From Verrucomicrobiales bacterium (GTDB taxonomy: Bacteria; Verrucomicrobiota; Verrucomicrobiia; Verrucomicrobiales; V1-33): a DNA stretch of 64,000 nt. Position 1 is the first letter of the stretch. Every line of letters starts with the position of its first letter. The position numbers and the translations under genes are program-made. This document shows, piece after piece, positions 1 through 64,000 of the stretch. Where the stretch lies: NCBI GenBank assembly GCA_050998515.1, contig JBPCQC010000012.1, positions 1,376 to 65,375 of the forward strand, read 5' to 3'. The notes under the pieces were generated by a model. The model did no database searches, was not told the origin of the DNA, and was given only the letters and a program-made list of their open reading frames with translations.

Positions 1-1303
1 TCTCATGAAGGCGGGCAAACGCCTCCTTGCGTTCGCAGGCCTGCAAGGCGGCGGTGCCAAAACTGGCCAGGCACAGCGCGAACCAGCGATCGGTCTCGCT
101 CAATTCCGATACTCCTGCGGTCCTCTCGAAACTCATCACCCCATAGAAAACCTCGCCCTGCTGCAGCGCGACTGCCAGGGCCGATGCCGATTCCGAGTCG
201 AGAAAGCCGATCTCGCGAAGCAGACCAAGCAATGGCGTTGACGCCGAAGCCGTGGCCCAGTTCTGCGCAGCCACTTCGTCGAAAAAACTCGGACAGTAAC
301 TCAAATCGATGGCGGCTCCCGTGCGCACGGTAGCGGTTCGGCGGTCGTGGACCGCCTGACAGGAAACGACTTTCTCCGCGCTACCTGTCGGTGTCGAGGG
401 TTGGCGCAGCCAGACACTGACGCGCGAGCATTCGAGCAATTCAGCGCCCTGGCAGGTTAGCAGGGACAGGCTTTTGGCCAAATCACCCTCGCGAAAAGCT
501 GCTGACACCGAGAACTCCGCCAGCACCTGAGTTCGCCGGGCCAGCCGGTTCGCGAGCTCCACCAGGTTTTGCTGCTTTTCCCCGCTCGCGTTGCGAAGTT
601 GAATGATGATTCTATCTGTGCGCCGCGAAGCGTGCACTTCGAGGTCTTGCTCGCCTGCTGGCAGGGCAAACCGCGCGACCGATGGGCCAGCGATTTCCCC
701 CACTTCGAGACGCAAGAGAAGATCGCGCAACCGGGTGCGATCAGCGGCCCATTCGTCAAAATCCCGGCCGACAGGGGTCGCGCCAAGAAGCGCCCTTGCA
801 CCCGCGTTGGCGGCGATGATGTGCAACCGAACATCCGTCTCAATGACCGAGCCGGGAAGTTCCTCGAGGCTCAATGACGACGGGCCAGCGCCCGAGTCGC
901 TCACGTTCAGAAACGGCGGAACGGGGGAAAGTGCAGGCCCGGGTTCCGACGCGGGCAAGGCGGCGGAATCCGTCCAGACTTGAGTCATCATACCGTTAGC
1001 GGTACCGAGATAGAACTGAAATTGATCGACCTGAAAAGTTCGAACACCGAGCACCGGATAGGCCACGCCGCGCTGCATCGGCTTCCCCTCCATCCAAGTG
1101 GTATTTCGAGTCTCCTCGAGCACTATCACATACCACCCTGGACCGCGCTTTTCGAGCTGCAGATGCCGCCGCGAGAGCGTTTCCACGTGGCGGAGAACCT
1201 CGCGCGCCACTGTTCCCGCCCGCCCGATGACATCACCCGATCGGCAGGGCCAGCGTTGCCCGCCATTTTCGAGAAAAAGAAAGCATTCGTCACTCGCGAT
1301 CAT
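1..1303 (-). CDS. FHA-like / PAS-like / GAF-like sensor protein, C-terminal part lies beyond the left window edge
   Basis: Absent from the ORF track because its stop lies left of base 1. Hand translation of the minus strand gives ATG 1303..1301 with AAGGAGG at 1312..1318. The frame was checked codon by codon and is open to base 2. N-terminus MIASDECFLFLENGGQRWPCRSGDVIGRAG..LSRRHLQLEKRGPGWYVIVLEETRNTTWMEGKPM is FHA-like. Middle LPGSVIETDVRLHIIAANAGARALLG is PAS-like. Distal LLECSRVSVWLRQP..FLDSESASALAVALQQGEVFYGVMSFE is GAF-like. Confidence 0.6.
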   Translation of the reverse strand, partial: MIASDECFLFLENGGQRWPCRSGDVIGRAGTVAREVLRHVETLSRRHLQLEKRGPGWYVIVLEETRNTTWMEGKPMQRGVAYPVLGVRTFQVDQFQFYLGTANGMMTQVWTDSAALPASEPGPALSPVPPFLNVSDSGAGPSSLSLEELPGSVIETDVRLHIIAANAGARALLGATPVGRDFDEWAADRTRLRDLLLRLEVGEIAGPSVARFALPAGEQDLEVHASRRTDRIIIQLRNASGEKQQNLVELANRLARRTQVLAEFSVSAAFREGDLAKSLSLLTCQGAELLECSRVSVWLRQPSTPTGSAEKVVSCQAVHDRRTATVRTGAAIDLSYCPSFFDEVAAQNWATASASTPLLGLLREIGFLDSESASALAVALQQGEVFYGVMSFERTAGVSELSETDRWFALCLASFGTAALQACERKEAFARLHE

Positions 1304-1352
1304 CCAGAACTACCTCCTTGTTGTAATCGGATTCTTCCGCTAAAACAAGAAG

Positions 1353-2057
1353 ATGAAACTGCTGCTTTTGCTCGTTTCGGTTGCCGCTGCGATCTCTCTG
1401 AGCGGTTGCCAATCCGGTCCGATCACGGATTCCACCATCAATGAAGGCCCTCTGTTTGGAAAGAAGGACGAAACCCGATTTGTGGTCGGCACCGACACCG
1501 GCGAAGTCAATCTCGGCGACCTGGCAAAAATCGCGAAGACAGTCCGGAAGTACAAAAGCCTCAACGCCTCCGAGCAGGAGATTATTCGACGCGTGGCGGC
1601 CTTGAAACTCGATGGCTATGTAGCCGTCGAGATGAAACGGCTCGCCCCCCGCTTTGAACCTCGCATTACGGCCGTTCGCCAGCGCAAGGCACAAAAGATT
1701 CAAAAGATTGCTGAGGTGCGGCCGGCTCCACTGGCCCAGGTCGCCCAGGAAATCAAGGCGGTCCTGGCCGAGGCCGATCACGCGATTGGCGTCATCGATA
1801 GCGAATGGCGCGCGGCGGCCACGGCCAGTGTCACCCGCAAATACGGAACCGATTTTGCGGTTGCAGTGAACACCCGGGACAACAAACCGGTGGTAGCGCT
1901 GGCAAGTCTCCGGGAGTCGGGCGTTGTGGTCGCCTCGGCAGCGTATGAACTGAGCGGTTCTCAGGCTCAGCTTTCCACCGCAGCCCGCCAGGGAGCACGC
2001 ATTTCCCACGAAGGCCGCGACGTCGTTCTCCTCGACACCGCAGCCACCTTGCAGTGA
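1353..2057 (+). CDS. hypothetical lipoprotein
   Basis: ATG start with a lipoprotein signal peptide and lipobox, MKLLLLLVSVAAAISLSGC. No family recognised. The antisense ORF 1290..2009 is judged spurious. Confidence 0.6.
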   Translation: MKLLLLLVSVAAAISLSGCQSGPITDSTINEGPLFGKKDETRFVVGTDTGEVNLGDLAKIAKTVRKYKSLNASEQEIIRRVAALKLDGYVAVEMKRLAPRFEPRITAVRQRKAQKIQKIAEVRPAPLAQVAQEIKAVLAEADHAIGVIDSEWRAAATASVTRKYGTDFAVAVNTRDNKPVVALASLRESGVVVASAAYELSGSQAQLSTAARQGARISHEGRDVVLLDTAATLQ

Positions 2058-2128
2058 GGGCCGCTGGGAGATCCGCTGCCGTTGTTTCGGAAGGGAATTG
2101 GGCTTCTTGCCCGTTGCAGTGATTTTAA

Positions 2129-3088
2129 ATGAAACTCGTCATCCTCGATGGGCACACATTGAATCCCGGCGACCTTGATTGGGCGCCATTGCATGCCCTG
2201 GCTGGATGCACTATTTACGATCGCACGCCAGACCACCTAATTATCAACCGCGCCGCCGAGGCCGACTTGTTGCTGACGAACAAAACCCCGCTCGTGCGTG
2301 AAACGATCAACTCACTGCCAGCGGTGCGATATATCGGCGTTCTGGCCACCGGGTACAACGTGGTCGACATCGAAGCCGCGTCCGCGCGCCGCATCCCTGT
2401 AACGAATGTGCCCGGCTACGGCACACCCTCAGTGGCACAGCACGTTTTCGCCCTCCTGCTCGAGCTCGCCGTTCACACCGGTCATCACGCGCAGACCGTC
2501 GCCGAGGGGCGCTGGTGGGCTCAGCCGGACTTCTGCTATTGGGACCGGCCGTTGGTCGAACTTTCGGGAAAAACGTTAGGCGTCGTGGGCTGGGGCGCCA
2601 TTGGCCGGCGGGTGGGCCAGATTGCGGAGGCCTTTGGAATGACGGTGCTGGCAGCCGCGCGCGAAAGCGTCCCGAGCCAGGGGCCAAACCAGGTGCGGCG
2701 GGCGCCGCTCGATGAGCTTTTTGCCATCGCCGATGTAATTTCGCTCCATTGTCCGCTAACAGCGGAAACCGAGGGCCTGGTCAATGCCGGGCGGCTGGCA
2801 TTGATGAGGCCGTCGAGTTATCTCATCAACACTGCGCGCGGGCCGCTCGTCGTCGAGCAGGCACTGGCGGATGCGCTTAATGCGGGGCGCCTCGCTGGGG
2901 CCGGCCTTGATGTTTTGTCCATCGAGCCGCCGCATGCCGGCAATCCGCTGCTTTCAGCCCGCAATTGCGTCCTTACACCGCACATTGCCTGGGCCACATC
3001 TGCCGCTCGTGGGCGACTCCTCGATGAAGCGGCGGATAACGTGAGGGCCTTCCTCGATGGACGGCCGCGCAATGTGGTGAATGCTTAG
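2129..3088 (+). CDS. D-isomer-specific 2-hydroxyacid dehydrogenase (glycerate dehydrogenase-like)
   Basis: 319 aa. NAD-binding GVVGWGAIGRRVG plus NTARG and LTPHIAWAT motifs, in the usual layout for this family. Confidence 0.85.
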   Translation: MKLVILDGHTLNPGDLDWAPLHALAGCTIYDRTPDHLIINRAAEADLLLTNKTPLVRETINSLPAVRYIGVLATGYNVVDIEAASARRIPVTNVPGYGTPSVAQHVFALLLELAVHTGHHAQTVAEGRWWAQPDFCYWDRPLVELSGKTLGVVGWGAIGRRVGQIAEAFGMTVLAAARESVPSQGPNQVRRAPLDELFAIADVISLHCPLTAETEGLVNAGRLALMRPSSYLINTARGPLVVEQALADALNAGRLAGAGLDVLSIEPPHAGNPLLSARNCVLTPHIAWATSAARGRLLDEAADNVRAFLDGRPRNVVNA

Positions 3089-3100
3089 GAGTCTGTTGAA

Positions 3101-4597
3101 TTAATTGCTTCCTGGCTGGCGTGCGGCGGTCGCTGAAGCGATCACCGGCCGGGCCGTGCCCTCGAAATAACCGCGGATCTTCGGCCAATCATAAGTAGCC
3201 ACTTTGCGGCCGAGAGTCAGACCTTCGATGTTGTCGGCCTGGATGTGATAACCGCCGTAGACCCTTGAGATGCCAGCCATTTCCGCGGTGGCAGTGAAGG
3301 TGGGCAGATCAAGTTTTACCTCTTCACCGGCGACGGGCTCGGTAAGGATGCAGCATTTGCGCACTTCAACCTCGCCGAAGTGATCGCTTCCAGTGAAAAG
3401 CTTGAGTGTTTCGGCGCAAGCGGCACTGACTGTGCTATGCCCCGAAACATAGCCGGGAAACGGCGGCGTGATGAAAGTCGATGGCGAATAAGGATGCCAT
3501 CCCTCACCCTTCATCTTGCAGGCGCCTTTCCCAGGCCCCCCCCAACATTGTATCTCCTGGCCACGAAAGTAATGTCGCACCAGCGTCCAGGGGCGGGAGG
3601 AATCATAGTAGCGCTTCGTTTCCCACGACGCGATGAACGCATCCATGGCCACATTCGCGATCGCGAAGTACAGCTTCACGTCCTTGTCGAGATCGTGCTT
3701 GTCACGGCGGGAAACCATTTGCGCAAACTTCAGCCAATGGCCGGATTGGCCCGTCGAGCGCGGTCCGTCGCGCATGAATTCCACGATCGCCTTCACTTTG
3801 GGATCCAGCTTGGCGTTGCAATCAATGCATTCCTTGGTCTCATTGAGAAGTTGCTCGGATCCCACCAATGGCGGCGGCCCGGGCCGAAACTGATCGGAGC
3901 TTTTCAAGGCAAATGGCTTCACCCGATACCAGTGGGGAGTGAGGAACCCGGGCGTGACTTTGCCGCCCTTGCCATCGTCAAAAGCAATCGGCTGCCAGCG
4001 ATCCGGGTCGATAATCTTGTCCGGCGGATTGATCGGCCGGTAATAGGTATAGTCCGAATAGGCCTTGCCCTCGCTTCCCGCCTCGTCCCCTAATTGATTC
4101 GCACCATCGTGGTGACGATAGGCAATGAGCGCCGCCGCCACGGTGTTGCCGATGCCCTGCGGCGTCGAGGGATCCATCGACACGTCGTTCGGATTATATC
4201 CCAACCTGGTCAACTGCTCGGCCGCGTAGGCGGCGTCATGCGGATAAACATCAACCAAGGTTCGGTAAACTGCGTAGCTGATCGCCTTTTTCTTGTTCTC
4301 GATGGTCCTCTCCGAAAGAGGCCGGCGCAGCGAGGTGCCCAGCCGCGTCCCTGCTGCCTTTTCGTCATACGCCGCCCAGGCGTCGAACATCGCCGTCATG
4401 GGGATGGCGAGGGTGCGCGACAAAACAGTCGGCCGTGCTCCATAGCGGTCGACGTCCCGGGCGGTCGCTTCCAGCGCAATATCAAGCCATTCGTTGGCAA
4501 TGGTCTTTTCGGGCGTCTTGTTGTCGCGCTGAGCAGCAAACACAGCCGCAGGCAGCAAGGCTACGAGCACGGCGATCAATGGGGAAGTTCGAACCAT
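3101..4597 (-). CDS. secreted PAP2-superfamily protein, vanadium-dependent haloperoxidase-like
   Basis: Signal peptide MVRTSPLIAVLVALLPAAVFA. The full PAP2 motif set is present: KRYYDSSRP (Kx6RP), PGYVSGHS (SGH) and SRVYGGYHIQAD (SRx5Hx3D). Confidence 0.7.
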   Translation of the reverse strand: MVRTSPLIAVLVALLPAAVFAAQRDNKTPEKTIANEWLDIALEATARDVDRYGARPTVLSRTLAIPMTAMFDAWAAYDEKAAGTRLGTSLRRPLSERTIENKKKAISYAVYRTLVDVYPHDAAYAAEQLTRLGYNPNDVSMDPSTPQGIGNTVAAALIAYRHHDGANQLGDEAGSEGKAYSDYTYYRPINPPDKIIDPDRWQPIAFDDGKGGKVTPGFLTPHWYRVKPFALKSSDQFRPGPPPLVGSEQLLNETKECIDCNAKLDPKVKAIVEFMRDGPRSTGQSGHWLKFAQMVSRRDKHDLDKDVKLYFAIANVAMDAFIASWETKRYYDSSRPWTLVRHYFRGQEIQCWGGPGKGACKMKGEGWHPYSPSTFITPPFPGYVSGHSTVSAACAETLKLFTGSDHFGEVEVRKCCILTEPVAGEEVKLDLPTFTATAEMAGISRVYGGYHIQADNIEGLTLGRKVATYDWPKIRGYFEGTARPVIASATAARQPGSN

Positions 4598-4685
4598 GAT
4601 GGGGAATGTGGGGGGGCATGTTGGTCAAGGAAGCATGAGCCCGCCATAATAATTTGATGAATGCCCCGGCTCACTTGATGAGTCC

Positions 4686-4725
4686 GCCGACTGATAGGAC
4701 GAGTGGTCCTCGGCCCGTTTTTTTT
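4686..4725 (+). terminator. intrinsic-terminator-like hairpin plus T8, plus-strand orientation
   Basis: GCCGA-CTGATA-GGAC-GAGTG-GTCC-TCGGC, then CCG and eight T (4718..4725). There is no plus-strand gene upstream. Confidence 0.35.
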
Positions 4726-4842
4726 CCCACCCGAATCAGGCCTCCGGCTGGCAAGCTCCCCGGTAATAACGTCGGCTGGCACCGACGACTTTCAAGTCCC
4801 CGCCAGTGACCATGCCTCTACCATTTGGACCTGCGAAGAGTG

Positions 4843-4916
4843 GAAGCCCGGTTGGTAATGGAGCGAGATCCCCCAAATAAAAACTCGCATATTTCCAGCC
4901 AACCGGGCTTCTTTTT
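4843..4916 (+). terminator. long hairpin plus T5, plus-strand orientation (terminator-like or REP-like)
   Basis: 13-bp stem GAAGCCCGGTTGG (4843..4855) / CCAACCGGGCTTC (4899..4911) enclosing an inner GCGAG..CTCGC hairpin, followed by TTTTT at 4912..4916. Confidence 0.35.
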
Positions 4917-5013
4917 CAACCCCCTGTTCGCTTGCAGCGAACGCCGCAAAACTACCGCCAACGGGCCGAAGTGGACAAAGGAAGAAATGTGTCAATTCTG
5001 TCACATTAAAGCG

Positions 5014-5391
5014 CTATCGCTTCCTATAACTTGAATGGTTGGGGTTGACCACGAGCAACATCCAACCAATTAGCAAGGCCAGGCCGCCCAGCGGCGTAAT
5101 AGGTCCGAACCAGGCAATTCTAACCAGAGCAAGACCATATAAGCTGCCGCTAAACAATAAGATTCCCGCCAGGAAGAACCACCACGGCAAGGACGGGCGG
5201 CCGTTTCGAGGGCGCAGAGTCCAGAGCACAACGGCGTGCACCAGATGAAAAAATACTGCCTTCTCCCAAAGGGCCGCCGTGTCGCGGGCCACGAGCGTCA
5301 CCTTTAGTCCATGGGCGCCAAACGCCCCTAACGCCACGGCAAGAAACCCCAGGGCAGCGGCAATTTGGGATGGCCAGCGTAAGGGAGTCAT
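5014..5391 (-). CDS. DUF423 family small membrane protein
   Basis: 125 aa, four hydrophobic segments. LGAFGAHGL, FHLVHAVVLW and LFSGSLYGLAL match the DUF423 (YgdD-like) pattern as I remember it. Confidence 0.75.
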   Translation of the reverse strand: MTPLRWPSQIAAALGFLAVALGAFGAHGLKVTLVARDTAALWEKAVFFHLVHAVVLWTLRPRNGRPSLPWWFFLAGILLFSGSLYGLALVRIAWFGPITPLGGLALLIGWMLLVVNPNHSSYRKR

Positions 5392-5427
5392 CGTGCCGCC
5401 ATATTTGCCGAGCGCTGGAAATTCGCA

Positions 5428-6069
5428 ATGTTAGGACAGATGATCCGCGTGATTTACATCGCAGCCGCCTTGGTCATGAGCAGCGTCCTGCAAGCGGCCG
5501 AACCCGCTCGACCAACGAAAATTGATTTCGAACAATTCAAGGTTGGACCGTTGCCTGATGATTTTATGGTGGTCGAAGGGGAATTTCGGATCGCCGAACA
5601 AGACGGCAAAAAAGTGCTCGAATTGCTGCCTCAGCCCATCGCGGATGGTGCGGTCCTCGTGGGCCCTTCAGCGAGCGGCGCCTCGAGCATTCGCGCCCTG
5701 ACCAAGGCCGAAAAGAGCCGGCGATCCTTTCCTCGGTTCGGACTGGGGCTGCAAGGCATCTCAGGGACCAAGCTGCGCGTCGTGCCCGCGCAAAAAACAA
5801 TCGAGCTCGTACAAGGCGAGGCACAGATTGCCAAGGCCGATTTCGAGTGGAAGGAAAACACCTGGCTGGTCGTCGAATTGAATGTGGGAGAATCCGCCGG
5901 CGCCTGGACAGCCGAAGCCCGAGTCTGGCTTGCCGGCGGCAGACGGCCGGACCAGCCCAGCCTGACCGCAAAACTCCCCGGCCCGCCAGGACAAGGCAGG
6001 CCCTCGGTAATCGGCACGCCCTACGCAAACAAGCCGATCTATTTTGATGATGTCGAGGTCGGCATTTAG
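5428..6069 (+). CDS. secreted hypothetical protein, single jelly-roll-like domain
   Basis: Signal peptide MLGQMIRVIYIAAALVMSSVLQAAEP. The body aligns by eye with the C-terminal 198 aa of the propeller protein at 22894..25185 (DFE.F, EQDG.KVL, NTW, A+VW..G..P, Y/F-F/I-D-D/N-V/I). Confidence 0.5.
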   Translation: MLGQMIRVIYIAAALVMSSVLQAAEPARPTKIDFEQFKVGPLPDDFMVVEGEFRIAEQDGKKVLELLPQPIADGAVLVGPSASGASSIRALTKAEKSRRSFPRFGLGLQGISGTKLRVVPAQKTIELVQGEAQIAKADFEWKENTWLVVELNVGESAGAWTAEARVWLAGGRRPDQPSLTAKLPGPPGQGRPSVIGTPYANKPIYFDDVEVGI

Positions 6070-6159
6070 CCGGCTCATCTGTTATTCGTTATCCCGGGAC
6101 ATGTCAGACGACTCCGCATTGCCCGCACCGACTTCTGGCCGCGAATAACCACATCTCCG

Positions 6160-7311
6160 ATGCAACACTACTTCGATCACAACGCAACCACACCGCTCTG
6201 CGAGCCGGCGCGGCGGACTTGGCTCGAAATGGAGTCAAAGCACTGGCACAATCCATCGAGCTTGTATCGTGAGGCGGCCGAAGCGCGGCAGAAACTCGAA
6301 AACTGCCGCGAGCGTCTGGCAGAGTTGTTAGGCGGCTGCGACCCGGAATGCATTGTCTTCACCTCGGGCGCCACCGAAGCAAATAACGGGCTGTTTCGCG
6401 TGTTCGGCGATTGGGGCAAAACTCACGCGCGCTTGACTGGAGACGGCCTGCCTTCTGGCCGCCGGGACGGTCGCGTGCTCATCTCGGCCTATGAGCATCC
6501 CTCTGTCCGTGAGCCCGCCCGGAAGTTGTGTCGCGCGCTCGAAGTCAAAATGTCGGAATTGGAGGAAGAGATTGCAAACGGAAGTGTGCGCCTCCTTTCC
6601 TGGATGGCCGCCAACAACGAGAACGGAGTGCTTTTTGATTGGAGTCAGTTGGCGCGGCAGTCAGGCCTCGGTCGAACCATCGGCTTTTTCCACTCTGACG
6701 CGGCACAATGGCTCGGCAAAATGCCGGCCGCGGCATTGGCCTGCGGAAATCCGATCCTCACCGCCTCGGCTCATAAATTTGGGGGGCCGAAAGCGGTGGG
6801 ATTTTTGCGGCTCCCCATGCCCCGACAGGATTTTGCCTGGCAACTCGGCGGACCACAGGAGAACGGTCAGCGCGCCGGGACGGAGAATCTGCCCGGCATC
6901 GCAGCCATGATAGCCGCCCTCGAACATGCGGAATCTCGATTGCCGGGCAACCCAGCGCCGCGTGATGAATTTGAAGCGCGCCTCGAGTGGCCGGTCGTCG
7001 GCGGTGGCCAGGCGCGGCTTTGGAACACCAGCATGGTCATCGCGCCCCGTCATGACAACCGTCTCTGGCTGGCGCGGCTCAGCCAGCGCGGATTTCAATG
7101 CTCGACTGGCAGCGCCTGCAGCAGCGGACAAGACGGGGACTCGCACGTCCTCGCCGCCATGGGTCTCGATTCACACGAAATGAAGCGCGTGCTGCGATTT
7201 TCCTCAGGTTTCGATGCTGCCTCTGAAGATTGGATGGCGCTCGCCAACGCACTGGGTGAAGTGCAAAAGTCACTCGACACCCGCTCGGTCCGCGCCAAAG
7301 CCCACGCTTGA
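6160..7311 (+). CDS. cysteine desulfurase (class V aminotransferase, NifS/IscS-like)
   Basis: YFDHNATTP, FTSGATEANN, PLP-lysine motif SAHKFGGPKAVG and catalytic-cysteine loop CSTGSACSSG. Confidence 0.85.
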   Translation: MQHYFDHNATTPLCEPARRTWLEMESKHWHNPSSLYREAAEARQKLENCRERLAELLGGCDPECIVFTSGATEANNGLFRVFGDWGKTHARLTGDGLPSGRRDGRVLISAYEHPSVREPARKLCRALEVKMSELEEEIANGSVRLLSWMAANNENGVLFDWSQLARQSGLGRTIGFFHSDAAQWLGKMPAAALACGNPILTASAHKFGGPKAVGFLRLPMPRQDFAWQLGGPQENGQRAGTENLPGIAAMIAALEHAESRLPGNPAPRDEFEARLEWPVVGGGQARLWNTSMVIAPRHDNRLWLARLSQRGFQCSTGSACSSGQDGDSHVLAAMGLDSHEMKRVLRFSSGFDAASEDWMALANALGEVQKSLDTRSVRAKAHA

Positions 7312-7315
7312 TCCG

Positions 7316-7528
7316 ATGACCCGCAACGAAGCTATCGAAAGAATTCAGGAAGCCTGCAAACAGATCGCGCTGCAAATGATGCGAATCCATCCCGCCGTCC
7401 CCGGCCTCGGGGACGAACCCACCCAGGCCGCGCTGCTCAAGGCCGCCCACCAACTCACCGTCGAACTCGAAACCATCAAAAAACTCGTCATCCGGCTGCA
7501 AAACCGCGACGACAACACCGCGCTTTAA
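7316..7528 (+). CDS. small hypothetical protein (70 aa)
   Basis: ATG 4 nt after the desulfurase stop. The track ORF 7214..7528 is the same frame extended upstream. Third codon positions are strongly G/C, as in neighbouring genes. No family recognised. Confidence 0.5.
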   Translation: MTRNEAIERIQEACKQIALQMMRIHPAVPGLGDEPTQAALLKAAHQLTVELETIKKLVIRLQNRDDNTAL

Positions 7529-7769
7529 ATCATCGCTTCAAGCCGCCCTGATTCCCTTGCTGTAGGGCCAGTTAAAGAACTTGGTCTCGTCAACGTCGCA
7601 ACACTTGTCCGTCGTGGCCCCCAGTGGATGAAGCACCTGAGGCGCTCGCCGCTGGTGTCCTCCCAGCCGATGACGTGGTCCTGCAAGTGAAGGATCGCAG
7701 CCGGTGAGTTGGTCCGTGCACCGATGGCGCACAAGGCAAAGAGAAGGGCTTGTCAAATGGCTTGCCAAC

Positions 7770-8705
7770 TTAAAGCCTGGCTTCGGGCGGGTTTTGGCCT
7801 GCGGTGGCTTCGGCGGATGGCGGCAGCCGCTCCGGGGCTGGGAGCGCGAGATGGTCCTCCAACCGCCGAATGGTACGAATGAGCAGTGGTGTCCGCGTGA
7901 GCGGATGGCCGCGATCGTATATCCTTCGCAGGAGCGCGTGCAGGGCCGACGGATCGGCGGCCTCCTGGGCGGTTTGGGCGGCCTCGTAAATGCCCAAAAG
8001 TGTCTCGAGTGTTGGCTTGTGGTGCTGGACACCCTCATGAAAAAGCTGGCGCAGCATTTGCTCTGCCTCGTTCTCGCGGTCCGGAATATGCGTTAGGGCG
8101 TAAGCGTGGAAGCGCTTGGTGTAGCCGGGCGCGCCGGGCAGGCGCGCCGCATTCGCCCAGGCTTCAGCGATTTTTGCGTAGTCGCGCGTTTCGTAACGGT
8201 CTTCGAGCAGCCGGGCCAGCGCCTGATGGATCCGGTACTCGTTGGGCAGATTGCGAATGCCCGCTTGGATCATTTCGCGGCCCTTTTCGACATAGGCGTT
8301 GGAAAGGAGGCTGGCCCGCTCGGGGCTTTCGCTATTGCTCAAGCGGAAAAAACGCGCGGCATTGGTGGCGAGCATCCACTGGCCCATGTCCCAATAGTAA
8401 AACACGCGCGGCTGAAGTTGTTGAATGAAGCGATAGTCGCGCTCGACTTCGGCGTAGTTGGTTTTTTCCCAGGCATCACGGGCCGCCAGGTCCCACAGCG
8501 CAGCGACCAGCGCCCGCAATCCGCCCAACACCGCAAAAAGCGCGGACTGGCTGACGTGCTCCCGCAGGGTGAGCCGCACATCGGCATTTTCACGCAAATC
8601 CGCGGCCTGGCGATGCTGGTGAAAAGCGGCCTCGATCGGAAGCCGCGCGGCGCCAAAAGCCAGCACCGCGACCACACCGCAGGCTATTTTACCTAACGAA
8701 ATCAC
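7770..8705 (-). CDS. hypothetical membrane-anchored helical (TPR-like) protein, third gene of the ABC-2 operon
   Basis: GTG start overlaps the permease TGA (GTGA at 8702..8705). N-terminal hydrophobic helix IACGVVAVLAFGAA, then helix-rich sequence. Confidence 0.55.
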   Translation of the reverse strand: MISLGKIACGVVAVLAFGAARLPIEAAFHQHRQAADLRENADVRLTLREHVSQSALFAVLGGLRALVAALWDLAARDAWEKTNYAEVERDYRFIQQLQPRVFYYWDMGQWMLATNAARFFRLSNSESPERASLLSNAYVEKGREMIQAGIRNLPNEYRIHQALARLLEDRYETRDYAKIAEAWANAARLPGAPGYTKRFHAYALTHIPDRENEAEQMLRQLFHEGVQHHKPTLETLLGIYEAAQTAQEAADPSALHALLRRIYDRGHPLTRTPLLIRTIRRLEDHLALPAPERLPPSAEATAGQNPPEARL

Positions 8706-9637
8706 AGCTCACGACCCGCAAAAATGAACCACGCAAGAGTCTTGTAGAAGACGAGGTAAAGCAGCGCCAGGCCGGCCATTTCGCCGAGCAGCCACAAGGG
8801 CACAGTATTTCCGGCCACCACCTCATCAATGATATTGAACTGGCGCAAGTCAGGAAAGATCAGGGCGAGGATAATGCTGATCGCGCGCTGGGATCCGGAG
8901 CCAAAGCCATGCAACGCGAAGTCACGGGCGAGCTCCTGTCCTTGTCCGATGACAAAGATGGCCAGGCCAATGAGAATCGTGAACAGGCTCGAGGTCGCAA
9001 ACGTCGAAACCAACAGGCAAACGGCAGCCATGATCGTTCCCTGAAAAAAAATTCCAGCAACGGCGGCCTGGAAATTCCAGCTCAGCCCGTGGCGCGTGTA
9101 GACAGTTTGGATTTCGGCGAATTTCTCCGGAGTCAGGAGGTTGAGGTGTTTCCAATAGGCGATTTCCTCGGCGGTAACCGAGCGCTGCTTGAGCCAGATC
9201 GCCGCGCAACAAGCGAGGTCCATCAACGCCAGGCAGAGCAGGAGCAGGAGGAATACTCCCGCCAGTTTGCCTAACAAATATTCAAAGCGCGGGACTGGTT
9301 TCGAGAGAATGGTATAGAGCGTTCGGTCCTCGAAATCCCGTGGCAGGAGCATGGCGGTGGCGGCGATGGCGAGAATGACGGTGAACCACGAAATGGCGCC
9401 GAGGGAAACCGATTTGAGCAGGCGAAGTTCCTGCTCTCCGCCGAAACTCGACAAGCCCTCGCCTGTAGGCGGCGCTGGGAGAATGAACCCGAAAACGACA
9501 AGAACGGCGCCAAAGACAATGAGGAAATAGAGCGTTCGCATGCGCAGCAACTGCGTGAATGTATTGGCTGCGAGCGCCCACACCCGAAGTGGCGAGAAGA
9601 TTTTGAACGGCAATCCCGTGGACGCGGAGGCATTCAT
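8702..9637 (-). CDS. ABC-2 type transporter permease
   Basis: 311 aa with multiple hydrophobic segments. Starts 6 nt after the stop of the ATPase gene. Confidence 0.7.
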   Translation of the reverse strand: MNASASTGLPFKIFSPLRVWALAANTFTQLLRMRTLYFLIVFGAVLVVFGFILPAPPTGEGLSSFGGEQELRLLKSVSLGAISWFTVILAIAATAMLLPRDFEDRTLYTILSKPVPRFEYLLGKLAGVFLLLLLCLALMDLACCAAIWLKQRSVTAEEIAYWKHLNLLTPEKFAEIQTVYTRHGLSWNFQAAVAGIFFQGTIMAAVCLLVSTFATSSLFTILIGLAIFVIGQGQELARDFALHGFGSGSQRAISIILALIFPDLRQFNIIDEVVAGNTVPLWLLGEMAGLALLYLVFYKTLAWFIFAGREL

Positions 9638-9643
9638 CGCTTC

Positions 9644-10537
9644 TTAAGGTTCCGCTTTGTCTCTCCCGCCGGTGGCCTCTAAAAAAAGCCGTTCGAGGGT
9701 CGTTCGCGGCTTGCCCACGTGCAGCAATGCCGCGCCGCCGCCTTCGGCAGCAACAAGCTGGCGGACCTTGTCGACCAGTGCGGGGGTGGCATGACGGAGC
9801 ACCAGTTCGGTCTGATCCTCGATGGCCAGGATTTGGTCGAGCCGGCCTTCGCGCACCATCGACCCGCGAAAAATGATGCCTACGCGATCACATACCTCCT
9901 GCACTTGCTCGAGGAGGTGCGAAGAAAGAATGACGGTGATGCCTTGTGTTTTCAGTTCCATGATGAGATCGCGAATTTTCCTCGATCCGGCTGGGTCGAC
10001 GCCGGCAGTTGGTTCATCCAGGACGAGCAATCGCGGCCGATGAATGAGTGCCTGGGCCAGGCCGATGCGCTGCAGCATCCCTTTTGAATACCCAGCCAGG
10101 CGCCGGTCGGCGGCCTGCGTGAGATCGACCAGCGCGAGCAGCTCGTCGATGCGGCGGCGCAAAGGGGCGCCCCGCAAGCCGCAAAGTTTGCCATAGAACG
10201 CGAGCATCTCGCTGCCGGTGAGGTACTTGTAGAAATACGGATTCTCAGGCAGGAACCCCACGTCGTTGCGGCTATCGACCTTCGAACTGTCACGTCCAAA
10301 AAGCGCCGCAGTTCCTGCCGTTGGTTTTAACAGACCTAACAGCACCTTCATGGTGGTCGATTTACCTGAGCCATTGGGACCAATCAATCCATAGACCTCT
10401 CCAGGCTGCACCTCGAGCGTCAGGTCTTTCACGGCCACCACGACCTGGCGGCGCACCGTCTGCGTACGAAAAACCTTGCTCAGCTTGTTGACGCTGACGG
10501 CGGGAATATGCTCAGCCATTGGTTCGCAGCCTAGCAT
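9644..10537 (-). CDS. ABC transporter ATP-binding protein
   Basis: Walker A GPNGSGKST, signature YSKGMLQR, Walker B LLVLDEPT. An alternative ATG at 10519 (MAEHIPAV) is equally plausible. Confidence 0.9.
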   Translation of the reverse strand: MLGCEPMAEHIPAVSVNKLSKVFRTQTVRRQVVVAVKDLTLEVQPGEVYGLIGPNGSGKSTTMKVLLGLLKPTAGTAALFGRDSSKVDSRNDVGFLPENPYFYKYLTGSEMLAFYGKLCGLRGAPLRRRIDELLALVDLTQAADRRLAGYSKGMLQRIGLAQALIHRPRLLVLDEPTAGVDPAGSRKIRDLIMELKTQGITVILSSHLLEQVQEVCDRVGIIFRGSMVREGRLDQILAIEDQTELVLRHATPALVDKVRQLVAAEGGGAALLHVGKPRTTLERLFLEATGGRDKAEP

Positions 10538-10566
10538 GTGCCATGTTCTGTTTCAAAACGCCACCT

Positions 10567-10595
10567 TTGACGACGAAAAAACGATCCGTTAGATT
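10567..10595 (+). promoter_or_regulatory. sigma70-like promoter candidate for the FHA/GrpE-like gene
   Basis: TTGACG (10567..10572), 17-nt spacer, TAGATT (10590..10595), about 36 nt upstream of ATG 10632. Pattern match only. Confidence 0.35.
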
Positions 10596-10631
10596 GCAAC
10601 TGAGCTACCCTCTGCAAATCGCTGTTCTCCC

Positions 10632-12011
10632 ATGGCCAGGCTGGTATTCCAACTAAGTGCCGATGAGACGCTCGACCTTGATCTGACGAGTGATCCCGTC
10701 ACAATTGGCCGAGCCGGCGATAACGTGGTGGTCATCGACAACCTGTGGATTTCGACCCACCATGCGAGCATTCAGCCGGCGGCGCAACCCGGGCGTTTTG
10801 AGATCGTGGACCTCGCTTCGCATAACGGCACCTTCCTCAATGGCGCGCGGGTGGGGTCGGCGCTGCTTTCGCATGGAGACCGCATAAAGCTGGGGCAGCT
10901 CGAGGCTGTTTTCGAGGACGGTCAGGGGACAGCGGCGCGAATTCAGCCGATGCGGCCGGCGGCCCAGCCCAGAGGGGGACCACCTGCCGCCCCGTCACGG
11001 GCCCCGATTCCTCCGCGCCCGGCACCGATCCCGCGCCCTCCGGCAACGACCCCTCCCTCACCGCCGCCTTTGCAGAGTTCTCCTGAAAATGCGATGCAGG
11101 CCGCCTCCGAGGCACAGCGAACAGCGGCCGACGCGCAGGCGAGGACCGAAAGGGATGCAGCGGCGGCGGAAAATGCCGAAAAACGGAAAGCCGAGTCGCA
11201 AACCGAACTCAACGCCCTCGATCAGAAAATCAGCGAGGCGCGCGCCACTCACGAACGCGAAATCATCGCGCTCGGTCACGCCATGCAAAAGCAGGCGGCG
11301 TTGAGCGAAGAAGCCGCTCGCACCGAGGCAGCGCTGACTGGATTGAAGCATGCCGAGACCATTAGCGAGAGGGCGGTAGGAGAACTGCAGGAACAGCGCA
11401 CCACCCTCGAGGCCGATGTCGAGGCCTTCGCTGAAAAGCTCAGGGAGAAAGCGAGGCTCGTGGACGGCATAACCTTGTTGCAAACCCAATGCGACTCCTT
11501 GCGCCGCGAGATCGACGCCGCCGAACCGAGGCGCGCCGAAGTGGCCTCGGTAAGCCAAAAGATTTCCTCCCTTCAAGAGACCCGTGAGAATCTTAAGCGA
11601 GAAATCGGGCAGCTCGAAGAAGTCCGCCGTACCATGCAGGAAGCGCCCGATCCGAGTTGGGGCACGGTTCACGTTCTGGCCAAGGCGATTATCAAACGCG
11701 TCGATTGGGTGGACGACATGATCGCCGTCTCGCGAACGCGCGATCCGCAGACCGCCCAGCAACTTCGCCAGTTGCGCGAGTCATTACTTGAGCTGCTGCA
11801 CGAGAATTCCGTCACCGACTACACTTTCCCCGTCGGCACCAAGCTCGATATAGCCACCCGCAAACGGATTCAGATCATGGAGTCCACCAACGGCGCGGGC
11901 GAAGTCACCGAAATCATTGAAGTTTATCGGCCGGGCTATCTATGTACCAATGGAACCGCAGGCGGCGAGACTCTGCTCCGCAAAGCCGAAGTGAAAACCG
12001 GGCGCCGGTAA
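10632..12011 (+). CDS. FHA domain / proline-rich linker / coiled coil / GrpE-like C-terminal domain protein
   Basis: FHA: VTIGRAGDNVVVIDNLWISTHHASI..VDLASHNGTFLNGARV..GDRIKLG. PxP-rich aa 105-150, then an A/E/R/Q-rich heptad-like stretch aa 152-335. C-terminus IIKRVDWVDDMIAV..LRESLLELLHENSVTDYTFPVGTKLDIATRKRIQIMES..EIIEVYRPGYLC..TLLRKAEVKT parallels the GrpE dimerisation/beta domain. Confidence 0.75.
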   Translation: MARLVFQLSADETLDLDLTSDPVTIGRAGDNVVVIDNLWISTHHASIQPAAQPGRFEIVDLASHNGTFLNGARVGSALLSHGDRIKLGQLEAVFEDGQGTAARIQPMRPAAQPRGGPPAAPSRAPIPPRPAPIPRPPATTPPSPPPLQSSPENAMQAASEAQRTAADAQARTERDAAAAENAEKRKAESQTELNALDQKISEARATHEREIIALGHAMQKQAALSEEAARTEAALTGLKHAETISERAVGELQEQRTTLEADVEAFAEKLREKARLVDGITLLQTQCDSLRREIDAAEPRRAEVASVSQKISSLQETRENLKREIGQLEEVRRTMQEAPDPSWGTVHVLAKAIIKRVDWVDDMIAVSRTRDPQTAQQLRQLRESLLELLHENSVTDYTFPVGTKLDIATRKRIQIMESTNGAGEVTEIIEVYRPGYLCTNGTAGGETLLRKAEVKTGRR

Positions 12012-12090
12012 ACGATGTGCCTCTCTTTAGTCTGGCATTCGAATCGCGCCAGGGGTTCTACAATTAATCATTTTTCATGATATTTTTAGC

Positions 12091-12118
12091 TTGCCAATCC
12101 TTAACACTTCATCATAAT
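12091..12118 (+). promoter_or_regulatory. sigma70-like promoter candidate for the OMP gene
   Basis: TTGCCA (12091..12096), 16-nt spacer, CATAAT (12113..12118) in an AT-rich patch upstream of ATG 12136. Pattern match only. Confidence 0.3.
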
Positions 12119-12135
12119 CGGCCCACCTTCATATC

Positions 12136-12693
12136 ATGAACAAGCCCACTATTCTCATGCTGGTCACCGCCGGTCTGGCTGTCAACAGCCTGCAGGCAGG
12201 TGAAACCTATGTCAGTGCCAAGAATCCCAAGAATCCGCCTCCGATGGAGGTGCCGTCGCTCTGCGACTGCTTCGACGCCGGCAAGGTCCAGGTGAGCCTC
12301 TACGGTGCCGGGATCATCTGGGACGGCGGCGGTAACAGCGACGCCCTGGGGGCCGGTTTGAGCGTCGATTACTTCTTTACCGAAAACCTTGGAATTGCCG
12401 TCGATGGCACCTGGCTGGACACCGACAGCAATGTTTGGCATTCCAGTGCCAGTCTGGTCTTTCGCTGGCCGATCAGACCGGCTTGCCTTGCGCCCTATGT
12501 CTTCGCTGGTGGGGGGGTTATCACCGATTCCGAAACCGACGGAACGGTCCATGCCGGTGGCGGAATCGATATCCGGTTCGGCAAGAGCGACTGGTGTCCC
12601 GGGATATTTGCCGACGCGCGTTACACCTGGACCAACTACGAAGAGGGCGGTGATTTCGCGCTGATTCGGGTCGGCTTCCGCTTTAACCTTTAA
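12136..12693 (+). CDS. small outer-membrane beta-barrel protein (OmpW/OmpA-barrel-like)
   Basis: Signal peptide MNKPTILMLVTAGLAVNSLQAGE. Alternating hydrophobic strands rich in G/Y/F/W. C-terminal strand FALIRVGFRFNL. Confidence 0.65.
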   Translation: MNKPTILMLVTAGLAVNSLQAGETYVSAKNPKNPPPMEVPSLCDCFDAGKVQVSLYGAGIIWDGGGNSDALGAGLSVDYFFTENLGIAVDGTWLDTDSNVWHSSASLVFRWPIRPACLAPYVFAGGGVITDSETDGTVHAGGGIDIRFGKSDWCPGIFADARYTWTNYEEGGDFALIRVGFRFNL

Positions 12694-12715
12694 TCGTCTT
12701 TAATCAAATGAAGGG

Positions 12716-12742
12716 AAGGCCGGTGGCAACACCGGCCTTTTT
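12716..12742 (+). terminator. intrinsic terminator of the OMP gene
   Basis: 10-bp stem AAGGCCGGTG / CACCGGCCTT with loop GCAA, running into TTTTT (12738..12742), 23 nt after the stop. Confidence 0.65.
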
Positions 12743-12838
12743 CGTGTCTGTGGCTGCTTGCCAAGGGCTGCGAAGGAGGGATTTTAGGACCATGGAACAT
12801 TCGATTATCGGCGGGAGCGGGCTGTAGCGAATTACCAG

Positions 12839-13690
12839 ATGAGATTCGCGATTTGCAACGAAACCTGGCAGGGAGTGGATTTTTCGAGGACCTGCGAAGC
12901 CATTGCCTCACACGGCTACGAGGGTGTCGAAGTGGCGCCCTTCACCTTGGAAGAGAATCCCGAGGAACTGACGGAACAGGACGCCGCCCGTTTTGGAAAA
13001 ATCGCCCGGGAGGCTGGCCTCGAAGTCACCGGCCTTCATTGGCTGCTCGTAAAACCGCCTGGATTTCACATCACGACCCCGGATGAATCCGTCCGCCAGC
13101 GAACTATTGAATTCGCGCAGCATTTGGCGCGCCTCTGCGCCGCGATGGGTGGCAAATTCATGGTTTGGGGAAGCCCAAAACAGCGCAGCCTCGAAGAGGG
13201 ATGGGTTTATCAGGACGCAGCCGCACGGGCGGTTGATGCCTGGCGCCAGGTAAGTGAAACCGCCGGCCCGCTCGGGGTCACGCTGGCACTAGAGCCGCTC
13301 GGGCAAAAAGAAACCAACTTCCTGAACACGGCCGCCGAGGCGATACGGCTCATCGAGAGGGTCGCCCATCCCGCCTGCAGACTGCATCTCGACGTAAAGG
13401 CGATGAGCGACGAGACCGCCAGTATTCCGGACATCATCGCTGCCAGCCGCGATCACCTGGCTTATTTTCACGCCAACGATCCCAACCGGCGCGGACCGGG
13501 AACAGGCGAGGTGAAATTCGAGCCCATTTTTCAGGCGCTCCAGGAAGTTGGTTATGACGGGTGGGTGTCAGTCGAAGTTTTTGATTACGCCCCGGATGCG
13601 GACACCATCGCTCGAGACTGCCTCGCTTATTTGAAGAGCGTCATTTCAGCCGCTTCGGCGCAAAAGGTCGAGGCTGCCAGGCGCGAATAG
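12839..13690 (+). CDS. sugar phosphate isomerase/epimerase (xylose isomerase-like TIM barrel)
   Basis: 283 aa. MRFAICNETW..GYEGVEVAPF, LALEPL, FHANDPN and VSVEVFDY fit this family. Confidence 0.8.
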   Translation: MRFAICNETWQGVDFSRTCEAIASHGYEGVEVAPFTLEENPEELTEQDAARFGKIAREAGLEVTGLHWLLVKPPGFHITTPDESVRQRTIEFAQHLARLCAAMGGKFMVWGSPKQRSLEEGWVYQDAAARAVDAWRQVSETAGPLGVTLALEPLGQKETNFLNTAAEAIRLIERVAHPACRLHLDVKAMSDETASIPDIIAASRDHLAYFHANDPNRRGPGTGEVKFEPIFQALQEVGYDGWVSVEVFDYAPDADTIARDCLAYLKSVISAASAQKVEAARRE

Positions 13691-13796
13691 CGCAAGCATC
13701 CCCGGCCACGACTACACCGGTTACGATTACCACGAAAAGGACCGGGTGCCTGCCATCACCAACTGCTGGCATTGCCCCTTTGGCGAGGCGGGATCC

Positions 13797-16700
13797 TTAA
13801 TGGGTCACGCGCACCCGCAGATAGCGGCGTTCGAGCGCGGTCGAGATGCTGGCCCGAATGACTTGGGTTTCGCCGTCATCATCAGAGACCACAACTTCGC
13901 TGATCCCAGCCGCGGACCATGAATTCAAGTCCTGCGATCCCTGCACGAGGAGCGTGACGTCGGTGGCGCCGATTCGTTTGCGATAGGTGAGCCAGAGAGT
14001 GGTTTCATCGCGGCTCGAAACCGGCAACTGGGACTGACTGTGAGTGTGGGGGTCAAGATTAAGCGCGTACTCGATGAGATTCGACAGCCCGTCACCATCG
14101 GGATCAGCGTCGTCACCCGCGATGGTCGGGTTGTTCGCATCGGGGCCGAATTGCGCCGCGCGCCAGATTTCAATGGGCGGATTATCGACTGTCGCGCTAA
14201 ACGTCGCGTCATCGAAGGTGGCGACAGCGGAATCGTTGGCCGACAGCCGCACGACGTAACTGCCGGAAGAGTCAACCGACACGGTCGTGTCCACCACGGA
14301 GGCGTCGGCAAAAGCGGCCGTTCCTGGGCCGCTCGCCTGCTGCCACGCCGTGTTCAGTGAAACAGGCAGCGGCAAACCGTCGTCGGCGACCGTGCCGTCG
14401 AGCGTGAAGGGACCGGTCCCGGTCACCGTTCCCGCGTCCACCAGCGGACCGACATTGGCATGAAGCGGGAAGGCCAGATTGTCGAAAGTGGCCGTCGAGG
14501 CTTCCTCAGGCTCAGCACTCGTGATCGCGAGACCAACCAGCGGCGCGGTTCCCATGGCGATGGTTTGCGTCGACCCTCGCTGAGTCCAACTATTGCCATC
14601 GGCCGAATGATACGCAGAAAAACTGTCTCCGTTGCGCACCAGGCGGATCCAGCGCGGAAACGTGTAATTCGTCGTTCCCTGGCTGGCCTGTGTGGCGACG
14701 CCATTCGACAGCCGGTAGTTATACGAATGCGGGCCGTCCGCCTTATGCAGCGTCAACGCGTACATCGCGTCCGGCGCGTCCGAGGCCCGCGCCATCAAGC
14801 CGGCGCGGCATGAGCCGCTGCCACCGGGATTGACAATCGAAACCATGCGGCAGCGAAGATCGAAGTTGCCGCTGCGAGCAGCTGCGACGAAAAAGAAGCC
14901 GTCGCTGGAGCCTGTGGAACTCAGGCCGCTGCCCGCGCCTCTCAAAGTATGCACGCCGCCCCGTTCCGACCAGCTTCCTGGCGCCTGGGTCACTCCCACG
15001 TCACTGGTGGAAGCTGCTGGAGTCGTCACCGGCACGCCGACAGTCACACTCACTTCATCGAATGCTGACAAACTTCCTGCAGTGCCCGTTAAGCGAAGAA
15101 CGTAAGAGCCGTTGAGCGAAAACCGGGCCGTTGTGTTCACGGCCGCGGCGTTGCCGAAAGTCACGGCGCCAAGTCCACTGACGCGAGTCCATGCGACATC
15201 AACGGCCACTGGGCCACCGGCTCCGTACTTTTCCCCGATGCCTTGAAGCACCAGTCCCACCCCTGCCGGAATAGCCGCACTCGGCGCCACCGGTGAAAGA
15301 ATCGACACCAAAGGCGGTGAATCGTCGTCGCGTAACGTGACACTCGCGCTCGCGTGCCCCGCGTCGATGTTATAGCTCGCATGGGCCGCCAAAGCCAGGA
15401 TCACGGTTTCATCAGACTCGGTCTCAGAGTCATCGATCGGCATGACTGCGATAGCGTCGGAAAGCTGGTTCGCCTCGAGAGTCACTGAGCCGCCCATCGC
15501 TTGATAATCCGCCGCGCCTGCCGTGCCCGCGACGGTGTAGTTGATCGTCAGCGCCGCGTCCAGGGCGCCACCGGAACGCGAAATTGTAAACTGTGCCGCT
15601 TCTGACGGTTCACCAGCTTCCGGATCGCTCGCCACAACCGAGACCGTGGGCGCGTTGTCATCCTGGATTGTGACGATGTGCGATGAACGGGCGCCGAGTT
15701 CCGCCACCAAAGGGGAGGCCAGTTGCACGACGGCAGTTTCCGCACCCTCGAGCGCACTATCGTTGGTCAGTCTCAGTTCAATCAGCTTCGCTGTTTCACC
15801 CGCTGCGAAAGTCAATGTGCCTGGAGCCAGTGTGAAGTCTTCATTCGCTGTGGCGGTGCCGCCTGAAACCGCATAGCTGACCGATGCGGATAACGCCAAC
15901 GCCCTGTCGAGCGACACCATCAGGAAGGCCGAACCACTGCTCTCCGCGGTCGCAGAGGCGGCAGTGAGAAATGCAACGCGTGCGAGCGGATTCGCCGCCG
16001 CGTTGTCATTGATCGTGAGACTGTGAGTTCCGCGGCTGGTCGAAACCCGGGAAAAGCTCGCGTTTTTCAAACGAATCGCTGCGATTTCCGGACTTTCGAT
16101 CACGCCGTCATCGGCGACCCGCAGCTTGACTGCCTGGGAGATGACGCCGGGCGCAAACGTCAAAACACCACTCGAAATAAACGCGTCTCCATTCGCCCCA
16201 TCGACGAAGTTCCAGTCCACCCCATCGCCAGTGGCAGTGGCCCCGCTGCCAGCCGTCCATGCTTCATACTCGACAGTGATTGTATCAGTGGACGCCGCGG
16301 ATAGGGTCACATTAAGAAGGCGGTGAGGGCCTGACGACGGGTCCGGCGCTTCACTGGTCGAGCTGACGGCGGTTTCAAACCCAAGGCTGATCGGAAGCGT
16401 CTCGTTATCGGTGAGCACCAGGCTGGCTGAACGAACTCCCACGCTGTAAGCCGCGTTATCCGTCAAGGTGACCGTGATCGTTTCCGCGCCTTCAAACAAA
16501 GCGTCATCTACGGGCATCACGGAAATATCGATCCCGGCCTGGCCATCGGCAATTGTCACTGCACCCGTCAGCATTGCGTAGTCGGTTCCATTGGCCGCGG
16601 TTCCCGCGACCGTGTAATTCACCGTGAGCGCACCGGCGGTTGTTGGATCAGCATCGGCGTCGCTGCGCGAAATGTGGAAGCTGCTCGCCGTGCTGGGCTC

Positions 16701-19700
16701 CTGGAGCGTGTCACGATGCGGCGTAATGTTCACGGTTGGAGCATCGTCATCGCGCAAAAGTCCCGTGGCGAGACCCTCGTTATAGATCGTGTAATTCGGA
16801 CCTGGCGTGAGCGTGATGATGATGGTCTCGACGTTTTCCTTCAGCAAATCGTTGAGCGGAGTCACCGTGACATCGGCATTGTTGGCGCCGTTTCCTGGGA
16901 TCGTGACCGAGCCTGTCAGTCCGGTGTAATCGACGCCGGGGGTGGCCGTCCCACTGATGGTGTAATTGACGATGATGCTCCCGGTGACCGACCCGGTCAC
17001 CCGAAAGCGGAAACTGCCCGTGTCGTTTGGCTCGGCGATCGAGGCGCTGAAGCAACCCACCGTAACGAGCGGCGGATCGCTGTTGTCCGCGATGGTGACC
17101 GTGGCCGAGCTCGTGTGCCCGACGGAATAGGCGCCCCCGAATGTGGTCAGACGCAGTTCGACGGTCTCTGCGGCTTCGCCATGCGCATCGTCGTACGGCG
17201 TAACATAAACCGGCACGCTGTCAGCTCCGGCCGGGATGGTCACTTCCGCCGGCAAGACCTGGTAATCAGTGCCCTGCGAAGCCGATCCGCCAAGACCATA
17301 ATAAACTTTCAGCGACTGCGTGGATAAGCCTGTCCTCGAAATCAGAAACACTCCTGGGTCGCGTCCTGCCTCCGCGGCATTTGGATCGAGGGCCGTTATG
17401 GTCAGCACCGGGGTCTCGTCGTCATAAATAACGGCGGTTGCGGATTGCGCCGCGGGATCGCGAACGTAAGCGCCGCTCGAGGCTAGAGTTACGACGCATG
17501 ACTCACTCGGTTCGACCGCCGCATCATCGGTTGGAGTCAGGGCGACGATCAGGCTCGGCTCCCCGGCTGGGATCGTGACGGACACGGGCAGATTGGGATA
17601 ATCGCTGCCGCGGGTGGCTGTTCCGGAGAACTGAAGGCCAACCGTGAGCGCGCTGGTCAGCGGGCCCGTGCGCAAAATCACAAAGCTGGCTGGGTTCCCA
17701 CCGGCTTCAGCACTTTCATCGTCGGACGCTGTGATGCTAACCTTTGGCAGCGCGGTGTCGTTGTCATTGACCACCAGAGTGGCCACGCCGCTGGCGCGCG
17801 TGATATAAGTGGCACCATTGGCCACCTGCAAAGTGACAGTTTCCGGACCTTCCTGTGAAGCGTCATTAACTGCCTGCACCGCGATGGGCAGCGTCGCCGC
17901 TCCCGCCGGGATGACGAAGTTGCGATAATTGCCTTCGGTGGTTTCGGCTGGATTGAAATTGTAGTCGACCGTTCGTTCGGCCGTGCCCGTGGCGGTCATC
18001 ACTCGCACTGTCAGGGCATTGGAAGTCGCTCCCGTTCTCGTGAGCGCAAAAAGACCATTCGCGCCCCCTTCGGTCGCATCCGCGGTCGCTTCGAGCGTCA
18101 CTTCGGTAACGCTGGCAGCGCTGAAATTCGCCACATTCGCACCCGTCCCCACGACCAGCGGATTGGTGAATTCCGGCGTGAAGCTGAAGCCATAAAGCAA
18201 GGCGCTGATAGTGCGAGAACCGGTCGGTACATTTGAAAGCGCATAGGCGCCGTCCGCGTCCGTGTAGGCATGCTGCCCGCTGCTGCTCTTGATTAATACG
18301 CCTTGGAGCGGTCCCGCCGCGGTGACCTGCCCGGTGACGGTTCGCCCAGAGGGACTGCCCACGCTCACCACCACTTGCCGGCGGGTGAGGCCGCCCTTCA
18401 TGTCCGACACACTGCAGTGAATAGTGTATTGCCGCGGGGTCGTAAAAACCCGCGTGAACACGGAACTATTCTCACTGAAATAGCCATCCCCGCAGTCCCA
18501 ATGGTAGGACAGCGCGTCACCGTCCGCATCGCTCGCGGCCGCTGTGAACGTAATCGACGCATTCGAAGCCACGTTGGTTGCACTGGCGTTAAGACTGACC
18601 GTTGGTGGATCATTGCCAGCAAAGGGCCCGCGCTGGACCGCGATATCGAGCGACTCGGGCGTGGTGGGATTTTTCCCCACCACCGTGAAATGCAACCCGC
18701 TTTCGAAATCGGAAAACGTGCGTCCGACTTCAATGCCACCATCGTTTTTGCCGCCGGAAGTGCCGGGAGTGGTGTCAATGAGATGGCCGTTATTTCCCAA
18801 GGCCGCCCAATGCCAGATGAGCAGCGCTGAATTCTTCAGGGCATTGGCCGAACTGTGTTCTTCACCATAAGCTTTGTGATACTCGACGTGGTAAAAGCGT
18901 CCTGAATCTTTCGCGATGCGAATGGCGTATCGTTTGCCTTCCTCGAGCACCGGCTGGTCGTACGCGTGAATGCGGAAGATCCCGTTTTGCGTCGGCTGAT
19001 GAATGGCGCCATCGGGCAGCCACGCCAGCGCTCGTTTGGCGATCGTGTTGTAATGCGCGGAAAATCCGTTTCCCCCTCCCATGACATCGAAGCCGTTGCC
19101 GTATTCGTCGTTCACTCCATCGCCGATGGCACTTTGACCGTTGGTGTCCCAAAAATTCGCGTGTCCGCGGCCAATCGAGTGCCCGGCTTCGTGATTGATA
19201 ACATCCATGCCATCCCACGAAAGCCATACACTGTCTCCGCCGCCCCAAGAGATGCCGTCCAGCCGCGGGCCGCTGTTTACACGGACGATGGTGACTGTGA
19301 ATATGTTCGAGTCGTAGCCGAGGCGGCGAGCTTCGGCACGCGCATGGCTGTGCACCAACCCCAAGCCATCGACTTCGGCATCCTTTGCGACATACCAGGC
19401 CTTGGTGTGCGGCAGCACAACCAGCGGCGTGACAGTCGTCGTTGTCGACATCTTGCCGAAAGAATTATCCAGGAAATAACGAGTCACGTCGCGCATGTAG
19501 CCGTAGGCCTCCGATTCGGTATTCGGCGCGCGCAGTTGATCCGGATAAGTGACGCGAATGTAAAGCGCCCTGAAGTTCCCAATCGCCTCGGCAGAGGTGC
19601 CAGGAAAGTTGTCCGGAATCGAGTGCGCTCCGCCCGGCCCGCCGCTGGCCTGGCGATACGATTCATCCAGCACTCGCGCGTGGGTGCCGTTGCATAAGCG

Positions 19701-20510
19701 AATGATGCGCCCCGCCACTTCCACAGCGGGTGTTTCCGCCGTAATCGGCGCCGCTTTCCCTTCCTCGACGACCGTGCTCTGGCCGGACACCGGGCATTGC
19801 TCGACGACCTCGCTTTCTGGCGAAATACGCTCACCAATTTCGAGCTCGCGCACCGGACTTTCGTGCACCGCGAGTTCACGATCGATGGCCACCCCGCGGA
19901 ACACGACGTCCCTTTGTGTCGTCTGGGGAATGCGTGATTCGTAAACTCTCGCCTTGTAACTCTCGCCTTCCGCCGTTTCGAAATAGCGCATCACCGGCTC
20001 GAAATCCGCCGGCAGCGTCACCCCGGGCTGCGGCTTGCCGAAGTACACATTGAAATCGCCGCGTGCGCTCACTGGCTTTTCCAACAGCGCCACGATTTCG
20101 GGTGGTAATTCCTGACGCACGACCCGCCGCACCGCTTCTTCGAGCGCACGCTGCGGATCCGAGATGATCAATTTCTTGAATTCGACCCGCCTTAGCGCCG
20201 CCAGGTTCAAACCTTCCTGCGAAAGCGGGCGGCGCTGCTCGGCATTCGCAGCCATAAATCGAACCGACCAATCCCGGAAGGCTTCAATGGGCCGGAAATC
20301 GGGGATTTTTGCCGCCGCCTGCGGGAATGCGGCGCCTGTAGACCCCACCGAGATTGCTTCCATCACCCTCGACGTTGCAGAAACTGTTGGCAGGGCCACT
20401 CCGTCATGCGGAGTGTTCCCATCTGTAGGATGGCCTGCGCGCTGGTGCCAAACATAGACCAGCGCAGCCACGACTAGCGCGGCGCCCAACAAAACGGGGG
20501 GATTTTTCAT
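13797..20510 (-). CDS. giant secreted multidomain protein: metzincin protease / PKD / CarboxypepD_reg-like / 8x Calx-beta / ConA-like jelly roll / TSP3-like Ca site / C-terminal beta-sandwich
   Basis: ATG 20510 (MKNPPVLLGAALVVAALVYVW); the track start 20522 is TTG. HEAGHSIGRGH (HExxHxxGxxH) at 19179..19193 with NDEYGNGFDVMGGG downstream. WDCGDG of a PKD domain at 18483..18500. Also the Calx-beta array listed separately, a ConA-like domain (14466..14915, GNFDLRCRM..IRLVRNGDSFSAYHSADGNSWTQ) and DADPDGDGLSNLIEYALNLDP at 14049..14111. Confidence 0.85.
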   Translation of the reverse strand: MKNPPVLLGAALVVAALVYVWHQRAGHPTDGNTPHDGVALPTVSATSRVMEAISVGSTGAAFPQAAAKIPDFRPIEAFRDWSVRFMAANAEQRRPLSQEGLNLAALRRVEFKKLIISDPQRALEEAVRRVVRQELPPEIVALLEKPVSARGDFNVYFGKPQPGVTLPADFEPVMRYFETAEGESYKARVYESRIPQTTQRDVVFRGVAIDRELAVHESPVRELEIGERISPESEVVEQCPVSGQSTVVEEGKAAPITAETPAVEVAGRIIRLCNGTHARVLDESYRQASGGPGGAHSIPDNFPGTSAEAIGNFRALYIRVTYPDQLRAPNTESEAYGYMRDVTRYFLDNSFGKMSTTTTVTPLVVLPHTKAWYVAKDAEVDGLGLVHSHARAEARRLGYDSNIFTVTIVRVNSGPRLDGISWGGGDSVWLSWDGMDVINHEAGHSIGRGHANFWDTNGQSAIGDGVNDEYGNGFDVMGGGNGFSAHYNTIAKRALAWLPDGAIHQPTQNGIFRIHAYDQPVLEEGKRYAIRIAKDSGRFYHVEYHKAYGEEHSSANALKNSALLIWHWAALGNNGHLIDTTPGTSGGKNDGGIEVGRTFSDFESGLHFTVVGKNPTTPESLDIAVQRGPFAGNDPPTVSLNASATNVASNASITFTAAASDADGDALSYHWDCGDGYFSENSSVFTRVFTTPRQYTIHCSVSDMKGGLTRRQVVVSVGSPSGRTVTGQVTAAGPLQGVLIKSSSGQHAYTDADGAYALSNVPTGSRTISALLYGFSFTPEFTNPLVVGTGANVANFSAASVTEVTLEATADATEGGANGLFALTRTGATSNALTVRVMTATGTAERTVDYNFNPAETTEGNYRNFVIPAGAATLPIAVQAVNDASQEGPETVTLQVANGATYITRASGVATLVVNDNDTALPKVSITASDDESAEAGGNPASFVILRTGPLTSALTVGLQFSGTATRGSDYPNLPVSVTIPAGEPSLIVALTPTDDAAVEPSESCVVTLASSGAYVRDPAAQSATAVIYDDETPVLTITALDPNAAEAGRDPGVFLISRTGLSTQSLKVYYGLGGSASQGTDYQVLPAEVTIPAGADSVPVYVTPYDDAHGEAAETVELRLTTFGGAYSVGHTSSATVTIADNSDPPLVTVGCFSASIAEPNDTGSFRFRVTGSVTGSIIVNYTISGTATPGVDYTGLTGSVTIPGNGANNADVTVTPLNDLLKENVETIIITLTPGPNYTIYNEGLATGLLRDDDAPTVNITPHRDTLQEPSTASSFHISRSDADADPTTAGALTVNYTVAGTAANGTDYAMLTGAVTIADGQAGIDISVMPVDDALFEGAETITVTLTDNAAYSVGVRSASLVLTDNETLPISLGFETAVSSTSEAPDPSSGPHRLLNVTLSAASTDTITVEYEAWTAGSGATATGDGVDWNFVDGANGDAFISSGVLTFAPGVISQAVKLRVADDGVIESPEIAAIRLKNASFSRVSTSRGTHSLTINDNAAANPLARVAFLTAASATAESSGSAFLMVSLDRALALSASVSYAVSGGTATANEDFTLAPGTLTFAAGETAKLIELRLTNDSALEGAETAVVQLASPLVAELGARSSHIVTIQDDNAPTVSVVASDPEAGEPSEAAQFTISRSGGALDAALTINYTVAGTAGAADYQAMGGSVTLEANQLSDAIAVMPIDDSETESDETVILALAAHASYNIDAGHASASVTLRDDDSPPLVSILSPVAPSAAIPAGVGLVLQGIGEKYGAGGPVAVDVAWTRVSGLGAVTFGNAAAVNTTARFSLNGSYVLRLTGTAGSLSAFDEVSVTVGVPVTTPAASTSDVGVTQAPGSWSERGGVHTLRGAGSGLSSTGSSDGFFFVAAARSGNFDLRCRMVSIVNPGGSGSCRAGLMARASDAPDAMYALTLHKADGPHSYNYRLSNGVATQASQGTTNYTFPRWIRLVRNGDSFSAYHSADGNSWTQRGSTQTIAMGTAPLVGLAITSAEPEEASTATFDNLAFPLHANVGPLVDAGTVTGTGPFTLDGTVADDGLPLPVSLNTAWQQASGPGTAAFADASVVDTTVSVDSSGSYVVRLSANDSAVATFDDATFSATVDNPPIEIWRAAQFGPDANNPTIAGDDADPDGDGLSNLIEYALNLDPHTHSQSQLPVSSRDETTLWLTYRKRIGATDVTLLVQGSQDLNSWSAAGISEVVVSDDDGETQVIRASISTALERRYLRVRVTH
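15321..18101 (-). repeat. eight tandem Calx-beta-like domains (about 110-130 aa each) inside the giant gene
   Basis: Eight units share the pattern: acidic strand, then G(T/S)A..G.DY, then (T/S)(V/I/L)(T/S)(I/F).AG, then DD...E..E, then V.L, ending (I/V/L)..(D/N)(D/N/E). The first starts at VTLEATADATEGG and the last ends at SASVTLRDDD. Confidence 0.75.
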
Positions 20511-20590
20511 TAGGCGCAGCAAAACGCACCGCGAGTCTCCGCGGAGTTCGCTCCAAGGTCAATATAAAGGGCACGACGGCAGCCAGGTGT

Positions 20591-20639
20591 TGTAGCCGGG
20601 GTCTGAAACCCCGGCCCCGCGTCATAGACGCCGGCTACA
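20591..20639. repeat. REP-like palindromic element in the intergenic region
   Basis: TGTAGCCGGGGTC (20591..20603) pairs with GACGCCGGCTACA (20627..20639) with one mismatch. Inner hairpin CCGGGG-TCTGAAA-CCCCGG (20596..20614). Confidence 0.5.
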
Positions 20640-20701
20640 GCACGGTCCTGCATCGACGGCAGCGACGGGATACCGACGCTCAGTAGGCCCGCCCGCTCTG
20701 C

Positions 20702-22273
20702 TCAGTTCTTCGCCACCGGTGTCGCGCCTTCGGCGAAGCAATAGATATGCGTCATCGTGGTAACAATAAGCTGGCCGCTGGCGGCAACGGGACTGGACAT
20801 CAAGGGTGCCGGGAATTCGATGAGGCCAAGCTTTTTCATTTCCTTGCCAGCCGCGAGGATAGTCAGCTCGCCTTCTTCATTGCCGACATAGACTTTGCCG
20901 TCCGCGACCAAGGTTGAAGACCAGATGTGGCCTTTGGTGTCGTAAACCCAGAGTTTTTTTCCTGTTTCCGCGTCGAGGCAATGCACGCGGCCCGAGTAAT
21001 CTGCCAGGTAAAGCAATCCATCGGCGATCGAGGCCGTCGAAATCGAGCGTTCGATTTCCTTGTACTGCCAGAGGGCGCCGTCCTTGGAAATGTCACCGCG
21101 TTTGGTGAGATCGATGCAACTCAGACATCCCTTGCCCTCACCATGCTCGGGGTCCTGTCCGATCGCGATGTAAACCCGATTTTTGTAGACCACCGGCGTC
21201 GAGATGATTTCGCTGGGACCGTCAGGGTCGGCGTATTTACGTTTCGAACCGTCATCCTTCGTGCGCATCTCTTTCGGTACGCAGTCAAATCTGAATAGTT
21301 CCTGCAGGATGTTGATGTCATCGGAGCCGGTTTTCGGCACTGGATCAAAGCCGTAAACAAATCCGTCCCCCGCTCCAAAGATGACCACCGGCGCGCCATT
21401 GACCTCCGCGTAGGCCGGGGAGGACCAGTTGCAATGCATGACCCGCTCGCCAATTTTTGAAGTCTCTTCCCCAAGATACTTTCCGGTGTTTTTGTCCAGA
21501 CAGATGAAAGTCGGCGCCTGCGGGTTGGGCAGATTGGTGTGACTCCAATCGACACCCGCCGAGGTGGTCGCGTAAACCCGATCCCCGACGATGATCACGC
21601 TGCTCGAGGCAATGTTATGCGGGAAAACTCCGAGTTCCTCGCGCATATCGAAGCGCCATATAACGTCCCCATCTTTCGGAGTGACTTCGGCGGGAGTCGG
21701 GGCTGGCTGGCCGGGCGCGGGGGTCGGCGTGAAATACTTCGCCTCCTCCTTGAATGGGCCGTCGTTTCCATTGGCCAGGCCATTCATGTCGATGCAAACT
21801 ATCTCGCACCGGTTCGTCACCAGGTACGCCCGATCGGCTTCGATAAATGGGGTCGTGCACATGCCGAGATATTCCCAGTCGCTTACCTTGCCGGCGCCCA
21901 GCTTGGGCACGACGAGCTGCCAGTGGAACGCTCCCGTCTTTTCATCCAGGCACATAATAACCGAGCGATCTCCGGTCTTGGTCGGGTCACGCGGATTTTC
22001 ATTGTTGGTCCCAACGAGGATCTTCCCTTTGCTCACGCACGGCGTGCCATAACTCTGCGAGCCGAGTTTGACCACCCACTTGCAGTTCTTGGTCGTCGTG
22101 AGATCGACATCTTCACTTCCTTTCTTGCGCTTGCCCGCCGAAAAATCCGCCGGCAGGTTTTTTTCAGTCGATACCATGTTTTTCGACAGCGTCCCGCACC
22201 ACTGCGGCCAGTCACCTGCATGGCTGGCGGCGGCGAGAACAAGGACGAAAATAGGCTTAAGGAGCTTGTGCAT
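20702..22273 (-). CDS. PQQ-like beta-propeller repeat protein (BamB-like fold), secreted
   Basis: Start trimmed to ATG 22273, giving signal peptide MHKLLKPIFVLVLAAASHAGDWPQWCG. Repeated propeller-blade pattern (G.VY....G.L.C.D..TGK..W). Confidence 0.8.
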   Translation of the reverse strand: MHKLLKPIFVLVLAAASHAGDWPQWCGTLSKNMVSTEKNLPADFSAGKRKKGSEDVDLTTTKNCKWVVKLGSQSYGTPCVSKGKILVGTNNENPRDPTKTGDRSVIMCLDEKTGAFHWQLVVPKLGAGKVSDWEYLGMCTTPFIEADRAYLVTNRCEIVCIDMNGLANGNDGPFKEEAKYFTPTPAPGQPAPTPAEVTPKDGDVIWRFDMREELGVFPHNIASSSVIIVGDRVYATTSAGVDWSHTNLPNPQAPTFICLDKNTGKYLGEETSKIGERVMHCNWSSPAYAEVNGAPVVIFGAGDGFVYGFDPVPKTGSDDINILQELFRFDCVPKEMRTKDDGSKRKYADPDGPSEIISTPVVYKNRVYIAIGQDPEHGEGKGCLSCIDLTKRGDISKDGALWQYKEIERSISTASIADGLLYLADYSGRVHCLDAETGKKLWVYDTKGHIWSSTLVADGKVYVGNEEGELTILAAGKEMKKLGLIEFPAPLMSSPVAASGQLIVTTMTHIYCFAEGATPVAKN

Positions 22274-22284
22274 GAGTTTGAACG

Positions 22285-22509
22285 TTAATCCAACGGTGGG
22301 ATGGGTTGTGGCAGTTGCCCAGTTTGAATCTGCTGCCACGCAGACATCAAGTCCTGCCGATAAAGTCCTGCCCAACGCGAGACCAGCGAAGCGGCGTGTC
22401 GGGGCAACCGACCTTCGATAACTTGGAGGCTTTCAATTTCGATCATGGCTTCGAATTCACCGTAAATTGCATGAAAGTGGGCTGGCGGATGCTCGCGCAA
22501 ATGCATCAA
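22285..22509 (-). CDS. DUF4160 domain protein (N-terminus apparently clipped)
   Basis: HPPAHFHAIYGEFEAMIEIESLQVIEGRLP..LVSRWAGLYRQDLMSAWQ matches the DUF4160 pattern. Family-like residues (SRFHGIRI) continue upstream of the TTG/ATG start, up to the TGA of the preceding gene. Confidence 0.7.
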   Translation of the reverse strand: MMHLREHPPAHFHAIYGEFEAMIEIESLQVIEGRLPRHAASLVSRWAGLYRQDLMSAWQQIQTGQLPQPIPPLD

Positions 22510-22536
22510 GATTCTGATGCCGTGGAAACGCGAAGT

Positions 22537-22836
22537 TCAGGCATCGGCAAAAAGTTCAGTCAATCGTGGAAAGAGTTCTTCGGGTTTCTTGCCAGTTATT
22601 TGCAAATAGAGCGCATCCGCGCAGAGATCAATTCCATTCGGCCATTCGACAGTGCGTCCCGTTTCGCCGATGCACGCCTTGGCCAAAAAAGTTTCATCTC
22701 GCAAGGTCTTGAAGACCCCCCGGTCGAGGTCCGCCGAGAAGTCGATTTCGCCCGCCGTGCCGTCGGCAAAGATCAACGATAGCCGATGGCGGGGAAGAGC
22801 GCGCAAGGAAACGATGCGTGGGCGTGAGTCGATCAT
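22537..22836 (-). CDS. DUF2442 domain protein
   Basis: RIVSLRALPRHRLSLIFADGTAGEIDFS..GVFKTLRDETFLAKACIGETGRTVEWPNGIDLCADALY matches the DUF2442 pattern. ATG 22836 is preceded by AAAGAG. Confidence 0.75.
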   Translation of the reverse strand: MIDSRPRIVSLRALPRHRLSLIFADGTAGEIDFSADLDRGVFKTLRDETFLAKACIGETGRTVEWPNGIDLCADALYLQITGKKPEELFPRLTELFADA

Positions 22837-22893
22837 CTCTTTAAAAATACGCCGACATTGAGGGGAGACAATGCGCTTGTTTTGGACGCGTCC

Positions 22894-25185
22894 TCACTCG
22901 TTTGGCTTCACCACTATATTGTCGATGAAGACACGTTTCTGGCTCTGCGGCGAAAAACCGAAAAGCCCCGGCGATCCGTTGCGATGGCCGTCTTTGTGCA
23001 CGTGCTCGAAACTCCACTTCTCGGGTTCGGGCTGGCCGCGCTCCCAAGCTTTGGCGAAAATCAGCGTGCTGCCGTCGGGCTTGGGCACGACACTCGTCTT
23101 CAACGTATACCACGTGTTCGCTTTCACGGGAAACGGTGTGCTCACATTCAGCCGCTCGTAATTCGAGGAAACTGAGATCGCGTTCTCGTTCCCTTTCAGG
23201 GTGATGAGGTATCGTTGATTGATGAGTCCGATTTCTGACTTCAGCCGGCGCGTGCCCTCGGTCATCAAATCGGCTTGCACGGTGTAGTTTTTGCGGTCTT
23301 CGCGGCCGATGAAGGTCATGGCACGCTGGAAGAAAATCTGGTCGAGCGTCTTTGCCAAAACCTTCGAGCCATCCTGTTCGCGGACTTCCCACTTAAACCG
23401 GGCGCCCATCCATGGCAGGGGCGGATAGGCAAATTTGACGCCCTCCGTGGCATGCGTTTCGGCAATCTCGAACGCTTCGAAATCCTGTTGCTGGGCTTGT
23501 GCCGGCATGACGCGGCAGCGAATGACGCCGCTCAATCCATCAGGCGAGGTCGCTTTGAACGCCCCGGCGCTGATCTTTTCTCCCGCCGTCAGTTCGCCAT
23601 TGGCTGCGAAAGTCGCATCGGCCGTCGATTTCACCCGTGCCGTGGGTGGAATGAAGCTCTCCCATTTGGCTTCCTTCACTTCCGCTACCACGAGGCCGTT
23701 GGCATCCATTGACGCCAGGCGGAAGGTCGCCTTCTGGCCCGGTTGCAGCGTGACTTCCTGCGGAACGATGCGCAACGCCACCGCCTTGCCTGGTTTGAGG
23801 ACCGGTTCGGCGGGCGCTTTGTCCACGGTGATCTTTCCCGATCCAATTTTGAAACAATAGAGCTTGTGCCGGGTGTGCACGAAGAGCTTCCCGTCCGCCA
23901 CGGCAGGCTGGGCGTTCGCTTCGCCCTCGAGTTCAATCATTTTCACGGCCTCGGCGCCGTTCTTGGTCGGCTTGACGATATGCAGATACCCGGTGGCTCC
24001 GCCGGAAGCGCGCGCGCCGCCTTTGACCGGACAATAAAGCAAGCCGTCCACGAAAAGCGGGGAGGAATGCAGGTTGTCCTCGCCCAGTTTCAGCTCGGCC
24101 AATACATTGCCGGTGGCGATCTCGACGCATTCGAGATTTCCCGTGTTCGTGAGCTGGTAAACCCGCCCGTTCGAGACGGTGGGAGAACTGGTGAAGGATC
24201 CGACCGCCACGCGCCAGGCTTCTGCCGCCACCGGTAGCTGTGTTGGGTCCGTTTTGGTTGGATCAGCTTGTTTTGGCGGAATGTCGGCCGGCAGTTTCAC
24301 GCCCACCATCCGTCCGGAGTCCGAAGTATCGACGTTCTCGTCGTTGTGGATGCCCATGAGAACGCCGTCAGCCACCACCGGGGAGCAGCCAATCCCCATT
24401 TTGGAAAGCTGGAAACGAAAAAGCGGCTCGCCGGTCCGGGCGTTGAACGCTGAAAGGTTGCCATCGCCCATGCCAATAAACATGACGCGGCGGCCATAGC
24501 GGGTTTCCACAAACGGCGTCGAATGCGAGCTGTCGCGCGGCGGCATTCCGCCGCCAGTAAACCACACCAGATCGCCGGATTTCTTGTCGAAGGCATAGAG
24601 GCGGTCCTGCGCCGGACCCGCCGCACCCCAGTTTGCTGTGATGACATGCACGATGACCGTATCGCCTTCGATGATCGGCGCACCGGTGCGCCCATTGGGA
24701 AACGTCAGCCGCCCGATCATCTCCATCAGAGAATAGGCCCATTTGATTTCGCCGGTCTTTGCCTCGCAACAGGCAAAAACCCCGTTCGACGTCTGGAGAT
24801 AAATGTTGCCAGTCTCAGCGTCATAAGCCGGACTTCCAATCGCGTAGCGGTTGTAAGCAGTGTCAGAAATGAAATCGCGGAAGTTCTTTTCCCAAACGAG
24901 TTCGCCGGTTGCGCCATCCAGACAGGTGAGCGTTTCGACCAGATCATCGAATTCCCCGCGATATCCGAACACGAAGACCTTGCCATCCACGATCAGCGGC
25001 GTGCCCTGGCCGGCCAGGTCGACCGTCCACAGCGGCTTTTCCTCGATCGCGTGTTTCTCGTAATGTTCCAGCGACGACCCATTTTGCAGCGGCCCGCGCC
25101 AGTGAGTCCAGTTGTTGGCGGCGGAAAACAAAGCCGAGCCGAGAAAGCCTACCAACCCGGGGATCAGAAGAGAAGGAGACATCAT
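22894..25185 (-). CDS. PQQ-like beta-propeller protein with C-terminal jelly-roll domain, secreted
   Basis: ATG 25185 (MMSPSLLIPGLVGFLGSALFSAANNWTHWRGP); the track start 25200 is TTG. Propeller blades are followed by an Ig-like stretch, then a 198-aa C-terminal domain (22897..23490) related to the 5428..6069 protein. Confidence 0.8.
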   Translation of the reverse strand: MMSPSLLIPGLVGFLGSALFSAANNWTHWRGPLQNGSSLEHYEKHAIEEKPLWTVDLAGQGTPLIVDGKVFVFGYRGEFDDLVETLTCLDGATGELVWEKNFRDFISDTAYNRYAIGSPAYDAETGNIYLQTSNGVFACCEAKTGEIKWAYSLMEMIGRLTFPNGRTGAPIIEGDTVIVHVITANWGAAGPAQDRLYAFDKKSGDLVWFTGGGMPPRDSSHSTPFVETRYGRRVMFIGMGDGNLSAFNARTGEPLFRFQLSKMGIGCSPVVADGVLMGIHNDENVDTSDSGRMVGVKLPADIPPKQADPTKTDPTQLPVAAEAWRVAVGSFTSSPTVSNGRVYQLTNTGNLECVEIATGNVLAELKLGEDNLHSSPLFVDGLLYCPVKGGARASGGATGYLHIVKPTKNGAEAVKMIELEGEANAQPAVADGKLFVHTRHKLYCFKIGSGKITVDKAPAEPVLKPGKAVALRIVPQEVTLQPGQKATFRLASMDANGLVVAEVKEAKWESFIPPTARVKSTADATFAANGELTAGEKISAGAFKATSPDGLSGVIRCRVMPAQAQQQDFEAFEIAETHATEGVKFAYPPLPWMGARFKWEVREQDGSKVLAKTLDQIFFQRAMTFIGREDRKNYTVQADLMTEGTRRLKSEIGLINQRYLITLKGNENAISVSSNYERLNVSTPFPVKANTWYTLKTSVVPKPDGSTLIFAKAWERGQPEPEKWSFEHVHKDGHRNGSPGLFGFSPQSQKRVFIDNIVVKPNE

Positions 25186-25429
25186 GGCAAAGTAACGCAA
25201 AAGCCGCGCTCGCGGGCTGAAACCTTGGCTGGGCCGCTTTACCGTGTCAAATCAGCCCGCGACGCTCCGCCCGCATTGTTCTTTGGGCCTTCCCTTAGAA
25301 GCGGTGGCTGTTCACACCAGGTGACGCAATTTCCAGTCTGAAAACGGCTGAAACTGCTTCGTCACAAGGCAGCGGCTTGCCGATGGCCGCTCACGCGCTA
25401 TTTGTGTGGGTCGACGACTTTAGATTACG

Positions 25430-28400
25430 ATGATTGACGCTGTCCGCACGTTTACGACCGGTTCGGGAGAAGAGGGCAAGCTCTATTCTCTACCGGCGTT
25501 GAAGGAGGCCGGTTGGGCGCCGCGTCTCGAGCGCTTGCCCACGTCGATTCGCATCGTTTTGGAATCCGTTCTTCGAAATTGCGACGGAAAACGTGTCACC
25601 GACCAGGACGTGCGAAACCTGGCGAACTATAATGCGGCCTCGCCAGGCAATTATGAGATCCCCTTCGTGGTCGCGCGCATTGTTTTGCAGGATTTCACCG
25701 GCGTCCCCTTGCTGGTAGACCTCGCTGCAATGCGATCGGCGGTGGCGCGACTCGGCGCCGACCCGACAATCATCGAGCCGCTGGTGACAGTGGATCTCGT
25801 CGTCGATCATTCGGTGCAAGTTGACTTTGCCGGGTCTGAACAGGCCCTCGCGCGCAACCTCGAACTCGAGTTTCAGCGAAATCGCGAACGCTATCAGTTC
25901 CTGAAATGGGGGGAACAAGCTTTCGACACCTTCAACGTCGTCCCACCGGGGATCGGCATTGTTCACCAGGTCAATCTCGAATATCTCGCCAAAGGGGTGC
26001 TCTCGAGGCCGTTCCGCTCGAATGGCGAATCGACGGATGTTCCCGAACTGGCAGCTAACCGCCTGCCCGAACACCTCGACGGCAGCGTGCCAAAAAATCG
26101 CCCCATCATCGAGGGCGATCCGCGGCTTTATTATCCGGATACTTTGGTCGGGACCGATTCCCACACCACAATGATCAACGGCCTCGGGGTAGTTGGCTGG
26201 GGGGTGGGCGGCATTGAGGCTGAAGCCGGCATGCTGGGACAGCCGGTGACTTTTCTCGTGCCCGAGGTCGTCGGGGTGTTGCTAACCGGTTCGCTGCAAA
26301 CTGGGATCACCGCGACTGATCTCGTGCTGCGGGTTACTGAATTGCTGCGCCGAACCAAGGTGGTGGGGAAGTTTGTCGAGTTTTTCGGTCCCGGGGCTCA
26401 GGCGCTTGGCGTCCCCGACCGCGCGACCCTGGCCAACATGGCCCCTGAGTATGGAGCCACGGTCGGGTTTTTTGGAGTCGATGAGGCAACCATGACTTAT
26501 CTGCGCGGCACTGGCCGTTCGCCTGAATTGTGCGGCACGGTCGAGAATTACTTCAAGGCCCAAGGTCTTTGGGGTATCCCGGGTCCCGGTGAGATCGATT
26601 ACACTCACGTAGTCGAATTGGATCTCACCTCGGTAAAGCCCAGCGTCGCCGGTCCGAAGCGCCCGCAGGATCGAATCGATCTCGATGGCTTGAAGGAGCG
26701 TTTCGAAGCCTTGCTCGAGGCGCCAATTGACATGGGAGGTTTCGGAAAATCGGGTGCGGCTCTGGCCGAGAACCCCCGCGCGCGGCTTTCGAAACCGCGG
26801 GGCGTAACCATTGGCTCGATCCTTTCGACTGATGCAGGCGACCTCGTTGGCCAGGAGCGCAACAAAGCGGAAATGACGACCAACCGGCCTGCGCCGGACC
26901 TGGTGCCGGTGGCCGAAGCGTTCGGGCCGATCGACAGCACGGTGGGTCACGGGTCGGTAGTCATCGCCGCCATCACCTCGTGCACCAATACGTCCAATCC
27001 TTCGGTCATGCTAGCCGCCGGTTTGCTGGCGAAGAAAGCCGTCGAGCGCGGTTTGCGTGTGCCTTCATCTGTCAAAACATCACTCGCCCCCGGTTCGCGC
27101 GTGGTGACCGATTACCTGAACAAAAGCGGCCTGCAACCCTACCTCGACCAACTCGGTTTTCAGACGGTCGGTTACGGTTGCACCACCTGCATTGGAAATT
27201 CCGGCCCTCTGCATCCGGCCATCGAAGACGCCATCAAGAACTCTGATCTGGTGTGCGCCTCCGTGCTTTCAGGCAATCGAAATTTCGAAGCGCGTGTCCA
27301 TCAAAGCGTGAAAGCGAATTTCCTGATGTCGCCGCCGTTGGTGGTGGCGTTCGCGATCGCCGGTACCGTCGACGTCGACCTGGCGAACGAACCCTTGGGA
27401 ATCGACCGGGAAGGCCAGCCGGTCTTCCTGCGCGAGCTTTGGCCGTCGCCAGTTGAAATTGCCAGCGCGATGCGCACGGCGCTCGCACCTGAAGTTTTTC
27501 AGCGGCTCTACACCGACTTCGCTGAGCAAAATCCGATGTGGAATGAAATCCCGTCCTTTCCAGGGCTGGTCTATCAATGGGATGAGGAGTCCACTTACAT
27601 TCAGGAGCCTCCGTTCTTTGAAGGCTTCAGTCTCACGCCGCCGGCCATCCTGCCCATCAAAGGGGCGCGCCCGCTTGGGATTTTCGGCGACAGCGTCACC
27701 ACCGACCACATCAGCCCGGCCGGATCGATTCGCAAAGACACGCCCGCGGGAAGGTACCTGCTCGAGCACGGAGTCGAGTTCGCGAATTTCAACAGCTACG
27801 GCAGCCGACGGGGCAACGACTGCGTGATGACGCGAGGAACGTTCGCCAATGTGCGCATCAAGAATTTGATGGTACCTGAAACGGAGGGAGGAGTGACACG
27901 ATACTTTCGCAACGCGCGGGTTAGCGAGGTAATGCCGATTTTCGACGCGGCGTCTCTTTACAAGGAGCGGGGCATTCCCTTGATCGTCATCGCGGGCGAG
28001 GATTACGGCATGGGTTCTAGCCGTGACTGGGCCGCCAAGGGGACAACGCTTCTCGGAGTTAAAGCGGTCATTGCCAAATCATTTGAGCGCATCCACCGCA
28101 GCAATCTGATCGGCATGGGGGTCCTGCCGTGCACGTTTCGGGACAAGGACGATTACGACAAGGTGAAGGGCATGGCGAATGCCACTTTCGACTTATTGGG
28201 GCTGACTAAGAGGTTGAAACCGCAGCAGGAAGCCACCTTGCGCGTCAGGCCGGCGGTTCCAAAGCCGGTCTCGAGGGAGGAGAACTTGTCTGCTCCGGAG
28301 AAATTCGACGTTCCTGTGATCGTTCGGCTCGATACCCCCATGGAAATCGACTACTATCGGGCCGGCGGCATTCTTCCGTACGTCCTGGCACAAATCATCC

Positions 28401-28477
28401 GCGCCAGAACGACCCCCACAGCTCCAAGTGATCCCCGGCCGGTCGCGCCGTCCGCGGACGCCGTGATGTTAGGCTGA
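25430..28477 (+). CDS. acnA: aconitate hydratase A
   Basis: [56 protein letters not shown], and a C-terminal swivel domain with [16 protein letters not shown]. 1015 aa. Confidence 0.95.
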
Positions 28478-28530
28478 GAGCCCATTTTGAACCCCCTTGC
28501 CGGGAGCTCGCTGCCGAATCGGCCTCAGAT

Positions 28531-30084
28531 CTACGCGAGCAATTCGGAAATAACTTCTCCGTGAACGTCGGTCAGGCGACGATCGATGCCATCGTGACGG
28601 AAGGTCAGTTGGGTGTGATCGATGCCTAACAGATGCAGAATCGTCGCGTGGATGTCGTAAACCTGGGTGGGCTGTTCTCGATTCTGCGGTTTGTAACCCC
28701 ATTGGTCGCTGGGTCCATGGGAGATCCCGGCTTTGATACCACCACCGCACAGCCAGTTGGTGAAACAAAAGGGATTATGGTCGCGCCCTTTGCCGCCCTG
28801 GCTGCTCGGCATGCGTCCAAATTCGGTTGTCCAGAGCACAATGGTGTCATCGAGCAATCCGCGTTGTTTCAGATCCTTGATGAGCGCGGAAGCACCCCTG
28901 GCCATGCCGCGCGCCAACGGTCCGTGATCCCGTTCGACATCCTCGTGTGAGTCCCAGTTGCGGCGGGGAAAGGCGTTGTCATTTCCGCTCCAGACCTGGA
29001 CAAAACGCACTCCGCGTTCGATCAGCCGCCGCGCGGCGAGACATTTTCGGCCAAAGTAATCCATCTCCTCGGCAACGTTAATTTCCTTGGGCCATTCCTT
29101 GCGTGAGGTGTCGATGCCATACATGGCAAGAGTCGCGGGCGATTCCCGCGAAAGGTCGAGCGCTTCCGGGGCCGCCAGTTGCATACGGGCGGCGAGTTCG
29201 TAGCTGCGAATGCGGGCTTCCAGGCGCTCGTCGATTTTTCGGCTCGCTGCGTGGACGCGATTGAGTTGCCCGAGCACGGCAGCGCCCTCTCGTTCGCCTG
29301 CGGGAGTAATAAAGTCACCTTGCTTTGCCGGAAAAAGGTCCGCGATCGGTGTTGCCGTGCCTGGATAAATCACCGTGCCCTGGTGTTGTCCGGGCAGGAA
29401 GGCACTGTCCCAATTCTTGGTCCCGTTCGAAGCCAGCCCACGATGATCCGGCAGCACCACAAAAGTGGGAAGGTTGTCGCTCAGACTGCCCAGTCCGTAA
29501 CTCACCCAACTGCCGGCAGCAGGAAATCCGGGCCGATTGAATCCAGTCGTCTGCAAAAGTGTGCCTTGACTGTGAACCCCCGTTTTTCCCACCACATTGT
29601 GAACGAAAGCCAACTCATCGATGACGGCGCCAAGTTCAGCCACGACTTCACTGATCTGTTTCCCGCATCGGCCGTGGGATTTGAACTCCCAAATCGGCCG
29701 GAGCCATGGCCCAAGGCCGTCCTGAAACGCCTCGACGTGCTCGCCGAAACTGCTGGGCTGGCCGTGCCGCTTTATCAGCTCGGGTTTGTAGTCAAACAAA
29801 TCGATATGACTCGCCGCCCCAGCCATGAAAAGCTGAATGACGCGCGTTGCCCGCGGAGGTCGATGCATGACGCCCAACGTGCCGCGATTCAATACGGAGG
29901 CGGGCCCCCGCTCACTCCCTAACAAGTACGACAAAGCCATTCCACCCAGCCCCCCACCGCCGCCCGCCAGGAGTTCACGCCGCGTCAATCGACTCGACCA
30001 TCCTGCCCTCACTGTCGGGAGGGCGGTTGGGTTTTCGAGCCTTGCTGCGGTGCTCATCATTTTAGTCGACGAAGATGAACTCAT
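28531..30084 (-). CDS. DUF1501 domain protein (sulfatase-like fold, Tat-type leader)
   Basis: SRLTRRELLAGGGGGLGGMAL leader, FVQVWSGNDNAFPRRNWDSHEDV, WTTEFGRMP, GRDHNP. The ATG at 30084 overlaps the upstream gene by 23 nt. An alternative ATG at 30060 sits 1 nt after that gene's stop codon. Confidence 0.85.
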   Translation of the reverse strand: MSSSSSTKMMSTAARLENPTALPTVRAGWSSRLTRRELLAGGGGGLGGMALSYLLGSERGPASVLNRGTLGVMHRPPRATRVIQLFMAGAASHIDLFDYKPELIKRHGQPSSFGEHVEAFQDGLGPWLRPIWEFKSHGRCGKQISEVVAELGAVIDELAFVHNVVGKTGVHSQGTLLQTTGFNRPGFPAAGSWVSYGLGSLSDNLPTFVVLPDHRGLASNGTKNWDSAFLPGQHQGTVIYPGTATPIADLFPAKQGDFITPAGEREGAAVLGQLNRVHAASRKIDERLEARIRSYELAARMQLAAPEALDLSRESPATLAMYGIDTSRKEWPKEINVAEEMDYFGRKCLAARRLIERGVRFVQVWSGNDNAFPRRNWDSHEDVERDHGPLARGMARGASALIKDLKQRGLLDDTIVLWTTEFGRMPSSQGGKGRDHNPFCFTNWLCGGGIKAGISHGPSDQWGYKPQNREQPTQVYDIHATILHLLGIDHTQLTFRHDGIDRRLTDVHGEVISELLA

Positions 30085-32542
30085 TGAGGTTCAATATAAT
30101 CCGGCATGCATTGGTCATCCCATGCCGAGTTGCGTAAGCCACCAGCGCGTCGAGTTCATCGGGGTTTGCATCCCGCAACAGCGCCAACTGAACGGCGCGG
30201 GCCATCTGCTTGCTGATGTCACCGCCGGACTGGGCCAGTCTCGCCGCAAAATGCTTCGACATCACGAGGATGAGCTGATTATTCAGCTGCGCCAGCGCCT
30301 GCAGCGGTGAGATCGTCTCATTGCGTTTGTCCACCAGCATTGAAGGATCGGCGCAGTCCATGGTGGCCATCCATGGCTGCTGTTGCGAGCGCACAATGAA
30401 CCGATAGATCGAGCGGCGCATGAGAGCGGGGTTGGCGAAGTCGGCGCGCTCATAGTCGTAATGCGGCGAGTGTTCCGCCTTTTCCACGACAAAGTCCTGA
30501 AAACTCGGGCCGCCCATTAACGGATTGAGTGTGCCGGCCACGGCGAGCACGCTGTCGCGGAGGGCTTCCGCTTCCAGCTTCCGTCGATTCTGTCGCCAGA
30601 GAAGACGGTTCTCCGCATCGCTCGATTGCGGATTTGCTGCAAGGTGGCTGCTGCTCTGACAATAGGTGTGGCTGGTCACGATCAGCCGGTGAAGTTTTTT
30701 CAACGACCCTTCTGCTTCATCGCGAAACCAGCACGCGAGCCAGTCGAGCAATTCGGGATGAGTTGGCAATCCTCCCATTCTTCCGAAGTCGTTGGGTGTA
30801 TCGACGATGCCGCGTCCGAAATGATACTGCCACACCCGGTTTACGATGCTGCGCCAGGTTAGGGGATGCCGAGGGTCAATGATCCACCGAGCAAGCGCGA
30901 CGCGCCGTTCGCCTTCCGGCGCGTTGAATGGCAGATCGAATAGACCGTTGTCGCCGGGCCATAGTGGGATCGTGCCAGGTCCGGCTTCTTCGAGGGGGTG
31001 CCGGACATCGCCTCGCTGTAAGACAAAAATCTTTCGGGGACGCCCCCCTTCTGGTCCCCGACCGCGGAAGGTGCCGCTCCCATGATGGACGCAACCGGAA
31101 TAGATGACTCGCGGCTGCGGCAACCCCGTAAGCTCGGCATTGACCGCATCCAGTGCCGCGGAGCTGCCATGCGGATACAATCCATCAATCAGATTCTTCT
31201 TCCCCCATCGCGGCGGAGCCTCGATCGAATCGATCGCGCTGACGGTGGCCCCGGCGGCGACATTTTTGCCGCTTTGCGCCATCACCTGCATCTCGGCGAG
31301 AGCAAAAATGTAATCGCCGGTCCGGTGCGCGAGCTTTGTCGCCGTCATGCGCAGGTGGCGTGCCGGCCGCGGCGCCATGCGGATTTCAAACGGCTTGATG
31401 CCGGGATTCGCCACGTCAGCGCTCGTGAAATCACCGGCCACCTGGATGGCGGCAGTGAAGCTCGGATCGTTGGAAACCTCGACTTTAAAACGGCCAGGAA
31501 ATCCAAAGCCATCGCCGATGCCGCCAAAGTCGTCGTGGCAGGGCTGCAGCACGACCTTCTCAATGACCTCGGAACGGCCAAGGTCGAGCTGCACCCATTT
31601 TGGAACATCCTGCTTTTCCGAGATCGCACTATGCCAGCCAAACTCAGGCCGCTTGCTGTTCTCCGCGACGATGGCGGCGCGCTTGGTTTCGAGGGAGGCG
31701 CGGCGAGCGGCCACCGCCGGGTCAAGATCATACGTCCGGTCCGCACGGTCCAATGCAGCGAAGACGGCTTGCAGCCGGTAATAATCCCGCTGCGTGATGG
31801 GATCGAACTTATGGTTGTGACACTGCGCGCAATGGATCGTGAGCGAGCAGAATGTGTTGATCGTGTTGCTCACCATGTCGTCCCGATCCAAATGGCGGGC
31901 GATTTTTCCATCGACCTTCGTCTCCGGCACCTCGACGTGCCCGATGAAATCCCAAGGTCCAGCGGCGATAAAGCCAGTCGCTACAGCACCATCTTCAGTG
32001 CCGGGGAATAGCACATCGCCCGCGATTTGTTCCTGCACAAACCGAGCGAACGGCTTGTCCTGGTTAAAGGCTCGGATGACATAGTCCCGATATGGCCACG
32101 CGTTGGGCCGCGGTTTGTCCTTGTCGTAGCCATGCGTTTCCCCGAAATGCACAACATCGAGCCAATGCCGCGCCCAACGTTCGCCGTAATGGGGCGAAGC
32201 CAGTAACCGATCGACCAACTGCTCGAAGCTCGCACTTCGGTGGATCGAGGCGGATTGGACAAAGTCGTCCGCTTCCTGCGGAGTTGGGGGAAGGCCGATG
32301 AGATCAAAGTAGAGCCGGCGGATCAGGATTCGAGGTTCAGCCAGCGGCGCCGGCTTGAGCCCGGAGGCTGCGAGTTTCGCCTGAATGAATGTGTCGATTG
32401 CGTTCTCGGCTCGAGGGAGATCGTCAAGTGGCGTCGGGATGGCTGGTCGGGACAGCGGCAGCAACGACCACCAGTCGCTCGCGCCTTGTGTGGCCGAAAC
32501 GAAAATCCACAGCCCACATAACCACGCTTTAGAATGCCGCAT
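30062..32542 (-). CDS. DUF1549 / discoidin (F5/8 type C)-like / DUF1553 domain protein
   Basis: Signal peptide, then IDTFIQAKLAASGLKPAPLAEPRILIRRLYFDLIGLPPTPQE and CAQCHNHKFDPITQRDYY (DUF1549-like). Central WVQLDLGRSEVIEKVVLQP..ALAEMQV (discoidin-like), then a DUF1553-like C-terminus. Confidence 0.85.
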   Translation of the reverse strand: MRHSKAWLCGLWIFVSATQGASDWWSLLPLSRPAIPTPLDDLPRAENAIDTFIQAKLAASGLKPAPLAEPRILIRRLYFDLIGLPPTPQEADDFVQSASIHRSASFEQLVDRLLASPHYGERWARHWLDVVHFGETHGYDKDKPRPNAWPYRDYVIRAFNQDKPFARFVQEQIAGDVLFPGTEDGAVATGFIAAGPWDFIGHVEVPETKVDGKIARHLDRDDMVSNTINTFCSLTIHCAQCHNHKFDPITQRDYYRLQAVFAALDRADRTYDLDPAVAARRASLETKRAAIVAENSKRPEFGWHSAISEKQDVPKWVQLDLGRSEVIEKVVLQPCHDDFGGIGDGFGFPGRFKVEVSNDPSFTAAIQVAGDFTSADVANPGIKPFEIRMAPRPARHLRMTATKLAHRTGDYIFALAEMQVMAQSGKNVAAGATVSAIDSIEAPPRWGKKNLIDGLYPHGSSAALDAVNAELTGLPQPRVIYSGCVHHGSGTFRGRGPEGGRPRKIFVLQRGDVRHPLEEAGPGTIPLWPGDNGLFDLPFNAPEGERRVALARWIIDPRHPLTWRSIVNRVWQYHFGRGIVDTPNDFGRMGGLPTHPELLDWLACWFRDEAEGSLKKLHRLIVTSHTYCQSSSHLAANPQSSDAENRLLWRQNRRKLEAEALRDSVLAVAGTLNPLMGGPSFQDFVVEKAEHSPHYDYERADFANPALMRRSIYRFIVRSQQQPWMATMDCADPSMLVDKRNETISPLQALAQLNNQLILVMSKHFAARLAQSGGDISKQMARAVQLALLRDANPDELDALVAYATRHGMTNACRIILNLNEFIFVD

Positions 32543-32719
32543 ACTCGCTAAGTATTCGCCGGGAAAAGCGGTTCGTCACGCGGTTGCTGGCCAGGCGCGA
32601 TGACGTGGGCCGCCGGCCGATAGAACTCAGATGCGGCCCCCCGTTCGTCAGCTGCGGGCCGCCGCTGGGACCCATCGGCGATCCCAGCCTGTCGGACTTA
32701 CGCATTGGTCGAATTTAAA

Positions 32720-32845
32720 GTGACGCAGGCGTCCCGCCGGGCGTCCCGCCTGCGCGTACCTCGGGCATCTTGCCTGAGAGCAATGCCGCCCGACGGCGGC
32801 CGGCCAGGATGGCCGGCATACGCACAGGCAAGATGCCTGCGTCAC
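32720..32845. repeat. nested inverted-repeat (REP-like) element upstream of the esterase/sialidase-like gene
   Basis: GTGACGCAGG (32720..32729) and GGGCATCTTGCCTG (32763..32776) both pair with the contiguous right arm CAGGCAAGATGCCTGCGTCAC (32825..32845). Central hairpin GCCGGCCA-GGA-TGGCCGGC (32799..32817). Confidence 0.5.
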
Positions 32846-32923
32846 CGGCGTCAAAGTCCGGCAGGCTGGAGCCGCCGATGCCACCAGGATGCAAATTACC
32901 ATTTGGTAGTTCGGCAGCGTTCG

Positions 32924-35911
32924 ATGCAGAGTCGGCGTATGAACCCCCCGAAGGCGCTCCTCTTCTTCGCGCCGCTATTCTTTGCAGCGACGGCTTGCGG
33001 CGCTGACTGGTCGCTGCCATCGCAAGCTGCGCCGGACAAAATGCTGCGCGAATACTTTGACCGCCGGGTTTCGGAAATCGAATCGAAATCCGCCGTCACT
33101 GTTAAAGCGCCCGAGGAATGGCCGCCGTTTCGGGAGCGGTTGCGGCGCGAGTTCAAGGAGATGCTTGGGCTGGAGCCCGAGCCGCCGCGCACCGACCTGC
33201 GGCCGGTCATTACCGGCACCGCTGAAGGCGAGGGCTTCATCGTCGAAAAGCTCCACTTCCAGCCGATACCGCAGCTCTACCTGGCAGCAAATTTTTACCG
33301 GCCAAAGGAGGTGAAAGAGAAGCTGCCGGCGATTCTATACCTTTGCGGTCACGGGAAGGTCGAAAAGGATGGTGTTTCGTTAGGCAACAAAACCCATTAC
33401 CACCATCACGGCGTCTGGTTTGCCCGCCACGGTTACGTCTGCCTGATTCTCGACACTGTTCAGTGGGGCGAAATTCTGGGCGAACACCACGGGACGCACC
33501 GGCTCGGGCGCTGGTGGTGGCCGTCTCGCGGTTATACGCCGGCCGGCGTTGAAGCCTGGAACGCCGTTCGCGCATTGGACTATCTCGCGACGCGATCGGA
33601 GGTCGATGCCGACCGCTTTGGTGTTACAGGACGCAGCGGCGGAGGGGCTTACACCTGGTGGGTGACGGCTCTCGACGACCGCGTGAAAGTCGCCGCGCCA
33701 ACAGCCGGCATCACGACATTGCGCAATCACGTCATCGACGGCTGCGTCGAAGGGCATTGCGACTGCATGTTTATGCAAAACACGTATCGCTGGGACTACG
33801 ACCGCGTGGCGGCCCTGGCGGCGCCGCGTCCGCTGCTCATTTGCAACACCGACAAAGACAGCATTTTTCCGCTCGATGGCGTCTATTCGATTTACGACAA
33901 AACACGACGGCTCTACCGAGCCCTGGGAGCGGAAAGGAACATTGGACTGCACATTGCCGAGGGACCACACAAGGACACGCAGGCACTGAACGTGGGAGCG
34001 TTCGCGTGGTTCGAGCGTCATCTCAAAAGCGCGGATCTCATGGCGACTCTCGACGAGGCCGCGAAGCCCTCGCTGACTCCGGGGCAATTGCGGGTCTTCA
34101 AGGAGATTCCAAAAGACCAACTCACAACGCGCATTGATGAGACTTTCGTCCCCAAAGCGCCGGCGCCCGCGGTGCCGAATGATGCGGCAGAGTGGCAAAC
34201 GTTGCGCGACCAATGGTTGGCCGCATTGCAGGAAAAAGTATTTCGAGGCCGGTCCGAAAGAAAGGGCGCGGATCCGGCAGTGCAGCAGATCGAACGCATC
34301 CCTGGCGCAGGCGGGCACCGTTTTGCCCACGAACTCCTCATTGAGGACGGCACCAAGCTTTACGTCAGATCCGCCGTTCGCTGGACGGGCGCCGATCACA
34401 GTATTCGCAAGGTGCGGCTTGTTGTCAGGTCATCATCACATGACGGAGTGGATCTCTCCGAGGACATCGAACCCCTACCGGACAGCAACGAGGCAATTAT
34501 ATGGTTCTCGCCACGCGGGGAAGGCTTGAATCGGTGGTCCGGTGACGAACGAAAACAAAATCAGATCAAGCGACGATTTCTTCTCATCGGTGAAACGCTC
34601 GAGGGACAACAGGTTTGGGATATCCGGCAGGCGCTTCAGGCGGTGCGCACACTTCCGGGCCTCAAAGGCGTCCCCATCACTCTGGAAGCTACAGGAGAAA
34701 TGGCCGCGCTCGCGTTATATGCCGCGGTTTTTGAACCGGGTATCGCGCGCCTCGAGTTGCGGAACATGCCCGAGTCGCACGAAGAGGGTCCTTGTCTCCT
34801 TAACGTGCTTACATCCTTGGATTTGCCGCAGGCGCTGGCGATGGCTGCCGAACGCACGTCGATCACGCTAAGAAACCCGCGTGCGGAGCCGTGGGCTTTT
34901 GCCATGCAGACGGCTCAAAAACTAGGCTGGAAGACGACACTCACAGTAGAACCGCGGGCGGCATTGATTGATGTGAAGAAGATCTGGGATGGGGCGCTGC
35001 ATAACGCATTCACCGATTTAATTCGGCGCCAGGACGATTGGCTCTGCGTTTTTCGCGAAGGCAGTGGCCACGTTCCCGGCACCGATGGAACGATTCGCAT
35101 TCTTCGCAGTACGGATGGCGAGTTGTGGCAAAGCGCAGCTTCGATCGCGGAACCAGGCGTCGACTTGCGCGATCCGAAAATCTCGCAGATGCCGGATGGG
35201 CGGTTGATGCTGCTGATGGGCGGATCAATTTACAGCGGTAAAGGCGATCCGAAGGCCCATCGCAGATTCGTTAGTGCCCGCACGCGTGTTTCATTTTCCC
35301 AAGACGGCCGCGGATGGTCGCCACCGCAACCGATCAGTGTCGAGGACGAGTGGTTGTGGCGCGTCACCTGGCACGAGGGCGTCGGTTATGGGATTGGGTA
35401 TTCGATCCGGGCCGCAACTGGTCCGAGTCTGAGCCTCTGGAAAACTAGAAATGGCACGGCTTATGAGCGGGTGACGGCGTTGCAACCACCAGATGCTGGT
35501 GAGCCTAACGAGGCGACCATTCGGTTCGATCCCGAAACTGACGTCGCTTACGCCGTGGTCCGTCGAGAGAAGGGGAATGGTCATGCGCACCTCGGACGAA
35601 GCGCGCCGCCGTTCACGAAATGGACATGGCTCGACACCGGGCGACCGATTCAAGGGCCGAATCTTCTTTGCGCGGGCAGCTACCTTTTTTACTCGGGCCG
35701 TGATTATCCCGAGCCGGAAAAAACGCCCCGCACCGTATTCGGTCAAATTATCAGAGGGAAGGCGCTGCCGCTGATAACGCTGCCGAGCGGCGGAGACACA
35801 AGTTATCCGGGAATGGAGTTCGGCGAGGATGAAACGCTGTGGGTTAGCTACTACTCCTCGCATGAGGGCAAGGCAGCAATCCACCTCGCACGCTTTCGAA
35901 TCTCTAACTGA
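32924..35911 (+). CDS. secreted alpha/beta-hydrolase (acetylxylan-esterase-like) fused to a BNR/sialidase-like beta-propeller
   Basis: Start trimmed to ATG 32924 or 32939 (MNPPKALLFFAPLFFAATACGA). Nucleophile elbow GVTGRSGGGAYTWW. The middle region looks like a degenerate second hydrolase fold. The C-terminal third carries Asp-box-like LRSTDGELWQS and SFSQDGRGWS. Confidence 0.7.
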   Translation: MQSRRMNPPKALLFFAPLFFAATACGADWSLPSQAAPDKMLREYFDRRVSEIESKSAVTVKAPEEWPPFRERLRREFKEMLGLEPEPPRTDLRPVITGTAEGEGFIVEKLHFQPIPQLYLAANFYRPKEVKEKLPAILYLCGHGKVEKDGVSLGNKTHYHHHGVWFARHGYVCLILDTVQWGEILGEHHGTHRLGRWWWPSRGYTPAGVEAWNAVRALDYLATRSEVDADRFGVTGRSGGGAYTWWVTALDDRVKVAAPTAGITTLRNHVIDGCVEGHCDCMFMQNTYRWDYDRVAALAAPRPLLICNTDKDSIFPLDGVYSIYDKTRRLYRALGAERNIGLHIAEGPHKDTQALNVGAFAWFERHLKSADLMATLDEAAKPSLTPGQLRVFKEIPKDQLTTRIDETFVPKAPAPAVPNDAAEWQTLRDQWLAALQEKVFRGRSERKGADPAVQQIERIPGAGGHRFAHELLIEDGTKLYVRSAVRWTGADHSIRKVRLVVRSSSHDGVDLSEDIEPLPDSNEAIIWFSPRGEGLNRWSGDERKQNQIKRRFLLIGETLEGQQVWDIRQALQAVRTLPGLKGVPITLEATGEMAALALYAAVFEPGIARLELRNMPESHEEGPCLLNVLTSLDLPQALAMAAERTSITLRNPRAEPWAFAMQTAQKLGWKTTLTVEPRAALIDVKKIWDGALHNAFTDLIRRQDDWLCVFREGSGHVPGTDGTIRILRSTDGELWQSAASIAEPGVDLRDPKISQMPDGRLMLLMGGSIYSGKGDPKAHRRFVSARTRVSFSQDGRGWSPPQPISVEDEWLWRVTWHEGVGYGIGYSIRAATGPSLSLWKTRNGTAYERVTALQPPDAGEPNEATIRFDPETDVAYAVVRREKGNGHAHLGRSAPPFTKWTWLDTGRPIQGPNLLCAGSYLFYSGRDYPEPEKTPRTVFGQIIRGKALPLITLPSGGDTSYPGMEFGEDETLWVSYYSSHEGKAAIHLARFRISN

Positions 35912-35993
35912 CATCTCCATGGCACGCCTTGTTTTGCCTGCGTGGTCGGTTGCTTCCGGAAAAAGTGACGGTATCCCAGGGACGGTCCTCTCG

Positions 35994-36452
35994 ATGCCGG
36001 AAAAGACGGTCGGGGTCGACGAACCCGAGCTTCGCGCTTTGCTCGGTGCCGCCCGTGCGGCTGCCAATTCCGCCTATGCACCTTTTTCGAAATTTCGCGT
36101 CGGTGCCGCCGTCCTCATGTCCGATGATCCCGCCCGGACAATGATCACAGGCGCAAACGTGGAAAACAGCTCATATGGTCTCACCAATTGCGCCGAGCGC
36201 AGCGCCATCTTCAACGCCGTTTCCAAAGGCTTTCGCCGGTTACGCTATGTGGCGATATCATGCGCCGACGCCCTCAATCTTGGCCTCGAATCTCGGGCGC
36301 CCTGTGGAGCCTGCCGCCAGGTGATCAGCGAATTCTCAAGCGATGACACCCTTGTCCTGATCGATGACGGCCACTCGGAATCTCTGGGCGACATTTTGGA
36401 TGTCGCACGCCTGCTGCCGTTTGGGTTCCGATTCGTGTCACCGCCCGCGTGA
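35994..36452 (+). CDS. cdd: cytidine deaminase
   Basis: SKFRVGAAV, zinc motifs NCAERSAIF and PCGACRQVISEF. 152 aa from ATG 35994; in-frame upstream starts exist at 35919 and 35829. Confidence 0.8.
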   Translation: MPEKTVGVDEPELRALLGAARAAANSAYAPFSKFRVGAAVLMSDDPARTMITGANVENSSYGLTNCAERSAIFNAVSKGFRRLRYVAISCADALNLGLESRAPCGACRQVISEFSSDDTLVLIDDGHSESLGDILDVARLLPFGFRFVSPPA

Positions 36453-36467
36453 CAGATGAGCCTGAGC

Positions 36468-37565
36468 TTACTGCGACACCCGCATGGGCATGATCACGTA
36501 CAAGAACGGTTCGTTGATGCGGATGACGCCGGGATTCAGCTCGTCGATCAGGTCCAGGTGCACCTCGTCAGAATCGAGGTTGCGCAGCGGCGCCATCAGG
36601 TACTCAGGATTGAAGGCAATCAGCATCTCCTTGCCTGAATATTTGACTGGAATGGATTCCTCGGCCTCGCCGACGTCGGCGCTGGCGGCGGATACTTTGA
36701 CGGAGGCATCCCCAAAGCTAAGCTTGACGCTGCTCGCCTTGTCGCTGGCCAGAAGCGAAACTCGCTGAATGCTGCGCAAGAATCCCTCGCGTTCGAACGA
36801 AACGCGCTCTTTCGCAGGTCCCGGAATTACCTGACGGAAATTCGGATACGTCCCGTCGATCAGCTTGCTGTAGAGCACGTTTTTGTTCAGTTCAAACATG
36901 ACCTGGTTCGATCCGACCTTGATGCGCACTTCGCCTTCATCATCGAGCAGACGCTGCAATTCGTTCACAGCCTTGGTGGGCAGAATAAAGTCTGTCTCCT
37001 GGCTGTCCGGAAACTCGATGTCGTATTCCGCCATGGCGAGCCGGCGACCATCGGTGGCAACGAGAGTGAGCTTGGCATCTTTGAAGGAATGAAAAATGCC
37101 GTTGAGCACGTAACGTGTTTCGTCGGTCGAGATGGAGTAGGACGTTTTGCGAAGTCCATCACGGAGTGTCTTTTGCGCGAGCTTGAATTCCGCGGCCTCT
37201 TCGAGGTCGGGGAGCGGGGGAAACTCCTCCTGGCCCAAGCCGAGGATTTTGAAAAAACTGGCTCCACAACGCAAAGAGGAGACGTTGTCCTTGTCGACCG
37301 AGACGGCAATATCTGCATCGGGAAGCTCGCGGATGATGGTGGCCAGTTTGCGCGCGGGCAGCGTGGTGGCGCCTTCCTTCTCGACCTCGGCCTCGATGCG
37401 CCCGACCACCGCGACGTCGAGGTCGGTCGTCCTCAGGATGAGTTGATTGCCGCGCGCCTCGATGAGAACATTTGAGAGGATTGGCAGCGTGGTTCGCGCA
37501 TTGACCACATTAAGGACCTGGGAAAGGCCTGCCTGGAAGTTCTCTTTGGTAATTCGAAATTTCAT
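36468..37565 (-). CDS. dnaN: DNA polymerase III beta subunit (sliding clamp)
   Basis: Start trimmed to ATG 37565: MKFRITKENFQAGLSQVLNVVNARTTLPILSNVLIEA. 365 aa. C-terminus PFLYVIMPMRVSQ. Confidence 0.9.
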   Translation of the reverse strand: MKFRITKENFQAGLSQVLNVVNARTTLPILSNVLIEARGNQLILRTTDLDVAVVGRIEAEVEKEGATTLPARKLATIIRELPDADIAVSVDKDNVSSLRCGASFFKILGLGQEEFPPLPDLEEAAEFKLAQKTLRDGLRKTSYSISTDETRYVLNGIFHSFKDAKLTLVATDGRRLAMAEYDIEFPDSQETDFILPTKAVNELQRLLDDEGEVRIKVGSNQVMFELNKNVLYSKLIDGTYPNFRQVIPGPAKERVSFEREGFLRSIQRVSLLASDKASSVKLSFGDASVKVSAASADVGEAEESIPVKYSGKEMLIAFNPEYLMAPLRNLDSDEVHLDLIDELNPGVIRINEPFLYVIMPMRVSQ

Positions 37566-37746
37566 ACGCGCGGCGGGTGCCTCGAGGGAACCCGATTCTG
37601 AAACTGCTACGCCTATAGGGCCTGCGCCTTCTGGCAACACGAAAAATAATACCCGACACGGCCCTCCGGTCGCCGGAAGATGGCTAAATCGCTCAACCGT
37701 TGAAACGTAACCTCGGTCGTTTCGAGCCAATCTTCCGCTGCACGAT

Positions 37747-39786
37747 TCAATTCTCGCGGACCCGAAAATACCGGCGGTCCTCGTCAGGCGGCGGATCAAT
37801 TGCCTCGGAAAATGCTCCCTCATAATCGATGGGGGCGATCGGCGGCCCCAGCGGGTCCCAGATTTGCAGATCGGTTGAAGTTTGCACCTGGTAGGTGCGC
37901 CCGAGCGCCGCACCAAAATTGAAGCTCACTCTTCCCGTCAGATCATTGCGAGCCACATTGTAGATTTCGAGATAGCGAAAATCGCGGCTGTCGCGCACTT
38001 GGTAAATCCGGCCGGCGTTGGCGCTGCCGCCCAAGTGGGCGAAGTAAAGTTCTCCGGCTTCATCCTCTCCAAAACTTACGATCCCAACATTGGTATTCGG
38101 AATCAAAGTCTGCCGTTGCCAGTCTCCGAGCGCGTTTCGTTGCAGCCCATATAACCGCTCGCCCAAATAGTCGGCGAAAAAATAAACTCCCTGCATGCGC
38201 GGAAACCGCTTGCCACGATAAACAAAACCGCCGGTGACCGACCGGTCGCCGGTGCCGCTCGACATGGCCGTCACCGGAGGTGTCAATGTTCCGAGGGTGA
38301 GGGCGGTGCCGCCGGTGGCCGGTTCGCCTGGACGCAGGTCGAAGCCTTCGTAGCGCTTCCAGCCAAAATTGCGCGCCGGAAGATTGCCCGGCACGTAATC
38401 GATCTCCTCGAAGGCGCCCTGTCCCACGTCTCCAATCCACATATCTCCGGTCAACCGGTCAAACGACCATCGCCACGGATTGCGCAATCCCAGATGCCAA
38501 ATCTCCCCGCGCGCACCGGCCTGCCCAACGAAAGGGTTGTCCGAAGGAACGAGATACAGTTGCTGGGTCCCGATGGCGCCCTCGACATCCAGCCGAACCA
38601 TTTTTCCCCAAAGCTCGTTCGGATTCTGCGCGCGATTCTGCGGATCGTTGGCATCGCCACCATCGCCGAGACTCAGGTAAAGATAGCCGTCGGTGCCGAA
38701 ATACATGTCGCCACCGTTATGGTTGCTGTAGGGGTCCGGTATTGGGAGAAGAATTTCCTCGGACGATGGATCCGCGGCATTAATGACCCCCGAAGGGGGA
38801 ACCGTCGGCACCAGCCGAAAGCGCGAAAGCCGTTGGACAATGGTTCCCACCGGGACTTCCCGGGTGTAATAGACGTAAAAGTGGGACTTGGTCTGACCGA
38901 ACCCCGGCGTGAAGGCCAGCCCGAGAAGACCCCGTTCATTGCCAGGGGAAGTCGAACTGGTGACTCGATCCCGGATGTCCAAAAACGTCGTGAAAGCGCC
39001 GTTGTGGAGGACCCTGATGAGGCCGAGCCGCTCGACGACAAAAAGCCGGTTGCTGCCGTCACCGGCATTTCTCACGGCGGTGGGGAAATTGACCGCGCCA
39101 ATAATGGGGGCCTCGACAAAGCTCAATTCGGGCCATGGCAGCGGCGGTGGGGGCGGGACGTCGCTGGCGATGAGTTGCGGCATCATCAAAAGATCGCTGC
39201 TGCCGAGCGTGCCGTTGAGGCCGTGGATGGCGAGGACATTCGACCCCGCCTGCAGAACGCCGAGATGCTCGGTGATGTCGAACGGCTCATAGGTTGTCAA
39301 CGACGCCTCGTGAGTATCGTTATTGAGGGTAAGGGAGTTCCAGGTGACGTTGTCCGGTTCGAGCGCGGAGATGACCTTGGTTCCGTTAATGTAGGCGACG
39401 AAACCGTCATCCACTTTCATGTTCAGCTTGAGCTGCCGGAAATTCGGGAGGTCTGCCGCATTTACGGTGAACGGCACACGAATAAACACGCTGCCGTTGA
39501 CGTTGCGCATCGGCTGCACGTTGAGACCTACCAAAGGCAAATAATTTACCCCCGCTGGGTCAGCATCATAGCCGACCCCAGTGGTGCCGCTTTGCCAGGG
39601 AGCATCGTCAAAACCAATGGCGGTCCAGGTTACTCCCAAGGTGCTCCCGCCGTTGGCGACGGCAGGAATCAACGCGCGTGCCGGGGCGCTGGCATCCAGG
39701 AGGGTGAATTCAGCGGCCACCGACAGGCTGGTGAAGACAACGGTGCCGGCAAAAACCGCGCAATGCAGGGAAATCCAGGGGGACAT
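37747..39786 (-). CDS. secreted PQQ-dependent sugar (sorbosone/glucose) dehydrogenase-like propeller with N-terminal carbohydrate-binding-like domain
   Basis: ATG 39786 (MSPWISLHCAVFAGTVVFTSLSVAAE). GLLGLAFTPGF, HNGGDMYFGTDGYLYLSLGDGG, WHLGLRNPWRWSFD, GDVGQGAFEEIDY. The C-terminal module ends in RRYFRVREN. Confidence 0.75.
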   Translation of the reverse strand: MSPWISLHCAVFAGTVVFTSLSVAAEFTLLDASAPARALIPAVANGGSTLGVTWTAIGFDDAPWQSGTTGVGYDADPAGVNYLPLVGLNVQPMRNVNGSVFIRVPFTVNAADLPNFRQLKLNMKVDDGFVAYINGTKVISALEPDNVTWNSLTLNNDTHEASLTTYEPFDITEHLGVLQAGSNVLAIHGLNGTLGSSDLLMMPQLIASDVPPPPPLPWPELSFVEAPIIGAVNFPTAVRNAGDGSNRLFVVERLGLIRVLHNGAFTTFLDIRDRVTSSTSPGNERGLLGLAFTPGFGQTKSHFYVYYTREVPVGTIVQRLSRFRLVPTVPPSGVINAADPSSEEILLPIPDPYSNHNGGDMYFGTDGYLYLSLGDGGDANDPQNRAQNPNELWGKMVRLDVEGAIGTQQLYLVPSDNPFVGQAGARGEIWHLGLRNPWRWSFDRLTGDMWIGDVGQGAFEEIDYVPGNLPARNFGWKRYEGFDLRPGEPATGGTALTLGTLTPPVTAMSSGTGDRSVTGGFVYRGKRFPRMQGVYFFADYLGERLYGLQRNALGDWQRQTLIPNTNVGIVSFGEDEAGELYFAHLGGSANAGRIYQVRDSRDFRYLEIYNVARNDLTGRVSFNFGAALGRTYQVQTSTDLQIWDPLGPPIAPIDYEGAFSEAIDPPPDEDRRYFRVREN

Positions 39787-39794
39787 ATCGCAAC

Positions 39795-40424
39795 CTAACC
39801 CTGCGGCCACACCGCGGCAAGGGCGGCAATCAAAAGGAAAATGCCGAAGAATGTGTTCACGGCTGGCGCGCGCCGCACAAAAAATGTGCGTAACGGAGGC
39901 CAATTCAGGGCGCAAACGAAGAGACTCCAAAATAAGAGCGCCTGACCGACGACAATGCCTCCCAGCGCCCATTTGCGCAACGGTGCAGACTCGAGGGGGT
40001 GAAATGCCGTGAGCGTCGCCAGCAAAAACACAATGGCTTTGGCGTTGAGGAGGTTCGTCAAAAGGCCCTGGATGAAAGCGCTCCTCGCCTTCAACTCGAT
40101 ATTGGAATGCGCTGGGGCGATCGGCTTCTCACCGCGTCGAGCGCCGAGCAGAAGCCGGATGCCGAGATAGACAAGGTAGGCGGCGCCGCCAAAACGCAGG
40201 ACCGTAAATGCCGCGGGGGATTTTTCCAACACCACAGCGACCCCACCCAGAATGAGCGCGCAATGGATCAAAAGGCCCAAAGCTATGCCGCACACCGTCA
40301 GCAGCGCCGCCCGGCGCGAATGGAGCAGCGCATTGCGCGTCAGCAAAAGCATGTCAGGACCGGGCGAAAACTGCCCGCCGAGCATTAACAGACTGAAAGT
40401 CAGCAGCGAAAGATCCTGCGACAT
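39795..40424 (-). CDS. LysE/RhtB family amino-acid exporter
   Basis: MSQDLSLLTFSLLMLGGQFSPGPDMLLL, with five to six hydrophobic helices. The track start 40433 is GTG; the ATG is at 40424. Confidence 0.8.
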   Translation of the reverse strand: MSQDLSLLTFSLLMLGGQFSPGPDMLLLTRNALLHSRRAALLTVCGIALGLLIHCALILGGVAVVLEKSPAAFTVLRFGGAAYLVYLGIRLLLGARRGEKPIAPAHSNIELKARSAFIQGLLTNLLNAKAIVFLLATLTAFHPLESAPLRKWALGGIVVGQALLFWSLFVCALNWPPLRTFFVRRAPAVNTFFGIFLLIAALAAVWPQG

Positions 40425-40433
40425 GGCACGCAC

Positions 40434-41357
40434 CTACATCGTCCCGCGCTTCAATGCCGCAAGGCCAAGTGCGAGCGCGCCGAGGAGACCAGAGCGGGAG
40501 CCCAGCCCCGGCGGCACAACCGCCGGCAGCGGCACGTATCCGTTGATTCGGGCCGCGACTCGCTCGCGCAGCGGCGACAACAAATGGCTGCGTCCGCCCA
40601 CCCCGCCCCCGAGGATGATGATCTCGGGCGACGCGACGAAGATGAACTGACAGAGCGCGCTCGCCAGATAATCGACTTCAAGGTCCCAGGCGGCGTGGTC
40701 GTCGGGCAAGGAATCGGCCGGACAGCCCCAGCGCGCCGCGAGGGCTGGACCGGAGGCAATGCCTTCAAGGCAATCACCGTGAAACGGACAGACGCCGCCG
40801 AAGATGGCGCGTTCCGCCGCCGGACGAGACACCAGCACATGGCCCATTTCCGGATGAGTGAGCCCGTGAAGAGAGTGGCCGCCGATGCAAAGTCCGCCGC
40901 CAATGCCAGTTCCGACCGTTAGATAAAGCACCGAGTTTTTGCCAGCCCCCGCTCCCCAACGCCACTCGCCAAGCGCCGCCCCGTTGACATCAGTGTCAAA
41001 TCCTGCCGGCACAGGGAAGGCATCGCGCAGCGCACCCAACACACGGGTGCGAGCCCAACCCGCCTTCGGAGTCGTGGTGATGAACCCGAATGACGGAGAA
41101 GCGGGATTCACGTCGGCCGGACCAAAGGTGGCGACGCCCAAGGCTGCTATCTTTTCTCCATGCTGTCCTTCCGCGGCCTTGAAAAAGTCGATCGCACTGC
41201 CCAGCGTCGCCGCCGGCGAGGTGGTTGGGATGCGCGTTTCCGCCACCAGTTCATCAGGACCCCGACCGAGCGCGCAGACGAACTTCGTGCCTCCCGCTTC
41301 GATCGCTGCCACAAGTGAAGGCTTGGCTTGGGTAGTCACAACGTGATCAGTGATCAC
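40434..41357 (-). CDS. ROK family sugar kinase (fructokinase/Mak-like)
   Basis: AAIEAGGTKFVCAL, LTVGTGIGGG, and a zinc motif variant HPEMGH..CPFHGDCLEG. GTG start preceded by GGAGG. Confidence 0.8.
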   Translation of the reverse strand: MITDHVVTTQAKPSLVAAIEAGGTKFVCALGRGPDELVAETRIPTTSPAATLGSAIDFFKAAEGQHGEKIAALGVATFGPADVNPASPSFGFITTTPKAGWARTRVLGALRDAFPVPAGFDTDVNGAALGEWRWGAGAGKNSVLYLTVGTGIGGGLCIGGHSLHGLTHPEMGHVLVSRPAAERAIFGGVCPFHGDCLEGIASGPALAARWGCPADSLPDDHAAWDLEVDYLASALCQFIFVASPEIIILGGGVGGRSHLLSPLRERVAARINGYVPLPAVVPPGLGSRSGLLGALALGLAALKRGTM

Positions 41358-41649
41358 TTCCTCCGGCCAATTGAGAAGTCAAAGGCTGAACGGCCTCTCA
41401 CACAGACCGACCGCAAGCGGTGCTTACAAGTTTGCGCCTCGCAACAACCACAATTCCGCGGCGTTGAGATATAACTGGCTGATGCGAAGCGGACGATCCT
41501 CGGTGAGTAACTTTTGCGTCGTTCGGAGGTATCAGCAGGGTTTTGTGGCCGCACGGTGAATCTCGCTTGGAAAAGAGGAGACGAGTTTGCCTTCGGCTAT
41601 CTCCGCTTCGCTCCGGTTCCGCACTCCAAGGTCTCCGCCTTGATTTCGG

Positions 41650-42552
41650 CTACACCCGCAATCCCAGATTCGCGTAGATTTCGCGCGTGGCGCTGGATTG
41701 GTTGAGTGTGTAAAAATGAATGCCGCGCACCTGGTGGTCGAGGAGGTCGGCGCATTGTTCGGTGGCATAGAGAACTCCGATTCGACGCACAGCCTCCGGG
41801 TCGTCACCGCAGCCAGTCAGGGCCTTCAGCAGCTTGGCAGGGAAGCGAGCGCCGGCCGCCAGATCCGCCATCCGGGAGAGGCCAGCCTTGGATGTGATCG
41901 GCATGATCCCGGCGATGATGGGAACGCGAATGCCGGCCAGCTCGCAGCGCTCGCGGAAATCATAAAAGTCATGGTTGTCGAAGAATAGCTGGGTCACGAC
42001 GTAATCCGCGCCGGCCTCGACTTTTGCTTTGAGATAGTCCATTTCCTTGAGCCGATTGGGTGTGGCGGGGTGTCCTTCGGGAAACCCGGCCACGCCGATG
42101 CCAAAACCACGGGGGTCGCCAGGCAGGCCGCCGTTTTCACAGAAGCGCCGGATAAACCGCACCAGATCCGCGGCGTAATGAAAGGCATCACGAGAGCGAT
42201 CGTAATCCGTCTTTTCGCGTGGTGGATCGCCCCCGAGCGCCAGAATATTGCTAATGTTAGCCAAGGCATAGCGCTCGAGGACTTCGCGAACCTCATGCTC
42301 CTGGTGGCATACGCAGGTCAGGTGCGGAATGGGGTCAAGTGACGTTCGGGTCTTGAGGCGCACCACAAGATCATGAGTCAATTCGCGCGTCGTTCCCCCC
42401 GCGCCGTACGTCACGCTAACAAATGAGGGCCCGAACGATTCGAGGTGCGCGATCGTCTCATAAAGCTTCTCCGCCGTCTCCGTGGTTTTTGGCGGAAAAA
42501 ACTCGAACGAAAACGTGGTGGACTGCCCAGCAAAAATGTCTTCGATGTGCAT
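41650..42552 (-). CDS. metF: methylenetetrahydrofolate reductase
   Basis: FSFEFFPPKT, FVSVTYGAGGTTRE, PHLTC and ALGGDPP. 300 aa. Confidence 0.9.
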   Translation of the reverse strand: MHIEDIFAGQSTTFSFEFFPPKTTETAEKLYETIAHLESFGPSFVSVTYGAGGTTRELTHDLVVRLKTRTSLDPIPHLTCVCHQEHEVREVLERYALANISNILALGGDPPREKTDYDRSRDAFHYAADLVRFIRRFCENGGLPGDPRGFGIGVAGFPEGHPATPNRLKEMDYLKAKVEAGADYVVTQLFFDNHDFYDFRERCELAGIRVPIIAGIMPITSKAGLSRMADLAAGARFPAKLLKALTGCGDDPEAVRRIGVLYATEQCADLLDHQVRGIHFYTLNQSSATREIYANLGLRV

Positions 42553-42671
42553 GCGGCGGCTATCCGTTAAGCGGAATTGTGATTCCGACTAGGAAAAATC
42601 TCGCTCTCGACCAGACTTCCGGCTAATAGCGCTGCCCGGCGCCAGCCTGTTCGTCTGTCCCAAGGTCCCCC

Positions 42672-43388
42672 ATGCTCAAATTTTTTTGCCTTCTGGTCAT
42701 GTCCGCTTCCCTCTCTGCTGCGGTTTCGGGCGCCAAAGATCCTTCGCCCGGCGAACAAGTCCGACAAGAATTCCATACCGCCACAGGACGCATCAAATTC
42801 TGGCTGTGGCTTCCAAAAAGACCGCCCTTTGCCGGTTCACCGTTGATGCTATTTTTGCATGGAGCGGGCGAGCGGGGCGACGACCTCAAGCTGGTCAAGA
42901 AGCACGGACCGCCTCGGTTGGTCGAAGCGAATAAAGATTTGCAACCCTTCATCCTGATTTCACCGCAGTGCCCGAAAGAGCGATCCTGGAACATCGACCA
43001 GCTCAAAGAACTCGTGGATGCGCTGGCCGAAAAATACCGCGCGGACAAATCGCGGCTCTACATCACCGGCCTCAGCATGGGTGGCTTTGCCACGTGGGAA
43101 ATGACCGCGAAATATCCCGACCTGTTCGCGGCTGCCATTCCCATCTGCGGCGGGGGAAATCCCAAGGACGCGGAAAAAGTAAAGCGCATCCCGTTTCGTG
43201 TTTATCACGGCGCGAAGGATGAAGCCGTGCCCGTTCACCGAAGCCAGCAAATGGTCGACGCCCTCAAGAAGGCCGGCGCCAGGGATGTCGAGATTGAGAT
43301 TTTTCCCGATATCGCGCACGAAAGCTGGACCCCGGTTTATGCGAATCCGCAAACTTACGCGTGGCTGCTGAAACAAAGAAAGCGATAA
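42672..43388 (+). CDS. secreted alpha/beta-hydrolase (carboxylesterase / dienelactone-hydrolase-like)
   Basis: Signal peptide. LFLHGAGERGDD, nucleophile elbow ITGLSMGGFATW, HGAKDEAVPV and a C-terminal His (IAHESW). Confidence 0.75.
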   Translation: MLKFFCLLVMSASLSAAVSGAKDPSPGEQVRQEFHTATGRIKFWLWLPKRPPFAGSPLMLFLHGAGERGDDLKLVKKHGPPRLVEANKDLQPFILISPQCPKERSWNIDQLKELVDALAEKYRADKSRLYITGLSMGGFATWEMTAKYPDLFAAAIPICGGGNPKDAEKVKRIPFRVYHGAKDEAVPVHRSQQMVDALKKAGARDVEIEIFPDIAHESWTPVYANPQTYAWLLKQRKR

Positions 43389-43471
43389 GGTTGGCATCGG
43401 CCGCTGGGGGATGGGTGATCCCCATCGGCGGGCCGCCGCCGATACCCATCGGCGAGCCGTCGATGCCACCC

Positions 43472-46396
43472 CTATTTCAAAGATGCCAGGAAAGCCACAA
43501 GATCTGAAAGTTCCTGGGGAGTAAGCAATTGATCGTAGCCCCCGGGCATGAGCGAGAGCTCGCCCGGAGTCATCTGATTGATTTCGCTTAAAGGCACACT
43601 TTGCTCGGGAATATTCGGGGCGGTGGCCAACGTCACTTCATCGGGGCTCTGTCCTCGAACAATGCCGTAAATCGACTGCCCATCGTTTTTCGTGATTTGA
43701 ACTGGCTCGTAACTGCGAACAAAGCTCGCGCTAGGAAAAATGACGCCCTCGAGCAGATCACGCTTCGTGCGGACGGCGCCGATCTTTGTCAGGTCGGGGC
43801 CAATGAGTCCGCCTTTATAGCCGATTTGATGGCACGTGTTGCACACTGCCTTCGCGCTCTGGAATACCAGCGAGCCGCGGTTCGCATCGCCAGCGTCCAA
43901 TGCGGCTTCCAGCTCGGCGAGACGGGTTTGTTGTTGAGCGATTTCCTGGGGCCCGGCGGTCCGTGCTTTCATCAGCCGCTGTTGCACGTTTTCAGAAAAC
44001 GCGCCCAGGCATTCCTTGACCAGCTCGTCAGACAGGTTTTTGAGCCCGCTTGATTGGTCGAGCGCCTCGGCGACTTTTTGGCCGACGGCTTCGTCGCCGC
44101 AGCCTTTGAACGCTTTAAGCATGGCTGGCCGTTCGAGAAGGCTCGCGCTGGGGAGCCAGGAGGCCACTTGCCAGAGCTTTTCTGGTGGGGCCTTTGAATG
44201 CGCCAACACCTCGATAGCCGCCGCGCGGTCGGCTGGGACGCTGGCGTCCTGAAACGGACGCGCCACCACCGCGAACAACGAATCATCGAGCCTGGCCGGC
44301 CGCATGAGGGCGACGGCCCTCAGACGAATCGCCAGTGGCTGTTTCTCACTGCGCGCAATCGTATCAAGTTGCTGCGGGAAAACTTCTGCCGCTTCCGGTG
44401 GCGCTGCCGACAGCACACGTAAGGCCTGCGCCAATTCCCCGGGTTCCTCTTTGGCCAGCGCCAATTTCAGCGGATCGATCCAGGCGGGCGGAAACTTTTT
44501 TGCGCGATAATGAGCCATCACATCCAGCAGCGTGGCGCGCGCAGCGGCCTTGGCGGCTCCCCTTATCTCGTCGCCAATTAACCTTTGAGTGCGCTCATCC
44601 TTGATCAAGGCCAGCAATACGCGTTTGAGCGTCTCACCACCGGCGCCGGGCGATGCCAGTTGCCGACGAAGCCACGGAATTACCTCGAATGACCATTCCG
44701 GATGCCGGCCCACCACGTAAAGCGCTGCCGAGCGCACCCGCTCGTCAGGCGCCGAAAGGAGGTCGATGACCGCCATTCTGTCGACACATTCGATGTCAAT
44801 TTCATTGATCGCATAAAGCGCGATTTGTTGCACCCGCGGATGGGCACTCGATAAACCTTCGCGCACGCTGCGCGGATCGCCGCCCTCGATCAGCGCATAA
44901 GTGATCGCGTGTTCGAGAAAGCGGTCCGCATCCTGGGCGGCGGCGGCCTCGAGCAATGGCGAAACAATCGCGCGCGAAGCCGCTTCGAGAGCGCCCAGAG
45001 TGCTCGTATCCGCGGGCTGCTTCGCCGGCCACTGACCCAGGGCCTCCGCGGCGGCGCGGCGCAGAGCCAGATTTGGCGACTTCAAGTGTTCCCGCAATTC
45101 CGCTGGATTGTCAGCATTGACGATTTCCCATTGCGCCTTCGGTGGAGCGACGGGCATTTCTCCACCTTTTTTTCGCAGCCGGTAAATCGCGCCGAGCACA
45201 TCCGGCTTGGCAAGCTGCGAGGTCGGGCAACAGAGTTTATACCACCCGCCGGTATCAATGACGAGCACACTGCCGTCCGCAACCTGGAGCACGGCGGTCG
45301 GATGGAAATCCGGGTGATCGCAAAGAAGGAAATCACTGTCCTCGGTGCGATAAGTTGATCCTTCCGGAACGAGACGATGGCGGCTGACTTTGCGCATGTT
45401 GAACTGACAGCAAAGCAAGTCGCGACCATAGCGAATCAGCCCGCACGGTGCCGCCGGTCCCATGTGTGTCATCGGTGGCATGAGACCGCCGGTGCGCGGA
45501 TGCCCCTCGATCACATCATGATCTTTTCCCCAAACCCCTCCGCGAATGGCGTGAATAAGTCCGTCGCGCCGGCCACCTGCTGGATGTTGAAAAAAGGTTC
45601 CGCTCACGATCAGCTCCCCTTCCGGCGTCCAGGCGAGACCCACCGGGTTGTCCATGCCCGCGGTGAAAACAGGTTCGATCCCGCTGGCATCGGGCCTCGC
45701 TCGAAAAACGTGTGAAGCGCGCGTCTTCCAGGCTTTGCTTGATTTCGTCTTCTCCCCCTTGTTTGCGCCTGAGGCTCGGGTGAGCTCATAGGTTTGCTCG
45801 GCGAAGGCGCCCTTACACCAATAGATCCAGCCGTCGGGGCCGCGGTAAGGCCCGTGCAGGTCGTTCGCACAGCCGGTCAGCGTTTTGCCATCAAACCAGA
45901 CCTCGCGAGAGTCGGCGACTCCATCATCGTTGCCGTCGGTGAATTTCCAGATCTCCGGACAAGCGGCTACGAATACAGCGCCTTCGTGCCAAAGGACTCC
46001 TTCGGGAAACATCAGCTTGTCCACGAACACGGTGCGCCGGTCGAAGATGCCGTCCCCGTTCGTGTCCTCGAGCCGCAGCACGCGATGCGGCTTCTTTTTC
46101 AATTGCTCGGCAACCGGCTCGTTCGATCCCGAGGACTCGGTCACGTAAAGCCGTCCTTTGTCGTCAAAGGAGCCTTCGATCGGCCGGTCAACCAATGGCG
46201 GCTGCGCTGCCAGTTCGAGCGTGTAATCATCCGGGAATGAGAAGCGCCGGCCGTCAATCATTTGCTCGGCAGCCATCACATGCGAACCAAGCTGCCCGAG
46301 GCTCAGCCCCAGAATGCAGGCGGCCAAAGCCGCAGACGGGAAATTGGGTTTCACGATCCCAAGAAACGTGCAGGTTCCGCCCAAGCAAGCTGGCAT
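43472..46396 (-). CDS. PVC-type heme-binding CxxCH protein (dehydrogenase-like propeller / HEAT repeats / cytochrome c domain)
   Basis: N-terminal propeller (DGRLYVTESSG.., NGDGIFD), long HEAT-like helical middle, and CNTCH at 43829..43843 with GPDLT. ATG 46396 is preferred; the track start 46459 is GTG. Confidence 0.8.
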   Translation of the reverse strand: MPACLGGTCTFLGIVKPNFPSAALAACILGLSLGQLGSHVMAAEQMIDGRRFSFPDDYTLELAAQPPLVDRPIEGSFDDKGRLYVTESSGSNEPVAEQLKKKPHRVLRLEDTNGDGIFDRRTVFVDKLMFPEGVLWHEGAVFVAACPEIWKFTDGNDDGVADSREVWFDGKTLTGCANDLHGPYRGPDGWIYWCKGAFAEQTYELTRASGANKGEKTKSSKAWKTRASHVFRARPDASGIEPVFTAGMDNPVGLAWTPEGELIVSGTFFQHPAGGRRDGLIHAIRGGVWGKDHDVIEGHPRTGGLMPPMTHMGPAAPCGLIRYGRDLLCCQFNMRKVSRHRLVPEGSTYRTEDSDFLLCDHPDFHPTAVLQVADGSVLVIDTGGWYKLCCPTSQLAKPDVLGAIYRLRKKGGEMPVAPPKAQWEIVNADNPAELREHLKSPNLALRRAAAEALGQWPAKQPADTSTLGALEAASRAIVSPLLEAAAAQDADRFLEHAITYALIEGGDPRSVREGLSSAHPRVQQIALYAINEIDIECVDRMAVIDLLSAPDERVRSAALYVVGRHPEWSFEVIPWLRRQLASPGAGGETLKRVLLALIKDERTQRLIGDEIRGAAKAAARATLLDVMAHYRAKKFPPAWIDPLKLALAKEEPGELAQALRVLSAAPPEAAEVFPQQLDTIARSEKQPLAIRLRAVALMRPARLDDSLFAVVARPFQDASVPADRAAAIEVLAHSKAPPEKLWQVASWLPSASLLERPAMLKAFKGCGDEAVGQKVAEALDQSSGLKNLSDELVKECLGAFSENVQQRLMKARTAGPQEIAQQQTRLAELEAALDAGDANRGSLVFQSAKAVCNTCHQIGYKGGLIGPDLTKIGAVRTKRDLLEGVIFPSASFVRSYEPVQITKNDGQSIYGIVRGQSPDEVTLATAPNIPEQSVPLSEINQMTPGELSLMPGGYDQLLTPQELSDLVAFLASLK

Positions 46397-46523
46397 CTCA
46401 GCGAGCTGAAATCTTCGCTGATCATTCAGATCCGAATTAAGGGAAGGGCATAGGCGCACTAAGGTTGCCGGGTGCGATCTCCGGCTAGGTTTTTAAGCAG
46501 GACATTTTCACGAGGAGAAAATC

Positions 46524-46913
46524 ATGAAACACACAGACTTGGAATTGCGGCCGGGGAAAATCGAAGTTGGTTCGCAAGGGCTGGGGACGGTCACGCGGGA
46601 AATGGTAATTGAACGAGCCGACGAAATCGCCCGATTCGACGGGCGGGAAGATTTCAACGAAGCCGATCTGGCCCAGGCTTATGAGGAATTGCTCGGCGTT
46701 GCAGATCCTGCTGCGGCGCCTGAGGCCAGTCCCGAGCTCGAGGAAATTACCGCGTGGGACGAGCCGGTGAGCCAAACCGGAGAGTGGGTTCCAAAAACAG
46801 GACCGGCTTCCGAGGCCAATGCGGCGGAGTTGTTGGTCCGCGAAGGCGTGCAGGAAGCTGATCACGAGCAGCGCCTCGCTGCCGCCCTGGAATACCCGCC
46901 AGAGCCCGAGTAG
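46524..46913 (+). CDS. acidic hypothetical protein (DUF2934-like N-terminal motif)
   Basis: AGGAG 8 nt upstream of the ATG. REMVIERADEIARFDGREDFNEADLAQAYEEL loosely resembles DUF2934. The remainder is acidic and low complexity. Confidence 0.5.
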   Translation: MKHTDLELRPGKIEVGSQGLGTVTREMVIERADEIARFDGREDFNEADLAQAYEELLGVADPAAAPEASPELEEITAWDEPVSQTGEWVPKTGPASEANAAELLVREGVQEADHEQRLAAALEYPPEPE

Positions 46914-46920
46914 CCTCCAA

Positions 46921-48246
46921 TTACCGGCCGCGGCTTTCCGCAGCGCTCTTCGCCAACTCGACGCAGATAATCTCGCTGTCATTGCGCACAAACGCCTTGC
47001 CGTTGGCATAGGCCGGATGACTCCAGACTACCGGCCGTCCGCAGTCATGATTGTCAGGCTCGATGACGTGAGCCCGTCCGGTTTCCTGGTAACCGAGCGG
47101 TGTGAGCGTGGCGAAAATCAAATCCCCTTTTTCATTGAAAATAATAAAGCGGTTTCCGGTGCGTCCGATGCGAGTCAAAAATGCGTTTGCCCAGCGCTGT
47201 TCCTTGCCACCTGTGGTGGCCGCGAAGGTTTCCCACTTTCGCTCGCCGGTCATCCAGTCGAGACAGCGCAATTGTCCGTAACTGCATACGCCATAGAAAT
47301 GGTCATCGACAACCACAGGTGTGCACATGAGCGCATTGAGGTGGGTGGTGCGCCGATCGCTTTCCTTCTCGGTTTCCCATAGCACCTCGGGCGCCGAGTT
47401 GTCCGGCTTCATCTTGAGCATTTTGCATCCCCACCAAAAGCCGCTGACTAAAAGTTGATCGGCCCTCGCGCGCGGCCCGGCCATACTGACACCGTAGAGC
47501 GTAGTGCGCGGAATCGTCCAATAAACCTTGCCGGTATCGGGATCGATCGCGTTGATCGCATCCGCATGCCAAAGGATAAGGACCGGCTGGCCCGCGTTTT
47601 CGATCAAAGTGGGCGGACAGTAACCGGCCTGGCCCGATGATAGAGCACGCCACTTTTCCCGCCCTGTTTTTCGATCCAGTGCGACGCAGGTGCTGCCGCT
47701 GCCGCCCACCAGACAGACGAGCGAATCCTTATAAATGAGTGGATGGCCGGCGAAGCCCCAGGTAGGCGCGGTGCACTGGAAGTCGGTCTTCAACTCGCGT
47801 TTCCACACCACCTCGCCCGAGTCAGCGTTGAAGCATGCCAGGTGACCCTCCGCCCCGAGCGCAAACACGAGTCCCTCGTGCACGGTGGGTGTCGCCCGTG
47901 GTCCGTTTGAGTAATCGATGCTGTAGAAAGCATCCCATTGCTTTTGCCAAATTACTTTGCCGTTCCCCGCTTCCAAACAGACAAGCCGTTCAACTCCCGG
48001 AGTCCCCTCGGGAGATTTCGGGCCTGCTTTTCGATCCATGACGAAAACCTTTTCACCGACGACGCTGGGTCCGGTGTAGCCTGGCCCGATTCGAGTTCGC
48101 CACAGCACCTTCGGCCCGCCCTGGGAAAATGTCTCGATCAGGTTTGTTTCATCCCACACTCCGTCGCGCTGAGCTCCCATCCATTGCGACCAATCGGTCG
48201 CCCAAGCCTCGGATGATATCGCGAGAAAAAAAAGAATCCGCCACAT
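46921..48246 (-). CDS. PQQ-like beta-propeller repeat protein, secreted
   Basis: Start trimmed to ATG 48246 (MWRILFFLAISSEAWATDWSQWMG). Propeller-blade repeats as in 20702..22273. Confidence 0.8.
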   Translation of the reverse strand: MWRILFFLAISSEAWATDWSQWMGAQRDGVWDETNLIETFSQGGPKVLWRTRIGPGYTGPSVVGEKVFVMDRKAGPKSPEGTPGVERLVCLEAGNGKVIWQKQWDAFYSIDYSNGPRATPTVHEGLVFALGAEGHLACFNADSGEVVWKRELKTDFQCTAPTWGFAGHPLIYKDSLVCLVGGSGSTCVALDRKTGREKWRALSSGQAGYCPPTLIENAGQPVLILWHADAINAIDPDTGKVYWTIPRTTLYGVSMAGPRARADQLLVSGFWWGCKMLKMKPDNSAPEVLWETEKESDRRTTHLNALMCTPVVVDDHFYGVCSYGQLRCLDWMTGERKWETFAATTGGKEQRWANAFLTRIGRTGNRFIIFNEKGDLIFATLTPLGYQETGRAHVIEPDNHDCGRPVVWSHPAYANGKAFVRNDSEIICVELAKSAAESRGR

Positions 48247-48422
48247 GATGGTCAATCTTGCCGTCCAGCCACACCGCGCAAGAAAAGCATGCGCCAAATC
48301 CGTCCGTGACCAGACTCAGGAGGGAGTTACAGCCAATTGGGCGCGGTTTTGCCTGACTATTGCTCGGTGATGTAGTGTCGCGTTCGCGTTGACTTTGTCG
48401 AAAGAGGACTTAAGTCCGGACC

Positions 48423-48656
48423 ATGAACAGTGAACTTACGACAGCCGATCTGCGCCGCGCCGTAGCTATTCGGGAACGCATCGAAGTCCTCGAGGGGGAA
48501 CTTTCGTCACTCCTTCGAGGGTTGGGAGGCGGCCCAGCTATAAAAAGTGGCGGCGGCCGCAAAAAGCGGCGCATGAGCGCCCAGGCTCGCGCCAGAATCT
48601 CCGCCGCTCAAAAAGCTCGTTGGGAACGAGTGAGACGCGAAAAAGGCGGGAGATAG
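48423..48656 (+). CDS. small basic hypothetical protein (77 aa)
   Basis: N-terminal helix, glycine linker, then a lysine/arginine-rich tail KKRRMSAQARARISAAQKARWERVRREKG. No family recognised. Confidence 0.45.
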   Translation: MNSELTTADLRRAVAIRERIEVLEGELSSLLRGLGGGPAIKSGGGRKKRRMSAQARARISAAQKARWERVRREKGGR

Positions 48657-48996
48657 TCCTCTGGGGACCGCGGACTCCTTTTGTCTGCTTGCCGCGGACG
48701 ATTAATTCCGCGCCGATCCTTCTCCGCGAAGTCATCGCCGCGGCGCGTTTGGAAGGGGATGCTTTCCACCGGGCCCTGAATCAACGTCTGGAAAGCGTAG
48801 TTGTCGGCTTTTGCACGATCCACGATGAGGGCGATGGCGGGTCTCTCGTAGATTCGACGCAACGGCCGAGGGCGTAAGTGAGCGAGGCACCTTTGCACAC
48901 TTGGAGCCGGTTTCGATGAAGCCGGACCGCCCGACCCAAGCGGGCTACAATGAAAGTTTTCTCGAGATCACTGCGCGGAATAATCGCTGCGTCATA

Positions 48997-49668
48997 ATGA
49001 AGATGTTTCAGCCCAACTTTTGGCTCGCCAAGCGAACGGTCGTGCGTCGGCGGTTGACGTGGCCCGCCCTTGTCATCGGCCTGGCCATAAGCGTCACACT
49101 GTGTGTTGGAGCTCTCCACACTTTGCATCCAGTGCTGGCCGTAAATTCGCCCCTTGATCACTGCGATGTGCTCGTCGTCGAGGGCTGGGCGCCGGACTAT
49201 GCCGTCGCCGTCGCGGCGGACAGCTTCCGCCGCGGAGAGACGACGCGTCTCTTCACCACGGGCATTCCCATCGAGCGGGGCGGAATGCTCGTGCCCTGGC
49301 AGAATTTTGCGAACGTGGCGGAAGCCACTCTGGTCAAATTGGGCGTGGCGGACGAGCGCATCATTCCCGTGGCCACGCCCGCGCGACGCAAAGATCGCAC
49401 CGAGGCAAGCGCCGAGTCGCTCAAGGCTGCGATCGAGCAAACCGAACTTTCCACAAGCTCCCCACGGCGCTTCAATGTTCTCACCCTGGGCCCCCACGCC
49501 CGCCGCACACAACTCGTTTATCGTCGAACCTTCGGCAAAGACTGGGAAATAGGCATCATCAGCGTTCCGTCTCAGGAATACGACCCGGAGCATTGGTGGC
49601 GATCGAGCGCCGGCGTCAAAGCCGTGGCGGGCGAAGCATTGGCCCTCGTCTACACCTGGTTTCGTTGA
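48997..49668 (+). CDS. DUF218 (YdcF/ElyC-like) domain membrane-anchored protein
   Basis: ATG 48997 (MKMFQPNFWLAKR..), TM helix WPALVIGLAISVTLCVGAL, then CDVLVVEGWAPDY..TTGIPIERG, typical of DUF218. Confidence 0.65.
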   Translation: MKMFQPNFWLAKRTVVRRRLTWPALVIGLAISVTLCVGALHTLHPVLAVNSPLDHCDVLVVEGWAPDYAVAVAADSFRRGETTRLFTTGIPIERGGMLVPWQNFANVAEATLVKLGVADERIIPVATPARRKDRTEASAESLKAAIEQTELSTSSPRRFNVLTLGPHARRTQLVYRRTFGKDWEIGIISVPSQEYDPEHWWRSSAGVKAVAGEALALVYTWFR

Positions 49669-49864
49669 ATCGCAGAGCTTCGAAAGGAGGGATGAGCGCC
49701 GCGAGTCCGCTGGTTTTCGCTTTCACGGCAGGCAGTCGGGCATCACGACGGGTTGCGCACTGTCACCCCAGACCGTAGGTTTCACGTTGCTAGCCTGGTC
49801 GGGCAAAGGCAGCAGGATTGCCTGCCGCACTTTGCTTTCCGTAACCTCTGCTCCCTCACCAACC

Positions 49865-51409
49865 ATGTTGCTCAAACGTTGCCTCGCGGCCACCAGCCTG
49901 ATCGGCCTGCTCTCATTGTTTTCTCGAGCCGAGGAAGCCAAATCGGATGATCCGAGCAAACCCGTTTCCTATTGGAGACAGATCCGTACGATTTTTCAGG
50001 CCAACTGCACCGGGTGTCATCAGCCGGCCAAGGCCAAGGGTGAATTGATCATGACAGATTTTGCCGCTTTGATCAAAGGTGGCGCAGACGCCGGGCCGGG
50101 CATCGTTCCGGGCAAACCGGACGAGTCGTCGGTGGTGAAGAATATTACTCCTGGTCCAGATGGGAAAGCCGAGATGCCCAAAAAGGCCGATCCCTTAAGA
50201 CCGCAGGAAATCTCGCTAATTCGCCAGTGGATTCAGGAAGGGGGCGTTGATGACACCCCTGCGCACGCAAGGCAGGTGTGGGATGCGGAGCATCCGCCGG
50301 TTTACGCCCACGCTCCGCTGGTCACAGCGATCGATTTTTCTCCAGACGGACAACTCCTCGCCGTTAGCGGTTTCCATGAGACGTTGCTGGTGCGAGCCGA
50401 TAACGGAGCGCTGATTGGGCGCCTCATTGGGCTTAGTGAACGGATCGAGTCGGTAAGTTTCTCTCCGGACGGCCGACGGTTGGCGGTGGCAGGCGGCCAG
50501 CCCGGACGCATGGGCGAAGTCCAGGTCTGGGACGTCGCCGAGAAAAAACTCGTGCTCTCACAGCCTGTCACTTTCGATACGGTCTATGGCGCTTCCTGGT
50601 CCCCTGATGGCAAGAACGTGGCCTTCGGGGGGGCGGATAAATCCGTGCGAGCCATCGAGGCTGACACAGGCAAGCAGACCTTTTTTGTGCTTACGCACGA
50701 AGACTGGGTGCAGGACACCGCCTGGTCAGTGAAAGGCGACCAGGTGTTTTCTGCCGGGCGCGACATGACCGCGAAGCTCAGTGATTTCGCGACGCAGCGA
50801 TTCATTGATAACATCACATCTATCACGCCGGGCGCGCTCAGAGGCGGATTGCAGGCCCTCTCGCGGCATCCTGAGCGCGACGAGATTCTGGTCGGCGGCA
50901 GCGACGGCGAGCCCCGCCTCTATCGAACCAACCGGGAAGTCGAACGCAAAATCGGGGACGACTCGAATCTCATCCGCAAGTTTCCACCGATTGAAGGCCG
51001 CATTTGGGCGGCAGATTTCGCGCCTGACGGCAAAAGTTTCGCCGTCGGTGGCACCCGCACCGATGAAAATGCCACCGGGTCGCTGATCAAAGGCATCGTC
51101 GCGTTTTATGGCTGCGATGTGGATAGCAAGTTACCTGAAGACCTCAAAGCCATTTTGAGGAAGGAATCTTTCAGCCGAAATGCCGACGAGAAGGCGAAAG
51201 TCGAGGCTTATCTGACGCAAGGGGTGGCCCTCTTAAAAAAGATCGAGCTGCCCACGGGCGTTTATGCGGTGACCTACCAGCCGGACGGCTCGTTCCTGGC
51301 CTGCGCCGGGGCCGACGGCCTTGTTCGCCTGCTCAAGCCCGGGGACGGTACCATCGCGATGGAACTGCAGCCGTTTCCGCTCTCGACGGTCCAGACTGCC
51401 GCGAAATAG
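49865..51409 (+). CDS. PSCyt1-type cytochrome c domain fused to WD40 beta-propeller, secreted
   Basis: ATG 49865 (MLLKRCLAATSLIGLLSLFSRAEE). CTGCH at 50006..50020 with GKAEMPKK..ISLIRQWI, followed by WD40-like repeats (FSPDG..LAV.G, VWD). Confidence 0.8.
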   Translation: MLLKRCLAATSLIGLLSLFSRAEEAKSDDPSKPVSYWRQIRTIFQANCTGCHQPAKAKGELIMTDFAALIKGGADAGPGIVPGKPDESSVVKNITPGPDGKAEMPKKADPLRPQEISLIRQWIQEGGVDDTPAHARQVWDAEHPPVYAHAPLVTAIDFSPDGQLLAVSGFHETLLVRADNGALIGRLIGLSERIESVSFSPDGRRLAVAGGQPGRMGEVQVWDVAEKKLVLSQPVTFDTVYGASWSPDGKNVAFGGADKSVRAIEADTGKQTFFVLTHEDWVQDTAWSVKGDQVFSAGRDMTAKLSDFATQRFIDNITSITPGALRGGLQALSRHPERDEILVGGSDGEPRLYRTNREVERKIGDDSNLIRKFPPIEGRIWAADFAPDGKSFAVGGTRTDENATGSLIKGIVAFYGCDVDSKLPEDLKAILRKESFSRNADEKAKVEAYLTQGVALLKKIELPTGVYAVTYQPDGSFLACAGADGLVRLLKPGDGTIAMELQPFPLSTVQTAAK

Positions 51410-51584
51410 GTTCGTGGGACCTTGGAGACGGCCCGCCCTCGGGCCGCCGGTCACGCTTCCAGGCGCAAGGGCGCGCCCTCCGGCATTGTCGCCGGCTTCG
51501 GGGAAGCGACTGGACCGAAGGTCCGGCACCATCAATGCCGAAGACAAGGCAAGGCGCGCCGTCCCCAAAATTCAGGGCGCCGCA

Positions 51585-53048
51585 TTACGCCAGCACCGCC
51601 GGAATGATCTGCGCGGTATTTTGAACTCCGGTCAGCCGTTCGAGGCGGCCATTGGTCTGGAAATACAGCTTTTCGTGATTGACACCCATTGCTCTAAGGA
51701 TCGTGGCGTGCAGGTTTTTAAAGGGAATTGGGTTTTCCGTGGCCATGAGCCCGAGCTCATCAGTGGCGCCCAGGCGAAGGCCGGGTTTGACTCCGCCCCC
51801 AGCCATCCAGATGGTGAAGCCGGCGCAGTTGTGCTGGCGCCCTCCGTCACCCTGCATCATCGGCGTGCGTCCAAATTCGCTGGCCCAAATGACGAGTGTG
51901 GTGTCGAGCAGTCCGCTTTGTTTGAGATCGGTCAGCAAAGCCGAGATCGGCTGATCGACCACGCGCGCGTGCGTTTCGTGATTTTTCGCCAGATTGCCGT
52001 GCGCGTCCCAGCCATCTTTTTCGTGCATGTCATAAAGCTGCACAAAGCGGACGCCACGTTCGACGAGCCGCCGGGCGAGCAGGCATTTGCGGGCAAATCT
52101 TACCGTCTCCTTGTCCTGATGCTCGAAGCCGTAACTCTTGCGAATGTGTTCCGGCTCCTTGTCGATGTCACCAACTTCCAGGGCCGCGGATTGCATGCGA
52201 TAGGCCAGTTCATAGCTCGCGATGCGCGCGTCCAGATCCGTGAACCCTGGACGCGTGGCGCGATGGAGCAGATTCAGTTCGCGCAACGCCTGAAAGGTCT
52301 GTGTCTGCGCGCCGGCGAACTCACCGGCCGGAATGAGGTCAAGCACCGGAGTCCCAGAATCGCGCAAACGCGTACCCTGAAATGCCGCCGGCAAAAAACC
52401 ATTGCTGTAGTTGGTCGCGCCGCCAAGTGGGCCAGCCTCGAAGAGCAAAACATAAGCCGGAAGGTTTTGGTTTTCGCTGCCCAGACCGTAAGTTACCCAC
52501 GATCCCATGCTGGCCTTCCCGCCCACGATGTCACCGGTGTGCAACTGGATGCTCGCCGGGCCATGGTTGTTGCTGTCGGCCTGCATCGAATGAATGACGC
52601 AGAGATCATCCACCTGCTTCGCCATGTGCGGCAACAGCTCGGAGACCCAAAGACCGGTTTGACCTCGCTGAGTGAACTTCCACGGGCTCGCCAGCAACTC
52701 GTCTTTGCAGCCTTTGAAAATGTTGGCAAAGCGCGTCGCCTCGACCGCCTTCCTAAATGACTCGGGCACCTTCTGACCGCCACGCTTCTGCAGCTCCGGT
52801 TTGTAATCAAAGGTGTCAACGTGAGACGGTCCGCCAACCATGAACAGAAAAATCACCGATTTCGCCTTGGGCGCGAAATGCGGTTGCCTCGGTTGATAGG
52901 GATTGACCGGGTCCACAACGACTGCGGTCGACGCCGCTGCCGCCCGCGTTTCACTCTGCATCAAAGCCTGCAACGCGAGCCCGCCAAACCCGCATCCGAA
53001 ACGGGTCAGGAAATGCCGGCGGTTCGACGAAGGCGAGATCACCGCCAA
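51585..53048 (-). CDS. DUF1501 domain protein (second copy)
   Basis: NRRHFLTRFGCGFGGLAL leader, FVQLYDMHEKDGWDAHGNL, WASEFGRTP, GRQHN. TTG start; no nearby ATG. Confidence 0.85.
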   Translation of the reverse strand: MAVISPSSNRRHFLTRFGCGFGGLALQALMQSETRAAAASTAVVVDPVNPYQPRQPHFAPKAKSVIFLFMVGGPSHVDTFDYKPELQKRGGQKVPESFRKAVEATRFANIFKGCKDELLASPWKFTQRGQTGLWVSELLPHMAKQVDDLCVIHSMQADSNNHGPASIQLHTGDIVGGKASMGSWVTYGLGSENQNLPAYVLLFEAGPLGGATNYSNGFLPAAFQGTRLRDSGTPVLDLIPAGEFAGAQTQTFQALRELNLLHRATRPGFTDLDARIASYELAYRMQSAALEVGDIDKEPEHIRKSYGFEHQDKETVRFARKCLLARRLVERGVRFVQLYDMHEKDGWDAHGNLAKNHETHARVVDQPISALLTDLKQSGLLDTTLVIWASEFGRTPMMQGDGGRQHNCAGFTIWMAGGGVKPGLRLGATDELGLMATENPIPFKNLHATILRAMGVNHEKLYFQTNGRLERLTGVQNTAQIIPAVLA

Positions 53049-53095
53049 AGGTCGCCCAATCCGGCGTCACTGCAAGGCGCTCCGTCAGACGACTT

Positions 53096-53785
53096 TCACG
53101 ACCGCCGGAAAACAAAAAGGAAGTTATTAAAAGGCAGCACGCCTGAAAGACTTCGCACCTCCCCTTCCAACCCGACACCCTGCAATTGAGCCGCGATTGC
53201 CTCCCGGCTGGGATAACACACCGCGTGTTCGGCCATCCATGAAGTGCCCTTGGCAAACCGGTCGCCCACGTGAGTTAGGCGGAACCTCCAGTTTTTCTCC
53301 CTCAGACAAGTGCGAATGATGAGTTTGCCGCCCGGTGCGACACGGTCCGCCGCCGTTTCCAATAAGGCTGTCTGTTCCGCCGCTGTGCAGAATTGCAGCG
53401 CGTCGAGAATGGCCACGTCCCCGCAGTGGGAAGGCAGACCTTTACGGGCATCGCCCAACTTAAATGTGGTCGCCGAATCGCCCTTCATGATTCGAGCCGC
53501 CACCGCGATTTTCTCCCCATCGTAGTCACAGCCGTGAATGGGAGCCGAGAAGCCGCATTCACGAAGATAACACGCCAGCAACCCTGGGCCGCACCCGATA
53601 TCCAGCAACGAATGACGGCTCGAGTAAAGCTCTCGCGCCACCTCCCGATATACCGGATCCAGAAGCAATTTGCAAAACACGTAGGGAGCGTAATAACGAA
53701 AAGGAAACCGCCGGCACAAACGCCAGGCCAGCACTTGATTTCGGCCACGACCGACTTCCAGGATTTTGCCCGCAGCAACCTTCAT
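53096..53785 (-). CDS. class I SAM-dependent methyltransferase
   Basis: Motif I LLDIGCGPGLLACYL, an acidic post-I residue (GCDYD), and GGKLII. Confidence 0.8.
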   Translation of the reverse strand: MKVAAGKILEVGRGRNQVLAWRLCRRFPFRYYAPYVFCKLLLDPVYREVARELYSSRHSLLDIGCGPGLLACYLRECGFSAPIHGCDYDGEKIAVAARIMKGDSATTFKLGDARKGLPSHCGDVAILDALQFCTAAEQTALLETAADRVAPGGKLIIRTCLREKNWRFRLTHVGDRFAKGTSWMAEHAVCYPSREAIAAQLQGVGLEGEVRSLSGVLPFNNFLFVFRRS

Positions 53786-53840
53786 CGGACACAGGTTTAC
53801 GGGAAATCATTCTTGCAAGGGAACGCCCATAGCCAGATTT

Positions 53841-55775
53841 TCATTCCTCGAAGCGAAGCCGGATGGCTTCGAAATAGCGTCTCACCTGCTGGCGCCGGCT
53901 TGGGGGCAACGCTTGTTCGTCAAACGCCTCTTCCTGAACCTTCACGAAATCCGCCGCCGTTTTCTTGGCGGCACGCAACGCTGCTTCTTCATGCGGCTGG
54001 CCTTCGATTTGCCGCACAAATGATTCGCCATCCTCGTTGATTGAGCCCGCGACCTCCCCCTGAGCCCCTGCGACCTTTGGTTTGCTGGGTGAATTGCCGG
54101 AAGGCAGATGCCCGCGCCCCGCGCGAAGCCCACCCTGGGCGGCCGCTCCCCCTTCGAGGCCTGGCGCGCTCAGGGCGGCCTTGGCAGCGGTGCCTGGGAT
54201 TGGGGCTGCCAGCGGCAAGGCCATTTCCGGCTGCCCTGCTGTGCCAGGAATCAAGGTCAGCGACTTAATATCAATGGGCAGTTTGCCGGTGCCGGGAATG
54301 ACCGAGCCACGGCCCTTCCCAAATTTTATCTCAGGAATTTTGCCCAGGCCTGGCACAGGCAGCTGGCTCGAATCCCCGCGCGCCCCATCAAGTTGTCCCA
54401 GCGGCGTCATATCAGGCATGGTCGAGGGCTGAGTGGCCGCCCCGCTTTGGTTGCCGGCGAGTTTTTTCATCCCCTGGTTGTTCTGGCCCATGATGGAACC
54501 GCCAGACTGGCGGAGTCGTTCAGCAAGTTTTTGTAATTCCTTTTGGGAATTCTCCCGCTGTTCCTGGCGCTCAAATTTCTCTGCGAGCTTCGCAAATTCC
54601 CCCGAGGCCGCGGGTGCCTCCTGCTTCTCCATATGCTGGTCGGCGGCGCCTACGTGCTGACCAACCATTTTCTTGCGGTCATCATCAGTGGCTTTATTCA
54701 TGGTGCGATCCAGTGCCTGGGCGATTCGCTCGGACGCTTCCGAGGTGAGCTGAGGGTTTTCGAGTTGATTGGCGATCTGGCGGGACTCTGCGCCACTTGT
54801 CCCGGCATTTCGGTCCCTGATGCCCGAGGCGAGATCCGCGGTGTCCGGGTGCTTGCGCATTTCCGCGAGCATTTGCTCGGACGCCCAAGCCGTATTATCG
54901 GCGCCGAGTTCTTTGGCGAGGTCTTCCGCCTCGCGCGCTCGCTTCTCGAGTTCGGCAAGCACCTCACGCGGCGTCATCTCCGCGGCATCCTTCAGCTTTG
55001 CCGCTGTCTCCTGGATCGATTTCTGCAATTCAGCAAGTCGGCGCCTTTCATCTTCACTCAGTTCCTTGATTTCAGCCGCTCGCTTCTCGGACACGAGCAG
55101 TTTCTCGGCTTCGTTTTTGGCGTTGGCGAGCATGCTCGCTGTCATTGGACTGTCTCCGGCCGAGAGTTGCGGCTTGAGCCATGGCACAAAAATCATCAGC
55201 AGGGCAAGGCTGGGGGCCAGCCATGTCCAGGTGGAGTGTGGCAGCCGCAGTTCTTGCTTCAGCGAGGCCTGCATGTCAGCCAGACCGTTGCCAGCGCGGA
55301 CAAGATGGAGTTCGCGACCGGGATCGACCTCCACGCCTTGTCTGGCAAGTTCCTCTTCGAAAATCAGGGCGCTGGAAAAGAGATCGCTACGTCCCGCAGC
55401 GCGGTCCCAGGCCGCGAGAGCTGCGTAGGGCGTGGGCCACCTGCGCCAGGAATAATTCAGTGCCATCAGCGCCCACGCTGCCAGCAGGACCATCACGATT
55501 GAAACTTCTGGAGCCCGTATGCCGGACAGCCGCAGGATAATGAGCACAGGCACCGCTGCCGCCACCAACCAAATGCCTTTTCGGAGACCCGCCAAAAAGT
55601 ACGTGAGCGCCAGCCGCCGAGTCACGCTTCGCGCGGCTGCTTGGAAACGGCCGGCCCACGGCACACCGCGGCTCGAAGGCGTGAAATCTTCGAGGCGGCC
55701 CGGTGTCCGGCCGGCTCGAGTGCGGCCCGAGGGTGGGCCGTCTCCAGACCGAGATGAGGCAGGCGGTTCCATCAT
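53841..55775 (-). CDS. hypothetical membrane protein with long coiled coil and G/P-rich region
   Basis: ATG overlaps the upstream stop (ATGA at 55772..55775). Hydrophobic helices GIWLVAAAVPVLIIL, VSIVMVLLAAWALMAL and WLAPSLALLMIFVPWL. E/K/A/Q-rich heptad-like middle. C-terminus ..PPSRRQQVRRYFEAIRLRFEE. Confidence 0.6.
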   Translation of the reverse strand: MMEPPASSRSGDGPPSGRTRAGRTPGRLEDFTPSSRGVPWAGRFQAAARSVTRRLALTYFLAGLRKGIWLVAAAVPVLIILRLSGIRAPEVSIVMVLLAAWALMALNYSWRRWPTPYAALAAWDRAAGRSDLFSSALIFEEELARQGVEVDPGRELHLVRAGNGLADMQASLKQELRLPHSTWTWLAPSLALLMIFVPWLKPQLSAGDSPMTASMLANAKNEAEKLLVSEKRAAEIKELSEDERRRLAELQKSIQETAAKLKDAAEMTPREVLAELEKRAREAEDLAKELGADNTAWASEQMLAEMRKHPDTADLASGIRDRNAGTSGAESRQIANQLENPQLTSEASERIAQALDRTMNKATDDDRKKMVGQHVGAADQHMEKQEAPAASGEFAKLAEKFERQEQRENSQKELQKLAERLRQSGGSIMGQNNQGMKKLAGNQSGAATQPSTMPDMTPLGQLDGARGDSSQLPVPGLGKIPEIKFGKGRGSVIPGTGKLPIDIKSLTLIPGTAGQPEMALPLAAPIPGTAAKAALSAPGLEGGAAAQGGLRAGRGHLPSGNSPSKPKVAGAQGEVAGSINEDGESFVRQIEGQPHEEAALRAAKKTAADFVKVQEEAFDEQALPPSRRQQVRRYFEAIRLRFEE

Positions 55776-57838
55776 TGAAAATCGTCGAGCAATTTTTCGA
55801 CCCGTCGCTGCACTTCAGGGTCTGGCGAAGTTTTAAGGGTTTCCTCGAGAACGGACTTGGCCATGAAGCCAAACTCCGCCAGCGCCGCGCTCGCTGCCTC
55901 CCGTTTTTCCCATTCATCACTGCCAAGTTCACGAACCAGCGCGGCGATCTTGATTCGAGTTTCATCGGAAACATGAGGGGTCGGCGTGTTGAATTCGACC
56001 AAATCATCCACCGGCACACGCCAGACGGCATCGCGGACCCGTATTGGCACCACGGGATCCTTCAATTGGCCCAGGATGGTGCCGCCGCCCCACAATTCGA
56101 TTTGAAAGGGCGGAGTGTCCTCGCTCCCGCCCGGTTCGCTTTCCTCCCGCGCATTGCGCAAAGTGCGAATGCTTTGGGGAGGAATCTGGATGGCCTTGAT
56201 GCTCGTGAGCACCGTCAAGGCCTCGGCCTCGATTTGGCCGAGCAGCCGCTGGCCGCCCGCGAGCAACACGTGAGGTTGTTCAAGCGCCCGCGGCTCGGCG
56301 CTTTCTTCCCGACTCTTCGCCAGCGCACCGGACGTCACCAGGGCGCGAATATGTCCAGGAGGAAAGGTCTTTTCCGCAAACAGCCGCGTCCGAAGCAACA
56401 CCTCGGGACCCGACAAGAAACCGAAAAAGCGGCTGCCATCCTTGAACTCGATATGGTGTCCGACGGCACCCTCATCGGTGGGCCCGAGCCACAAAATATC
56501 ATCCAGCGAAAAGCGCACCGGTCCCCAGGATGTGGTGCATTGAAAAACGGCCGCATCGTTAGCGGCCAGGGCGACTTGATCGCCGGAAAAAGTTGCCAGC
56601 AGAGCCGCCGTCTCCGGCGCCCACTTCCCTTCTTCGGCCGTGGCGCCGCGAACGAGCCTGTCCATCGTTGCGAGATCGAGATCGACCCGGGCCCCGCTGG
56701 GCATGACGAAGCGAAAGTCAGTTGCCTTTACCTGACCCGACAGCAATTGCCCATCCCGCAAGTAAACCCGCGTGCCCCCAGCGCCGCTGCGCGGGCCGCC
56801 GACCAGGGCCGCCACTTGCTCGAATGGAATGACAGCGGTTCCAAACTTCGTGGCGACGCTAAACTCGCCGCAGCTTGCAGTGCCAAAAAGTCGGGTCTTG
56901 TCGCCCATCGCCAGCACATCGGATTTCGCCCGCTCGACATCCAGGGTCTCCAGTCCGCCGCTGGCAAGCAACGCTGCTGGACCGACGCCGGTTCCGTGAT
57001 TGAAATTCACCAGGAGGGGCAGATCCTCCCGCCTGACGGTTTTCAAAAACCGGCTGCCGGCCGCGGCCTTGAAAAGCTTCTCCATGGCTGCCTTGTCGGT
57101 TTCATTGATGGGAGGAACAAGGGCGATGGTGTAGCACAAGGCGACGGTTTGCCCGGCGGGCACGCTCAGGGTGTAGCTAAAGTTCCACTCGAATTGGCTG
57201 CGCTTGCCAAATGACGGTTTGTTTTTGCTGGCAGAACTCGATAGGGTGAAGAGGACTGCTTTCTGGCCCTGTTGCTTCGAGGTGATGAGAAGCGACGTTT
57301 CGTTTTTGGTCAGCGCGCCGGGGTTGGTAACCCCGCGGTCACTCACGGCGGTCTTCACTGGATTGGAAAAATTGTTTCGGTACTCGACAGCCGCGATTAC
57401 CGGTGCGCTGCCGGGATTGTGAAAAAGATCGACGTATCGCATTGCGCCGTCTTTTTCCAGCAGGCGGACGCGGCGCGTGACCTGGAGACCGAGCAGCGGC
57501 TGTTGCCCGGGAAGAACGAATTCCTTTCCATCGGGAGTCATCAACGGCTGGTAATTGTAGAATTGCTGGCCGCCGATATGGAGCATGAGGATGTTGTTAA
57601 AGAACGAATTCCCGGTGTTCTGAAGGAACCCGTAATTGTTGATGCTCCATTGGTTGCCCTTGTCATCCTGCACCGGCTGCATGTTCGCGGGAACTAGGTT
57701 TTCCGGCGCGGCCGCCTTGCGCGGGGCTGCGTCCATCCCCCCGCCCATGACACAAGCCACCACCACGACACGTCGCCACCATGCCGGTGCCAGCACCCGC
57801 CGGGACAAAAATCGAAAAGTCGGCTTCCGTTGAGTCAT
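55772..57838 (-). CDS. secreted hypothetical protein, paralog B (N-domain / 6 repeat modules / HEAT-like tail)
   Basis: ATG 57838 overlaps the stop of paralog A (ATGA at 57835..57838). Leader RRVLAPAWWRRVVVVACVMGGG. Aligns along its length with paralog A, and has an extra C-terminal SDEWEKREAASAALAEFG..DPEVQRRVEKLL. Confidence 0.65.
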   Translation of the reverse strand: MTQRKPTFRFLSRRVLAPAWWRRVVVVACVMGGGMDAAPRKAAAPENLVPANMQPVQDDKGNQWSINNYGFLQNTGNSFFNNILMLHIGGQQFYNYQPLMTPDGKEFVLPGQQPLLGLQVTRRVRLLEKDGAMRYVDLFHNPGSAPVIAAVEYRNNFSNPVKTAVSDRGVTNPGALTKNETSLLITSKQQGQKAVLFTLSSSASKNKPSFGKRSQFEWNFSYTLSVPAGQTVALCYTIALVPPINETDKAAMEKLFKAAAGSRFLKTVRREDLPLLVNFNHGTGVGPAALLASGGLETLDVERAKSDVLAMGDKTRLFGTASCGEFSVATKFGTAVIPFEQVAALVGGPRSGAGGTRVYLRDGQLLSGQVKATDFRFVMPSGARVDLDLATMDRLVRGATAEEGKWAPETAALLATFSGDQVALAANDAAVFQCTTSWGPVRFSLDDILWLGPTDEGAVGHHIEFKDGSRFFGFLSGPEVLLRTRLFAEKTFPPGHIRALVTSGALAKSREESAEPRALEQPHVLLAGGQRLLGQIEAEALTVLTSIKAIQIPPQSIRTLRNAREESEPGGSEDTPPFQIELWGGGTILGQLKDPVVPIRVRDAVWRVPVDDLVEFNTPTPHVSDETRIKIAALVRELGSDEWEKREAASAALAEFGFMAKSVLEETLKTSPDPEVQRRVEKLLDDFQ
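55988..56914 (-). repeat. six tandem 40-45 aa modules in paralog B
   Basis: Examples: VYLRDGQLLSGQVKATDFRFVMPSGARVDLDLATMDRLV, HVLLAGGQRLLGQIEAEALTVLTSIKAIQIPPQSIRTL, FQIELWGGGTILGQLKDPVVPIRVRDAVWRVPVDDLVEF. Confidence 0.6.
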
Positions 57839-59748
57839 TGCTGAGTTTCCCGTTTCACCGCCATGATGTGAGCGACCGGGACTTCCCAATTGCCCGTGGC
57901 GGTCTTGATTTTGAGTGACGGTATGGGCAACAGGCCATCGAATTGACCGCCGGATGTCAAGGCGAGGTGGAAAACGGGCGCGCTGTCGGTTCCGCCTTCG
58001 ATCCGGCGCAAGAGACGCAAATCGGCGGGGGTGAACACGGTCTGGGTCGCGCCGGAAACCAAAGTTAGAGATTCATGGGCGATCACTCCGGCGACGAGGT
58101 TGCCGCCCTTGAGCAGGCAAAAGTCGCCCTTGCACGCTTCGAGGTCCGGAATCTCCTCCGGCTCGGCGGAGAAATCAGGAAGTTCCTTTGCAGGTTGCGA
58201 GAATACAGCGAGGTCGGCAATATTCAGCGTGACGGTGCCGAGGCGCGGTGATCGCGCTGTGAACTCTCGCTGAGTCGGAAAAACCGTGAGCTTCGATCCA
58301 TCGCTCAGCCAGAGCCGGCAGGCGGTGGCTGGCGCCTTGAGATGATAAAAAGCCACGATTTGGTTCATGCTTGCCTCGACCGGGCCCCACGGACTGGTTA
58401 GCGCAAGTGTCTCAGCATCCGTCAACTGCAGCGGCAATACCTCGCCGGAGTTGAGTGCGGCCAAAAAGGCTGGCGGCGGCGAAACCACACCGTCGTCCGG
58501 TGAAGTTTTTAGGACAATGGCCTCGATCGCTTCAGCGGTCAGGTTAATGCTCCAGCCTTTGGCGCCGCCCATTTTCCACCCCGGCAGGCTCAGAGGACCG
58601 GTGAGCACGGTGCCGTCGCGCAGAAATACGCGCGGCAAGCGCCCGCGCCCGGCTCCGCCCTGCACCGCCGCTATTTCCGGCAGTGGAATGGTCATGGTGC
58701 CAAAGCGGGATTCGACCGTCACCGGTTCGCCTTGCGCCTGTCCGGAGAGCAGTGAATTAGCACTCATCCAATAGACATCCTCCTCGCCCCGCTCGATGCC
58801 CAGCCTCTCGCACAACCTCCGAAGACCGCCCAGCAGCGCGTCCGCAGCCGGCGCTTCGCTTTCGCTTGCGTCCTTAAGCGAAAAATTGACCACCGTCTCA
58901 GCGAGGTCGGGCGGCATGCGCGGGCGGATGAGCCGGCTGCCGCGCACAAATGCTTCGGCCACCCCCTTCGCCTGGTCAGGAGTCAGGCCTGGTCTCTGCA
59001 GCAGCCAATAAAGCACCGAGATGCTTTTGCCGGCGGGCACAGTCACCTCCCACATTGCCACGTGCCGTGCCTTGCTGTTCCCGTCGCGGTCTTCGACTTT
59101 AAAAACGGGGCGGGGCTCGGCGCGCGGTTGCGCGAGCAAAAAGAGCACAGCGGCCTTCTGACTCTCAGCGTCCTGAGTTACCAGAAGCCCGGCATTGTCC
59201 CCGCCGAGGTCCGGCCCGGTCCACGTTCGACCGTCCAGTCTCGATATGGCCTCGACGCCATCGCCAAAGTCGGTCCGCACTTCGAGTTTGACCGCTTTCG
59301 CCGCACTCCCTGGATTCTTCACGGTGTCGATGAACCGTGCGCCGCCCCGTTCGTGGTCGAGCCAGATATGGCGCGCGATCTCCAGCTCTCCGGACTTTCC
59401 GCGCAACTGATAAGCCGGAAGAGCGTCATTGGACTCGGCTTCGGCCGCATTAAATTCTTTTCCATCGATCATTAACACCGCGCCCCGCTCGAACGCGCCG
59501 ATGCGTTGATCCGCGACATTGCTCAAGCCAATATCGCCATCATGGTTCAGGCCCCAACGGCATCCAAATTTGTCGGTAACTCGCGGAAAACGCGAAGGAA
59601 CGGCCTCGAGTTTCTCCCACTCTTTGATTTCGACTGCCGATGGCGCATCCGCGATGGCCGGTTTCGCAGCCGGCTCATCCGCTTGCGCAGCCTGAAAGAG
59701 CCACATCAAGATCAGGCACCAAACCGAACGCGCCAGGATTTGCTTCAC
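57835..59748 (-). CDS. secreted hypothetical protein, paralog A (N-domain / 6 repeat modules)
   Basis: GTG start with signal peptide MKQILARSVWCLILMWLFQAAQA. The N-domain shares ARFIDTVKNPGSAAKAVKLEVRTDF / VTVPAGKSISVLYW with paralog B (MRYVDLFHNPGSAPVIAAVEYRNNF / LSVPAGQTVALCYT). Confidence 0.65.
   Translation of the reverse strand: MKQILARSVWCLILMWLFQAAQADEPAAKPAIADAPSAVEIKEWEKLEAVPSRFPRVTDKFGCRWGLNHDGDIGLSNVADQRIGAFERGAVLMIDGKEFNAAEAESNDALPAYQLRGKSGELEIARHIWLDHERGGARFIDTVKNPGSAAKAVKLEVRTDFGDGVEAISRLDGRTWTGPDLGGDNAGLLVTQDAESQKAAVLFLLAQPRAEPRPVFKVEDRDGNSKARHVAMWEVTVPAGKSISVLYWLLQRPGLTPDQAKGVAEAFVRGSRLIRPRMPPDLAETVVNFSLKDASESEAPAADALLGGLRRLCERLGIERGEEDVYWMSANSLLSGQAQGEPVTVESRFGTMTIPLPEIAAVQGGAGRGRLPRVFLRDGTVLTGPLSLPGWKMGGAKGWSINLTAEAIEAIVLKTSPDDGVVSPPPAFLAALNSGEVLPLQLTDAETLALTSPWGPVEASMNQIVAFYHLKAPATACRLWLSDGSKLTVFPTQREFTARSPRLGTVTLNIADLAVFSQPAKELPDFSAEPEEIPDLEACKGDFCLLKGGNLVAGVIAHESLTLVSGATQTVFTPADLRLLRRIEGGTDSAPVFHLALTSGGQFDGLLPIPSLKIKTATGNWEVPVAHIMAVKRETQQ
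57850..58776 (-). repeat. six tandem 40-45 aa modules in paralog A
   Basis: Examples: VFLRDGTVLTGPLSLPGWKMGGAKGWSINLTAEAIEAIV, RLWLSDGSKLTVFPTQREFTARSPRLGTVTLNIADLAVF, FCLLKGGNLVAGVIAHESLTLVSGATQTVFTPADLRLL. Confidence 0.6.
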
Positions 59749-59878
59749 GAGCCTATCTTAACTGAGCTTCCACCGAAGCAAAACGGTGAAATGCCGGTCG
59801 CTATGGCTGGCCAGGCTTCAGCCCAGCCGAAGCAAATTCGGGTCGGCAGTTGCCGAATGCTGCACGGGGCCCCGGCCA

Positions 59879-60298
59879 TTAAAACAGCAACAGGCCAACA
59901 TCATCTTCATTGAGCTCGCCTGCCTCGGTCACCTCCAATAGACCGTCAATCTCATCGAGCAGTGCAAGCTCCAACACCATTTGCCCCACGATGGCATCCT
60001 GGGGGACGGCCTCCGTTGAGACGGGCAATGGTGATGGTGCGCTTCGGGCAATAGCATTGTCGGGTTGATCGAGTTGCCACCAGACCACGCCGCTTAAAAT
60101 CAGCACCCCCGCCCAAACCAGCCGCAAGCGAGGAGCGAAGATTTTGGCCAGGAAGACCCCGCCCCAATGGGCAGGCGACTCGATTTGCCGGGCGCAACGC
60201 ACGACATTGTGGGAGAAAAACGGATCAACAGGCACGGGCCGTGCCTGTTTGAGCAACGCCCAGGCAGGGTCTCGATATTCTGGAATATCCGGATTCAT
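59879..60298 (-). CDS. small single-pass membrane protein, anti-sigma-factor-like N-terminus
   Basis: ATG 46 nt after the rpoD stop. ALLKQARPVPVDPFFSHNVVRCARQ, then TM helix LRLVWAGVLILSGVVWW, then an acidic C-terminal tail. Confidence 0.45.
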   Translation of the reverse strand: MNPDIPEYRDPAWALLKQARPVPVDPFFSHNVVRCARQIESPAHWGGVFLAKIFAPRLRLVWAGVLILSGVVWWQLDQPDNAIARSAPSPLPVSTEAVPQDAIVGQMVLELALLDEIDGLLEVTEAGELNEDDVGLLLF

Positions 60299-60344
60299 GG
60301 CCGAAAGATCAAACCGTTCCGTGAGCGCAAAGTTGCGGCAAATA

Positions 60345-62084
60345 TCAGCCTGCCGTCAAAGTGGCTTCGAGAAAACCTTCCAGGTGGCGGATGCGGGTAG
60401 GATGGCGAATTTTTCGGAGCGCCTTGGCTTCGATTTGACGGATTCGCTCGCGGGTAACTTGAAACTGGCGGCCCACTTCCTCGAGAGTTCGGCTGTAACC
60501 ATCGACAAGTCCAAACCGCTGTTCGAGGACCATGCGTTCGCGCTCGCTGAGGGTATCGAGGACATCTTTTATTTTGTCCTTCAGAATGCTGAAGCTTGTA
60601 ATTTCCACGGGATTGTCCGCTTTCTTATCCTCGAGGAAATCGCCGAAGCGCGCGTCTTCGCCCTCCCCGACCGGAGTCTCGAGGGAAATCGGTTGCTGGG
60701 CCATACGCAGCACTGCCCGAACCCGTTCGACCGGCAAATGGACTTCCTCGGCAATCTCATCCGAACTCGGTTCGCGGCCAAATTCCTGCACCAACTGCTT
60801 CTGGACCCGAAGCAGTTTGTTAATCGTCTCGATCATATGGACCGGAATGCGAATGGTGCGCGCCTGGTCAGCGATCGACCTCGTTATGGCCTGGCGGATC
60901 CACCAGGTGGCGTAAGTCGAGAACTTGTAACCGCGGCGGTACTCGAACTTCTCGACCGCCTTCATGAGACCCATGTTGCCCTCTTGAATGAGGTCAAGGA
61001 AGCTGACGCCGCGATTGGTGTATTTTTTGGCAATAGAAATAACGAGGCGAAGATTCGCCTCGACCATTTCCGTCTTTGCTTTCAACGCTTCGCGCAACCA
61101 GTGTTTCAATTCTTTGCAGGCGTCGGTGAAATGCTCGGGCGAATGCCAGACCCCGGTTTCAAATTCCTCAGCCGCCCCTGCATCTGAGCCGCCGCTCAGA
61201 CATCGTTCGATGCCGCGCCATTCCTCGAGCTTGCGTTCGGCGACGGCGGCCAGCTCCTCGACGACCTTTTGCTTGAAGGATAATTTGCGATACACCTTTT
61301 CCAGCGCGCCTATGGCGATCTGAAACGCCTCTGCGGCGCCGTTGCGGGCGTTTTTGCAGCGCTTTTTGTAAGCAACCGACGCATCCTGGCGCCGTTGATC
61401 TATCTCCTGGCAGAGCTTCGGCAATGCGCGCAAATACCGGTCGCGACTTTGCACTTTCTTGTCGAGCACCAATCGGTCGAGGCGTTCCCGGCCATCGTGC
61501 AGCTTTTCCGCGAGATCCATGTAAGCATCGGCCGTGAAGCCAAACCCATGAATGATGCGCTCGACATGGCTTTCGGAGATTTCTATGCGTTTGGAGATTT
61601 CCACCTCCTGCTCGCGCGTCAGCAGCGGCACCTGGCCCATTTGCTTCAGATACTGGCGGACCGGATCGTCCAGCACATCGAGCCGCGCCTCACTCGCCTT
61701 TTGGGCGGCGGTCTCATCGGACTCGGAAGCTCCGCTCTTCCGGACACGTTGCAGGTCTTTGAACCGATCCACCTCGGCGGCGTCGATCACGTTGAATTCC
61801 ATCGACCGCAGGCGCTCAAGAATCTGCTCGATGATGTCCGGCTCGATGCAGTCCATCGGGAGCGTGTCGTTCAGATCATCGTAGGTCAGGTAATCCTGTT
61901 CCTTGGCCAGTCTAACCAGATCACGCAACCGGGCTTGGATATCGGGATGGTCGACGCTGGTATAGCGAACGCCGATGGGCTTGGGAGCGGACAGTTCGCT
62001 ATTGCCGGTCTCAGGCAACGGGTACTTGCGAGGCCGCCCCCGTTTCCGCTTCACGGGCAGTTCATTTATAAAAGGCTCGGCCAT
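60345..62084 (-). CDS. rpoD: RNA polymerase primary sigma factor (sigma-70 group 1)
   Basis: ATG 62084 (MAEPFINE..). Region 1.1 [13 protein letters not shown]; region 2 [56 protein letters not shown]; region 4 [30 protein letters not shown]. Confidence 0.95.
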
Positions 62085-62192
62085 TGGGTGAGGTCTCACA
62101 CGGGGGATGTAAGAGAAACGCAATAAGGAAATAGGCTCAAACCCGCGCACCGCAACCGGATTTTTCTTTTGTGGAAGTGCTGAGCGCCTGGA

Positions 62193-64000
62193 TCAAAAGG
62201 GAACAAGGCTTGCGGGCGTCGCCGCCGTGCCCTTTAAGTGGCGCAGTTCACGGTGGCACTCAACAACCTCCTGGGTCAATGTTAGGAGATCCTCTGGAGG
62301 CAATCCCGGCATCTTCAGCCGCGCCTGTTTTTGATCGATGAGGTTTTTCAACCGTTGAGTTTTAAGATGAAAAAAAGCGGCACGCGCATCGTCGACCCCG
62401 CGTGCAGGCGACTCCTCGGTAATCAACGCGCTGACGAGAGCCTGTTCGGGAGGAGGCAGTGCTGCCACAAATGCGGACACACTGGCCGGGTGGCCGGGAT
62501 CAAGGTTATTGGCCTGCCAAACGCGCGTGAGAACTTCGGTTTCGGCGAGGTCTGCCAGCCAGTGCGAATCGCCGCTGTTCAGCAGCCACACTCTGGCTTC
62601 CACATCTGTGAGCGCCAATTTGCACAACATGCGCACCGCTTTATTTGCGATGATCAGCGGGGCCTCGCGGGCGGGGACTGCGATGCGGTCTTCGCGCTCG
62701 CCTTCGCGCGTCAGGTCACGCGCAGCGCGGGCAACGCGCCCGCGAATGTCCGCAGTCGGCACTGCCAGTCTGGTCGCAGCCGTGTTGATGGCGTCTTCTT
62801 GCGCGGCTTTCTCGGTGAGCGACGCTATGCTGCCCGCCAGTTCATCGACCACACGGAGCCGCTCTCTCACCCCGCTCAAATTCACGCCTCGGGTGAGATG
62901 CGTCATCTGAAAATCAAAGAAGCTGGCTGCCGCTTTCAATTTTTCCCGCAAGGCATCGATCCCCCGTGCGCGAATGAGCGAATCCGGGTCTTCGCCGCCG
63001 GGCAATTCGGCCACGCGTACAAAAACGCCCGCTCGGGCCAATTCACGAAAGGCTCGCCCAGCCGCTTTATACCCGGCGTCGTCCGAATCAAAGCAAAGAA
63101 CTGCCTCGTCACTCAATCGGCGGATCGTCCGCGCGTGGTGATTGGTGAACGCCGTTCCCAACGGCGCCACCACGTTTTCGATCCCATTTTCAAAACACGA
63201 GATGAGATCAAGCTGGCCTTCGCAGATAATCGCACACTGTGACTTGGCAATTGAGCGCCGGCTCTTGTCGAGTCCAAAAAAAACGCGGCCCTTGTTGAAG
63301 ATCGGGGTCTCCGGCGAATTGACATATTTGGCCGCGCCGGTGTCTTTCTGCAGCGCGCGGCCGCTGAACCCGACTACGTCACCGTGCTCATTGCAGATGG
63401 GAAACATCAACCGTCCCCCAAAGCGAAACCAGACCGATCGCTGGCGGCGTCCGCCGCCTTCGTCCCCCAAGGAAATCAATCCGGCTTCGACCAGTGATTG
63501 CTGCGAATATTTTTTCTCATTCGACCAGGCGAGAAGAGCGGCGGCATGTGGTGGCGCGTAGCCAATCTGCCAGCGGCGCGCGTGTTGTCCTTCCAGGCCC
63601 CGGCTTTTCCAATAGCGCCGCGCCGCCTCGGCCATGGCATCCTTCAAGAGCAACTCATGAAACCACTGGGCAATATCGCGATGGAGGGCGAGCAGATCCT
63701 TCCGCTGCCGGTTGGCGGAGGCTGTTTCCGCAGCATCCGCCACCTCGATGATCGCGATTCCGGCCCGTTCGGCAAGGCGTCGCAACGCATCCGGGAAAGA
63801 GACGTGTTCATAAAGTTCGACGAATTTGATAACGCCCCCACCAGCGCCACAGCCGAAACAGTGGAATGATCCGCGCGCCGGATTCACCATGAAAGAAGGC
63901 GAACGTTCGTTGTGAAATGGACACAACGCCTTGAAATTTGCCCCGGCTCGTTTCAGAGGAAAATACGAGCTGATGACCGCCACGATGTCGCTGGCGGCCA
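62193..64000 (-). CDS. dnaG: DNA primase, N-terminal few residues beyond the right window edge
   Basis: Zinc finger CPFHNERSPSFMVNPARGSFHCFGCGAGG. Toprim AIICEGQLDLIS and CFDSDDAGYKAA. The frame stays open past the track GTG (63983) to base 64000 (..AASDIVAVISSYF). Confidence 0.9.
   Translation of the reverse strand, partial: AASDIVAVISSYFPLKRAGANFKALCPFHNERSPSFMVNPARGSFHCFGCGAGGGVIKFVELYEHVSFPDALRRLAERAGIAIIEVADAAETASANRQRKDLLALHRDIAQWFHELLLKDAMAEAARRYWKSRGLEGQHARRWQIGYAPPHAAALLAWSNEKKYSQQSLVEAGLISLGDEGGGRRQRSVWFRFGGRLMFPICNEHGDVVGFSGRALQKDTGAAKYVNSPETPIFNKGRVFFGLDKSRRSIAKSQCAIICEGQLDLISCFENGIENVVAPLGTAFTNHHARTIRRLSDEAVLCFDSDDAGYKAAGRAFRELARAGVFVRVAELPGGEDPDSLIRARGIDALREKLKAAASFFDFQMTHLTRGVNLSGVRERLRVVDELAGSIASLTEKAAQEDAINTAATRLAVPTADIRGRVARAARDLTREGEREDRIAVPAREAPLIIANKAVRMLCKLALTDVEARVWLLNSGDSHWLADLAETEVLTRVWQANNLDPGHPASVSAFVAALPPPEQALVSALITEESPARGVDDARAAFFHLKTQRLKNLIDQKQARLKMPGLPPEDLLTLTQEVVECHRELRHLKGTAATPASLVPF

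Follow-up and report, generated by a model that had tools for sequence, protein, structure and literature searches.

Three genes beside rpoD in a Verrucomicrobiales bacterium: a probable detached envelope module of a Bat-like MoxR system

Gene content of the locus

The window analysed here is a stretch of 64,000 nucleotides of Verrucomicrobiales DNA in which four open reading frames, designated A, B, C, and D, follow dnaG and rpoD on the minus strand (Table 1). The identities of rpoD and dnaG exceed the NCBIfam cut-offs, with RpoD matching at 589 bits against a cut-off of 555 bits. The stop codon of rpoD lies 46 nt from A, which is in turn separated from B by 130 nt, and D is followed after 55 nt by a methyltransferase gene. 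B, C, and D are joined by two ATGA overlaps, in each of which the start codon of a gene overlaps the stop codon of the preceding one. The four ORFs, their spacings, and both overlaps had been described in an earlier, sequence-only reading of this DNA and were all found as described. The same reading proposed translational coupling, in agreement with the overlaps themselves and with the situation in relatives, where about 21 of 27 loci keep the 4-nt overlap between B and C.

Full-length homologs exist for C and D, with E values from 0 to 1e-50, and in A and B, the two genes of the block that were scored frame by frame, the annotated frame is the one preferred by codon usage; the block genes are therefore more than chance ORFs. 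The codon-position base composition of the trio formed by B, C, and D also resembles that of the neighbouring genes.

Table 1. Features of the locus, in window coordinates; residue numbers refer to the protein named
Feature	Position	Strand	Description
ORF A	59879-60298	minus	139 aa, single-pass membrane ORF separating rpoD from B
Hairpin	60227-60249		strong hairpin with a T-run behind it, separating rpoD from most of A
Gene B	57835-59748	minus	637 aa, GTG start, predicted exported protein, paralog of C
B/C overlap	57835-57838	minus	ATGA, ATG of C overlapping the stop of B
Gene C	55772-57838	minus	688 aa counted from ATG, predicted exported protein
C residues ~48-245	57104-57697	minus	predicted beta-supersandwich, galactose-mutarotase-like / YidC-P1-like fold (AF2)
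C residues ~303-620	55979-56932	minus	six predicted tandem ~47-aa five-stranded beta modules (DSSP of AF2 model)
C residues ~625-687	55778-55966	minus	predicted C-terminal three-helix HEAT-like tail
C/D overlap	55772-55775	minus	ATGA, ATG of D overlapping the stop of C
Gene D	53841-55775	minus	644 aa, predicted inner-membrane protein
D residues 68-202	55170-55574	minus	predicted TM1-TM2 hairpin, ~70-aa conserved loop, TM3; AF2 pLDDT around 90
D residues ~213-441	54453-55139	minus	predicted all-helical domain, AF2 pLDDT 90-98
D residues ~446-595	53991-54440	minus	predicted disordered G/P/Q-rich spacer, ~150 aa, AF2 pLDDT below 50
D residues ~596-644	53844-53990	minus	conserved C-terminal helical hairpin (predicted)
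Methyltransferase	53096-53785		Methyltransf_23, E 1e-11

The exported paralogs B and C

As had been claimed from the sequence, B and C are true paralogs, with 28% identity across 608 aa (E 1e-49). In almost every related locus, an ortholog of B precedes C. A search of 5.8 billion proteins gave only 32 clusters of C homologs, and those with a name are from Verrucomicrobiales MAGs. The proposed location of the block in the envelope is plausible; what had been called secreted corresponds to N-termini that look like signal peptides when judged by eye (...LFQAAQA/DEP in B), by which both proteins would be exported.

The AF2 model of C (mean pLDDT 85) divides the protein into a supersandwich domain, a row of beta modules, and a helical tail. 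Once aligned, the six modules share the pattern h-x-h-x-x-G-x-x-h-x-G-x-h...T-x-x-G...h-P-x-x-x-h, and the tail helices are predicted at residues 625-637, 643-670, and 674-687, with a weak match to HEAT_2 that stays under the cut-off (E 0.009). B has the same architecture of a beta-supersandwich plus six small beta modules; its alignment with C stops before the helical tail, which is missing from B.

Foldseek searches of the PDB with the model of C retrieved the periplasmic domain of YidC (P1) and the N-terminal domains of GH65, GH94, and GH63 proteins, with E values of 4e-7 to 1e-4, target TM-scores of up to 0.49, sequence identities of 9-15%, and alignments of about 260-360 columns that span the N-domain only. 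The likeness is thus one of predicted fold only; it holds for the ~200 N-terminal residues of C and extends to B through its paralogy. Whereas YidC carries a membrane insertase core, C has none. A role of B and C as GH65/GH94/GH63 enzymes was also considered and rejected, since the model of C lacks the catalytic (alpha/alpha)6 domain and shows the six small beta modules after the supersandwich instead; neither protein has a glycoside hydrolase (GH) match in Pfam.

The earlier statement that these proteins belong to no characterised family holds for every collection searched: B, C, and D have no match above noise in Pfam, NCBIfam, or PADLOC, and neither single-sequence searches of the PDB nor family profiles of C and D run against it returned anything meaningful. 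An assignment of any of the three to BatD (PF13584) or to other Bat proteins was dismissed as well, no Pfam Bat or TPR family being matched above noise.

The membrane protein D

The family of D is larger, with 197 representative clusters at E<1e-30; the 90 homologs collected include proteins from Roseimicrobium gellanilyticum and Prosthecobacter fusiformis. The sequence-only reading had described three hydrophobic helices, a long E/K/A/Q coiled coil, a G/P-rich stretch, and a C-terminal tail; the hydrophobic segments, the G/P-rich stretch, and the tail were recovered, and so was a helical region rich in E/K/A. By hydropathy, the segments cover residues 68-86, 88-106, and ~184-202, and in the alignment of homologs the loop preceding the third one contains the invariant residues D124, A136, and H157, together with a nearly invariant W123. 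Across 40 homologs, the N-terminal flank carries 5.7 K+R against 0.8 D+E, and these positive-inside statistics point to a topology with the N-terminus in and the C-terminus out, in which the large C-terminal part of D would be periplasmic.

This part comprises the helical domain, which bears the conserved motifs WAS and H-x-DTADL, and a spacer of low complexity whose length varies across the family. The protein closes with a hairpin of two predicted helices (residues 596-620 and 625-643, pLDDT 76-81) with the signature E-E-x-A-L-D-x(3)-L-P-P-x-R-R-x-x-V-R-R-Y-F, where E615, A617, L623, P624, R627, R633, Y634, and F635 are invariant columns in 40 sequences; the tail of D ends in ...RRYFEAIRLRFEE. 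Every invariant residue of the D family is held by the D protein of the window.

Structure-based searches, which had been suggested as a check for these proteins, gave a fold match for the N-domain of C and no structural relative of D in the PDB, where the best Foldseek hit has an E value of 0.75. None of 40 D homologs matched a Pfam family, apart from scattered sub-threshold matches, and a tblastn search of 72,556 plasmids with the C-terminal motif of D found no match.

In alphaproteobacteria, MoxR-DUF58 operons encode low-complexity membrane proteins of the DUF4175/TIGR02302 type. These are encoded beside MoxR and have TM helices at the N-terminus, a long region that is helical or of low complexity, and a conserved C-terminus. 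Even though the architecture and the MoxR context of D (see below) are analogous, there is no detectable sequence relationship, and D was rejected as a member of this family: it matches neither DUF4175 (PF13779) nor TIGR02302 at E<=1, and the Pfam search of the 40 homologs likewise left DUF4175 unmatched.

The trio in related loci

Synteny was compared across 32 species-level Verrucomicrobiales loci with a C homolog, and the count of MoxR genes was limited to the 25 of them with at least 1.2 kb of DNA downstream of D. A MoxR gene comes directly after D in 22 of these 25 informative loci, at distances of mostly 12-111 nt, and the complete order B-C-D-MoxR-(~1450-aa TPR/beta-propeller)-DUF58-BatA(vWA) is present in 18 loci; three further loci from other sources give the same operon picture. 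In these relatives, MoxR is an AAA_3 protein (PF07726, E 1.4e-58), the vWA-like DUF58 gene is matched at E 8.5e-28, the membrane protein BatA consists of BatA_N and VWA_2, and the ~1450-aa giant combines TPR_19 (3e-13) with PQQ_2 (1.5e-16) in what would be a BamB-like beta-propeller. B-C-D is therefore a block conserved in Verrucomicrobiales, mostly together with the MoxR set, and the tentative link that the sequence-only reading had drawn between the tail of D and Bat/MoxR-type clusters is supported by this synteny. Its remark that no MoxR, DUF58, or vWA genes are present here also holds: tblastn finds no homolog of MoxR, DUF58, BatA, or the TPR+PQQ_2 giant anywhere in the 64-kb window.

The absence of these genes from the window, combined with the synteny of the relatives, suggests that the trio is a detached module of a Bat-like system. 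Our preferred reading, to which we give a probability of roughly 0.6, is that B-C-D constitutes the envelope module of a Verrucomicrobiales-specific MoxR-DUF58-vWA ('Bat-like') system, here split off from the rest, and that its adjacency to rpoD has no functional meaning. The gene neighbourhood speaks for an association of the trio with the MoxR set, not for a mechanism.

A detached module may also be a dying one, and the trio could be a decaying or functionless remnant of the break-up of the operon, no longer expressed as a working unit. It is indeed parted from MoxR and the rest, and fragmentation of the operon is seen in the closest clade: two of the nearest relatives (L005 and L006, 61% identity) have no MoxR within 1.2-2 kb after D, another one (L001) has MoxR with DUF58 and BatA not nearby, and one locus (L038) carries a heavily frameshifted copy. 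However, in the window B, C, and D are all intact and full length, the invariant residues of D and both 4-nt overlaps are kept, the codon-position base composition is like that of the neighbours, and the codon score of B favours its annotated frame, which makes decay highly improbable.

A different function could be imagined for the trio, in which B and C bind glycans in the periplasm or at the surface and the trio captures or processes polysaccharides independently of MoxR, with the supersandwich as the binding domain, the modules as a stalk, and D as the membrane anchor, and in which the linkage to MoxR reflects co-regulation or assembly only. The N-domain does resemble the non-catalytic supersandwich of GH65/GH94/GH63 and galactose mutarotase-like proteins, although YidC P1 shares this fold without a glycan role and the TM-scores are modest (at most 0.49). 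A solo C-type gene adjoins GH18 and a CotH/LTD/CHB_HEX protein, an arrangement from which the B/C fold appears able to work outside a MoxR context, and the trio occurs without MoxR in the window, L005, and L006. Nevertheless, no CAZyme or CBM family was matched in Pfam or NCBIfam, and glycan-utilisation genes never recur beside the trio, while MoxR-DUF58-BatA do in most loci; we regard this function as unlikely. A possible link to the mucin utilisation loci of Akkermansia found no support and was set aside. A. muciniphila is absent from the loci with a C homolog. Of the mucin loci, MUL2 is made up of amuc_1099-1102, and two of its four genes are pilus-related, one coding for a PilM protein and the other for a type IV pilin-like product (PMC13174399).

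The whole MoxR-vWA-propeller cluster, B-C-D included, could alternatively be a biological-conflict ternary system, either anti-phage or NTP-dependent. The relatives' MoxR also matches bpMoxR (PF20030, E 1.8e-11) and the giant neighbour has a beta-propeller, but the same MoxR scores 197 bits against AAA_3 and 44 bits against bpMoxR, and its partners DUF58 and BatA are typical of housekeeping MoxR-proper/Bat clusters. In PADLOC, nothing matches B, C, D, or the giant protein, and no effector-like domains were detected; a conflict role seems very unlikely to us.

ORF A and the rpoD neighbourhood

The sequence-only reading had joined A to the trio in a four-gene block and, from its position next to the sigma factor, raised the possibility of an envelope-to-transcription signalling module tied to RpoD, with A as an anti-sigma-like transducer. 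All genes are on the same strand with short gaps between rpoD, A, and B, and the codon usage of A, which encodes a single membrane pass, resembles that of coding sequences. Nonetheless, A has no homolog besides itself in 5.8 billion proteins and none in metagenome contigs, and it is missing from every related locus, both the 32 species-level Verrucomicrobiales loci and the others. A never appears beside B-C-D elsewhere; it is lineage-specific and lies outside the conserved module, which consists of three genes instead of four.

No search supports the anti-sigma-like label either: Pfam and NCBIfam return no domain for A, and specifically no anti-sigma domain, and PADLOC gives nothing above noise for it. 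A was thus rejected as an anti-sigma factor on the grounds of its missing domain and homologs and of its neighbour, which is the housekeeping RpoD, not an ECF sigma factor. As A is without any homolog, no conserved sigma pairing can exist. Between rpoD and most of A there is also a strong hairpin with a T-run behind it; a promoter scan of the region, of a kind uninformative for this phylum, found no sigma-70-like site.

The linkage to rpoD itself, which had been put forward for checking, is not conserved, as no rpoD or dnaG gene turned up in the 10 kb around the trio at any of the 32 species-level loci or at the remaining ones. The signalling idea thereby loses its only basis; with the synteny not conserved, it is for the most part refuted and is left with next to no probability. 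The adjacency of rpoD and the trio looks like a lineage-specific rearrangement that arose by chance, and the case carries a lesson for annotation: the tempting step from adjacency with rpoD to sigma-factor signalling does not follow and is corrected here.

On the other side of the trio, the methyltransferase was discarded as a conserved partner, as there is only generic SAM-fold similarity (E 0.014 and 2e-4) and no methyltransferase adjoins the trio in related loci. Methyltransferases are found near MoxR in Roseimicrobium and Prosthecobacter.

Relation to Bat systems and proposed role

The closest known systems are the Bat/MoxR-DUF58-BatA operons, such as batI of B. fragilis, those of Leptospira, bb0170-0176 of Borrelia, and RL3499-3502 of Rhizobium leguminosarum, which have envelope or stress phenotypes and an undefined mechanism (PMC5700661). 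Bat operons are widespread, and work on Bacteroides, spirochaetes, Rhizobium, and Riemerella connects them with aerotolerance, resistance to stress, and the integrity of the envelope, leaving their client and structure undefined (PMC5700661, PMC11834572). In the relatives, the trio is contiguous with the gene set that defines these operons, namely a MoxR-proper AAA+ (AAA_3), DUF58, BatA_N+vWA, and a TPR protein (PMC5700661), and both share an envelope location and an undefined mechanism. Contrary to the known Bat operons, however, three novel genes without counterpart among BatA-E precede MoxR, the TPR partner is the TPR+propeller giant instead of a small BatC or BatE, and the trio of the window has no MoxR, DUF58, or vWA genes. 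The trio is, in short, a new and uncharacterised add-on to a known, poorly understood envelope system, by which the Verrucomicrobiales version gains three families without a Pfam or NCBIfam model, one of which, D, also lacks a relative in the PDB.

If the trio is indeed the envelope module of such a system, the three helices would anchor D in the inner membrane, with its N-terminus and the ~70-aa loop in the cytoplasm, where D could meet the cytoplasmic MoxR/DUF58 pair. The periplasmic part of D would comprise the helical domain, the long flexible G/P/Q spacer, and the small conserved hairpin. B and C, produced in a fixed ratio through translational coupling and each consisting of a supersandwich domain and a rod of six beta modules, may form a periplasmic heteromer that docks on D and, where these proteins exist, also on the TPR/propeller giant and on BatA through its periplasmic vWA domain; a BatA-type vWA domain faces the periplasm in Borrelia BB0173 (PMC5700661). 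Assembly or remodelling of this scaffold would fall to MoxR, an AAA+ chaperone. While gene structure, paralogy, family distribution, synteny, and predicted folds are what the analysis shows, the topology, these physical interactions, and the trio's relation to MoxR as something assembled or as a client are inferred. By analogy with other Bat/MoxR operons, the cellular role could be in envelope integrity or stress tolerance.

A bolder version of this scheme, which we consider doubtful though worth stating, is that the trio, MoxR, the TPR/propeller giant, DUF58, and BatA make up an undescribed trans-envelope machine, in which D would be a TolA/TonB-like arm whose loop is worked by MoxR/DUF58 and which is coupled to the B/C rod and the outer TPR/propeller scaffold. 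The likeness is of the 'works like' kind only: D has an inner-membrane anchor, an extended helical segment, a P/G-rich spacer, and a small C-terminal domain predicted to be periplasmic. D resembles neither TolA nor TonB in sequence or structure, and it differs from them in having three TM segments in place of a single TM, together with a conserved loop predicted to be cytoplasmic; there is no ExbBD/TolQR-like partner, and the energy source linked to the trio would be a cytoplasmic AAA+ protein.

Should this bolder version be true, it would provide the first defined periplasmic client or structure for Bat/MoxR systems, and the detached trio of the window would be a periplasmic module that operates, or is assembled, with MoxR in trans. 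Two of the three families are predicted to be exported and one to be membrane-anchored, and no better candidates exist to date for the periplasmic product of assembly by a MoxR system of this kind. Within the trio, D appears to be the MoxR-linked core, since D-MoxR pairs without B and C occur in Roseimicrobium, Prosthecobacter fusiformis, and one more lineage; their presence in cultured Prosthecobacter and Roseimicrobium makes the link open to experiment.

Gene block and its synteny with MoxR

The four minus-strand ORFs downstream of dnaG-rpoD, A to D, form a real gene block that the sequence-only reading had described accurately, since the ORF listing and direct reading bore out all its coordinates. 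Codon-position base composition is alike across the tabulated genes from dnaG to DUF1501, and frame-specific codon scores favour the annotated frames of A, B and the methyltransferase. B and C are 28% identical across 608 residues (E 1e-49) and, judged on this alignment, are true paralogs.

Coordinates of the features discussed, within the window
Feature	Position	Strand	Remarks
DUF423	5014-5430	minus	about 50 kb from B
Very large ORF	13797-20522	minus	2241 aa
Second DUF1501	28531-30084
PSCyt1 (planctomycete cytochrome c) + WD40 protein	49787-51409	plus	convergent with the DUF1501 gene below
DUF1501, sulfatase-like	51585-53048	minus
SAM methyltransferase	53096-53785	minus	55 nt past D; Methyltransf_23, E 1e-11
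D	53841-55775	minus	644 aa; ATGA overlap on C stop
C	55772-57838	minus	688 aa; ATGA overlap on B stop
B	57835-59748	minus	637 aa; GTG start; 130 nt past A
ORF A	59879-60298	minus	139 aa; 46 nt past rpoD
Hairpin	60227-60249	minus	candidate rpoD terminator
rpoD	60345-62150	minus	NF004208, 589 bits (cut-off 555)
AT-hook-like stretch of RpoD	~62019-62051	minus	residues 34-44 of the 601-aa ORF
dnaG	62193-63983	minus	TIGR01391 (NCBIfam), E 1e-118

In three contexts of C homologs, B-C-D is followed directly by a gene for a MoxR AAA+ protein and, in two of the three, then by genes for a protein of ~1480 aa, DUF58 and BatA/vWA. Scanning a single genome for each GTDB species gave 32 loci, annotated with tblastn and with blastp on stop-to-stop ORFs, and MoxR lies directly 3' of D in 22 of the 25 that extend at least 1.2 kb past D; the full order B-C-D-MoxR-giant protein-DUF58-BatA is found at 18 loci. 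Pfam identifies the genes 3' of D in the relatives as AAA_3 (1.4e-58), DUF58 (8.5e-28) and BatA_N+VWA_2, and the giant protein carries TPR_19/TPR_14 and PQQ_2. The 4-nt B/C overlap (NTGA) is kept in about 21 of 27 loci, C and D are spaced by -4 to about +60 nt in most, and D and MoxR mostly by 12-111 nt, a spacing that supports an operon.

Several loci depart from this order. The closest species-level relatives, L005 and L006 (61% identity), have no MoxR within 1.2-2 kb past D, and at locus L001 MoxR is followed by unrelated genes. Solo C-type genes occur at L016 and at L008/L042, where the same gene (L042 10001-12031), 63% identical to C and without B or D, stands between a GH18 chitinase-like gene and one for a 1453-aa CotH/LTD/CHB_HEX protein, so that the B/C fold also occurs outside the MoxR context. 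Conversely, Roseimicrobium, P. fusiformis and one other lineage have D-MoxR pairs without B or C. These exceptions show a modular system, in which D and MoxR are the most tightly linked and B-C is a coupled pair added on the 5' side.

At the Roseimicrobium gellanilyticum locus (L037, 12969-21681), an unannotated 321-aa gene separates D from MoxR, and Abi_C, SAM-methyltransferase, 168-aa and metallophosphatase genes are inserted between MoxR and the TPR/propeller giant. At L038 (5146-11299; D 65% identical), on a long-read-style contig, B, C and D are in many frameshifted pieces, either through sequencing error or as a decaying copy, and MoxR still follows D.

Apparent detachment of B-C-D in the window

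No homolog of MoxR, DUF58, BatA or the giant protein is encoded within the 64-kb window, and B-C-D thus appears here detached from the rest of the MoxR operon. In several relatives (L001, L003, L006, L038), DUF423 is the usual neighbour just 5' of B, in the same orientation; its distance from B in the window fits a rearrangement, which is suggested to have moved B-C-D beside rpoD. The detached genes may rely on a MoxR gene in another part of the genome.

Families and distribution

Pfam, NCBIfam and PADLOC gave no match above noise for A, B, C or D, and PDB sequence searches with B and C singly, and with profiles of the C and D families, gave no meaningful match. Forty D homologs compared one by one with Pfam had no consistent match, DUF4175 being absent. 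The sequence-only reading had tentatively linked the tail of D to proteins of Bat/MoxR clusters, which fits the genomic context, although D could not be recognised as belonging to DUF4175/TIGR02302.

C has only 32 homolog clusters in 5.8 billion proteins (36-76% identity), and those with a source name are Verrucomicrobiales MAGs. D is spread more widely, with at least 90 homologs listed, among them those of Roseimicrobium gellanilyticum and Prosthecobacter fusiformis, both in culture; an exhaustive profile search gave 197 clusters at E<1e-30 and 391 at E<1e-10 (clustered at 50% identity). The labels of the MAGs bearing L008 (CAZQUC010000013.1), L005 and L028, 'uncultured Enterobacteriaceae bacterium' and 'uncultured Akkermansia sp.', look wrong, since the other named sources of the family are Verrucomicrobiales or Verrucomicrobiota; the 'Planctomycetaceae'/'Pirellulales' labels of L019, L030 and L031 are unconfirmed.

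Architecture of B, C and D

The AlphaFold2 model of C (26 sequences, mean pLDDT 85) begins with a hydrophobic, signal-like N-terminus of low confidence. Next come a beta-supersandwich (residues ~48-245) and a short linker of helical structure, then six ~47-aa modules of five beta strands each, which have a sequence pattern in common (~303-620), and finally a three-helix HEAT-like tail (625-687) that B does not have. In Foldseek searches of the PDB, the N-domain alone was matched (E 4e-7 to 1e-4; TM-score on target at most 0.49), by the periplasmic P1 domain of YidC and by the N-terminal domains, themselves non-catalytic and of galactose-mutarotase-like fold, of GH65/GH94/GH63 enzymes. C has no catalytic domain after the supersandwich, and the likeness is therefore one of fold and not of family membership.

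The model of D (40 sequences, mean pLDDT 74) is confidently helical over residues 40-441 and disordered over the G/P/Q-rich residues 446-595, and ends in a helical hairpin (596-643) bearing the invariant signature …EE-A-LD…LPP-RR--VRRYF. A Foldseek search of the PDB gave no structural relative (best E 0.75). Three hydrophobic segments are common to the family. The N-terminal flank holds on average 5.7 K+R versus 0.8 D+E, the 71-aa TM2-TM3 loop is net positive and the segment past TM3 net negative; by the positive-inside rule, D would have its N-terminus and loop inside and its C-terminal 440 aa in the periplasm.

Proposed role of B-C-D

On the best-supported reading, the MoxR-DUF58-vWA ('Bat-like') system has been elaborated in a way specific to Verrucomicrobiales, and B-C-D is the module of this version that faces the envelope, with B/C and D as new component families without models. 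Such operons pair a cytoplasmic MoxR chaperone-type AAA+ protein with vWA proteins, the BatA-type vWA domain of Borrelia BB0173 faces the periplasm, and stress or envelope defects have been described for mutants of several bacteria, with no defined mechanism (PMC5700661). D would link the cytoplasmic MoxR/DUF58 pair to the periplasm, where the translationally coupled paralogs B and C would form a heteromer that docks onto D as well as onto the TPR/propeller and vWA partners, with MoxR assembling or remodelling this scaffold. For a chaperone system that has long lacked an explanation, B, C and D are concrete candidates in the periplasm, and cultured relatives bear its D-MoxR core.

Adjacency to rpoD

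From the position beside rpoD and an 'anti-sigma-like' A, the sequence-only reading had raised the possibility of an envelope-to-transcription signalling module. The adjacency is found only in this genome; the 10 kb around the B-C-D trio hold rpoD, dnaG, A or the methyltransferase at 0 of the 32 species-level loci. A is an orphan without a domain, its sole match in the protein search being itself and metagenome contigs giving none, and is a lineage-specific ORF. The functional inference from rpoD adjacency is wrong, and the MoxR/Bat-like envelope context takes its place.

A GC-rich hairpin of 10 perfectly paired bp (AACAGGCACGG…CCGTGCCTGTT), with the T-run GATCCGTTTTT after it, lies 96 nt past the rpoD stop, inside the 5' part of ORF A (folding energy -21 kcal/mol, z = -2.0), and is a candidate for an intrinsic terminator of rpoD. 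If it works as such, it would separate rpoD transcription from the block, and would cast doubt both on read-through from rpoD and on where ORF A is annotated to begin. At the other end of rpoD, the AT-hook-like stretch belongs to an N-terminal extension, and translation probably starts in reality from Met 23, inside the ORF (MAEPF…). The convergent PSCyt1/WD40 and DUF1501 pairing beyond the methyltransferase is typical of the PVC superphylum.
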